A stretch of 52,709 nucleotides of DNA, counting the filler, from Dirinaria sp. TL-2023a (Eukaryota): assembly GCA_051941275.1 (NCBI GenBank). It is 3 parts of 3 records of this genome, joined end to end, with 100 filler letters (N's around TTAATTAATTAA, not from the genome) between each part and the next. Parts side by side here need not be neighbours in the genome. Positions count along the whole stretch, not along the records: positions 35,267 to 52,709 come from JAVEBF010000428.1; 2 more parts are not named here. One strand, written 5' to 3'. Below the pieces are notes generated by a model, which saw nothing but the letters and a program-made list of their open reading frames with translations, was not told the DNA's origin and made no database searches. The position numbers and the translations under genes are program-made. Shown here in pieces: positions 1 through 52,709 of this stretch. The first letter of the stretch is position 1. Every line of letters begins with the position of its first letter.

Positions 1-104
1 CAGCCGCTCAGCCGAGAAAACGGTATTGCACGTGCCTACTTTACGTGCTGACTTGAGGAACCGTTCCCGAGCTGTATAACAACACTTCGTGGCAATTGAT
101 GCGA

Positions 105-114
105 TCGGCCGAGA
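105..114 (-). promoter_or_regulatory. TCTCGGCCGA element (putative Zn2Cys6 site), copy 1
   Basis: GATCGGCCGAGA (103-114) is the exact reverse complement of 7186-7197. Confidence 0.5.
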
Positions 115-1030
115 TACAAGATCCGTCATCGTGAGACATCGCTCGTGTGCGACCGTCTCGTCCTCTTTCACCCCCGAAAGCCGACCTGAGGTAAGGTAGT
201 TGATCCATTTCGATGGATGCTTGGCAACGAGGGAGCATGTGAGCATGTAAGATGAAGTACTGTAGGCAGACGCCTGATCAGCGAAGATACCGAATGGATG
301 CCTACAGCATGGTGAGATTGTAAGTAGAGATAGAGAGGTATGCGTTGGCGAGCATCGTGCATGGCGAAAATGGGCGGCTGAAAGAACGGTGTGCAGCATA
401 CGGCGTGCAGAATTCTTCAGGCAATCCGAAGTAAGGTAAAGTACTGTAGGTAAATCTTACTTCAGACAGTAGTAGTGTACTGTAAGATCTTACTTACAGG
501 ACCTATACGAGGTGTCCAGTACTCGTACCTTACTGTGCATGCTCTGCTGAGGTGCATCTGACCTTATGCAAGCCCCGTGCTTCCGATTCCTGAACGAGGT
601 ACGTCAAGCACTCGCCCCAATTTGCCCCGAGTTCACCCGATCGCTCGTTACACGCAGGTCTTGGCCGACACAATGTATGTATTCGCCCCTGAGCTTCGCC
701 ACGGTCACCTCCCGGCGGGATTTTTGGAGTTGATAGAAGGTGTAGTACGTACTTGCTGTAGAAAGCGGAAAACTGAACGTTCTAGAATGCAATTTTGCTA
801 AATTCCTGCCAAGCTAACATGCGGATGGAATTGCAGCGTCTAAGTCTAAACGAGAGTCATTCTCTCTCTAGGTAGGTATCGCGTGGCTAGATCGCAATGT
901 GAAAGTAGAAGCAAAGTAAGAAGTAAAGTAGGAAGCAACCGTGAGAAGGGCAACCACCCCCAATGACAGAACGCCGTAGCCAACCAAGCTCCCAGTACGT
1001 CCGGCACAAAATTCTCCGTCCCATGCACCT

Positions 1031-4000
1031 TCACCCCTTTTTCTCCTTGATGAAATGCTGCACCAGGTGGGAGACGGTGGGACAGGTCCAGAGGAGGGTA
1101 GGCCCGACCTTGACTTTGATCGCCTTCGTGATCTGTACCCGTAGCTCCACCGTCATCACCGAGTCCAGGCCCATCTCCGCCAGCACCGCGTTGGGCGCGA
1201 TATCATCTGCTGACAAGCAGAGCGTGGTCGCAACAGCCTGAGTGATCTTCTCCGTCAAGTATGCTTCCAGCTCCGGGCCGTCCGTGGGCTCGGGCCGAGA
1301 GCTTTCTCCTGATTCATTGCCTTGCGTGATCGCGGCCGTATTCCATCGGACAATGTCACTGAGAATCGGATGAGGGAGGAGGTCGTCCTGGTCCAGCGGC
1401 AGCGTCCGCAGGACAACGGCGTGGTCAGTCGCGGACCGCGATATCCGTTCCCACGCGAGAAAGGCTTCGTCGCGCGTGACGTCCGTGATGCCTTTAGCGT
1501 GCAACTCAGCGTCAATGAAGCGCGTGGACGCCGCCATACCTAGGCCCCGCCAGCTTGTCCATAAGATGCTTGTGGTGTTGTCTCCGAGCGCACGGCGCTG
1601 CGACGCTAGTGTATCAAGGAACGCGTTGCCGCTGGCGTACGAAGCCTGCCCTGGAAATCCCAGTAGTTGGCCACAGGACGAGAAAAACACCATGAAGTCG
1701 AGCGTCTTGGGTGGGAAGGCGCTATTGAGGGCAATGGCTCCCAGAATCTTGGGAGCGATGACCCCGTGGAACGCAGTGGCAGTGGTCTCGGTGATGGTCT
1801 GATTAGCTAGCGTGCCGGCTGCGTGAACAACCCCCAGCACTCGAGGTACGGAAAGCTGGTCAAGGGCCGACACAAGTAAATCGGAGGCATTCGACACAGT
1901 CATATCCAGTGTCAGAAGGTGGACCGTTACTCCCATTGCCTCTAATGAAAGGATACGTTGGAGTGTACTGTCCCTTGTTTGGCTGGCCCACTGGCTCCGA
2001 GGAGGTAGGCGGCGTCGAGATACTAGGACCAGCCTACGGGCGCCTTTCTCAGCCAAAAACGCACAAACCTCAAGTCCAAGGGCTCCAAGGCCGCCAACGA
2101 TCAGGTAAGTGCCATGAGGCTTCAAATGCAACGAATCTTGAGCCAACGCTGATGGTGGCGACGTCGTTGGGAACGGTCTAAGTCGAGCTGTACGGGCAAC
2201 CCCGTCCTCAATCTTAATGACATCTCCGCCCTGAACGTACTTCAATGCTTGCATGGGGAATGATGAATCCTCGACATCTATCAGGCCTGCAAATGTACCA
2301 GCTTCTTCGGACTGGATGATGCGGGCAAGACCTATCAGTGGCGCCTGAGATAATACACTATTGCCACTGCCACTCATCGCGTTCTGCGTGATGCAGAAGA
2401 TTCGAGTCTTGCTAGCTGCGTTCACGGCGGTTTTCACCGTGGTCAATAGATTTTCGCAAGATTTCGCGGCGGTGGAGAAGATATTCTCCGAATGCTCCGT
2501 ACTGTCTGCGATAAAGACCACAATAGTATCATCCGTGAGATTGGCAAAGTTTCCGTATTCTGGTACAGTGCAATGTTTGATCCCGATCTTCGAGAGATAA
2601 CGAGTATAGCTATCAAGAAGCGGTGATTTATTAGCGATGAAGCAAACTTGACGGAACTTCAATGGCTGTTCCGATAGTCGTGCCGGAGGCCAAACAATAT
2701 GGTGTACCAAGTCTCGTGTCGAACGACTAGCGGCAGGGTTCCCCTCGACGCCGGAAAACCTCATGGCCTCAATATGGCAAAAAATGAGGCCTTCTTCATC
2801 GGAGAGTGAGATATCGACCAGGTCGTCATCTCCGGAACACTTCTTGGCGTAAACGTAGCTTATGCGTGGAACAAAGACGTCAGGTGAGGTGGTCAGACTT
2901 GTAATGGCTGATGGCATTCGAAGGAGAGGCTTTTGGTAGAAAATCGTCGAGCTGATTGAAGTTGCTGCATCGAGAATGGAAGCTAAGTAACCTCCGTGTT
3001 CTGTTGAGGAGAAGATTTGCTGGGGATCGGCGTCGACTCTGGCTAGCATCTCATCGTCGTTTGCTATGTGTTCGAGCACAACCCATGGAAATGCCATATC
3101 CACAACGTCAACCTCTGCTAGGTAGTCAATTGAAAAGGACGGCTTCAGCACTTTAGACAGTCTCTCTTTGAGGGAAGCAAGCTGCAGTGTCCTGCTTTGA
3201 GCAAGGCCCTCGGCTTTCGTGTGTTGCGCCGTTGTATTGACTAGCCATGAATCTTGCTCGCCACCGTCAACGTCGGTGCTTGTCAATCTGGAAGAAATCC
3301 TCATTTGAATGCCTTCAAGTAGGACTTGAACGTCACGTGGTGGCTCGACAGCTACGGGTACACGAAGGTTCACGTTCCGGAGGGCATGGCCCGGTACAGC
3401 CCGGAGGAAGGTGTGTAAGAGAACGGCAGCGGGGACAATCTCAACACCCTGGACTGGATGGTTTCCTGGAAAAGGTTTCACACCGGGATGTAAGTGTGAC
3501 TGCCATACTACAGTGTTACTTCCGCTGAGACGAGTTTCGCTGCCTAAAAGAACGTGTGCCTTAACATCGTGGCTGACAGTGTCCCTAGTCCTGGTGGACT
3601 CCGCAGTTTTGCGCCAATACGGCTGGTGCTCCCAGACTGTACCAGGAAGGTTATGTAACCAGTGTCCAGGTAAGAGTTGCTTGAGATTGGCTGACTCTCC
3701 AAGGCAGTGAAGCTTGCCGAGGGTGAAAAGGATGGATTTCGAAGGGAGTTTATTTCGTATCAAAGTCGGCAGAACTGTCGCATCCGAACACTGAACGTCC
3801 AGAAGGGTTTCCCGGACCGAATGAGCAACGATTGGATGGCTGGACACTTCCACGAAAATCTTATATCCATCGCTAGCAGCAGCTTTGATGGCAGAGGTGA
3901 GGAGAACAGGCTGTACCATGTTACGCACCCAATATTCCGAGTCCCTCAATTCTGGTGATCTTGGGTCAGAGCTTGAAGTCGAGTAAAGCGTACACTGGGG

Positions 4001-6373
4001 TGGCTTTGCAGTCGCGACCCCTCGCAGTTTCTCCCGAAGTTGGTTTACTAGCTGTCGCATGGAAGGGCTGTGGAAAGCGACATTGGTCTTCACGTGGTAT
4101 GTCGTATATCCCTCTTGCCTCCATTTAGCAGAAGCTTGGTCGACTGCTTCGATGTCTCCAGCCACAACGCAAGAGCTCGGTGACGCATCAATAGCAGCAG
4201 CTATGTCGGTGCGAGAATGTAACTGATAGGCGGCTCTATCAAATGGCATGTTGACCAATGTCATTGCGCCACGTCCGGCAACCTCAAGGTACAGTCGGGA
4301 CCTGATGCAACATATCACAGTTCCCTCGGCAAGCGTAAGCGCCCCTGCGACGACAGAAGCAGCAAGCTCTCCTAGAGAGTGGCCAACCACAGCCTTTGGG
4401 TGAATTCCCTTGGAACGAAGAACGGCCGCGACGCCAACTTGCATCACGAAGGTGAGCACCTGTATTCGGTCGACGGTCTCAAAGCCTCCCGACCGCAAGG
4501 CAGAGGTGGCTGAGAATCCCATCTGCTCTTGGATTACTGGCTCTGCTTCTTCAACGACAGATTGGAAAGCTGGCTCCACATCAATAAGTTCCTTCCCCAT
4601 ATCGTTCCATTGGGCGCCGTGTCCCGAGAACACCCAGACTATGCCTTTGCTTTCCGAAGCCGTCATTGCACGCTCGCTGTAGATGTATTCGCCCTGGCGG
4701 CCCTCAGCAACAGCGGTGAGAAGTTTGATCGCCTCTGCTGAAGTCTCAGCAACAAGTGCAGTGCGGAACTTGTGGTGTCCGCGCTTTACGGCCAATGTGT
4801 ATGCAACAGATTGGGTGACGTCTTTTCCTGGATGATCGACTTCGTAATCCTGGAGCCATTGCACTAGCTTCCCGGCGAAGGCTCTGATACGAGACGCTTG
4901 GGGTGCAGAGAGTAATAGGAGGGAGCTTTGGTGAGGGTCTCGAGGTGCTGCAAACATTCGTTGGTTAGGAAAGGCCCAGCTGCTTGGCGCGGATTCGATG
5001 ACTGCATGTGAGACTGTGCCTCCATAGCCGTATGAAGCAATCGCTGCCCTTCGCGACTGTCTATGTCCTGGCCAGGGCGTTGGTTCCATAGGAACTTGAA
5101 GCAGCGACTGAGCCCAGTCAATCCTGGTATTGAGCTTTTTGAGATTGGCCTGAGGCGGAATCAATCCATTCTGTACAGCCATAACGGCCTTTATGAAACC
5201 GAGTACGCCAGCGCCGGCTTCGAGATGCCCGATGGACGATTTCACAGAGCCTACATAGCAGGGATCTGACTCGCCTCGACTTGAACCAGAACCATACACA
5301 TTTGCCATTGCTTTACACTCTGCGGGATCCCCAATAGGTGTCGATGTTGCATGGGCCTCGACGTAATCAATAGTATCAGCGGAACACTTGGCCTCCTGGA
5401 GAGCTTTGCGCGCGACTTGTTCCTGCGCTTGTTGGTTAGGAGCCATGATTCCGTTAGTTCGACCATCCGAGCCCACTGCAGAGCCTTTCAAAACTGCGAG
5501 AATATGGTCGTCGGCCTCAAGAGCGTCTGTAAGCCGCTTCAATATCACGACGCCTGCACCCTCTCCACGCCCATAGCCCGTTGCAGAATCATCGAACGAC
5601 CGGCAAGCTCCATCGGCAGATAGAGCGCCGGCCACGTCGAGGACTCTTGTCAAACCAGGTCCAATCAAGGCATTGACCCCGCCGGCGATGACGAGGGATG
5701 TTTCCCTTGCAATTAAGGCTTGCCTGCCGTGATGGATGGCCACCAAGGAGGAAGCGCATGCAGCGTCGACTGCTGTGCTAGGTCCGTGCAGGTCCAGAAG
5801 ATATGATAAACGATTAGGTATACCGCAGAAAGCAGTTCCCACTCCCATCCAGGCTTCAATGTTTGATAGGTCCTCTAAAAGTAGCCGGGAATAGTCATCG
5901 GAATTGACGCCCATGTATACGGCTGCGTCGGAACCGGCGAGGCTCTGCGGAGGAATACCGGCATCTTCCAAAGCTTCCCAGACGACCTCGGCTGCAATAC
6001 GTTGCTGAGGATCGATCTGCTCTGCTTCTCGAGGCGAGATGCCGAAAAATGTCGCGTCGAAATCCTCTAACCGGTCTAAGAAATACCCCTTTGATGTTGT
6101 TCGAGCAAGTACGTCCGGGTTTTCGGGCTGCCGTTTCTTGTAGGACTCCCATCTCATTGGCGGGATGTCGCCAACGGCATTTCCCTTATTAAGCAAAAAG
6201 TTCCAGAGCTGGGAAGGGGAGTCGTTGCTTCCGGGCACGCGGCATGCATATCCAACTACAGCGACATCGTTGTTGTCAAAAGCAGACTCGTCAATGGAGA
6301 TGGAAGAAGCTGGTGTGACATGAGAACTACGCTCACCGGCCAGCAGGCTTGAGATGGACTCCGGGTTCGACAT
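1031..6373 (-). CDS. 6-methylsalicylic acid synthase (partially reducing iterative type I PKS, KS-AT-TH-KR-ACP), 1780 aa; MacA/YanA/AtX/PatK family
   Basis: Single uninterrupted ORF. KS motifs DAACASS, EAHATST and GHLEAGAG; AT GHSLGE and AFHS; TH FPGNHPVQGVEIVPAAVLL; KR GGLGALG and GQASYASGN; ACP MGLDSVM. Size and domain order are typical of fungal MSAS. Confidence 0.95.
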   Translation of the reverse strand: MSNPESISSLLAGERSSHVTPASSISIDESAFDNNDVAVVGYACRVPGSNDSPSQLWNFLLNKGNAVGDIPPMRWESYKKRQPENPDVLARTTSKGYFLDRLEDFDATFFGISPREAEQIDPQQRIAAEVVWEALEDAGIPPQSLAGSDAAVYMGVNSDDYSRLLLEDLSNIEAWMGVGTAFCGIPNRLSYLLDLHGPSTAVDAACASSLVAIHHGRQALIARETSLVIAGGVNALIGPGLTRVLDVAGALSADGACRSFDDSATGYGRGEGAGVVILKRLTDALEADDHILAVLKGSAVGSDGRTNGIMAPNQQAQEQVARKALQEAKCSADTIDYVEAHATSTPIGDPAECKAMANVYGSGSSRGESDPCYVGSVKSSIGHLEAGAGVLGFIKAVMAVQNGLIPPQANLKKLNTRIDWAQSLLQVPMEPTPWPGHRQSRRAAIASYGYGGTVSHAVIESAPSSWAFPNQRMFAAPRDPHQSSLLLLSAPQASRIRAFAGKLVQWLQDYEVDHPGKDVTQSVAYTLAVKRGHHKFRTALVAETSAEAIKLLTAVAEGRQGEYIYSERAMTASESKGIVWVFSGHGAQWNDMGKELIDVEPAFQSVVEEAEPVIQEQMGFSATSALRSGGFETVDRIQVLTFVMQVGVAAVLRSKGIHPKAVVGHSLGELAASVVAGALTLAEGTVICCIRSRLYLEVAGRGAMTLVNMPFDRAAYQLHSRTDIAAAIDASPSSCVVAGDIEAVDQASAKWRQEGYTTYHVKTNVAFHSPSMRQLVNQLREKLRGVATAKPPQCTLYSTSSSDPRSPELRDSEYWVRNMVQPVLLTSAIKAAASDGYKIFVEVSSHPIVAHSVRETLLDVQCSDATVLPTLIRNKLPSKSILFTLGKLHCLGESANLKQLLPGHWLHNLPGTVWEHQPYWRKTAESTRTRDTVSHDVKAHVLLGSETRLSGSNTVVWQSHLHPGVKPFPGNHPVQGVEIVPAAVLLHTFLRAVPGHALRNVNLRVPVAVEPPRDVQVLLEGIQMRISSRLTSTDVDGGEQDSWLVNTTAQHTKAEGLAQSRTLQLASLKERLSKVLKPSFSIDYLAEVDVVDMAFPWVVLEHIANDDEMLARVDADPQQIFSSTEHGGYLASILDAATSISSTIFYQKPLLRMPSAITSLTTSPDVFVPRISYVYAKKCSGDDDLVDISLSDEEGLIFCHIEAMRFSGVEGNPAASRSTRDLVHHIVWPPARLSEQPLKFRQVCFIANKSPLLDSYTRYLSKIGIKHCTVPEYGNFANLTDDTIVVFIADSTEHSENIFSTAAKSCENLLTTVKTAVNAASKTRIFCITQNAMSGSGNSVLSQAPLIGLARIIQSEEAGTFAGLIDVEDSSFPMQALKYVQGGDVIKIEDGVARTARLRPFPTTSPPSALAQDSLHLKPHGTYLIVGGLGALGLEVCAFLAEKGARRLVLVSRRRLPPRSQWASQTRDSTLQRILSLEAMGVTVHLLTLDMTVSNASDLLVSALDQLSVPRVLGVVHAAGTLANQTITETTATAFHGVIAPKILGAIALNSAFPPKTLDFMVFFSSCGQLLGFPGQASYASGNAFLDTLASQRRALGDNTTSILWTSWRGLGMAASTRFIDAELHAKGITDVTRDEAFLAWERISRSATDHAVVLRTLPLDQDDLLPHPILSDIVRWNTAAITQGNESGESSRPEPTDGPELEAYLTEKITQAVATTLCLSADDIAPNAVLAEMGLDSVMTVELRVQITKAIKVKVGPTLLWTCPTVSHLVQHFIKEKKG

Positions 6374-7185
6374 GGCTCATAGATTTAGGAGCCCAAGCGA
6401 TGGGGCATTGACTTGACGGAGAGAGAGTGTGTGTGTGAAGGAGAAGCTGAGGCCTGCTTCGGGGAATATATATCAAGGCACCTGGTCGGTCAAACGTAAG
6501 CGGGGACCAAAACAATCCTTCTTTCAGGGGGTGAGTAGTATGCCAAACTGTCGACTGCACGTGCAGCCCGGTAGGCAAATTTTCAAGACCTTGAGGTACC
6601 TGAAGTACGTGAATTTCCTTCCCGATGAACCATCTGATGGTAGCACAATCCCTTGGTATTGGCAAGACGGGAGGAAGGTAAGTACCTACCTCAGGTAGCC
6701 TGCCGCCCTGAAACGCTCTAGACCGCCTACAACAAGGTACGTGAATCTTGTATAGGAACCTTTGGCCGAGCGCTATACCTCGCTTTCCCTGCATAGAGAC
6801 CCACTCCTGATGCTGGACAAAGTAAGGTAGGGTAACATTGGACCGACTGGTAGCTTTTTGCTATCGTCCTTTGATTAAGGCCAGTAGCAACAATAGCGCA
6901 AGTCGTCAGGACGTTGAGTGTTGTATGGCTCCAGAACGCCTTGGGGAGGGATTGCGGTGTGCGGAAGTCCTATCCGACCGCTGCAGGATTTTGGCTGCAT
7001 CAGTTCAGTCCACGCGCCACTTACCAGAACCAAAGGCACGGTAAAGAAAGGAATACTTACCTTACCTCAGGTACCTTACCTTACCTTCACCTTGACCTTG
7101 ACCGACTAATTGGACCCCAAACCTCAAGGTACCATAGACCACTATCGGTCGGTCGGTGAGTCAGCAGATGATGATTGGGTCCAAT

Positions 7186-7195
7186 TCTCGGCCGA
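7186..7195 (+). promoter_or_regulatory. TCTCGGCCGA element in the MSAS/cyclase divergent promoter, copy 2
   Basis: About 220 nt upstream of the cyclase ATG. Confidence 0.55.
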
Positions 7196-7412
7196 TCTGA
7201 ACATGGAAACAATTTTCGACAACCTGCTAAGGTAGGTAAGACAAGAGGCTTTGGTATTTCAGAGGATTCCAGCTGAGTTCAGCCTCGTAAAGCAATATCG
7301 CGGGCGCCTTCACTCTCGTTCCGCCTCCATCTTCATTCCGTCTTCATTCCATCTTCACTCCATTTTCCCTCCATCTTCCCCCCATCTCCCCACCATCCTC
7401 ATCGCAACCTCG

Positions 7413-8254
7413 ATGCAGCTCCTCGTGCTGGATGACTGGGCAGCTGCCAATGCCGATTACGCTGCTGATCCTGCTCCGTACTGGCATGCCAAAATCGTTC
7501 CGGATGGATTCACCGCGTTATCAGGCGTACTCTGGTCCGTATCCTACATCCTGATGGCCATTCAAGCTCGGCGAGACAGGTCATACGCGATGCCGATCTT
7601 TTGCCTTTGCTTGAACATCTCTTGGGAGTTCGTGTATGGCTTCATCTATGGGCCAGGCTTGGTCAATCAGATTGTCTTTGCCCAGTGGGTCTTGGTCGAC
7701 GTCTACCTCTTTTACGCAATCGTGCAGTCGGCCGGGGAACAGTGGAAGAACTCGCCGCTGGTGCAACGACACCTGATCCCGATCATCTCCAGCGGCTGCA
7801 TCTTGTGCTTGTGGCTCCACCTCGCCGCTGCGGCAACCTTCATTCCCAGCGTTGGCCGGCGTGTGGTGTTTTATACGGCTTGGCCGATGCAATTGGCAAT
7901 CAACATAGGCTCCGTAGCGCAGCTGCTGTCCAGAGGACACACTGGAGGCCATTCATGGAATATCTGGTGAGTCAGCTGATTGCCGGAATGTGCACATGGT
8001 TACGGTATCTAATCAGCGGAAGGTGGACTCGGACTTCGGGAACGATTGCGGCCGGGTGCTGCTTCTACTGGCGCATCTACTTCTGGCCTGAACGCTTTGG
8101 CTACGCCTGGACTCCATACGGGGCCTTTCTTCTGCTTGGCAGTCATTTGTTCGATTTGCTCTATCCTTTCGTGTTTGTGTATGTCCAGAAATACGAAGGA
8201 ACCTCACGCGTAGCATCTCCAACTTATGATGCAACGTATAAGAAAAAGAAGTAA
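7413..8254 (+). CDS. Integral-membrane terpene cyclase (Pyr4/PaxB family), MacJ-like; exons 7413-7966, 8023-8254
   Basis: ATG at 7413; intron GTGAGT (7967)...CTAAT...AAG (8022) joins the two ORFs as GHSWNIW-WTRTSG. Multiple hydrophobic helices, family motifs RSYAMP and LCLNISWEF, acidic residues in PDGF, VDVY and LFDLLY. The sequence closely resembles the macrophorin cyclase MacJ as I recall it. Confidence 0.85.
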
Positions 8255-8470
8255 GCTTACATGAACTGGCCCCGTTTCAAATGATGCAATTTGGGTGCCA
8301 ATAGATAGATGTCTTCGGCTTGCTATACTTTTGTCGGGCTCCAAACACGTAAGCAACTATAGATTTGGAGGGGTTTCTTCGTGAAACCGTTAGGAATGCA
8401 ACATGAGAATTGTTTAGAAGCGCAACGTAACCAAGAAGTCTTGGTAACATCGACGAGAGGAGAGCACGCA

Positions 8471-9346
8471 TCATTGACCTTTCCCCGCTCCATTCGCCTT
8501 CTGGCACCGGTCTCTTGCCTTCTGCTGAGCGTCTCGAACCGCGTATCGCTTGTGAACCCAGCTTTGCTCCATTTTGTCGCATGCTTGCTGCCAGTCGGTC
8601 GTCCACTCTGGGTAGTATGGGGCATATCCCATAAGGCCTCCAATCCAACGTCCAACGATGATACCAAGCCACAAGCCCACCAGCGAACGGAAGGGCACCC
8701 AAGAAGGGGGTGAAAGATAGGAATGCCCAGCATCGAACATCTGGCAGAGCAGAGTCAGTGCTCAAGGAAGGCACTCCCCAAGCCGGAGGGCGGATGCTTA
8801 CAGCAAGAACCTGTATAAGATCCAATTTCTCCCCACGCTGAAAAACATCTTCTTGATAGCCATACCAATTCTCAAAGAAGGCCTGGTCAAGTACGCTCTC
8901 GCTGTCTTGCTCGGCGTCACTCGCGCTAACGACAAACTCGACGTCGTTCATTTCCGTGCCTGGCGTACCGTAAACAACGTGATGGGTGTAGGGTCTGACT
9001 GCTATTTCGCCGTCCTCTTTGGTCAGATGCTTCGGGATACCGTTGAGGTCGATTGTCAAGTTGCCCTTCAAGACGCGGAAGAACTCCCATTGGTACGGGT
9101 GGAAATGGGTCGGAGGCTTTTTGCCGTCTGCAATAAGTTGTGCGTATATGCCAAGTTTTGGCCTCATGACACCTTGAAATTCGAATTGTCGATTTGGAGG
9201 GCAGGGAAGGGTTCCAACAGAAATAGCTCCACCAAACCTGGATCTCGTTAGCGATAAATCCACGTAGAGGAATTGAGACAGAGGCGCAAGTACTTGGTCA
9301 ATGGGTCCTCTCCCGCCGTGAATGTTCGAGGACGGCACGGAGCCAT
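8471..9346 (-). CDS. Cupin-fold oxidoreductase, YanE/MacE/AtD/PatJ/OpS7-like, about 252 aa; exons 9346-9294, 9237-8802, 8740-8471
   Basis: Cupin motifs PPTHFHPYQWEFFRV and PYTHH; FFENWYGY and GLMGYAPYYPEWTTDW. Two canonical introns (GTACTT..CTAAC..CAG; GTAAGC..CTGAC..CAG) keep the frame. Confidence 0.8.
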
Positions 9347-9566
9347 TGCGGAGTAGCCCTTGTTGACCAAGCTCAAGCACCCTTTCACCTGTATAAATGG
9401 TGCTGTGCAAGGATCTCGGAGCCCGTATTCGAGAAGTTGTACCAGCGAACACTTCTGTATCTGCCTAACTTACCTTACCTTACATAGCGGTGAGGAGTTG
9501 AGGTGGTGTATATTCTGATGATGCAAAGTCCACACGGTCCTTTCAGCCTTCCCTCATTCGTCACCA

Positions 9567-9577
9567 TTCTCGGCCGG
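9567..9577 (+). promoter_or_regulatory. TTCTCGGCCGG element upstream of the cupin gene, copy 3
   Basis: About 220 nt upstream of the cupin ATG; identical 11-mer to 13125-13135. Confidence 0.55.
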
Positions 9578-10175
9578 GCCGGGTGGGCTGTCGGCACGAA
9601 CGTCACCGCTCAATGCTCATTGCGATGTAAGATATTTAAAACGCAGTCAGAAGCGGAAGATCTAGAGAGTTCATTCTCCACCTCTGACGCCTGTAGCGGA
9701 TGAGATAGCAGGCATCTCCAGACGTACCTTACAGCTTGTTGCTGTCGCTGGAATGCGAAGGTAAAGCACCGAAGCTTGAGACTGGTACTCACCCATGAAT
9801 TACCACTGATGGTATTACAGGTGGACTGTTCATGACCTGACCCAATTCATCTCGTTAATATACCTGCTGATACATATTTGGTTTTGAGGACCATCGAGCA
9901 CCGGACGGTCTCTATACCTTTGATAAGATGATGGTGATAGCGAACACGGAAAATACAGGTATGCGAGCGCCTTTAGCGAAGTCCCGCCTCGATTTCGCGC
10001 GGGTGGGTTCTGTTGCTGCTCTCCTGCTCTAACCCTTTTTGGATCTGAAACCGACCACCACGCGTTATGAATGCTGAGTAATACATTAGTAAGGTAAGAA
10101 AGGTACCTTAAAGTAGAGTACCTTAGCTCGGTAGCTCGGGTAATACTTACTGTACCTTACACATATCACTTGAGA

Positions 10176-10186
10176 CTCGGCCGAGA
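10176..10186 (-). promoter_or_regulatory. CTCGGCCGAG(A) palindromic element upstream of the MFS gene, copy 4
   Basis: Perfect 10-bp palindrome about 490 nt upstream of the MFS ATG. Confidence 0.55.
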
Positions 10187-10677
10187 GAAGTCTGAGTTGA
10201 TGACCAACTCAGAAGCCTTGCGGATGCGTGAGCCTCGTGAGGTGCTCAATGTATTAGTAAGTACCAAGTGGCGCGTAGCCAATGACAGTCGCTTTGTAAT
10301 TGGAGGAAGAAGAAGAATGGACTCTATTTGCAGATGGAGGCTCATTCCTACTGTACTTCATGTATCCAGCCACACCTTACCTACTTTAAGGATCGGTTTG
10401 TCATGTCCGCGCTGAATCACGTTATTTGACCATGGACAGCTCAAAATCCGACCTCTCGATCCTTGCTGCAACGCCTTCCCTCTCAGAAATGCTTCCAAAT
10501 TCATGATGCTGACCTTCAACTGTTCTTGAAACTTCGTCATTTCTTTACTTCTTGCACCGTCTTTCCAAATTACATAGTCACCTACGGCACCTACTCCACT
10601 GATATCCAGTCCTTGTGCCCAATTCAAAATCGAGGACCATATCTGCAATCGACTCGTACCCAGAAACCTAGATCAGA

Positions 10678-12473
10678 ATGTCTTCCGCAGTCAGCCGTCC
10701 AGTTTCTCAGATAGACACCCCCTTGAAAGAGCTCTCCACCGTACATTCTGCTTTATCCGATCAAGATGGACAGAAACGGCTATCCCAATTCCTTCCCGAC
10801 AAGCACGATCAAGAAGCTGAAGAGCCGATGACCGCTGAAAGCGACATTGCTCAGGAAGTCCAGCAGAACCTGGGCCCGATCGCCCTCACTCTCCTTATGC
10901 TGGGGATATGCCTCGCTGCTTTCCTCGTCGCCTTGGATCGTACTATCATCGCCACTGCAATCCCACGTATTACTGACGAATTCGACTCACCTGGTGACGT
11001 CGGGTGGTACGGCAGCGCGTATCTGCTCACATCTTGCGCCTTTCAGCCTACGTACGGGCGAGTATTCGCCCAATTCAACGTCCGCTGGGCGTTCTGTATA
11101 GCCTTGGCGTTATTCGAATTGGGCTCTCTGGTATGCGGTGTCGCTCCATCCTCCAACGCTCTTATCGTGGGACGTGCAATCGCCGGGTTAGGCTGCGCGG
11201 GTATCTTCGCTGGCTGTCTTGTCATCATAGCAATCGTTGTACCATTGCGTAAGAGACCGATATTTATGGGCCTGGTAGGCTCAATGTAAGTACAGCTCCA
11301 TCCGTGCGGTCACCACTTCTCTCTACCTCATAACGCATTGTCTGACCTGCTTTGGCGTAAAACAGATTTGGTGTTGGATCAGTCTGTGGGCCAATCATCG
11401 GAGGTGCCCTCACATCCAGCGTAACGTGGCGTTGGTGTTTCTACATTAACCTCCCTGTGGGCGCCGTGACGTTCATCACTCTCCTCCTTTTCTTTAACCC
11501 AAAATCACAGCCTGGATCGAGCCGCATATTCCTGCAAAAAATCATGGCCTTAGATCTTGTGGGGAACTTCTTGCTGGTGACGGCAGTGACAATGCTCCTC
11601 TTAGCCCTTCAATGGGGGGGCTTAAATTACGCTTGGAACAGCGCCCACATCATCGGGCTCTTGATAGGTGCTGGCCTTGAAACAGTGCTATTTTTCTGGT
11701 GGGAGAGCTATCGGGGAGCAAACGCACTCGTACCCCTGCGAATGATACGCCAAAGAACAATTGCTTCAAGCTTATCCACCAGCTTCTTCATCTCGGGCGC
11801 TACGCTCGTACACGCTTATTATCTGTCCTATTGGTTCCAGGTCGTCCGGGATGACTCACCCACAAAGGCCGGCGTGAATACCATCCCTTACTTCGTTGGC
11901 AACTTCTGTTTTGCAATGTTAGCCGGGCTCTTTGTCACAAAATTTGGCTATTACAATCCACCCGCACTGCTTGGGCCTGTGATCGCGAGCATAGGATCTG
12001 GGCTCATTACGTCCTTCAACCTGCATACCAAAACCGCCGCGTGGGCCGGCTACGAGATACTAGCAGCAGGGGGCGTAGGTCTTTGTATCCAGCAGGGCAT
12101 TGTTGCTGTGCAGACAGTCCTCACACCGGATATGCTTCCAATAGGCACGTCTTTGATCATGTTTAGTCAGAGCTTGGCGGGCGCCGTCTTTGTCTCGGTT
12201 GGCAGTAGTCTGCTACGGAATGAGCTCGCCAAAGGCTTAGAAAAAGCGAATCTGCCTGGAGTCAATGTGACGGCCATACTCAACGCAGGAGCGACCGATT
12301 TTCGCGGCTTGGTGCCGGAGAGCGCCCTCGAAGCGACATTGACGATATACAACAGTGCGCTGAGCAAAGTCTTCATCGTAGCTATACCATTATGCTGTTT
12401 AGCCTTGCTAACGGCAATTCCAATGGAATGGAGGCATCTCGAAGGTCCGTCAGAGGGTAGGGCAGTAGAGTGA
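10678..12473 (+). CDS. MFS efflux transporter (DHA2, 14-TM; GliA/AflT-like); exons 10678-11285, 11366-12473
   Basis: Motifs LDRTIIATAIPRIT, WYGSAYLL, GRAIAGLG and WRWCFYINLP. Intron GTAAGT (11286)...CTGAC...CAG (11365) joins the two ORFs in frame. Confidence 0.9.
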
Positions 12474-13124
12474 AGCTCCCAGATCATTGCATGGGGCTCA
12501 GTACAACAACATGCAAAAATGAACGATTTCGAAATGTATTTTAGCTTGATACAAACGCTCTGCCGTTCCCCAACAAACTGTTGATTGGAGGTCCGTGCCA
12601 AGTGGACCAGCACCGATAGCCCGGGCGAAGATGATAACCACATGAACGGAACAGCGATGAATCAATCTTCCCGTGGAAGACTGTTGTTAAAGAGCAAACC
12701 TCCAGGGGTACCCCTCCGCGCCTGGAGGGCACAATGTAGCAATTACAGCCCGCAAAAGAAAGAAGGATGAATTCAAATCATGAGCGAGCCAAGCAATGAG
12801 CATATAAGCTTGGTGGCGCATGGGATAATGGTAGAAAAATGAATCAGCACGCTAACTTTAAGCCTTTGGGCTCGATACATGTAGACATCAATTGAATGGA
12901 AGCCAAAGCGTCATTCGTATAAGATGACAAAACTAGTATAGTCGTAGTCGTCGAATAGAGAATGGGGATAAAATCTAAGAGCTTGCACGATGATAATTCG
13001 AAGTGACCGGGAAGAGGTCAGCCAGTGCCGAAACCGGTAATCCAATAAGGTAGGTAACTACGGTAGGTACATTAGATAGGTAGACACTCATAAAGCCTAC
13101 AAGCTCAGTGTGGAGAGAAGTTGG

Positions 13125-13180
13125 TTCTCGGCCGGCTGACAGTACCTAGTGAAGGTCCGTTTTAGGGTTCGGCCGGAACC
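13125..13180 (+). promoter_or_regulatory. TTCTCGGCCGG (13125-13135) plus a variant GGTTCGGCCGGAACC (13166-13180) upstream of the decarboxylase, copy 5
   Basis: About 290-340 nt upstream of the decarboxylase ATG. Confidence 0.55.
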
Positions 13181-13464
13181 GCGTTCATGCAATTGACGTC
13201 ACTCAGAGAGAACAGTGCAGGTATGGCATACCTACGCAATGTAATGTAATGTAACTCTTATCTTATGCAAGTGCATTTCACCTGCCGCGAAGGCTGATAC
13301 GTGCCCGAATTTGCATTTATATGTAAGGTATTCACTACCTTATGCGTACTGAAGCTTCGACATATGAAGGGAGCCTTAACCTGCCTTTAGATCATTGTTC
13401 CACAACAGATAGTTATCAGCAAACAATTTCATCACTTTCATCCATTGCTTAACATCCTTTCACC

Positions 13465-14534
13465 ATGTCCCAAAATACACTTCAAAATGGCCATGCAAGT
13501 GTATCCAGAGTCGATGTCCACCATCACTTCATCCCACAGTGCTATGCAGAAGGTGCGTTTCCACCACAAATAATCCTGCCAGGTAGTATCACCAGCTAAG
13601 CCTACCCACCAAAGCGTTCCGTCAAAGCCATGGTGACCCTTCCGGCTGGAAGCTTCCCGAGTGGTCATTGTCCTCAACCACCCAACTGATGGAGAATCTC
13701 AATATCGGCACCGCTATCTTGTCTCTCACCGCACCGGGCTGCACTATTCTCAAGGGCCCTGCCGCTGCAACATTAGCACGCGAAGTCAATCTATCCGCAG
13801 CGTCAATCCGGAACAGCGATCCTCTCAAATTCGGCTTTTTCGCCGCCCTTCCCCCTATTCTTGACGACATAGAGGCTGCTCTAGCTGAGATTCGATATGC
13901 TCTGGACGAACTGAAAGCGGACGGGATCACGCTTTACACACGTTATGGTGCAGGCCATAACTACCTCGGCCACAAAGACCTGCAACCTATATGGTCCGAA
14001 CTCGACAAACGCTCCGCAGTCGTCTTCGTTCATCCCACGCACCTGGTCGACACCCAGCTTGTCAACCCTTTCCTACCGCAGCCCATGATCGATTATCCTC
14101 ACGAAACGACACGCACTGCCGTTGATCTTATCATGAGCAATACGGTCAGCAACTACCCGAATTGCAAAATCATACTCAGCCATGCTGGAGGTACTCTCCC
14201 ATACCTTGCAACTCGAGCGGCGGTCATGATACCAGACTATGGCCTTACCGACAAAGGTGCCGAAGATTTTCTAGAAGACGCTAAAAGCTTCTACTACGAT
14301 CTTGCTTTGTCCGGAAATAGGTATACAATGGGATTGCTTACCGAGTTTGCGCGGGAAGACCGCATTCTATTCGGCAGTGATTTTCCCTACGCCCCTACGC
14401 CTACCATCGAGACGCACACAAGACTTCTAGACGCCTGTGACCTCAATGAAAAGCAACGTCGCCAAATCGCGCAAACAAATGCCTTGAAATTGTTTCCGCG
14501 ACTGAAGACCAACTATAGTCATGCAACTGTCTAA
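13465..14534 (+). CDS. Amidohydrolase-superfamily aromatic acid decarboxylase, 6-MSA decarboxylase-like (PatG/YanB/MacB/AtA); exons 13465-13552, 13615-14534
   Basis: Exon 1 encodes the metal motif RVDVHHHF; exon 2 has [25 protein letters not shown] and [11 protein letters not shown]. Intron GTGCGT..AAG. It lies in the same cluster as the MSAS. Confidence 0.88.
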
Positions 14535-15112
14535 AAGCGAAGGTAAACCAGGAAAAGCCTGCGAATTTGGCCAAAGTTGCCCGGCTTCTAAGTAGGAAAG
14601 AGATCTAAGAGAAATTATCTATCTACTACAAAAGAACAGACTTGGATATGTATATCTATGTCCCATTCACGAATTTATTCAGCTATTCAGGCTGAAAATC
14701 TGTTCAGCTGTAGATCTACTTAGTTTCAAGGTTTTTTTGCTGACTACTAGAAATCGAAGTAATGACTGTAGACGCAAGATGAAGAGATTCGATTATGGGT
14801 GATGTTGGTGCACCTTCTTGGGCTCTCCCTCATCTGAAACAACGACGTCATACATATTCATGCCTGTGAAGATTGCTTTATCATTTTGCTGTTTCAGCTT
14901 CACCGCTAGAGTTTTATGGTCATACGGGCGAACTGACTATGACAGGGGCTCCAGAATAAATGACTGTGCCACGGGCTTTGGCCTTAGTCACTAAATTGAC
15001 AGAGAATCAAGTTTACCCAGTATATAAAATCCTCTCTAGAATGTCTGCTGTAAGAGCAAACCACCTTACCAAATCACCTGCTCCGTTTATTAGCTCCACT
15101 AGAAAAGGAACC

Positions 15113-17503
15113 ATGTCTCACAAGACTGGTGGTGGCCAGCCAAAACCAGGATCATCTTCCAACAAGAAGAAGCGTAACGTTACTCGAGATGATGGCGATT
15201 TCGACGTTGCAAGCCGACTGCAAGCAGAATTTGATAACAAAATGCACCTTAAGTCCAGGGCAGAAGGCACCACACTACCCGCAGAGTCAGCGGACTCCGC
15301 ATACCCAGAGCCAATGAGTGAGGCTCTTCGACAGCTGCACCATTTTGCGGAAGAAGTTATAGCGACAAAATGTCACAGATGCCGAACTCCTCTTTTACAA
15401 GACTTTGCAGTAGGTCCATGGTTCCAAGGCTGGATCGAGAAGAGCAAATCAAGCCGCACATTCTCAATATGTGCTGCCAGGTGTCCAGAACAATCTTGCC
15501 GTGCGATGACTTGTATCGGATGCGGACACGAGCCGCGCACTAAGAGGTTCACGGCCACATGTAATGGTATGAGGCTTGACTATTGCTGTCAACAGGGCCG
15601 GCTCTTTGCCTTTTGGGTAGCTTTGTGCAAGTATGACGAAACAGAGCTCCAAGGGCAGATTGCCAGCGAAGCAAGGCAGACAGAGTACAAGGCGAGGAAT
15701 GCAAGCGGGCCCTATAAATCGAAGGGAACTGGCTACGCGACGAATGAAAGGCCTGGCTGGGATCTCTTCATGATGGGACCTTCTAACCCGATCGCCATGG
15801 GCTTTGGTGGTGGATGGTCTGGCGGTTATGCTGCTCGTGGTGCGCGGAGGAATCACGCTCTAAGCTTCCAGAGCACCGATAAGGAGACAGATACTGCGAT
15901 AGGCATGATACTGAACGTACTCATAGAACTCTTACCCGTTCGTCATGACATCAAGAAGGAGACCCCTCCGGCTCTGCAGGCCATGATCCAGCTCAGTCTC
16001 CTTCTGGACAAAGTTGCCGATATGCTACGCAACGACTCTCTCCGGAATGTCAGTGATCGAGCCACCGTCTACGGCGACGTCTTCGAATTTGTCAAGAGAC
16101 TAGGCAAGAACAACGATACTTCGCACCTTGTGTGCGACCGAAGATATACAAAGAAAAGAAGCAGTGGCCTACAAGTTATTTCGGCGTCCGAGTCCTTCGA
16201 TTTTAAAGGAAAGGGAAAATCGGCTACCTCGGACGAACAATCACCTCTAGTTGTTGGCAGTTCTAAAGACGACCTGACGAGCTCTGTAGTAGGTTGCATG
16301 GCCAAATTAGCATCGCAAGCGGAGAGCTTGGCCGACGTGACAAAAGGCGACCAAAATATTGCGATGGAATTTCATTCGAGGGACGGAAGATCGATCATCG
16401 AAACCGCAAAGACGGTGAAAAACTTGCATAAAGCTCTTGTATCTCATACCTATGAAGCGAGACATTCCAAGAAGCATAGCGACAAGCTCACGCAATGGAA
16501 TGCCTACCACGAAAAGCACCGAGTGGACTATGATTCGTCGATCGAGAAATATCTGAGCCCGAAAATCGCCTCCAACCGGGCCTACACGTCGCCGATGAAT
16601 CGAATGAGACGCATTGTGTCGGAGCAAGTGGAAATGTCAACGGGCCTACCTCAATACGTTTTCCTGAAAGTCCACGAGTCGAGACCGGACATTATGAAAT
16701 GTCTTATGGTGGGACCGGAGGGGACGCCATACGAGGGTGGATTATTTGAGTAAGTCAAAAAACCCTATTCTTGAGCGCGCTCGCTCTCTAATCTCCTACC
16801 TAGATTCGACATACTTTGCCCTGAACAATACCCTTACGCGCCTCCGATGGTCCAATTCGTCACCACAGGTCGCGGTACGGCCGGATTCAACCCGAACCTA
16901 TACGCAAATGGCAAAGGTCAGTAAAAAGTTCCCGCCCACCCCCTCCAGCCAATTTCCTCAACGACAACACTCACATCCCTCTTCTTTTTCAAAACAGTAT
17001 GCCTCAGCTTGATCGGGACCTGGGACGGTCCGCCGGAAAGCAAATGGCAACCCGAAATCTCGACCCTGCTCTCCGTCCTCACCAGCATCCAAGCCTTCAT
17101 CCTGACCTCGAACCCGCTCGAAAACGAACCTGCCTTCGAACGCGTCTCTGTCACCGATCCGGCCCAAAACAGGGACTACTCCAACCAGTGCCAGGCGTTC
17201 ACGGTGCGCTTCGCGATCCTGGACTGGTTCCAGCGGCCGGAGATGAAGCACGGCCCCTGGAAGGATGTCGTGGCGATGTATTTCCGCACGCACGGGTCCA
17301 GGATCTTGAAAAAGGTGGGCAAGGCGGCGAAGGAGAACCGCTTGATCGAAGGGTTCAAGAGGGATTTTTACAGGGGAGATGTTCCCAGTGCGAGTATTGT
17401 CATGATGCCGACTAGAGGGGGAGGGATGTACGGGGATATGGGTGGTGGGAGGGTTAATTTGTTGAAGGAGCTTGAAGAGGCGTTGGGGAAGATGACGAAG
17501 TAG
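15113..17503 (+). CDS. Large ubiquitin-conjugating enzyme (E2) of the BIRC6/UBE2O/UBE2Z-type UBC subgroup with a long N-terminal extension; exons 15113-16749, 16804-16916, 16998-17503
   Basis: Spliced product reads GPEGTPYEGGLFEFDILCPEQYPYAPP...FNPNLYANGKVCLSLIGTW...STLLSVLTSIQA, with the catalytic Cys at 17000-17002. Start ATG is uncertain (in-frame ATGs at 14960 and 15041 lie upstream). Confidence 0.85.
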
Positions 17504-17562
17504 ATAGATGCTTAGGTACCTATGCACTTTTTCCTTTCTTTTTTTTTTTTTTTTCTTTTTAA

Positions 17563-17662
17563 NNNNNNNNNNNNNNNNNNNNNNNNNNNNNNNNNNNNNN
17601 NNNNNNTTAATTAATTAANNNNNNNNNNNNNNNNNNNNNNNNNNNNNNNNNNNNNNNNNNNN
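17563..17662. other. Artificial contig/scaffold spacer (44 N + TTAATTAATTAA + 44 N)
   Basis: Exactly 100 nt with a six-frame-stop 12-mer; identical in layout to 35167-35266. Confidence 0.95.
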
Positions 17663-17874
17663 CCCCACACCCCCTCCCCTAACTCCGGGAACCCGGAACA
17701 CCGGGTTAGTCGAATTTGATATATCTTTGGTATTTTCAATTTTCATCCGAATGGATAAGAAGGAGTATCTACAAGAAGGAAAAGCCGCGCAAAAAGAAAA
17801 AAAAAAAAAAGCTTGGATATATGACCGCCGCCGCCGACGCGCCTCCCCCTCCTCACGCCCGGATCACGAATGTT

Positions 17875-20800
17875 TCAAGGCAGGCCCTTGGCTACCGCGG
17901 TTGCAACTGCTGCGATCTATTGAGAAGAGGAATTAGTAAGTCGGTCTTTTGCAAGAAGGGTTGAGGTGAACATACCTTGGGCGGAAACATGATCGAAAAG
18001 TGATTGCCCGGCACGACATGACACTCGACGTCCGTACCTGTGAGCTGGTCCCAGCCGCTGGGGCCGAAAGAAACGCGCTTCCCGGTCAGCCACTGCTTCG
18101 CCTTGTGCATATCTGCGGCTCGGGGATCGTCGTCGTCGATGGCTTCGGCCATGGCATCCTGCGCCGCTTCACCTCTTCCCTCCAAAACGCCATCATGCGC
18201 CCACACGACCGTCACTTTCCCCGGCCCGCGGCCCGCCGGCAACGGGGTGACTGTGTAATTCTCGAGAGCGCGGACACAGCCTAGGAAGTGCAGGCGGGTG
18301 CGCTCGGAGATGGGGCCGCTGGAGGAGGAAAGGCCGTCAAAGATCCCGGCTTTTTCAAGAAGGTTCAGCGTTGGTGAGGGGAGCGGCGGTAATGTTCCGG
18401 GACAAGGGCTATCGATCATGATCAGGCTTGTGATGGTCTCGCCCTGCGCGATCAGCTGGCGCGCTGTCTCGTACGCGTGGATCCCGCCCAGGGACCAGCC
18501 GCCGAGCATGTAAGGCCCTTGGGGCTGGATGGAGCGGATCTCGGAGATGTAGATCGAGGCGACTTCCTCGAATGAGAGTGTGTAGTCAATAGGGTTGTCG
18601 TGGAATGGAGAGTCGAGACCGTACACGGGCAGGCCGGAGGGTAGGGAAGGTAGGCTGATGTAGGAAAACAGCGAGCCTGCGCCGTCGGGTAGGAGGAAGA
18701 GTGCGGGTTTACCAGGAGCTGGTCGCCCTTGCAGGAGAACAGACTTGCTTCTGTATTTGGGGGTCTTTTCCGACGCTTTTGATGGTTTGCTCGATGGTGA
18801 AGTCTGGATAGTTTTATCCTTTACGCCGAGCGCTCTTTGGACGTCAGCGACTGTAGGATTCTCTTGGAAGAACATGGCTGGCAGGTTCATGCCCAACTGG
18901 GTCTTGAAAGCGTCCAAGATCGAGATTGTCATCAGAGAATCAACGCCAATCTCAGCGAACGGCGTGCTCGGGAGTATCTCCGCCAAGTCAATGCCGACCT
19001 CGTGAGCAATGATGGATAACAGCACATCAACCGCATCAGGTGCTTCGGCTTCGGGTGGTGTGGACAGCGCAGAGTTGAAAGCCGTGCTAGCGAGTGATGT
19101 CTCCATAGATGGGACGTAGGAGGAGGCATCACTATCGTCGTCATCCAGTGGCCGCTGCGATACGGTCATGTTATCAACGAAGTATTCTTTGAGTTGGGCA
19201 ACAGTCGGATATGTGACGAATAGCGAGCTTGGCAAGTCTAAGCCTGTCTCTTCACGAAGTCTTCCCAAGATAGTTATGGTGAGCAAGGAGTCCACACCAA
19301 GGTCGCTGATTCTCGCGTCGTCAACAAGTTCACTGTTGTCTACACCTACTTCGGTGGCGATAGTAGTCAATACGTTGGAGAGATCTGCGCCAGGTGTCTC
19401 GACTGGCGGAACGATGACGACTTTTGGGGAGGCTTTTAGGCGTTGCGAGAACTGACTGATCGCTGCTGCTTCCTTTGGTCTTGTCGCAGGCGCGGGCCCT
19501 TGGTTTGTGCCGAGCAGGCTGTGTAAGACGTTACGCTTCATCTGCTGAAATTTGAGACCTTTGCATAGCACAACAATGTCGTCCCCATCAAAAATGTACA
19601 TATCGCCAGCCATGACTCCTCGAGAGCCGGTTGGCTGCATGCGGACGTAGCCTTTGTAGGATTTCTTGTCTGAGAGCTGAGCTGCGATGCGGAAGCTTTC
19701 CCAGCCATGTGAAATAAATACTGTGTCGGCAGGAGTCTTCACGCTTGCATTTAGCACGAAACCACCCAGATGAGCGACAGTGTCAATCCAGTACGGGCTA
19801 TAGATGAAATCACCGTGCCCTGAGGTTGGCTGAAACCTTATGTTTGCCACGCTCTCATTAAGGTCACAGTCCATGAACAGCTCATCGATGTTGTGATACT
19901 GGCTGCTGTATGTTACAACGGTCTGGAATTGCTTGTAGATCATCTCTTTGAGAAGTCTGTGTACATTAGCAGCATTATTTGGTTGGGTGAGCTGATCCAT
20001 TCTCGATTGCACGAGATATGAATTTCTGCCCCACTCTGACATCCAGTCTTGACCCGAGCCATACTGCACGATGCAGCATGCATGTTCTTGTGTTCCTTTA
20101 GCATCCCGTGAACTAATTGTCACTTTCACGGCTTGCTCATTTGGCTGTCTGGATGCAGATACTTCGAGAAGCTGTGCTGTCTCGCCCGCGTCTACAATCA
20201 GAGGTCGGAAAACTTCCATAGTAGAGAGATCCATGGCTGGGACTGACTCGGACGGTGCCATACGGGACGCGATATACCACGCTGCAGTGAATGCAACATC
20301 GGCGTATACGGAGCTTGGGCAGAGCCCAGCGCCGTTGACGATATGGCCTCGGACTGCGGCATTGAGTTTGGCATCCCCAAGTCTGGACGAGAACTTCACC
20401 GAGGCGCTGTTGGCGGTAAATATCTCGCTTTCGACGTGTTGTAAACAAGTCGTGGAAAAGCTCTGTTGTGGCGCTGCAGGGATGGCCTTCTTCGTGTCGC
20501 CTTTCGTAAGGAGCCAGTCGCCTTCGTACTCGAGCCAGTAGTTTTTGAGATCGAAAGCATATGTCGGCAATTCCAGCAACTGCAGGGCTTTCCTGTACTC
20601 GTTGTGGTAATCAGTCCAAGAGACGTTTATGCCACTGTTGTACGCGTTTGCCATGCTTTTGGCAATTGTTGACCAGCAATCCTCATCGCGTCTCAATGAC
20701 GATAGAGCCTGTGCTGGATTTGGGCCCAAGGTGGACCGCACCATTCCGAGAGCGACCGGGTGCGCTCCCACGTCCAACCAAACACTTTCGTCAGAAGCGA

Positions 20801-23800
20801 TCCCTTCGTTCCGAAGAGCTTCCAAGCCTTCTTGAAATCGGACAGGCTGCCGAGCCTGGCGAGCGAGGTAGTCGGCCGTAACAGAGCCTTGGGTCCTGAC
20901 AATCGAGCCCAGGAGTGTTGACGCGATCGGCACCGAAGGCTCGCAGAACTCTACATTTCGAGCAAAAGAGCGAATGTCGTCCAAGATCGGGTCCATCTGC
21001 ACAGAATGAAAGGCGAATGGGAGCTCGAGAAGGGTTTTCTTAGTCCCGCTCGCTTCAAGCTTCGTTTCCAATGATTTGATCTCGCTGAGCTCTCCGCTAA
21101 TGACTGTACTAGTGGGACCATTGAGGCAGGCAATCTCGCAAGACTGGAGACGTGAAGAGTCGATGAAGTCCCGGACGGTCTCTGCAGTGGATTGAACTGC
21201 TAGCATAGCGTGGCTGTTCGCTACGCATTTCTGCTCCATCATCTCTGCCCTTTTGCCCACTAGGTAGAGAGTGTCACTCGCGGAGAGCACATCGGCAACA
21301 TGGAGCGCCGCGTATTCGCCGAGGCTGTGCCCGATGACGGCACCGGGTGTGATTCCCCAAGACTTCCATAGCGACGCAAGTGCCATCGCGATTGAGACGA
21401 GGGCGAGCTGAGACTGGCTTGGGCTCACGTTGTCGGAAGAATCGTTGAGTAGCACGTTTTTGAACGATGGCAGCCCTTGCCGGATACAGATGCTATCATA
21501 ATCAATGATGCTCTTCCGGAAAACTGTGTTGGTCTCGAACAAGCGCCTGCCCATGCCCAAATATTGGGAACCTTGGCCAGAGAATGCAAAGATGGCAGAG
21601 GAGGTTTCGGCAGTGGACCTCGGCGCCAACGAGCTAGCGAGGTCTTTCTTCATAGATTGGACGAGCTGCTCGAGGCTATCAACAGCGTATGCCTTACGAA
21701 AGACATGATGCATGCGTCGTGCGGTGGTGGTGTAAGCTATATCCTGTAGCCGCGTACTTGGGGTCGATTCAATGTAATCAAGCAGCCGCTGAATATTATG
21801 CTTGAAAGAATTGGCGGTTTTCGCTGAGACAGCTACCACATGCGTCGTACGTGGATCGGTTCCTTCATGGTGAATCTTTGGGCCATCCTCTATAATCAGG
21901 CTTGTATTGCCGCCCTGTCGAAACTTTGAGCCAGCGCCATACTGGAATGAAAGTGAGACTTACTGTCGCGTTGAAGTTGTTCAGGAGAACCCTTCGTTTG
22001 CCATCGCCCCCGACCCGTGGTTTGAATGGCGTTAGGGTACGGTCAATAGAAACGTTTATCGTATCGAGGGGAGGGAACTTCTCATTGATACGACCTTTGA
22101 TGCCGACATGCGGCGGTATGAGATCTTTTCTCAGCATCATTAAAATCTTTGTAAGGGAGTTGGTACCAGCAGCCTGGTGATCGTCAGTATTTCAATATTT
22201 GGAACCGGGCTCAGGTCGTTTGTACCGCTTCAGCATGGCCAACATTTGCCTTCACTGCACCCACATGCAACGTATTGTTTTTGGACCTCCCCGTCAGCAC
22301 GTTCGTAACAGAGGTAAACTCTGTAGCATCTCCTGCTTGAGTACCCGTTCCATGCATTTCAACATAGTCGATATCATCGGGTTCAAGGTGTGCGTCACGC
22401 AAGACCTGGCGCATAAGACTCTGCTGAGCTCCAGCGTGGGGATGAGTAATGGAGCTTGCAAAGGCCGAATGGTTGGTCGCGGCTGATTTGATGACAGCTT
22501 GAATGTTGTCTCCTTCGGCAATTGCATCATCCAATCGCTTCAAGATAACAGTTCCAACACCTTCCCCGCGGCAGTAGCCGTCGGCATCGTTATCGAAGGT
22601 CTTGCACGATCCAGTGGGTGAGAGGAAGCTTCCTCGGCTAAGCCCTGAGTACATGTCCGACCCGGTTAACAGGTTGGTTCCTCCTGCAACAGCAGTGTCG
22701 CATTCGTGAGATCGAAGTGCTGCGACTCCCATCTGTATCGATAGGGCGCTGGAAGAACACGCCGCATCTACGCAGTAGGAGGGACCTTCCCATTTGAAAT
22801 GATAATTCAGCCGGCCTGCTCCAAATGCCCGGATACCCCCGGTAACATAGTAAACGTCAATATCCTGTGACGCATTTGCCTCCCGGTAGTCGTCCAGCGT
22901 CTGCCCGAAGAATGTACCAATGCGCCCACCGGTGTATGACGGGCTTCCATTCGGAGTGTATCCCGCCATTTCCAGAGCTTCGTAAGTAGTGAGTAGCAGC
23001 AATCGCTGCGCTGGATCTGTTTGAGCTGCTTCTCGTGGGGACATATTGAAAAGCCTGGCGTCAAAGAAACCTGGTCGGTCGAGAAAGCAGCCATACGGTG
23101 TTATAATGGTGTTCTTGGTCTTTCCGGTCGGATCGCAGTGTGTATTGACATCAAATCGGTCGCTTGGGATCTAATAGAGTCATAAGTCATCCACCACCAA
23201 CGGTCAGATTATTCAATTTACCTTTTTGTGGACATCTCGACCGTCTTCGAGGATCTCCCAAATCTCTTCCAAAGTCTCGGATTCTGGCAGTCGACTAGCG
23301 AAACCAACGATGGCGATGTCGCTGGAGCTAGTAATCACGTTTTCTTGTTGTGTGGGCTGCATCTCAGTGCTCTCCAGTACATCGATTTTGCCGTTCCTTA
23401 GCTCTCGCGAAAGGCTATCAGCAGCGCGTACTGGGCCAGCACTTTTCAGTTGGATTCCCTGGTTTGTCAATTCAGACACAAGATGTTGCGCAATTTTTGA
23501 CCATCTCAAAGTTTCCTGCAGAGTGTCAAGGACGACTTGCCGCAAGATTTCGCTGAGGTTTCGCGCCACTAATTGCTGCCCTGAACTTGTAGAAAGCATG
23601 ATCACGTCTTCCCTAAGTGGATAGTCGTCACAATCGAACAAAGACCCTAGTATTCCCTCGACGTCCGGACGTCCAAGGTGGGATGCATGAAACGCTGCAG
23701 TGATAGGAAGCTTAATCTTGCGTGCATTTTGGAACAAGGTCGATGATGAAAATAGAGATGAGACAGTTGAAGGAGGTCCGCTAATTGTGGCGCTGGTTTC

Positions 23801-24540
23801 GCTCTCTGCACTTATGTACACCTTTTTGCTCAGGGGAATCGACTACAAAAATGGCTATGTTAACATCATGCGAAGATTTCAAAGACATGAAAGCTGGCTT
23901 ACATTGGCTTGGTGGAACAGGTCAAGAGCTTCCTGCTGCTTCTCAGGAGCTATGCTGGGCACGATAGTTGCCCAGCTTCCGCTCGATCTTTCGATTTGGT
24001 TCGAGCGGCGACGGACTTCCATGCCCAAGCGCAACGCCACACGAACGATATCAGGGGCTAGCCGAAGGAGTTGGCTAGTAGATGTCGTGACAGCCAGCGC
24101 GGCAGCTGGCAGCATACCGGTGCACAATCCCACCAAGTACGTCGTTGACAGTGAGTGTCCTTCGAAGATGGGCTCATTGTTTTCTTCTCGTCTGGAAAGC
24201 CGCCAAAACGTTAGCCCAGGGAAGAGAAAAACCAGAGCGGCACGTACGTCAACAGCAGACCTAGCTGGTATACGCAAAGTAGCACTGTGGAAACAGCCTC
24301 ATCGGGCTTGTCGCTCTGTGTGTATGCCTCGACCAAGGCCGGGATAGAATCGAAGGAGGGGAAGCTCGAACGGTCAGCAGGCTCTGCGAGAGCTAGTTCC
24401 CGGCGAAGGGCGTCGGAGGTCCTCTCGAAGAAAGCTCGAAGGACCGATGATTCGGTTGAGCCTCGACATAGTTGTTTCATGAGAGGGCATGGGTCCACCG
24501 TCTGGTCTCCGAAGAGGACCACTCTGCTGTGAGGGGCCAT
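17875..24540 (-). CDS. Non-reducing PKS SAT-KS-AT-PT-ACP-ACP-TE, orcinol depside synthase type (PKS16/OrsA group), about 2112 aa; exons 24540-24248, 24191-23903, 23842-23222, 23170-22226, 22173-21964, 21914-17976, 17916-17875
   Basis: SAT VLFGDQT and GLCTG; KS DAACSSS, EMHGTGT and GHAEA; AT GHSLGEY and AFHS; PT GHIVNG..CPS and WIDT; two ACPs LGVDSLL and [15 protein letters not shown] and GNHFSI; no C-methyltransferase domain. Six GT-AG introns keep the frame. The N-terminus resembles Cladonia PKS16 as recalled. Confidence 0.9.
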
Positions 24541-25317
24541 CACGTATAGGAATCGAGACCTACGATGCTCTACCAAACCGAACGTAGAGGATCGCGGATA
24601 CGCTTTATATCTTCAAAGAGGTTGAGTCCCCATCCCCAGATTCGGCGAATCAGTAGCCATTGGTCGGACGCCCCGAAAGGGAAAGCTCTGCCTTAGCTCT
24701 GTGACGCATGGCTGGCCGGTATGCCGTGCCATTTTTGAAGTGGCCGGGGCCATGGCTGTTGGAGACGAGCATGCACACCAGGGATGACATCGTACCCGTG
24801 CACGGTGCGGAAGAGTAAGCATTTAGTTTTGAAGATCACTAATGCTGGTGGGCTGATGGTTACAGATGATGCGAAGTTGCAACAGCAGCCACGCGAGAAC
24901 CACGGCCATGTCGGGGGGTCCGCTGGCGATCTTTTTTTCACCCGCTCATTGGCGACGGTCCTCAGAGAGGATGCCCGTTCTTGCAGGGAGCGTCTCTTGG
25001 GCCATTCCATAGCGTACCTGATAAAAGGATCTCTTCAAGGATGGGCCGATGAATGTGGAGGCTTAGCAAAGGAAAATCCCGAGAACATGAAAGCTACCAC
25101 CGAGACTCGACTTGCAGGATTGGTGGGGGTGAGTGAAGTATTGAACTGGTACGTACATGCATGCAATGATCAGTGACAGTCCCAAGTATTTGCCTTTAGT
25201 GAACCTTCTCTTACATTAGGCTTATTAGGCTTGATTAGTGACTCAGTGAGAGGTTGAAGAATACGCGCAGATATGTGACCAGGGTCCAAAGTTTCAGGGG
25301 TTCAGAGCGCAGGGTTG

Positions 25318-25398
25318 AAGGTAAGGTAAGGTAGGGCCTACCTATTCCTCGAGAGCTAGGTAAGGTACCTTAGGTAAGAGCCTGCCTACCTTAAGGTA
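25318..25398. repeat. Cluster of TAAGG/CCTTA pentamer units with palindromes TAAGGTACCTTA (25361-25372) and TACCTTAAGGTA (25387-25398)
   Basis: Read directly; similar clusters occur in other promoters of the window. Confidence 0.7.
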
Positions 25399-28322
25399 TT
25401 CGTACAGTACGGTATCATACAAAAAAACTTTTCATTGGGTCTTGGCGGCCGATATTCGGGCCTTTCCGTTCCGAGTGCTTTCGGTGCTTCCGCAAGCGTC
25501 CTTAGCGTCTCATTCATTGGCCATGATTTTTTCATCAGCGCCTGCAACCTCAAAGACGAAATGCACATACACTGCACTACCACACAATAAAGCAGTTCCT
25601 GTACCCTCCATGGGTGGACTTACCTTACCTGGGCCAGGCTGACACCATCTTGCGTGGCAATCTTGATTACCTCGGTTGTTCCATGCTATCTAATCGATCT
25701 TACACACTTGGTCTGACTCCACTCGACCACGCACCGAACACGAGGGACTGCGCGGTGAGAAAAGAGGGAAGAAAAGAATAATAATAATATTTTTGGACTA
25801 GCGATACAATAAGCTGACTGATAATGACTCCACGAACATGATGTGTCCTCCGCCTCCGGCACCCCAGTCTTCATGGGAGAACGTCAGCGGTACGCGGTAA
25901 CGAAGTATCTTTACCGCAATTACGATACCTTAGCGCTGCAAAACTATACCGCCTGAAGAGAGCTCGTTATCACCACTGTCCACATCCATCTTCTTGGACA
26001 AGGTAGTCGTACGATAATTGGAATCCTCGAGATTCGCAAAACTAACTGGAACAAATTAAGGCGCAAGTAGCGAAACTTTGGTGACCAACATCGCATACAG
26101 CTGAGTCTCGTCGCCCGACACAGTAGGAGAATGAGGAGAGTCTGTTGTCACGACCGGCACCGACTAAGTGACTGTTCATGAGCCTTGCGGATCGCAGGCT
26201 GAGTTCAGTCGGCACTTCCATTGGCCGTGTGGATGCAGGTAACCCATTCTTGCATACACGCTGTACATCAAGTCATGCAGATCATTGGCACGCCATAAAC
26301 TCCAACCTGAGGAACCGTCGGTTTTCATCATGTTTCACTATCCTTCACCGACTCCGTATGAAAAGCTGAAGGATTGCAGAACGGCAGCTTCAACGGTTTG
26401 GATCCTGCACATCGGCGCTTTCGACGACAGTTGCCTAGCCGTGCTTAGATGACTCCTTGCGGCGAAAGCGCGCTCACCTCACGATCGCAGCGCGCCGAAT
26501 GAGGGTTCAGCGTGACGCCGATGCATCAGCCTACCTCAGCCAGTAGGAAGGATCACCGTCCTGCCGTTGTAAGGGTGTTCCTCGACAGACCTCCAGGACC
26601 ATCCAATTGGTGTGGCAATCGTGGTATACATGGATGACGTGAGAATCGAAGGGAGTCAGTAAGCCACCTGGGAGCCGCTCAACCAAAGCCACAACTCCAC
26701 CCATGGAACAGCAAGAGATAGCGTGGCATGTGAATGCTGCTCCTTCGGATACCTTAGGTATGTAGCAATATCCACATCATCGCTCTATTCTCGTTTTGCC
26801 ATGTCAAATGTAGTATAAGCTCCGGAGACACGTAACACTACTACTTGTAAATGAGAAAGCTTCAGGCCAAACTCAGATTCCGGGCCCAATGAACGGCCTA
26901 CAATGTGCGGAGCAGGTCATCCTTTGATGCTGTGTGTCGGCGACTATGCTTGGATGTGATGAACCTTACTTACCTTCGCGTATGCTTTAGTAAGGCTAAC
27001 ATATGATTACATCAACAAACTAAACGAGATGTCATACGTACCGTAGCAGTGGTTCAGTCAATACTAGATAGAGGGCCAAAATTTACCTCGTTCGATGCAT
27101 GTATGAAATACTATTGGATTAAGGAACGGGATTTTTGAGGTAGCCGGTTTCGCTTTTCGAGGCACCTCCAGTAAGGTATCTTAGGTATGGCGCGATGTTT
27201 ACACTAAACTTCCGTCCTTGTGAGATCGAGAATATACTAATCCCTTTACCATATAAGGTAGTCTATCCCTAAAATCCGGGACCCCTGCAATCTTGCATTG
27301 CTAGTGCATGATCAACCTGAAACTGAACTCCGACGGTGGGAAGCACGAAGAGCGCCGCCAGAAAGCCACAAAGTGAGAAGAAGTGATTCAGAGGCTTACG
27401 GACCGCGGAAAGCGAACGAGGTTGGGGCCGGAAGACCACGGATGCTGCCGGACTTAGCGTGGGCATCGTAAGGCCAACAAGGGGGGCTATTTCTTTCTGG
27501 AACTCTAAATTCTAAGATGAATAGCCGCAATGCTTATCAACGGTACTGTTCATCGTAAGCAAGTAAGTTTACATTCCTTTGTACGTGGCCTTGATTATTC
27601 CTGCCACTTCCCTACCTGATTGCGTGCTATCATCGATAACTTGTAGTGAGTCAGGATTCACTATTGTGATCACTTTGCATTGCTGGTTCCCTTGATTGGA
27701 GGCTTTCTTCTTCTTTCGTCTATGGCAAGGTTGACGAGTTGCGCGATCGGCGATGGTTGAGAGATTGCTGCCAGGCAGCCACGTACGTACAGCTCAAAAT
27801 CCCCCACAGCATAATCCTTCAAGGCGTTCCAAAGTATCCAGGGTATCAGCCTGAGCTATCAGACCCGAGCTTAAGTAATCCCGATCATACCAGACAAAGG
27901 CTGCTGTGGAGCCTTTAGATCCTCACCGCACCTTGCTCTCGGGGTTCGGACACTTTATGGATGCTAGTCTGTGCTCTGCAGCCTTGTGGCGCCTAAATGG
28001 AAGCGATCTCCGTTTTTTTTAGTGATACGCACTCGTATTATGCCTCAAGCGCATGGTCTGATCTTGCATTCGCTCGTGGTCAGCAGTCTTACCTTGCAGG
28101 ACCCTGCTTCTTGGTGCTGACCTTGCCTTCTCCCAAGAACGGCCTGGACCCTCCCTTATCATCAAGCCTCGCGCTCTATTGCTGGAATCAATACGCATAG
28201 CTGTTTGGCAAAAGCTTTATCCCTCTCTACCCCATCTTCTTAGTAGGGACCGGCCATCGACCAAAAAGATCTGAAATCTTTACCTTGGAACTGAGTCTGT
28301 CTTCTTTTGAGCCCCCTACAAG

Positions 28323-30324
28323 ATGCTGAGCGCTCTTCAATTTGGCGCCTTCACGTTTCTTCTACCCGTGTTGTTGACGGCTCTGTATGGAGCCGGGTTG
28401 GCCTTTTATCGTCTGTTTTTGAGTCCTCTTGCCAAATTTCCTGGGCCAAAACTTGCAGCCTTGACGCGAAAGTACGAGTCGTACTACGAGGCCGTTCGAA
28501 ATTACGAGTATCTTTGGAAAATCAAGAAACTCCACCAACAGTATGGTGAGTGATCCAAGCTGCGTCTTGCCCTTCCTGGATACGGATGGCGCCTTGACCT
28601 TTGGAATATAGGCCCCATCATTCGTATCAATCCTCACGAGATTCACATCGATGATCCCGACTTTTTCGACAAACTCAACAGTTTTCAAGGAAAGTGGAAC
28701 AAGGACCCTTTCACGGCTCATCAGTTTGCAAACCCTCACTCCATAGTCGGGACCATTGAACACGACATACACCGAAAGAGGCGAATGGCCATCCTTCCAT
28801 TTTTTTCCAAACAGAAGATTTACGCACTAGAACCAGTGATAAAATCCACCGTTGACAACCTCTGCGATAAACTGGAGAACTACGTCGAAAGTGGCCGTCC
28901 TCTAAACCTCCGTCACGCATACCAATGTTTTGCAGCTGATGTTGTTGCTGAATACTGTTTCGCAGAAAGTGGAGCTCTTCTCGATCAACCTAACTTCGCG
29001 AGCTCCCACTGGAATGAGCATCAGAAGGGGCTAAAAGTTGGACTCAAAGCCAGATACCTGCCATCATGGTATATTCCAGTTGTACGAGGGGCACCTGGAT
29101 GGATTCGGGCCACTGTTGAGCCAGCGGCTAGAAGCTTCGAGTCGTGGCATCGGGTGAGTCCATGATCCTTACCCAAATGTCGAATTCGATACTGATGGGT
29201 ATTTTAGGATGTCGATGGACCGGTTCGGCGTATGGAAGAAAAAAAGGATCTAGAGTTTTTCGAAAAGGCTGGCCACCGTACCATCTTTCACGAACTTCTT
29301 AACAGCGATGTCCTCCCTCCGGCTGAGAAGGGAACAATCCGGATCATCCAAGAGGCGGGTGCTATGGTTGGAGCTGGTGGGGAAAGCACAACGCAAGTTC
29401 TCACAGCATTAACCTTTTGTCTATTGGCCAATCCAGATAAGCTGGCAAAGCTTCGAGAGGAGCTCCGCAAAGTGATGCCAGACTCCAATTCCCCAATGCC
29501 GACTCTGAAGCAGCTAGAGCCGCTCCCATACTTGGTAAGCAATCTTTAAATCTCTATCAGCAGTGGCAATACGAGGCTAGAGCTTACCAGACATTTCACA
29601 GAGCGGCTGTGTCAGGGAAGGGTTGAGGTACGTGTGAAATCAAGCCCTAAAGGTTATTGGAAGTCGTTGACGATCTTCGAGACTTCGTACAGGAAAAATA
29701 GCGCGGCATCAACGCGTCCCACGTGATCAATCCCTTTTTTACAAAGATTGGGAAATCCCAGCCGGGGTAGGTTTTTTCTTTACGGCGCCTCTGCCTCCTA
29801 TTATTGCACGCCCCATCAGTTATAGCTTTCTAGCTTAAGGCCTTTCTGATTTTATGAAGACCGTCTAACAGCTTGCAGACTATCGTTAGCATGACACCGA
29901 TCTTCTCGCACATTGACCCAAACATCTTCCCAGACCCACACCGTTTCCTGCCTGAGCGATGGCTCAACCTTGAGCCAAGTGAGAGCCAAAGACTCGAGCG
30001 TTATTTTGTTCCATACTCTAGAGGAACACGCCAATGTGCGGGACTGAAGTGAGAGACCCAGGATGGCCATTATCGCATTTATTTCTTCCCTTTTTCTCTA
30101 GCCACTTATTTTCTGTTTCCAACCACAAAGCAGTGTCTGACCAAAATCACAGTCTCGCGAACGCCGAAATTTATATGGCCATACCCGCCGTTCTTTCCCG
30201 GTTCGATCTCGAATTATTTGAGTCGGACGAGTGGGATGCCGATATGGCGGTCGACTCTCACCATCATGCTGCACGCCACGGATCGCCTGGAGTCCAGGTC
30301 TATGCCCGTAAATCTACATTTTAG
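28323..30324 (+). CDS. Cytochrome P450, CYP682-like candidate depside-to-depsidone coupling enzyme, about 514 aa; exons 28323-28545, 28612-29153, 29208-29534, 29602-29627, 29682-29766, 29879-30048, 30153-30324
   Basis: N-terminal anchor then PLAKFPGPKLAA, YGPIIRINPHE, I-helix AGGEST, ExxR (EGLR), PERW and heme motif YSRGTRQCAG. Divergent from the NR-PKS. Confidence 0.88.
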
Positions 30325-33300
30325 AATACTTCACAGTGTATGTATCACAGCATTCCGGCAAATCAAGATGCAAGAGACCTTTCCGTAGAGCTACATAGGA
30401 GATTAGATCAAGCAGACTTATAGAAACTTTAGAGTCTTTCTTGGTTCTTTCGTTGCATTCGCAATTTTTTGCCATCAATGCAGCTCTATGATTGCTCCCA
30501 TAAATACAAACCCATGAGGTTTGACAAAAATATCAACAAATAGTAAGCCTCAGCCTACGCAGCCGAGATCACTTCGGATGACGCATTGGGTTGACAAAGA
30601 AGACTAGAAAAGGAAGAAAGGGGGAGAAAAATACAGTTTGATGATCAAAACCCTCAAAATAGACGATAAGGTAAAGTAGGGGGGTTGCACCAAAAAGCGG
30701 CTGCCTTTTTCCTGCTGCAGAGCCATCTGAGATACATGAGCACGAGCTGAACTCACCCCATGGTGGCATCATTAGTCACGCTGCATGGAGTTGCATGCAG
30801 TCATGTTTGCTCAACGAAAATTCATCGGAGCAGCGTGATCCTACCTGACTCAGACCTTTAAATCCTATACCAACTTCATAGACGTTGGCTGCGACATCCA
30901 CTCACACAGTTCTTATTTCTCCATCCTTCTCCCTAATCTATCAACTTGACCCATATCTTGCTGATATCGTAACAGGGATCATGGGTTCTGAAGGTAAATT
31001 GCGGACCGGAGTAACTTGGGAGCGGAGTACGCGGCAGGGCTGATTCGATCTGGAAAGGGAGAGAGGCATGCATGATGGATCGTCGCTGAAGTATCGTACG
31101 TGTATAGGGCTGAAAACGAGGGCCATTTCGCGTCCTGTTAGGTAAAAGGGGTTGGGTTGTAGAGAGCTCAGGTCGAGATTGTGTTGCTGCTGAGGATTGT
31201 CGGGTTGTCGTTAAAAGAAAGGTTTTCAAGATACGCTAACCTCATTTAGGTTCTGAGGGGTTTCCCGTTCATTCTCTGCCGCTAAGCTGGGCTTTCTCTG
31301 GGACACCCAGAGACAACACCACCTCTTAGTAAGTAATTCACACTTAGCTTCTAAGGTATCTTCATATTATGACTCAATAAATCCTTCTCAATCAGGGTCT
31401 AGATGTAATGTTGTAAGGTTGTAGGATATTCAGATAGGTATAACAATATCATGTACTTTAGGTCAAGTGCATGCACAGAGTCCGTACCTTTACGAGTATC
31501 AAGGCAGAAAAGTCGAGGGCAAATTCGAGGCTGGCTGTCTTTGCCTTTGGCGCCAAGGATCGACAAGATTTGCATCGCCGCCACTATCATCAACACGGAT
31601 GCCTCAAAAACAATGCTCTGCAACGACGGCTATTTGGGATTCGAGCCCAGAGCCCATCTCTAATCGAGCACGAAGCAACAATCGATATTGCGTGAATGGA
31701 GCAGATCAATTTCTTTGGGTGTTACGCCTCTTGCAGGAGAGAAAGCCTGGACTATCATGACCAAAACGATGTTCAGGACGAGAAAGATCATATCGGTCTT
31801 CCATCAGAGACAGACGTGATACGTACGATCATGAGATTGAAGGTTTGATCACTGGCCTCGAATAGAGCTGCAGAATGCTTTGGGTGCCAGCGAAGCATTA
31901 TTTCAGGATTGAAGACGTAGAAAGCGCTGGAACAGATCACAGCGGATGCTTGAATGAACGCATAGTGTCAAGATTACGAAACTCACAACAGATGGAAAAT
32001 ATCCCGTGAGCAAGGAAGAACGCTAAAAATGTTTTTGCCTTGATGAGAGTGGTGTTCTTATGGAGAGCTCCGGCACAGAATGATAATGTTAATGGCAGTG
32101 ATTTTAAAAAAGTAGCAGATAATATAGCAGACAGCAAATACCGAAAACCGCGATCTCGCAAAAGATTGGCTTACGAAGGTCCATCTAATCGATAATCGAG
32201 GGAGAAAACGGAAATGAAGATGAATACGCCGTAGGTATCTATCTGCAAGAATCACATGCTAACCTAGAGAGTATCTCATAACTCATGGCCCCAAGTGTAG
32301 CAAGTAATTTCGGCATAAATAAGACCTAAGGTTTGTCACTCTCCTCATCTATATTGCTCTTACAGCCTACTCATCAATTCATTGATGCCGTTAAGCTGTT
32401 AAGGAGCTTGTAACCTTTCTTCATCATCACTATACGACTTATATCTGATCAGCGTGGTCGTACTGACATTTTGCGAATACGAAGCGACGACTGATCCTCA
32501 GAAGACTAGTATGCTTCACAGTTCCTTAATTTCTTGAGGTCATTCGTCTGAGCAAGAGCTAAAACCACGTCTATCGAGTGCTTATGACTCACGACGTCTG
32601 TGTCCGCCGCAGATACTTGTTTGTCGCAAACTTACGCGAAGATATCAACTATCTCTGAGTGTTCGCAATCTATTTCGCTTTACTACTCCGAAGACGCACT
32701 GTACTACTCTAATCTCTGCTTGGTTAAACATCCAGGGAACTCTGATAACAGGTAATTTTAGATGTATCACATATTGCAGCTCGCCGCAATGGCTGTCTCT
32801 ACCAAATGACTTACTACCAACGAAGACGACTTGAGAGATCAAGAATGACGCTAACGGGTCTCACGATTGTGATGAAGCGTGCTCACATTTGGAGATTTGG
32901 CGTGTGCATGTGTGTGTTGGGAAACCTTGGCACCTCAAACTCATCCCTCCCCTACATGCGCAGTCTACAGGTAACCTTTTTTATAAGGAATCCCACTACA
33001 GCTTGTCCAGAATCAACAATTCCTCTTCATCTATCAAATATATATCCTTCGATCTTTTGCTGTCTCGAACCTCGATGTATGCGTTTCTCTGAGGCGAAGA
33101 AGCAAGATTTCAGTAAAGTAACGTTTTCACGATGTGTCGCTAAGTCAATTCTTCGTGAAAAGGTCCTTGTGAAATCGTTAAATGGTTAAGTACTTAAGAG
33201 AAGCTAGAAAAAGGAGACAACTTTAACAATCTTAATCCTGAAGCATCGATTTGAGGAAGAAGACGTTGATAAACGACAATAAGTAGTAATGATTGCGCAT

Positions 33301-34353
33301 GTAGAGAAGAGAGAGAACTTTGAGATATCAAGGTTTCGCAGCATACATGCACACGCCAAATCTATCGAAGCATTATGGACATACAATAGTGCTGTCTATT
33401 CTTTGAAAAAACAAGACAAGGTGTCTTTGATCTGAAAGGCTCAGAAGTAGCAAGCCCTTAAAGGTGTACCCGCCTCAGCATACAGAAATGGTGTCCAGAC
33501 TACAATATTTTCAATTGAGCGATTGGAGTTGCTTGTGCAAGATGCTGTCGAAAGGTGAGATACTCTACTGGCATGTACTGGCACCTTGCTGACTTGGAAC
33601 TTCAACAATCCTCTAATGCGTTGGAGTTCTCAGGATCGCACGCTCTACTATTGCCTGGTACAATTTTGATGGGAAGTGCCTACAACTCAATTCTCCCTCG
33701 TCAAGTGCAAGCTCAATTCGGGCCGCCAAATCAGGGACGCACGTGGAATAACTCGTTCAGCTGCTTTCCCTTATCAGCCTAGCCAGCAGGAGCTACAAAG
33801 ATGTCCCTAATTGGAAGCGTGCCTTGATGAAATGTTCCGCATTCAACCAGCCTGTTGCGTTAGGTCTCCCGAGGAATGCAGTAGGCCATAGCGCAGCCCG
33901 CCATAGTCCTGCCAAGGTCACTGCCACCGTCCTCTTCTACGACCTCCCTCGAGATAAGGCTTCTTTTAATGAGCGCTTGATATTTATTGTGAGCGTTGGC
34001 TTCCGGACGGGGAACACAGGTCGCTCGAGTGACAGAAGAAGAATTCTGAAGAATTCCATACTGCGCCTTAGCCCAAGTAACTGAGCTTGTGTTAAGAGAA
34101 CTCTAGCCTATTGAGAGTCATGTATCGACAAATGCGGCGCTGTTCATGGGATTTGAATAAGTGCTTAAAGAAGAGGAGTGGTAGATGGAATACAGTGAAC
34201 GATAAAATGACAACGCTGAGGACTTGTTGGTAAAGTGAGCATTGTGCGTTTGTACTTAAGTCGCTGTACAGAGTGAGCCACCTACACCGGCGCTGAACCC
34301 CCCCACCTGACCGTATTTAACGTGTCAGGTCGATCTATATACTGCGCAATCTA

Positions 34354-35166
34354 TTACAGCTCTTTCTTCCATTTTTCCGTCCCCTTTTTGTACAACACTT
34401 TAAGCCCGAACATTCTTGTCATGATCCAATCCCAGAACCCACTGTTCACTCCTAAAATCGACCACACCCTCGCCACCAATGTCGCATTCCCACCAGCCCA
34501 GATCGTCCGCCGCTTCCATATCCAGCCATCGCCCGCTAATACCTTCGACACTACCTCCCGCACATACTCCCGGCTGTCCATACCGACCTCTTGACTGTGC
34601 TTCTGCCGCCTCTGAAACTGCCTTTCCATCGGCTTATACAAACTCCCTGGACCCTCTGGCAGAGCGCGCTCAGTCCGCGCAATATTGCTCTTTACACCCC
34701 CCGTCACTACGGTGATAACATTCACCCCGAACGGAGCGAGTTCCACCCGCAGCGTATCTGAATAGGAATGCAAAGCCGCTTTCGAGGCGTTGTATACCGA
34801 GCCGAACACGTAGGGGATCACGCCTGCCACAGACCCGATTTGCACAATTGTGCCTCGTGATCGGATCAGGAGTGGGGTGAAGGTCGCACAGATATGCATG
34901 ACGGCGAAGACGTTTGTCCGGAAGGTAGCTTCGATCTCGGACAGAGTGGTGTGCAAGGCGGGCATCGTGTAGTCTAACAAAATCGCGCACATTAGCTTTC
35001 CTTTACTTCCCTTGATTAGGCTCCTGTCAGGCTCCCACTCATTGTCCCTAAGACACTACACGGGCACAACACAGCGACATTCTCCTCAACTCCGTGTTGA
35101 GTAATTGGATGAGCAAGGAAAAAAAAAGCAGAGCTCACGTACTTCTCCCCGCATTATTCACCAGAT
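34354..35166 (-). CDS. Short-chain dehydrogenase, Ayr1-like 1-acyl-DHAP reductase, 5'-truncated by the spacer; exons 35166-35143 (partial), 34973-34354
   Basis: Spliced LVNNAGRNYTMPAL...IGSVAG..PYVFGSVYNASKAALHSYSDTLRVELAPFGV (NNAG and YxxxK). The Rossmann TGxxxGIG N-terminus is missing at the gap. Confidence 0.8.
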
Positions 35167-35266
35167 NNNNNNNNNNNNNNNNNNNNNNNNNNNNNNNNNN
35201 NNNNNNNNNNTTAATTAATTAANNNNNNNNNNNNNNNNNNNNNNNNNNNNNNNNNNNNNNNNNNNN
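35167..35266. other. Artificial contig/scaffold spacer (44 N + TTAATTAATTAA + 44 N)
   Basis: Same 100-nt layout as 17563-17662; it interrupts the SDR gene. Confidence 0.95.
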
Positions 35267-35725
35267 GGAGGGAGGGAGGCCGGCAAGTATACCCGTGGCA
35301 AATCGGAAATGTGCTGAGGCTGTTTGGGCCGGCTAGTGTGCATATGTATATGCATGATTCCAGCAAAGAATGGAAATCCAGGTATGGAGAAATTGGCAGG
35401 AGCCGGAGGAGTGGAGAGAGCGCGATGCAGCAGTGCAGAGCAAGCAAGGCATGGAACGTGGGATGCCGGCGCGTGCGAATTCTCCCTCTTCTTGGCTTTT
35501 GCAATGCTGTCATGGCTTCTGCGGACTGGTGTATAATCCTTTCGGGTGTTGCGCGCTCGCTCGCTCGGCTTCTTGTGGGAGCCATCTGTCGCTCGTTTCA
35601 CTCACCTTGTGTGCAACTGAAACCTCAGTTACTCTTCGTGGCGCTCGTCTACGCTCTTCTGGGATACATATAAGACATTGTATATGCCCGCCGCTTTTAT
35701 GCAGATCTGCTTGATCATACACCCT

Positions 35726-36442
35726 ATGTTGGCCTCACTCTGCCTGAGCCTCTCGGTCTTAATCAGTAGGTCATTGGCATCGCCAATCCAAACCATCTCT
35801 CCCAGAGATGAGGGTTGGTCGCTCTGTACCAACATCCCGTTCTCTATAGCCGGCCTGTACGTTTTTCATAATTTTCGCACTCTTCGCATGATACTGAATG
35901 ATACTCTTCGCATGATACTGAATGAAAATGGGATGTGTGTTTTTTGACCCATTTCGCACAGCTTCACACCTAACCCCACCGCCCCAGCAAACCTAAGCGA
36001 AGCCTCGCTCACAGGAAGGAAAAAACGGCAAACAACCACCCTGTACGGCATACCCCAATCCAGGCCCGTATGGTGCGCCGTCAACACCTCGACCTACATC
36101 CGCATCACGCCCGGCGGCTCACCATCGCTCAACGCCACCGAAGTAAATACCACATTGGCAAACTCAATTCGGTATATAAGTCGTGTTATCGAGGCATACG
36201 GGGATAGCACTGCGTTGTCCGATGGAGCACAGTTCTTGTATGCGGGTTATAATGACGTGATTCTGGCGGTGGATCAGACTGCAAAATGGTCGTTGACGTG
36301 GAAGATTATGCAGGATGCCGTGGCTGAGTTGTTGGATTGGATGATTGAGGCTGGGGGATTGGGGGCTGCGCAGTTCGATTTATATAATGGGCAGCACGCT
36401 GTTGGGACTGGCGCGGTAAAGTTTCGCCAGATTGAAGTGTGA
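35726..36442 (+). CDS. Small secreted hypothetical protein, about 200 aa; probable exons 35726-35856, 35962-36442
   Basis: Signal-peptide-like MLASLCLSLSVLISRSLASP; GTACGT..CAG intron gives an open frame to ...WSLTWKIMQDAVAELLDWM...FDLYNGQHAVGTGAV; NxS/T sites. The first exon boundary is uncertain. Confidence 0.6.
35879..35925 (+). repeat. 24-nt tandem duplication (ACTCTTCGCATGATACTGAATGA x2) inside the predicted intron
   Basis: Exact repeat read directly. Confidence 0.9.
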
Positions 36443-37347
36443 TTAAGTGTCAGAGAAGGGGAGGAAAATAGGGGTAAGGGGTTGTAGTTAGCCGGTTTTG
36501 AAAGGGTCGATAATCATGAGATTATTTCGTTCTTATCTAAATGTGTGCGTGATGGAAGATGGGAAATGATACAAGAGGGCCGCGAGAGGGAGCAATGTCG
36601 CTGGAGTGAACATTTCGAATAGGTGAAATTGAGATGTACATATGGTTTGGTGACGTTTAGAAAAGGCTTTGGTCACGCGAATATAAGCACCAACCTATTT
36701 TCTGCCCATCGAGGCTCGCTACCATTCTCCATCTACCTGATCTTGCATCAAATGGGGGATTTTACAACATGTCCTTTCTTCATTGCTTCCACTTCTTCAA
36801 GGAGCCGCTGCGGCTACTCCTCAATAGCAAGATCATGAGCAACGACCCAGCTGTGATTTCTGCACAGGTATATTGCTAGAGAGGTTCCAAGGCTCTGAAG
36901 CTGCTCTCGACTAGAGTCACTGTGGTACATAAGATTCTTTGCTGGGTGATGCCGTGGTGGTGGTTATCGACCTGAAATGGCAGATTAGCGGGTATTCTGC
37001 ATGGCGTAATGAATGACGATATTATGTTCCCATTAAGGTAGCCTGTACACCGTCCCTATGTTATGAAATCATGTAGGTGGTGCCTGGAAACATTGTATGT
37101 GGATGTACGGAGTACTGGCGTTAATTGGCACGACGTCGCTTAGAGGGCGATTTCCGAGGTTGTACCGACATGCAACTGAACCAACTACCGGCATCACGTG
37201 ACTCTTCTAGCTACAGTACATTGACGAAGAAAAGCGTTGATACTGTACAATGCGGTCTGATATGTAATTTTTTCCTTCCATTGAACTTAGAGCTTCTCTA
37301 AATTACACCTTCAACTGCCTATTCTTCTGTCAAGTCATCCGCCGTTT

Positions 37348-38447
37348 CTACTTTCCCTTCTTGCTACCGCTCCAATCCACCCGACCTGTCCAATCCACGC
37401 TATCCTCGTCGTAGTCCTGGCAGTACCGGTCCCAGTCAAAAAACTCCGTAATGTAGTCAGGTGCGGGGATGTTTGGAGTAGGAGAGACGCTTTCATCACT
37501 CGATCTTGGTGGTGTGATCACCATTTCCCCGAAAGGGATTGTTGTAGGCGCCCGCTCGACCTCTCCCAACCTCCCGGAGGCTTGCGTATTGGTATCCCTC
37601 TCTTCCATCGGTGTGATCGATTTTCCTCTGAACGGCATTGCTATAGTCTCCCGCTCCAACTGCCCGAACCCTCTGGAGGTCTGTGAATTGGCATCCCTCT
37701 CTTCCATCGGTGTGATCGATTTTCCTCTGAAAGGGATTGTTGAAGTCTCCCGCTCCACCTGCCCGAGCCTCCCGGAAGTATGTGTATTGGCATCCCTCTC
37801 TTCTATCGGCGTGATCGATTTTCCTCTGAAAGGGATTGTTAAGGTGTCCCGCTCCACCTGCCCAAATCTCCCGGAGTTCTGCGTATTGGCATCGTTTTCT
37901 TCATTGATAGATTCGGTTTCCATGTGCGACTCGCGACGGCGCATGATGCTAGCAAGCGAAAAATGGATTAGTCCAAGCATCCAACTATTGATTCGGATCT
38001 TTACCCTCTCTCGCTATCATCATGTGCAGGAACCGCATTGATAGGCGAATCCTGCGACTCTCGATGGCTCACATCCCTATCATGCAGAATATAGATTAGT
38101 CCAAGCCCCGAATCAATCTATTCGGACTTTTACCTCCTCTCAGAATCATCACTGGAAGGGACCACCTTGTCGACAGACAAGCGTCTGCTCGTCGTTGAGA
38201 GCTCTTGATCATAGCCGATGTCGGATACATTGCTATTTCCAGAGACAGGAGACGACTCGGAGTTGATTGCTGTGCCGGATTTGTTGGGCTCTTCAGACGC
38301 AGATGCATCTTGCTCGTTCTTTTCGAGTTCTTCTCCATGCTGGTTTTTGGAATCCATCATCAGCGCGGTTGATGTTTCTTGCATTCTGTGATCCTGACTG
38401 CTACAGTTGTCCGCAGCTTCTTCAGCGTTTGAACTCTGGTCAGTCAT
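37348..38447 (-). CDS. Hypothetical low-complexity protein with 33-aa tandem repeats, about 328 aa; exons 38447-38134, 38076-38005, 37948-37348
   Basis: Two similar phase-2 introns (GTAAA..GGACTAATC..TAG) link three open frames. C-terminus is aromatic/acidic (DYITEFFDWDRY). The start is uncertain. Confidence 0.55.
37507..37902 (-). repeat. Coding minisatellite, 4 x 99 nt (33 aa: EERDANTxxSGRxGQVERETxTIPFRGKSITPx)
   Basis: Anchor G(T/C)GTGATC recurs at 37512, 37611, 37710 and 37809. Confidence 0.92.
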
Positions 38448-38718
38448 GGTTGGGGTGTATCATGACTGGAAATGACTGTTGGAAAGAGCTCGTTAAATGA
38501 ATACTGAACGGACTAGTACGTGCTTCAATCATGCTCTTGTGAGATAGCTGACAAACCATTAGCGTACATTCAATGTGGCGGTCTTGTCACTTTTCCATGT
38601 CTTGCAAGTTTCAGGGACTGTTGTCATGTGTCAGACAATTTCAATTTCTTTGTGTTGTGAACACGCAAGGACACAAAGCCATCAGTGTCTAGTTCTATTT
38701 GTATCTCGATACCGTTGC

Positions 38719-40429
38719 TCACTGACGGTCAAAGCACGCTTCTTGAGGCTTAGCAACGGATGCCGATTCGCCAGTCAATAGAGACATTATAACCTCCGGA
38801 GACAAGTAACGTTGCCAGCTCCTCCAAAAAGGCACGAAAAGGTCCATAAAGCCTTCTGGACACAAGTATTTGCTCCACATATCGTAGGGTGGAAGCGATC
38901 CCAATCTTTCTGAACGGTCTGGAAGCTGGTCAAAAGGCGTTATTGTTGTCGAGGCAACCCTAAAAGCCGTCTTAGGTTGAAGCCTCGATGTAGCTCCACT
39001 ATGGTTGAGCCTCGATAAATTGGTAATGTTGTGCAAGCTGTCCAAGGTATGGCGCCTAGCTATTTCTTGCTGGGAATCGAGTAATCTACCAGGGGAAGCA
39101 AATCGTCGTGTCTCCGGCATCGTAACGCGGCGTCTTTGTGGAGCCTGCTGTGGATGAAGTGTACCATGAGGAAGCCGTGGAGGACAATTCCTTTCATGCG
39201 ACACCATCCCACTCGCAGTCAAATTTGGAGTACGAGCGGAGGTTTGAATTCTGGCTGTGGAATTTACTGGCATTTTGGATCGTCTCTGTGCCTCCGCAAT
39301 AATGTCGTCGATATCTTCAGCTTGCGACGATGTTCCGCTTGAACTGGAGCTCCAAACACGATTGGTATATTGGGCTCCATTTTTGGGAGCTACTGGCATT
39401 CCATGTGTTCTCCGTACGCTCGCAATGATACCGTCGATGTCCAGACATTGCGAAGCTGTTCCGCTGGCAGTCGGGCTTCGAACATCAGCGGTATACCGAG
39501 GCCCATTCTTGGAACTGATCGATATTCCGTCTTCCGTTAGTGCGCTCGCAATAACGTCGTCGATATCTGGACATTGCAGCATGTCATCGAATCCCAATTT
39601 TTGCGGGTCGAAAAAGTTGTCAACTTGACTGCTGGGTAACGTTCTCAGAGCATCAGTAACCTGAGAATCTGATGCTGCAGTCTTATCGTACAGAGCTGGC
39701 ATTTTCCCGCCGTTGAAGGATGGGTTGGACGGGTGTGTCGCGCTGGAGGGAATACGCGTTTGTCTAAGTTTTTTGATCTCCACGCAGTCTTCGGTTTCGA
39801 CCTGCGAAACAGTTCGCTTATGAGTCCTGTGGAGAGAATGCATAGGGTGTGTGGCTCCGCTGATCGTGCCGGCCGTCGGAGGAGCTGAAAGCTGAGACAT
39901 TGAAGAGATTGCATAAGGATTTCCAGCTCGTAGAGCAGGACTCGCACCAATTTGATTGTTCCCGACAATACCAAAAGCATCATCCAAGAGCACCTTAGAC
40001 GATTCGATCTTGATACGAGTATCAGCTGCCGTCGGGGAACATTGCGTGCAGAGCACTTACTGCCCCGTCAAGGCCTGTTTTGAGCGCCTCCAGCCACACT
40101 GGATTAGCCTCGACTTGTTCTATGCGGGTTAAGACAGCAATCTCTGCCGGTTCGAAGACAGCCAGTATCGTTTCTTTGTCCCAGCTGCCTTCATACGTGG
40201 GTATGAATCCCGAGAGGGGGTGATAGTACGTTGTGTCCCCAATTTCGTACTCCCAGACAGGTAGTAGACCGCCATTTATGGGGTTGAAGACAATCGGAGT
40301 AATCATCTTCGCGTTGTGCTGTTGGCTTGATCCAGCTGTTGGAGCTTGTGGCCGGAATCCACCTTGATGATTTGCAGCCGTCATACTTGGCTGCAAGTGG
40401 TGTGAGTTTGACCGAGACCTATCGGCCAT
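38719..40429 (-). CDS. Hypothetical protein with 42-aa internal repeats; exons 40429-40061, 40008-38719 (3' end uncertain)
   Basis: Intron GTAAGT (40060)..CTGAT..AAG (40009) joins the 135-aa and 445-aa ORFs in frame. No recognisable family. Confidence 0.55.
39199..39576 (-). repeat. 3 x 126-nt degenerate coding repeat (QxxDIDxxIAxx...TASG)
   Basis: GTCGAT(A/G)TC anchors at 39307, 39433 and 39559, spaced 126 nt apart. Confidence 0.85.
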
Positions 40430-41251
40430 CGTGTCGCAGGAAGGTTATGAATCTGTTGGGAAAGGCGTAATGATGTGTGTAAAGGTATGTGTAAAGACTC
40501 TTTACCTCGATTAAAGATTTCAGTTTTCGAGGTCTAGTTGATACTAGTTGTAAAAGAGTAATGGAAAGATCGCTGATGCAAGCACTGTTTGAGAATTTTG
40601 GGCAAGAGAAAGGATGGAGATCGGAGAAAGAACTTTATGTGCGAACAGTCTTGGTTCACTGATGTCATACGATCAACATGAGACTCTATTATCATTCACA
40701 ACACTCACCATGCCTATGAACTGTTTCAGGAGCCGAACAGTCAGAGTGAAGTGACAGAAATATGAAATACTGGACATTTCTGAATGCCTCGGTACACAGG
40801 CCTTTAACAATTGGTGGCTTTGCTTTATCCTAGGAATGAAGCAGTATAAATCAACAAGGACACACAAGGATGGTTGGTGGGAGATCTACAGTGATGCCTT
40901 ACCACGATATTACTGACGACAATGCCATGATATGAAGGCGAATACATTCAAAGCCTAGTGCAATCTATCTACCAGCTATCTCTTTTGCTGCACAAACTTC
41001 CTAATAGAGCATTCTTGCTTGGAAAGTGCAAAACAAGTATTTGGTAAACCACTCTTGTTCGCAATAATGGCAAATAGTCATCTTGATGGCACACTGTGGA
41101 AGAAGTTCTCCACTTCATCCTCTTTCGAAAGACGAGTTTGATTACGGGACTGCATCAGTTGTTCAAATAGCTGTACGCTTATCGTGCTTGGGCTATGCCC
41201 ATGGAGGAGAGAATGCCGGATCAGATATCTCTCCCTAAAGGTGTCACAAAC

Positions 41252-42136
41252 TCATGGATATGGGATCCGACCGCTGTTGTAGCCTTGAGATGGATCTATC
41301 AGACCGGGGGTGGAACCTCTTGTAGTGTTGTTTCTTCGCTGGTCCGGACTGAGCTCATCTAATACGCGCGAGTTGCTGGAAACAGATGGGGAGAGCCACC
41401 AGCTCAGCATGTAGAAAGAGGCCCGATGTCGAGATACACGCGAACGGAGGACATCCAGGCTTGGCTTGCTGTTGTTGCGTTCGATTCGCATATCGATGTC
41501 GATCCAGCGTACACGGGGATCCAGGCGGCGCCACGATTCCAAGACGAACCAGTGCTCCTGTCCACCAATCTAGAGTCGATTAGTGTTAGGAAATGAGATA
41601 TGAATGCTTGATTCACCTGATCCGGGAGTATCTCAAAGTCCAGTAGCGCGCGTGGCCTTCGGCCAGGCTCTGGGAAAGGCTCGAACATCAAATTACCCTG
41701 GCTGTCGGTTTTTTGAGCTGGAAGTGCCGACAACTTGAACTGCATCCACTGCGGGGTACGGTGAAGCTGGTAAAGGATCTATGAAGAGCTTCAGTGTTGG
41801 TCACCCTCATCGAGCGGATGAAAGGACAGACCTCGGGCATTTGGTGCTTGGACCAGTGACGTTGCCTGACAACATTATTAGATAGATACAGAAGTCACTG
41901 GATATACAAGGCGACTTGCCCATATTGGAATTCGGTCACATCTGTCGGTGTCGGCCCAACAGGACGCGGCTCGACTGAGAGGACGTCAGGGTCACTTCAA
42001 GAAGTATTTTTACTGGAGGGCACTCACCATAAGCGGTACGACCGCCAGGAGGGATTACCTTCTCCCTCGCAGCTACAAATTCAGGTTGGTAGTACCAAGG
42101 CAGATGATGGCCGATGGGCAAAGCATTAGCCGCCAT
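41252..42136 (-). CDS. Uncharacterised family paralogue A, about 225 aa; exons 42136-42028, 41974-41920, 41865-41832, 41778-41617, 41569-41252
   Basis: The frame is restored with four introns (intron 2 has a GC donor). Motifs QRHWSKHQMPE-ILYQL, LESWRRLDPRVRWIDIDMRI and NTTRGSTPGLIDP are shared with paralogues B and C. Confidence 0.75.
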
Positions 42137-43173
42137 GCTAAAGATGGGCCTTCAATACACAGCACTACAGTAATTGGGCGGATTCAAGAGATATGTGCAA
42201 CTGAGCTCGATGCTTTTCAAAGATCTTGAAGTCCACAAGTTCGTAAGAAAGAGCGCGGGCTACGCCTCATGGAATGAAGAAGGGACGGGAAGAAAAAGAT
42301 GCCTATGGGGTGTTATGTGGCGAATGTCGGGGAAAACAGGAACCCATGTCCCTTGCAACACGAAAGCTGCCTCGATTCACTTCTGGCAGAAGCGGGCTAA
42401 AACTTTACGAGCTTGGTAAACACTCAAACAGCGCTAGCTTATTGCTGTATACATTAAGTGGAGTGGCATCTAGTCAATGAGGTCTTGTTTCTTTTACAAG
42501 GGGCTCTTGACAATATTCGAAAGAATCCCGCAGGACTCTGTCATTGAAGGCTGGACGCCGTCGATGGATTCGAATAGATATGATCATGGTTCTCCTTGAG
42601 GAGACTCTGGTTTGACGAACGTAGGCTAAAACCCGTCTTTGAGGGCGAATGATGCATATTTGAGGCTCTTTGATCTCCAACGTAGCCTTGGTCAGCGCGC
42701 CCAGTATCAGCAGTATTGGAAAAAGGCCCAAAAACGAGCGATGATACTAGTCGTAATATAGCCACCATTTCTGCAAGGGGTCCATATGGACAATGGTCAC
42801 CTAATGCTTGGGTATGGCAGATGGAGTAGGCGGGGAGGTTGGGAAAAGACGAACAAATGCTTTTGAATGCAGGAGATTCCTCCTCTAACGGTCCATCGCA
42901 CGCTTCTAATTAAAAACCACCTTGCCCCGATCTCCATCATGGCCAGGAGTGGGCTCTCATTCCTCTATACACAATTGTAAACTCCTGCAGTTCAGGAGAG
43001 ACATCCTTCAATGATGCCAGGTCCCATCGGACAAAACCAGCCATCACTCCTCCACTTCACCTTTTGCCTCGGTATCTAGGGCCATATTCAATCTCCTCGG
43101 ATGCTCCATAGAGCCCTCACACTCTGTGATATGATGTGGTTGTTGGGGTGGGCTATCCGGATTGTCAAGCTGT

Positions 43174-44426
43174 CTAGAACATGTAACGGTTGTTGGGATT
43201 TGAAGAGGTGGCGCGGTCGCCCGCGTCGTCGTCTTCTTCGAAGTCCCAGTGGGCGTCCTCCTCGTTATACTCATATCCTCTTTCAAAGTATGGAGTGTCC
43301 TCGGGGTTCTCTCCTTCATCCATATCCTCTTCGTCAGGCTCGTCATTGGCGCCATGATTCCCCGGTGTCGTGCTCTGACCAACAGACCTGGAGCCGGAAC
43401 GAGGCGTCGACGCTGTTGCACTGGATCCATGAGGAATTTGACCCGGCCCTACATGGCCGGGCTGCCACCTGATAGTTCTGGTGAGGCCTTGGAACCCATC
43501 TGGTATTGGCGGCCGTCTTGGAAAACCTTCGTCCTGCCCTATATTAGGGAATGGGACTATTTGGCTTCCTTGTCCTTGGGCGGGGTTGATCAGCCCAGGC
43601 GTGGTGCCCCTTGTCGTATTGTTCTGTCTCTGCAACGGCGTCAAGAGATTCTGAACTCGCACGTTCTCAGGGCTTTGTCGTAGATCACCTCGCCAGAACC
43701 AAGTGGTGATGTTGTAGAGACGTCTCCAGGTACGAAAGCAGTGCATGTTATAGTTATTTGCGTTCGATCGACCGTGACGTTGCATCCTCATGATTAAGTC
43801 ATTCCACGTAATACGTGGATCCAGGCGTCTCCAGGCCTCCATGAGCAATGGATGCTCTTGTGTACTTATCTGTCATTCGGTATTAGCAGCTGTGGCACGT
43901 AATGAGGTCTACATCGCACCTGGTCTATGTTGGCCAGGACAGGGAAATCCAACAACGGTCTCGGATTGGCAGGGTCGTCAGGCCACTGCTCCCACATAAG
44001 TCGCCCTTGAGCGTCACGCTTCTGCCGGGCCCTTCCTTTGTTCGCCTTAAAATCGAGCCACGCTTGGTCCGGGAACAACTGATATAAGATCTGGGTAAAG
44101 GATTAATGGGAGGCGTCGATGACAAAGTCGGAGTGTACTTACATCAGGCAGGTTGGTAGCGCTCCAGTCCCATTGGCTTGAGATGAGTGTCAGCAACTAC
44201 AATAGACACGAGATGGGGGACGAATTTTTACCCTGCTTGAAAGCCTGTCACATCTCCACCGTCGACTCCTGCACGTCGAGGATCTCCTAGTGCTTGTCAG
44301 ATGCCAGTCTTTGTGAAAGAAGTTTATTGGCTTACGGTAATGGGTCCATCCTCCTGGTAATACCTGCGTACGACACGCTTCAGCGTATCGAGGATCCCTC
44401 TCCCAAGGTAAGCCGACGTTTGCCAT
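43174..44426 (-). CDS. Uncharacterised family paralogue B, about 348 aa; exons 44426-44336, 44286-44232, 44176-44143, 44090-43920, 43869-43174
   Basis: QWDWSATNLPD-ILYQL, MEAWRRLDPRITWNDLIMRM and NTTRGTTPGLINP, followed by an acidic tail. Confidence 0.78.
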
Positions 44427-47400
44427 GTCTTGCTAGCCTTTGGTGCGAACGGAGTACAATCTTTGTTCCAGGCAACACAAGTCTGTTCTACAGAAACGTT
44501 CTCGAGCACTCCTATTCGCAAGCTTCGCAAAGGTGCAAGAGTCTAAGAGAGCGTTCTGCAAACTCCGTCACTCCTATAGTCCGGGTCTTCGAAGCAGGGA
44601 ACTTGAAGTACGGGTCCTCGAAGCCTGGAGTTATGCTGAAGCAGCCGCAGAAAGTGCTCCCAAAGAACGGACCGAATAGACACGATGGAGATGGCGCACT
44701 GCAAGGCGACAGCTATACCAGGGAGCAACGGTTTGTTGATACTCGTATGCTCAGGCTTTATGAAGGTAAACGGTGTGCAGACACGGTGGTTGCCAAAGCT
44801 GCTGAGCGAGTGATCTTTCCGAGCACCAGTATACTCTGACTGAGCCGAGGAAGTAGGAAAGCTGATGCGGCCAAAGAAGAAGCGTTTAGAGAAGCAGCCT
44901 CTATCAATGAGCTTGAAGCTTTGAAAAGCAGCAGGCAAAAGCCGGGAAGAGGTCCGGCGGCACCAGTATGCTCAGGAGTTGTGGACGAAGAAGGTAAACT
45001 GATGCGGTCACAGAAAGAGCTCTCGAAGAAGTTGTCTCTATGGTTTGATGGGCTTGAAGCTTTCAGAACCAACGAGCACGATCGGGAGGGGAAGGATCGA
45101 GAAACGAGTATGCTCAGAGTCTGTGGAGAAAGAAGAAAGAAGCTGGTGTGGAAGGAGGAGGAAGAAAGAAGCAGGTGTGGAGGCAGAAAGGGTTCTGAAA
45201 GACTTATCTCGCTTCGCCTCGCTTGATGAATGGAAAAGTGGAGCCCTGGACCTTCAACAATATCAGTGATATGCATGGGCTCAAATATGGCCTTCGCCTC
45301 ACTCATCAGGACCCACTAGGTCGATAAGACACAGATGCCTATTAGCCCGTGTTCGAATTCATCTTCTTAACACGAATAAGCGAGTGATCAAGCAATCCCT
45401 GGAGAGTCATGCCCTGTCTCTTGCCAATGATAGGGCAAGCCATGTCACATGACCGACACATTGATACCAGGGGAGAGCCTGACTGGGCTAGGCAGAGTGA
45501 TGTCTTATGCTTCCTTAAACACCAGAGTTCCAGGACCTCCTCCGGGGTGTCGAAGTCATATAGTATACTTACCAGGTCCGGGGGGGATGACGAAGCTACA
45601 GGCTTTGTATACGAGGCTCTCTTGGGCTTACGGATCCACCTTTACCTTGTCCTGATGCATGGCCTCATATAAGACGCCTCTGACTTGGGGATATGCTAGA
45701 GTTAGTCTCGTACCGAGCCGATCCTAGCTATAGAGTATATATTGCGGCGTTCAGGGATCAGGCTCGCTCGTCAGGCAGTGTGGGCGCCACACCCTTGTCC
45801 TTCTTCACAGCTTGATAGGGCTTTAGCTGCCGTGGCTCTCGACCGACCTCTGGCCGCCTTAAAGCAGGTCCGGAATGAATTTCCCTTCTTTCACTTTATG
45901 CACCCCTGGCTAGATATGCAGACCGTCGATTAAGGCCCCGCAACCAGTATCCGAGGTGAGTATTATGCAGAGCGTTCCGGGATCCGGTCGATTGGACAGC
46001 GTCTAGTACATCCCTGTCCTTCCCAACCGCTCGATGGTGAAGAGCAATGGGGGGGGGGGGCCTCGGCTCTGCTCGTTTCCGCCTTAGGTACGTGGTTGAA
46101 CCTCTTTTCTCCTCATTCACCTTTTGTGTGACACCTGGACAATGGCAGCGGCTGGTATGTATATATCGCAGTTGTTCCGGGATCAGGCTTATCAGACACG
46201 GGCGTCTAACACATCCTCGTGTCTCTCAACAGCTTAGGTGGGGCTACTGCTCTGAAGAAGCTGTTATTCATGCCTCTGACCCACCACCACCCATGTTCTG
46301 CCTTACCTTAGACACGTGCCGACGACCTTTCTTTCTTCTATACTTTTGCTCATGCAGTTCATTTCACTCGTTAAAAACCCCCTGTCCGTCCCAATAGCTC
46401 GATAAGTAGTTATAGCCCCACTCTGAAATGAAATGAAATGCCGTCGTACTTCGACCTCACATCACATGTACCGTAGTAAAATCTCTCTCTTTAGCTAAAC
46501 CCGATATAACAATCACCAGCAGCATGCGAGGCTTCAGCCACAAGCATCTGAACCGCGGCTCAATTCCTGAACCCTGCCTCGCATCTACGTAGAGCAATGC
46601 AGGCAACCAGTATAACCGCGGTCAGGTTCTATGAGTGCGGAGCCACTAACGTAAGATACGTGCAGGCTTCATTCGGCGTTTGTTAATCCATGACTTCATC
46701 TGGCATTCTCATATGGTGCTTCACATACCCCCACTTTCCTTTTTTTGAATGTTCGCGTGGAGGTTCATAGGTGCGAGTAGGGAATTCATTATCATTTCAC
46801 TTAGTGACTCGCTTGGAGGGGTTTTTTTTTTTTTTTTTTTTGAGAGGTTGAGGTTTAGGATCGATGGAAGCTATGGGCGGTGAATAGTATTCCATAGATC
46901 AAAAGTACTTCGTGAGTGGAGATGAATTCTAGGAGTGGATTGATAGGCGGGGGATCGAGAAGCGGATATGGGATAGTTTTTAGGTGGTCTTTTTCTTTCT
47001 ACTGACTTGACTTAGATAAGGCTGTTACTGATGCTTTAAAAAGGGGAGGAGTTGAATAGGTGAGGCTAGCTTTTGAGCATCCAGATTTGGAATGAGGGAT
47101 GGGATGGATTGGTGCATGTTAGATTTAGGAAAGAATATATTTGATGCTGCATATACATAAAGCGACAAGGGACAATGAAACTTACTGTCACTTAATACCT
47201 TCTTAAGCAGGGCTTTCATCGAATGGAATGCCTCTTACTACATCGTATCCTGCTTTATATTCTCCCCTTAAATCCTCAAAATACAACCCCGACTCCCTAC
47301 CAACCGTTTCAATCTCTTCGCAAAATCACTCGCATGACAAACACGGCGTCACGGACGTCAGCAGTGTCCCCCCCCCCTCCACTTTCCTCTCGCGCCTAGA

Positions 47401-50400
47401 GACTTACTATTATATATCCTAGCAGCCTGCTATCGTCCTCTGCACAACTTCCCTCGGTGTAGCAGCTTTAAGAGCCTGCCTCAGTCCGTTCCCTTCTACC
47501 AACGCCTTTACTTCGGCTATACCTCACCTTCAATCATCACCAGTGAAACGATGTTCGCCGAACCAGGAACAGGATCTCCGTTGATCCCTGAGGTTTTGGA
47601 TCGTGGGAGACACGCTCACAGGCAATGGGTTCTTGTGTTGTGGTTGCGAGAATTGAAGCAAGCGGTTGGGAGATGGAAGGGGTTTTGGAGGGGGGGAGCG
47701 GCTCGTGTTTGCTGCTGCTGCTCTGGCTGTTGGTGGTGATTGAGGATGATGAGTTGATGGGTGGACGTACGGAGGTATGCACTGAGGAATTGAGACTGGC
47801 GGAAAAGCTGGAAAGTGTGATGGAGGACCAGATTATGGGTATGAGCTGTGTTGGGTATAGCTGTGACGGGAAGTTTGAAGTTGAAGGGGTGTTTACTTTG
47901 CTGCTGGACATGGCGGTGGGAGTGCTGAGTGGGTGGTATATATGTCATGTGGAAAGAGGAAGATAGGGGGAGATAGGACAGTGGAAAGCTGTAAGGAGAG
48001 ACTGTAGGAGAGAGCAGAGCGAACAGTGGGCAGCAATGGCGAGAGTTGGTAGTGGCTGCTGGATGACAAGAATGCAAAAGTGATTGGGGAGATCAGTGGT
48101 CACTCCGTGGAGGTTTTATAGACGAAGAAAGCGGTGCTGGTTATGAAAGGCAAACATGAGCTTGGTCCTCGGTCTGATGCCATGAGCCGGAGCTCGATCA
48201 TGAATTTCATGCTTGGTTTTAAAATACAGTTTTGCTGAGAGGAACAGCACTCCAATCTCTGCGGTGTAACTGCTCTGGGTTTGATTTTGCATGTTGTAGA
48301 GTATCTTCATTGCTTTTGTGCCTCAGGAGACAAGTGGAGAGTGGTGAAAATCACCCTGGGCGCGTGACTATTCAAGCCCGCCTTTTTGCATTTGATAGTA
48401 TGGGTCGTAGATATTCAAAGCTCAATGGTCTAGCGAACCGGTCGAATTATCCCCCGATCGAGTTTCGAAGTGATGCGCAGGATTGTTGGAAGGGCATGTA
48501 TTGGAGGTAATCTGAGACGCTGAAACAGCCATCATCGTAATGGCATAGGTCATAGTACTCAATACAGGAGTCGCTGGGTCTCTTAGGGGTCGAAAGCTCG
48601 AAGAACTTGCCAGGAGATCCTCTGCTTTCATGATAGCCTGGCATTGATGTGGACATATTTCAGAACTGTGACAACTTCGACGTATGCCATTTGGTTCAAC
48701 TGAACATCCATCTGGAGCATCCAATCGAATGGTTGAAAAAGACAGCACTTTGCCTTGTGATTCGCCTGAATGTAACTTGATCCAGTTCCAGAGGACCTGG
48801 GTTGAAAGCGTTCTAGACTGTGGCTAAGCGACGAAGAGAAAGTCTTATCCGTTATTTCTGGGCTCCTAAAGAGCAAGTAAGCAAATGTATCTTGGAAACT
48901 GGAAGAGAGATTGCGAGTAAAGACGCCTGTTCAACTTAGCTATTCTTCTGGCCCTGGAAAAGGTCATGCTGAAAGAGTGGGATGCGTTCAGTAAGTAATA
49001 TCAGGCTTGCATGCTGATTTGTATAAAGCTCATCCATCAAAAATAGAGAACATGTGGGTCTGAGTTCTAGGTCAATGCTCAGCTTCTGCTTCTAGAGTCC
49101 TGACAGGATAGTGCTGTATCTGGGTGATAACTCCCAAGGACATCACTGTGCTTTAGCACTGTTTGGATTCCTCAAATTACCCATCTGCTCGGGTATTTGA
49201 GAGCACGCTAAATATTAAATGTTGATCGTTTTGCATTCCGTTCTCACAATTTCTAAGCTTCTCATACTTTCTATACACTTGAGTCCATAACTTCAGCTTA
49301 TAAGAATAGCACTTAGCTTTGGAGTGAAATTGAAACTTTGACGCTGAATTTTCTGTGCATATCACCCGCCATGCTTCCCTCTTGGTAATGAAATTTTGCT
49401 CAATAATTCAAGGAACTAGCAATATACTGACAGGTTCTTAGATAATCCTGACAAGCACCCATAGCTCCAATCATTTCACGCATCGATCCAGATAATAATG
49501 AGCTCTCTGGTGCTTACCTCCTATCATCTCACTGACAGCCCCAAGATACTCAGACAGACATCGATCTTCTTCTATAAATGAAAGGCCGAACCCTTCTCCT
49601 TCAAGGCTCCAAAAATGAGACCCGAACTGTTTGTCCAGAGGCATAAAATGAACGCTTTTCAATGCAAGCTCACAGACGGATTCTCTGCCAAGAACTGGAC
49701 TTCCTCGTTAGCTTGGTCTATCGCCCTAGCCTCTACAGCACCCAAGACTCTGAAAAGCACCCTCAAAAAAGTATTATACAAGGAAATGGTAGCTACAAAT
49801 CCATTAGAAAATGAAGAAGGCCAAGCATTGAACAAAGTTTCGTGATCTACAGAATAAAAGCAAGCCAAATACGACCATCATATCAACGCCGCAGTCGGAT
49901 TCCAAGATTCAACTGTTGTAGAGCTCAGCTACACGCAGACTGTGCATTACAATACTGTCAAGATCCACAAAGCGGTATGGAGGACTTCAAAAACGCTATG
50001 TAGATGCTCAATCAGTCCATACTGTGCAATACGCGATACCCTTATCATTGGACAGTGAAGAAAAAACTGTAATGAAGATGCCAATGCGCATAGAAGATAC
50101 GGAAAATCAAGACTGCACTGGAAGCTTTCCTAAGCAACTGCAGCATAAAGAGTTGCAAATATAAGCTCCGTTCTCGGCTCACTGAGTCTATAGCAACGGT
50201 GTCTCGATATTCCCTTACAGTCTACTGGATCTTCCTGTCCATGTTCCCCTGTTGATGAAAGATAGCGACACAATCAATACCTCGGCAGGAGCGATTCCTA
50301 TATTGACACTCATCTTCGCTAGTTTACAGCACATCGCCAGATCTAACTTTGTGTCTAAAACCAAACCTCGTTCATCTCGGCACATACAATATGTTGATTG

Positions 50401-51616
50401 CTGCTTCTGTGAAGGAAATGAGATAGTCGGCATTCCCAGAGGAGCTTCAATGTGCTGTATAATCTCGCTTCATGCTGTGTTGGTCTCTTCATTTGGAATA
50501 GAAGGACGTATGACTGGTCGTGCCGTCAATCGAATCTATTTAAACCGCAGATTTTCTTAGACTTGCTCACATACCTGAATTGCATACCTACTCCCGCCAA
50601 ATCTTCTCTTGTCTCCAACATGATTTGCATGGTTCGTGCTATACTGGTCTTTATGTGTAAAGCATGTCTACCTCCAAAGTGGGCTTCCATTAAGCTCCTT
50701 ATCTTAATCTTGAACCCTTTGGTCCTTGATCATGAGTGATTTACGATGGATTCGTGACTTGAGGCCTCACATGGCCATGTGTCCAAATGGGCAAAATCTG
50801 TTAAACCACCCCTCATGACTCCAGAAGCAAACAATCCAGTCCGCCGAGCCATCTCGCATGACAAGGTAAGCAAGCCAGATGAGGAGACAAAGCAGCTCAG
50901 GTATAAAAATACTCACTCAGACCACAGACATACACCCATCTTATAGAGAGCCATGCATTCCCAAAGAGCCACATACATGCCCGAACTTCTATGATCGTCA
51001 CTTAATAGAGTCGTGCAGCCCAGATTCAAATCTGTACGAGAAGCCATAGCGTTGCGACCGCACTCTACTTGGAAGCTTTCCAAGGTGACTGCTAGTAGCG
51101 GAAACCATGTCAGCCTTCTTTCGCGCAGCCATTAGAAGATTGAAAAGGATCTCGACCTCCAGCAGCACGGCTGACCGCTGTTCCTATCTAACAAATCGAT
51201 TTCAAAAACAAGGACCAAGCATGCTTAGCTTACCAAGTCAGCGAGCTTACTCGTTCTTCGAGGAGGCTAGCAACACACAGACATCACTCGTCAACTCCCG
51301 CACTTCGTCAACCTACTCTGAAAACACACAGAAGCCTCATTCAGCGGGTGTTGCGGTCCAAGTGCTGCTATTCGCCCTTTTTTTGGTGATGGAGAAGTTC
51401 AAGTGTTGCAATGGTGTTATTGTGAGCCCCTACTTGAACTCGTGTCTAACTATATATACTTTTCTTCCTCCAACTCCAAGTTCAGCACCTCTGCTCGTAA
51501 CTGTTCTCTCAAGACTCCTGCTACATCAGCACTCGCCAACGACTGTAGGCAGAAGCGGCACCTCTCATATCTTCATTGATCATTTACTATTCTACATCTT
51601 TCTTCACTCGAGCAAC

Positions 51617-52709
51617 ATGTCTTGGACTGGGCCCTGGCAGCAGAATCCTGAGGTGATTGAGGCGAGCCGTAGCCACAGACTCCCCAATGACCCAGTGGAT
51701 TACAGTGAGATCTCCAAGCTTATCCTGTGGCATGTAAGCTAATTTTTGCAGCGGGGCCTCGCCGTGTTGGACGTACTGCTGACGATAGGACGTCGTTCAA
51801 GCCTGGGTATGCTCTGTGTGTTTCTGCACCTGAACAGTGTCTTGCTAACACAGTATAGACAAGCACATTGGCACAAGGAGAACCTGCCTGCCGTGAGTAA
51901 AGTTTCGACCATCATGTGATACCTGCTTACTCGCATACAGATCCTCTACCAGCTAAACCCCACGCGTGCATGGCTCGAGGTCAGAGACAAGAAGGCACCA
52001 AATATGTACAGAAACGGTGTCACGGTCAAAGAGCCGTACCCGGACGATCCAGAGCATCCCCGGGAAATGAAGGACCTGCCAATTCTGCCAGATCGAGTAA
52101 GTTTCCTCGGTGCTCTCTCATAACCAGCGTCCCTGACCCCCTTAGATTGGCACCCAAGAAGAGGAGTGGTACTTCGAGGCCATCCGCCGCCTCGACCCAC
52201 GAGTACGCTGGATCGATTTCGTCATGCGGATGAAGAAGGAGGACCGACCAGACACCAACGCCCTCCAATGGCGTCTTTCCCGTGGCTGGCGCGAGGCATT
52301 GTCATTGAAGTCCTGGCACCTCACGAGTGACCGCGGCAGAACCGGCAATGCTACCGCCAACAACCGCATCGATGCTCGTCTTTCGCAAAGACAGAGGGAC
52401 GACAATACGACCCGTGGAGCAACGCCGGGGTACATCGACCCCCATAACCGGAGTAGGGGGCCTAACAACGAGAACTGGGTGCCATGGCCAAAGAGCAGGA
52501 CAGGGAGGGAGTGGGGTATAGCACCGAAGACGGACTATGGCAGGAAGCCGCGCAAGGATGCGAAGAACAAGCGCAGGAGAACAGAATATCCAGCTACTGA
52601 AGGCCCAAGCAACATCTTGAAGCTACGTGGTGCGCAGCAGCAAATTAGCCAGGCGCCTTCAGTGCCTCCTGCAAACTCCACCGGAACATTGCTGCCGTCT
52701 TCCTTCCCA
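51617..52709 (+). CDS. Uncharacterised family paralogue C, 3'-partial; exons 51617-51704, 51752-51806, 51859-51892, 51941-52096, 52146 to window end
   Basis: QAHWHKENLPA-ILYQL, FEAIRRLDPRVRWIDFVMRM and NTTRGATPGYIDP; the frame stays open to the window edge. Confidence 0.75.

Follow-up and report, generated by a model that had tools for sequence, protein, structure and literature searches.

The window, that is, the whole 52,709-nucleotide stretch of DNA that was analysed, consists of three unlinked contigs joined by linker, and real genomic context is therefore limited to positions 35267-52709. This part, from a lichen-forming fungus, contains three genes of five exons each. Gene A (41252..42136, minus strand; exons 42136-42028, 41974-41920, 41865-41832, 41778-41617 and 41569-41252, of 109/55/34/162/318 nt) encodes 225 aa and comprises a domain without a tail. 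Gene B (43174..44426, minus strand; exons 44426-44336, 44286-44232, 44176-44143, 44090-43920 and 43869-43174, of 91/55/34/171/696 nt) encodes 348 aa, and gene C (51617->52709, plus strand; exons 51617-51704, 51752-51806, 51859-51892, 51941-52096 and 52146-52709, of 88/55/34/156/564+ nt) encodes 299+ aa and is cut by the contig end. Intron phases are 1,2,0,0 in all three genes, introns measure 47-55 nt and there are no internal stops. Every intron is GT-AG except intron 2 of A, which is GC-AG; an 18-nt first intron considered for C was rejected as it causes a frameshift. In all six genes that were modelled, namely A, B, C, a fourth copy D (G000:C903) and two orthologues on contigs L026/L027, the four introns fall at identical alignment columns (37, 56, 70 and 127). 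The equivalent intron positions and phases reported in the preliminary description are thereby borne out. Its exon lengths of 55 nt for exon 2 and 34 nt for exon 3 hold for A, B and C but not across the family, as exon 3 of D has 43 nt and exon 2 of the A orthologue on L027 has 58 nt. Nor are the genes unrecognised, as had been stated, since GenBank already lists A, B and C as the consecutive 'hypothetical proteins' Q9191_003578-003580, these models being gene predictions and not RNA evidence. Q9191_003579 (P0001) is identical to the full gene B model, Q9191_003580 (P0016) to residues 1-271 of C and Q9191_003578 (P0018) to residues 64-225 of A. Spliced frames, intron columns and GenBank models together confirm A, B and C, at the level of sequence, as real five-exon genes.

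The three domains are 40-44% identical to each other (BLASTP E 1e-45 to 1e-51), with pN of 0.41-0.43 against pS of 0.75-0.85 and silent sites that are saturated. These values show A, B and C to be under purifying selection and agree with the earlier proposal of old duplications kept by selection. An orthologue of A on L026/L027 is 60% identical over the domain and an orthologue of B on L026 is 54% identical. It is barely credible that the genes are pseudogenes or that their splicing was mis-predicted. The case for this would be that A requires a GC-AG intron and no longer has the acidic tail seen in six A-type relatives, read-through of its stop into 57 open codons having given no convincing homology to those tails. 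It is opposed by the open frames, by pN far below the saturated pS, by intron columns identical in another species, by copies that encode the same protein without introns (L029, G000:C397) and by the independent GenBank models.

Downstream of the B-A tandem lies a gene to which no function was assigned (38719..40444, minus strand) and which gave no match in a Pfam scan. On L026/L028 the same tandem is also followed by a conserved counterpart of this gene's first exon (43% over 44 aa, window 40264-40133 against L026 11481-11612, tblastx), meaning that order and orientation of the tandem and the next gene are kept in another fungus. A further gene with 33-codon tandem repeats (37348..38013, minus strand) has a weak collinear match to its C-terminal end on L028 (42% over 24 aa). 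The accessory region in which the genes had been placed is unlikely on account of this synteny. It is likewise very improbable that the genes derive from or are carried by mobile elements, be it as the DNA-binding domain of a transposase or as Starship cargo, the latter being opposed by the collinearity with L026/L028. A Starship has as its captain a tyrosine recombinase with a DUF3435 domain and varies in presence and absence; no match to the captain was observed in 13 scanned frames of the contig, which covers 17.4 kb only. A mobile origin could be read from broken fragments of family genes on at least five contigs of the same genome, and from the weak structural matches of the gene C core, to which MuA, SETMAR and Pax paired domains belong. 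Against it, domains of transposases, integrases or recombinases were absent from Pfam scans of 144 + 28 homologues, intron positions, orthologous genes and gene order are conserved between species, no relatives were found in phages and none of 10 pattern matches in viral contigs was confirmed.

A search with a profile of the family resulted in 1,293 clusters at 50% identity (E<=1e-3) among 1.84 billion, 627 of them at E<=1e-10, and the best 150 of the 1,293 representatives were examined. Among the matches listed, named members occur in Lecanoromycetes, Candelariomycetes, Coniocybomycetes and Eurotiomycetes. Aspergillus and Histoplasma both hold members, and Aspergillus has an adjacent pair of family genes of its own. 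With members in at least four classes of Pezizomycotina, the term lineage-specific used previously is not supported. No Pfam family matched A, B, C or their homologues (86+58 proteins at E<=0.01; 28 at E<=1), so that the check proposed for the spliced proteins, a match to a well-characterised family, returned none and the earlier failure to assign a named family stands. Literature searches by topic, locus tag and motif turned up, in the parts consulted, no description of the family, and the accessible portion of PMC6652019 does not mention it, the supplement of that paper on expanded families being a place that may bear on novelty. Several candidate relatives were discarded. L030 was a chance bacterial-like match (68% GC, 14-16 residues), ESM Atlas returned unusable hits for exon 5 of A (aminotransferase fragments at <=0.88 with few shared features) and for B 1-228 (a hypothetical ascomycete cluster at 0.79), and sequence searches of the PDB gave PadR-like LmrR at E 0.21 and low-complexity noise. 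The best explanation of the sequence data is that the three genes are ancient paralogues within a large, unnamed Pezizomycotina family that is also present in moulds and is without a Pfam model.

The fold of the family domain was predicted with AlphaFold2. The model of about 225 residues reached a pLDDT of 87.8 and a pTM of 0.84, with five models within 1 point. Comparison of the whole domain model with 48,161 PDB chains (VIA) gave no match at Z>=2, which is no proof of a new fold, and Foldseek gave none at E<=1e-3 in PDB or BFVD. Within the domain of C, residues 112-172 (52146..52328, plus strand) appear from the predicted fragment and from conservation to form a three-helix, helix-turn-helix (HTH)-like core, corresponding by alignment to approximately 43690..43869 in B and 41390..41569 in A (both minus strand). 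This is where the preliminary description had seen a helix-turn-helix-like segment, and three helices are indeed predicted there when the 61 residues are modelled in isolation (fragment positions 7-16, 22-27 and 37-51; pLDDT 80.7). Three-helix bundles of 60 residues are a common arrangement. Out of the 48,161 chains, 346 matched the core at Z>=2 and none at Z>=5, with 41-58 residues aligned at 2.3-5 A rmsd for matches at Z 2.7-3.7, the latter being the best value. These include Pax6 (Z 3.6), StbA (Z 3.5, rmsd 2.7 over 50) and ParB (Z 3.0, rmsd 2.3 over 43), as well as the Myb-type GT-1 (Z 3.1), Reb1, Myb1 and MTA1 (Z 2.8 each), which are level with other HTH classes. Roughly 35 of the 50 best matches are, judging by their titles, what we take to be HTH or winged-helix proteins, and five of the six Foldseek rows for the core were Pax or TRF1 DNA-binding domains, none of them significant. 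An HTH-like three-helix bundle is consistent with these matches, all of which are weak. A prediction of B in complex with C, made without alignments and with an uncertain fold of the partner, gave a score (0.00) that speaks neither for nor against pairing.

The core is also the site of the most conserved basic residues. Across 138 sequences, conserved positions in the core of C are E122, R126, D135, R139, N149, R154, R157, R160 and W168, with R157 (96%) and R160 (93%) on or adjoining predicted helix 3. The half of the domain that holds the core is net positive in 116/133 proteins as opposed to 51/133 for the N-terminal half, and strict NLS-like motifs were counted in 62/120 tails compared to a mean of 15 (maximum 29) in 200 shuffles, where the regular expressions are coarse and the proteins share ancestry, so that neither count consists of independent observations. 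Transmembrane-like stretches were seen in only 5/136 proteins, and A, B and C are without a hydrophobic N-terminus. In the Aspergillus paralogues helix 3 differs while helices 1-2 are alike. The tail of C carries a basic cluster that may act as an NLS (residues 244-256; 52542..52580, plus strand), present at the same place in the orthologue P0045. That of B is acidic with interspersed aromatics (43225..43344, minus strand) and resembles, by analogy, an acidic activation domain.

Taken together, predicted shape and charge slightly favour the view that the unnamed family consists of nuclear regulators that probably bind DNA. In such proteins the N-terminal folded domain, of about 200-225 residues, would hold the HTH core (residues 118-162 in C) with a long and irregular arm on its N-terminal side and, on its C-terminal side, a helix that bears an N-T-T-R-G motif; the tail that follows would be disordered and vary in length. 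Nuclear entry would be directed by basic clusters in this tail, and helix 3 (N149, R154, R157 and R160 in C) would be the recognition helix on DNA. The tail would then set the output, activator-like where acidic and aromatic as in B, and long and basic in C, while the tailless A could compete or repress. Repeated tandem duplication combined with change in helix 3 may have diversified the targets. Transcription factors typically have such a layout of one folded domain and a long tail that is acidic or rich in Q/P/S. Nuclear location, DNA binding and regulatory output are here all read from models and motifs, and to this extent the nuclear part of the earlier idea of DNA- or chromatin-binding proteins appears likely, on the NLS-like motifs and the basic core.

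Other functions would use the same domain differently. The proteins may be nuclear adaptors that bind proteins, chromatin complexes or RNA, with the HTH core as a scaffold, as in PCI, ESCRT-II and SANT, and its basic face turned to an acidic partner or RNA. We consider this fairly doubtful. Non-DNA-binding winged helices are found among the same weak matches (those of ESCRT, PCI and cullin, which presumably do not bind DNA), as is the SANT region of MTA1; the NLS-like motifs are equally compatible with adaptors, and a large part of the domain outside the HTH is conserved (T43, W52, P58, P109, N198 and T200), which typical DNA-binding HTH domains lack. Against DNA binding by helix 3, the invariant R126, D135, R139, R157 and R160 could instead constitute a buried salt-bridge network. 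The adaptor reading is countered by positive charge in the HTH half and not in the N-terminal half, by clustering of the most conserved basic residues on helix 3, by differences in helix 3 between paralogues and by a layout of domain plus tail that is generally typical of transcription factors. Improbable, to a further degree, is an enzyme of new fold whose active site, made up of the invariant E/D/R/W/N/T residues, would act on a substrate that is phosphorylated or a nucleic acid. The lack of a structural match for the whole domain, the several invariant polar residues and the loop-rich fold would agree with catalysis. The core however resembles an HTH, the conserved columns contain no His/Cys/Asp metal motif, and metabolic enzymes do not typically show a high copy turnover or tails that are long, disordered and fast-evolving and carry NLS-like motifs.

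If the proteins are indeed nuclear regulators, they represent an overlooked class of DNA-binding gene regulators. Catalogues of fungal transcription factors are built on Pfam domains, and a family of more than 600 strongly matching clusters without a Pfam model is thus invisible to them, in species that include Aspergillus niger, A. oryzae, A. fumigatus and Histoplasma. Further than this, it is possible, although the chances are somewhat below even, that the family constitutes sequence-specific transcription factors of fungi that have escaped recognition as a class, with a new fold in which a conserved, loop-rich shell surrounds an HTH core, and that it extends from Aspergillus and Histoplasma to lichens. 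Tandem duplication would have taken place independently in moulds and lichen fungi, with an expansion to at least seven genes in a lichen genome, where an activator/competitor module would be made up of clustered paralogues whose tails are acidic, basic or absent. Should the domain be an adaptor only, the family would still be new to Pfam, though its interest would be more modest. As the predicted domain has no solved structural relative it is a good structure target, and the adjacent pair in tractable moulds opens to direct testing a family whose expansion lies in lichen fungi that are hard to culture.

The known systems closest to the proposed regulators are HTH proteins, and it is distinctly unlikely that the family belongs to a named fungal HTH family, either Clr5 (PF14420) or Myb-like, as a distant and elaborated branch that acts alike in silencing or transcription. 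Clr5, a domain with a role in silencing, is likewise a small, helical fungal domain with helix spacing that is similar by eye, and 5 of 120 listed Eurotiomycete homologues are named 'Clr5 domain-containing' in UniRef. Such names are automatic; the Clr5 Pfam model matched none of 28 proteins at E<=1, the five labelled ones included, and two Clr5 domains of the same genome were no better than shuffles against the family HTH profile (200/200 and 9/200 shuffles as good). Clr5 moreover spans 54 positions compared to about 190-225 for the family domain. With Myb/SANT proteins (PF00249, PF13921; Reb1, TRF1 and the GT-1 trihelix) the family shares a predicted three-helix bundle and an N-terminal DNA-binding-like domain followed by a disordered tail, and Myb structures are among its weak matches. 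The Myb/SANT-like character suggested earlier holds as general HTH resemblance and not as Myb signal, which was absent from Pfam, profile-profile and profile-sequence comparisons. Myb Pfam models matched none of six window exons, 10 proteins at E<=1, 86+58 at E<=0.01 or 28 at E<=1, and Myb was absent among the 25 of 45 Pfam families listed for 130 members at E<=10. Alignment of 161 family domains with 18 Myb repeats of the same genome, a shallow profile, gave a probability of 0.24% in hhalign (16/100 column shuffles and 30/100 block shuffles were as good), and none of the 18 repeats beat all 200 shuffles against the family HTH profile. Myb/SANT cores are formed by three regularly spaced conserved tryptophans or aromatics; in the HTH region of the family W168 alone is invariant, with W119 at 57%, W124 at 55% and position 133 below 50% in 138 sequences. 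The family HTH is in addition a single copy embedded in a larger fold, and in structural comparison of the model winged-helix, paired and Lrp domains score at least as well as Myb. With the tri-helical HTH superclass as a whole (paired box/Tc1-mariner, MuA, ParB/StbA, Lrp/AsnC and winged helices) the family shares, in the predicted core, helix order, similar helix lengths and a basic helix 3, and differs in showing no sequence similarity and, as compared to transposase-derived members (Tc1/mariner, Mu), no DDE/D catalytic domain in the 144 + 28 homologues. The HTH-like core of the family is instead about a quarter of a domain of some 225 residues that matches nothing in the PDB at Z>=2.

Gene structures for A, B and C, the three family genes on the third contig, were built from splice signals. 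A (42136-41252, minus strand) has exons of 109, 55, 34, 162 and 318 nt, B (44426-43174, minus strand) of 91, 55, 34, 171 and 696 nt, and C (51617 to the contig end, plus strand) of 88, 55, 34, 156 and at least 564 nt. Intron phases are 1,2,0,0 and intron sizes 47-55 nt throughout, and the spliced frames contain no internal stops. A requires one GC-AG intron (41919-41866); its GenBank model begins 3' of this intron at an internal methionine (residue 64) and is probably truncated. The three genes are already deposited as consecutive hypothetical proteins on a 17,443-base contig of Dirinaria sp. TL-2023a, and the deposited models equal ours for the whole of B, residues 1-271 of C and residues 64-225 of A. 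These being independent gene predictions, the agreement is at the level of prediction. The open frames and matching models bear out the five-exon genes with 55-nt and 34-nt exons set out in the preliminary description. The roughly 175 codons that stay open just ahead of C (51089-51616), in frame with its start, probably do so by chance, since homologues and the GenBank model begin at 51617.

A, B and C share 40-44% protein identity (E 1e-45 to 1e-51) across some 220 residues, and silent sites are saturated (pS 0.75-0.85) versus a pN of 0.41-0.43, showing that they are old copies under purifying selection, as had been proposed; next to no probability attaches to their being pseudogenes.

At least seven members in this genome seem to be intact: A, B, C, D, two copies on contig C397 and one on C515, the last and the second C397 copy being counted from open exons. 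D, on C903, has the same four introns and a final exon of 776 codons, and the C397 copies lie on one strand with about 8 kb between them. Broken fragments occur on C30, C625, C735, C1038 and C1785; they are short, with 76-91% DNA identity to D or a C397 copy where detectable, and C625 combines pieces from two subfamilies, separated by about 1 kb. There is only a faint chance that the family originated in mobile elements. In a metagenome scan 5 of 145 pattern matches were confirmed, one of which (L030) was then rejected as a family member. Contig L026 carries orthologues of B and then A, similarly oriented, whose introns fall on the four alignment columns used by A, B and C, and collinearity extends to the gene downstream of the tandem (43% over 44 aa). 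In metagenome contig L029 and the first C397 copy only the first intron is retained within the domain, the N-terminal folded region. This confirms the spliced frame independently, and it indicates that the 55-nt and 34-nt exons, which hold for A, B and C, mark one subfamily and not the whole family.

The window consists of three unlinked contigs, and adjacency across the N44-TTAATTAATTAA-N44-type spacers (17563-17662, read directly, and 35167-35266, assigned by the same N-run pattern) is artefactual. The polyketide genes on the left are therefore not neighbours of A, B and C. On the first contig, 1031-14534 encodes a KS-AT-DH-KR-ACP polyketide synthase, a Pyr4-like terpene cyclase, a cupin, an MFS transporter and an amidohydrolase, and from this gene content looks like a meroterpenoid cluster; the middle contig (17892-35055) encodes a non-reducing PKS (SAT-KS-AT-...-ACP-ACP-TE), a P450 and a short-chain dehydrogenase. 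The third contig has, at 37348-38013, a gene with three to four copies of a 33-codon repeat, about 80% identical in DNA, and an acidic terminal stretch rich in tryptophan; this gene is weakly collinear on metagenome contig L028. An imperfect direct repeat lies upstream of B (44823-45135; period about 137 bases, 68% identity).

A 172-position profile was searched against 1.84 billion 50%-identity clusters and matched 1,293 representatives at E<=1e-3, of which 627 also passed E<=1e-10 and 22 passed E<=1e-30; the best 150 of the 1,293 were examined. An organism name was found for 15 of 20 clusters looked up: Dirinaria (2), Candelina, Trapelia, Villophora, Piccolia, Sclerophora (2), Chaenotheca, Malbranchea, Aspergillus, Paecilomyces, Ascosphaera, Thermoascus and Stereocaulon. 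The classes represented are Lecanoromycetes, Candelariomycetes, Coniocybomycetes and Eurotiomycetes. A search with the Aspergillus member gave 132 hits; the 120 listed were from Aspergillus, with A. niger, A. oryzae, A. terreus and A. fumigatus among the species, and from Onygenales (Histoplasma, Blastomyces, Arthroderma). The names obtained, which cover a minority of the 1,293, include none from Penicillium, Sordariomycetes, Dothideomycetes or yeasts. Two paralogues have adjacent locus tags in three Aspergillus species (BBP40_006313/4, ABOM_001121/2, CNMCM5793_008656/7), and further pairs among these matches lie on contigs of equal size. In a midpoint-rooted FastTree tree of 162 domains, which excludes proteins with fewer than 135 profile positions and most Aspergillus-query hits, A, B and C each cluster with sequences of other sources (supports 0.93, 0.97 and 0.995). 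The two clades of Aspergillus paralogues are sister to each other (0.96), and the opposite half of the tree contains the C397 copies. By this grouping, tandem duplication occurred independently in moulds and in lichens. Two annotated proteins, P0251 (Aspergillus affinis) and P0047 (Villophora), hold two domain copies, the second in P0251 of a more divergent type, and may be merged neighbouring genes.

As the preliminary description had stated, no named family can be assigned: Pfam scans of overlapping protein sets, 86 + 58 proteins at E<=0.01, 28 at E<=1 and 130 at E<=10, gave no match that reached a cut-off. AlphaFold2 was run on C 1-271 with an alignment of 138 sequences and gave a loop-rich model (pLDDT 87.8, pTM 0.84), confident to about residue 235, with predicted helices at 6-16, 59-75, 118-127, 133-137, 148-162 and 173-196. 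Foldseek found no match in PDB and BFVD at E<=1e-3, and none of 48,161 chains reached Z 2. As unmatched models typically reach a best Z of 7-8 by the search tool's own note, this blank is unusual, a new fold not being thereby proven. An enzyme is considered very improbable. Folded alone, the segment singled out in the preliminary description (61 aa) gave a predicted three-helix bundle (pLDDT 80.7) whose matches number 346 chains at Z>=2 and peak at Z 3.7, short of 5; roughly 35 of the 50 best are HTH or winged-helix proteins, judged from titles. Foldseek returned six non-significant rows, namely Pax (four), TRF1 and PH0140, an Lrp-type protein; Pax6 gave Z 3.6 with an rmsd of 3.4 over 51. An HTH-like core is thus plausible, with several HTH classes as candidates. 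Of the Myb/SANT-like helix-turn-helix suggested earlier, the predicted three-helix bundle with weak, HTH-rich matches stands, and Myb membership is not borne out by sequence. Five homologues are auto-labelled 'Clr5 domain-containing' by UniRef, but sequence tests of Myb and Clr5 membership failed, and a remote Clr5/Myb branch is regarded as improbable.

Near-invariant residues are R126, D135, R139, R157, R160, W168, N198 and T200 (C numbering), and N149, R154, R157 and R160 lie along predicted helix 3, the recognition-helix position. Of 133 proteins, 116 have a net basic HTH half and 51 a net basic N-terminal half. The tails have few hydrophobic residues, TM-like stretches are scarce (5 of 136), and strict NLS-like motifs occur in 62 of 120 tails (shuffles: mean 15, maximum 29). 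We lean, with modest confidence, towards nuclear regulators: NLS-like tails would place the proteins in the nucleus, helix 3 would contact DNA and the variable tails would act as effectors of regulatory output. The main alternative, a protein- or RNA-binding adaptor, is considered rather unlikely. The tail of B is acidic with scattered aromatics, and that of C opens with a basic cluster common to its orthologue. A ends at the domain boundary (stop 41252-41254), an acidic tail being kept by six A-type relatives; the 57 open codons beyond its stop have no homology to those tails, and A is possibly a domain-only competitor. A second domain of about 100 residues terminates tails of one subfamily (L022:4481-4800 on C397, P0005-P0009, P0047, P0054 and others), with 41 matches among fetched sequences, many near-duplicates, and no Pfam match; visual inspection suggests a similar segment in a separate ORF next to the copy on C515 (L074:6422-8071).

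The literature covered, namely listed titles, abstract openings and passages of PMC6652019, with few subscription papers among them, gave no description of the family. Three genes with common introns are what duplication ordinarily leaves; the novelty lies in the large family behind them, which has no Pfam model. It offers a confidently predicted domain without a solved relative and occurs as two adjacent genes in Aspergillus species that are tractable, together with an expansion in a lichen fungus. Overall, the family is best described as putative regulators of the HTH type whose structural setting is new.
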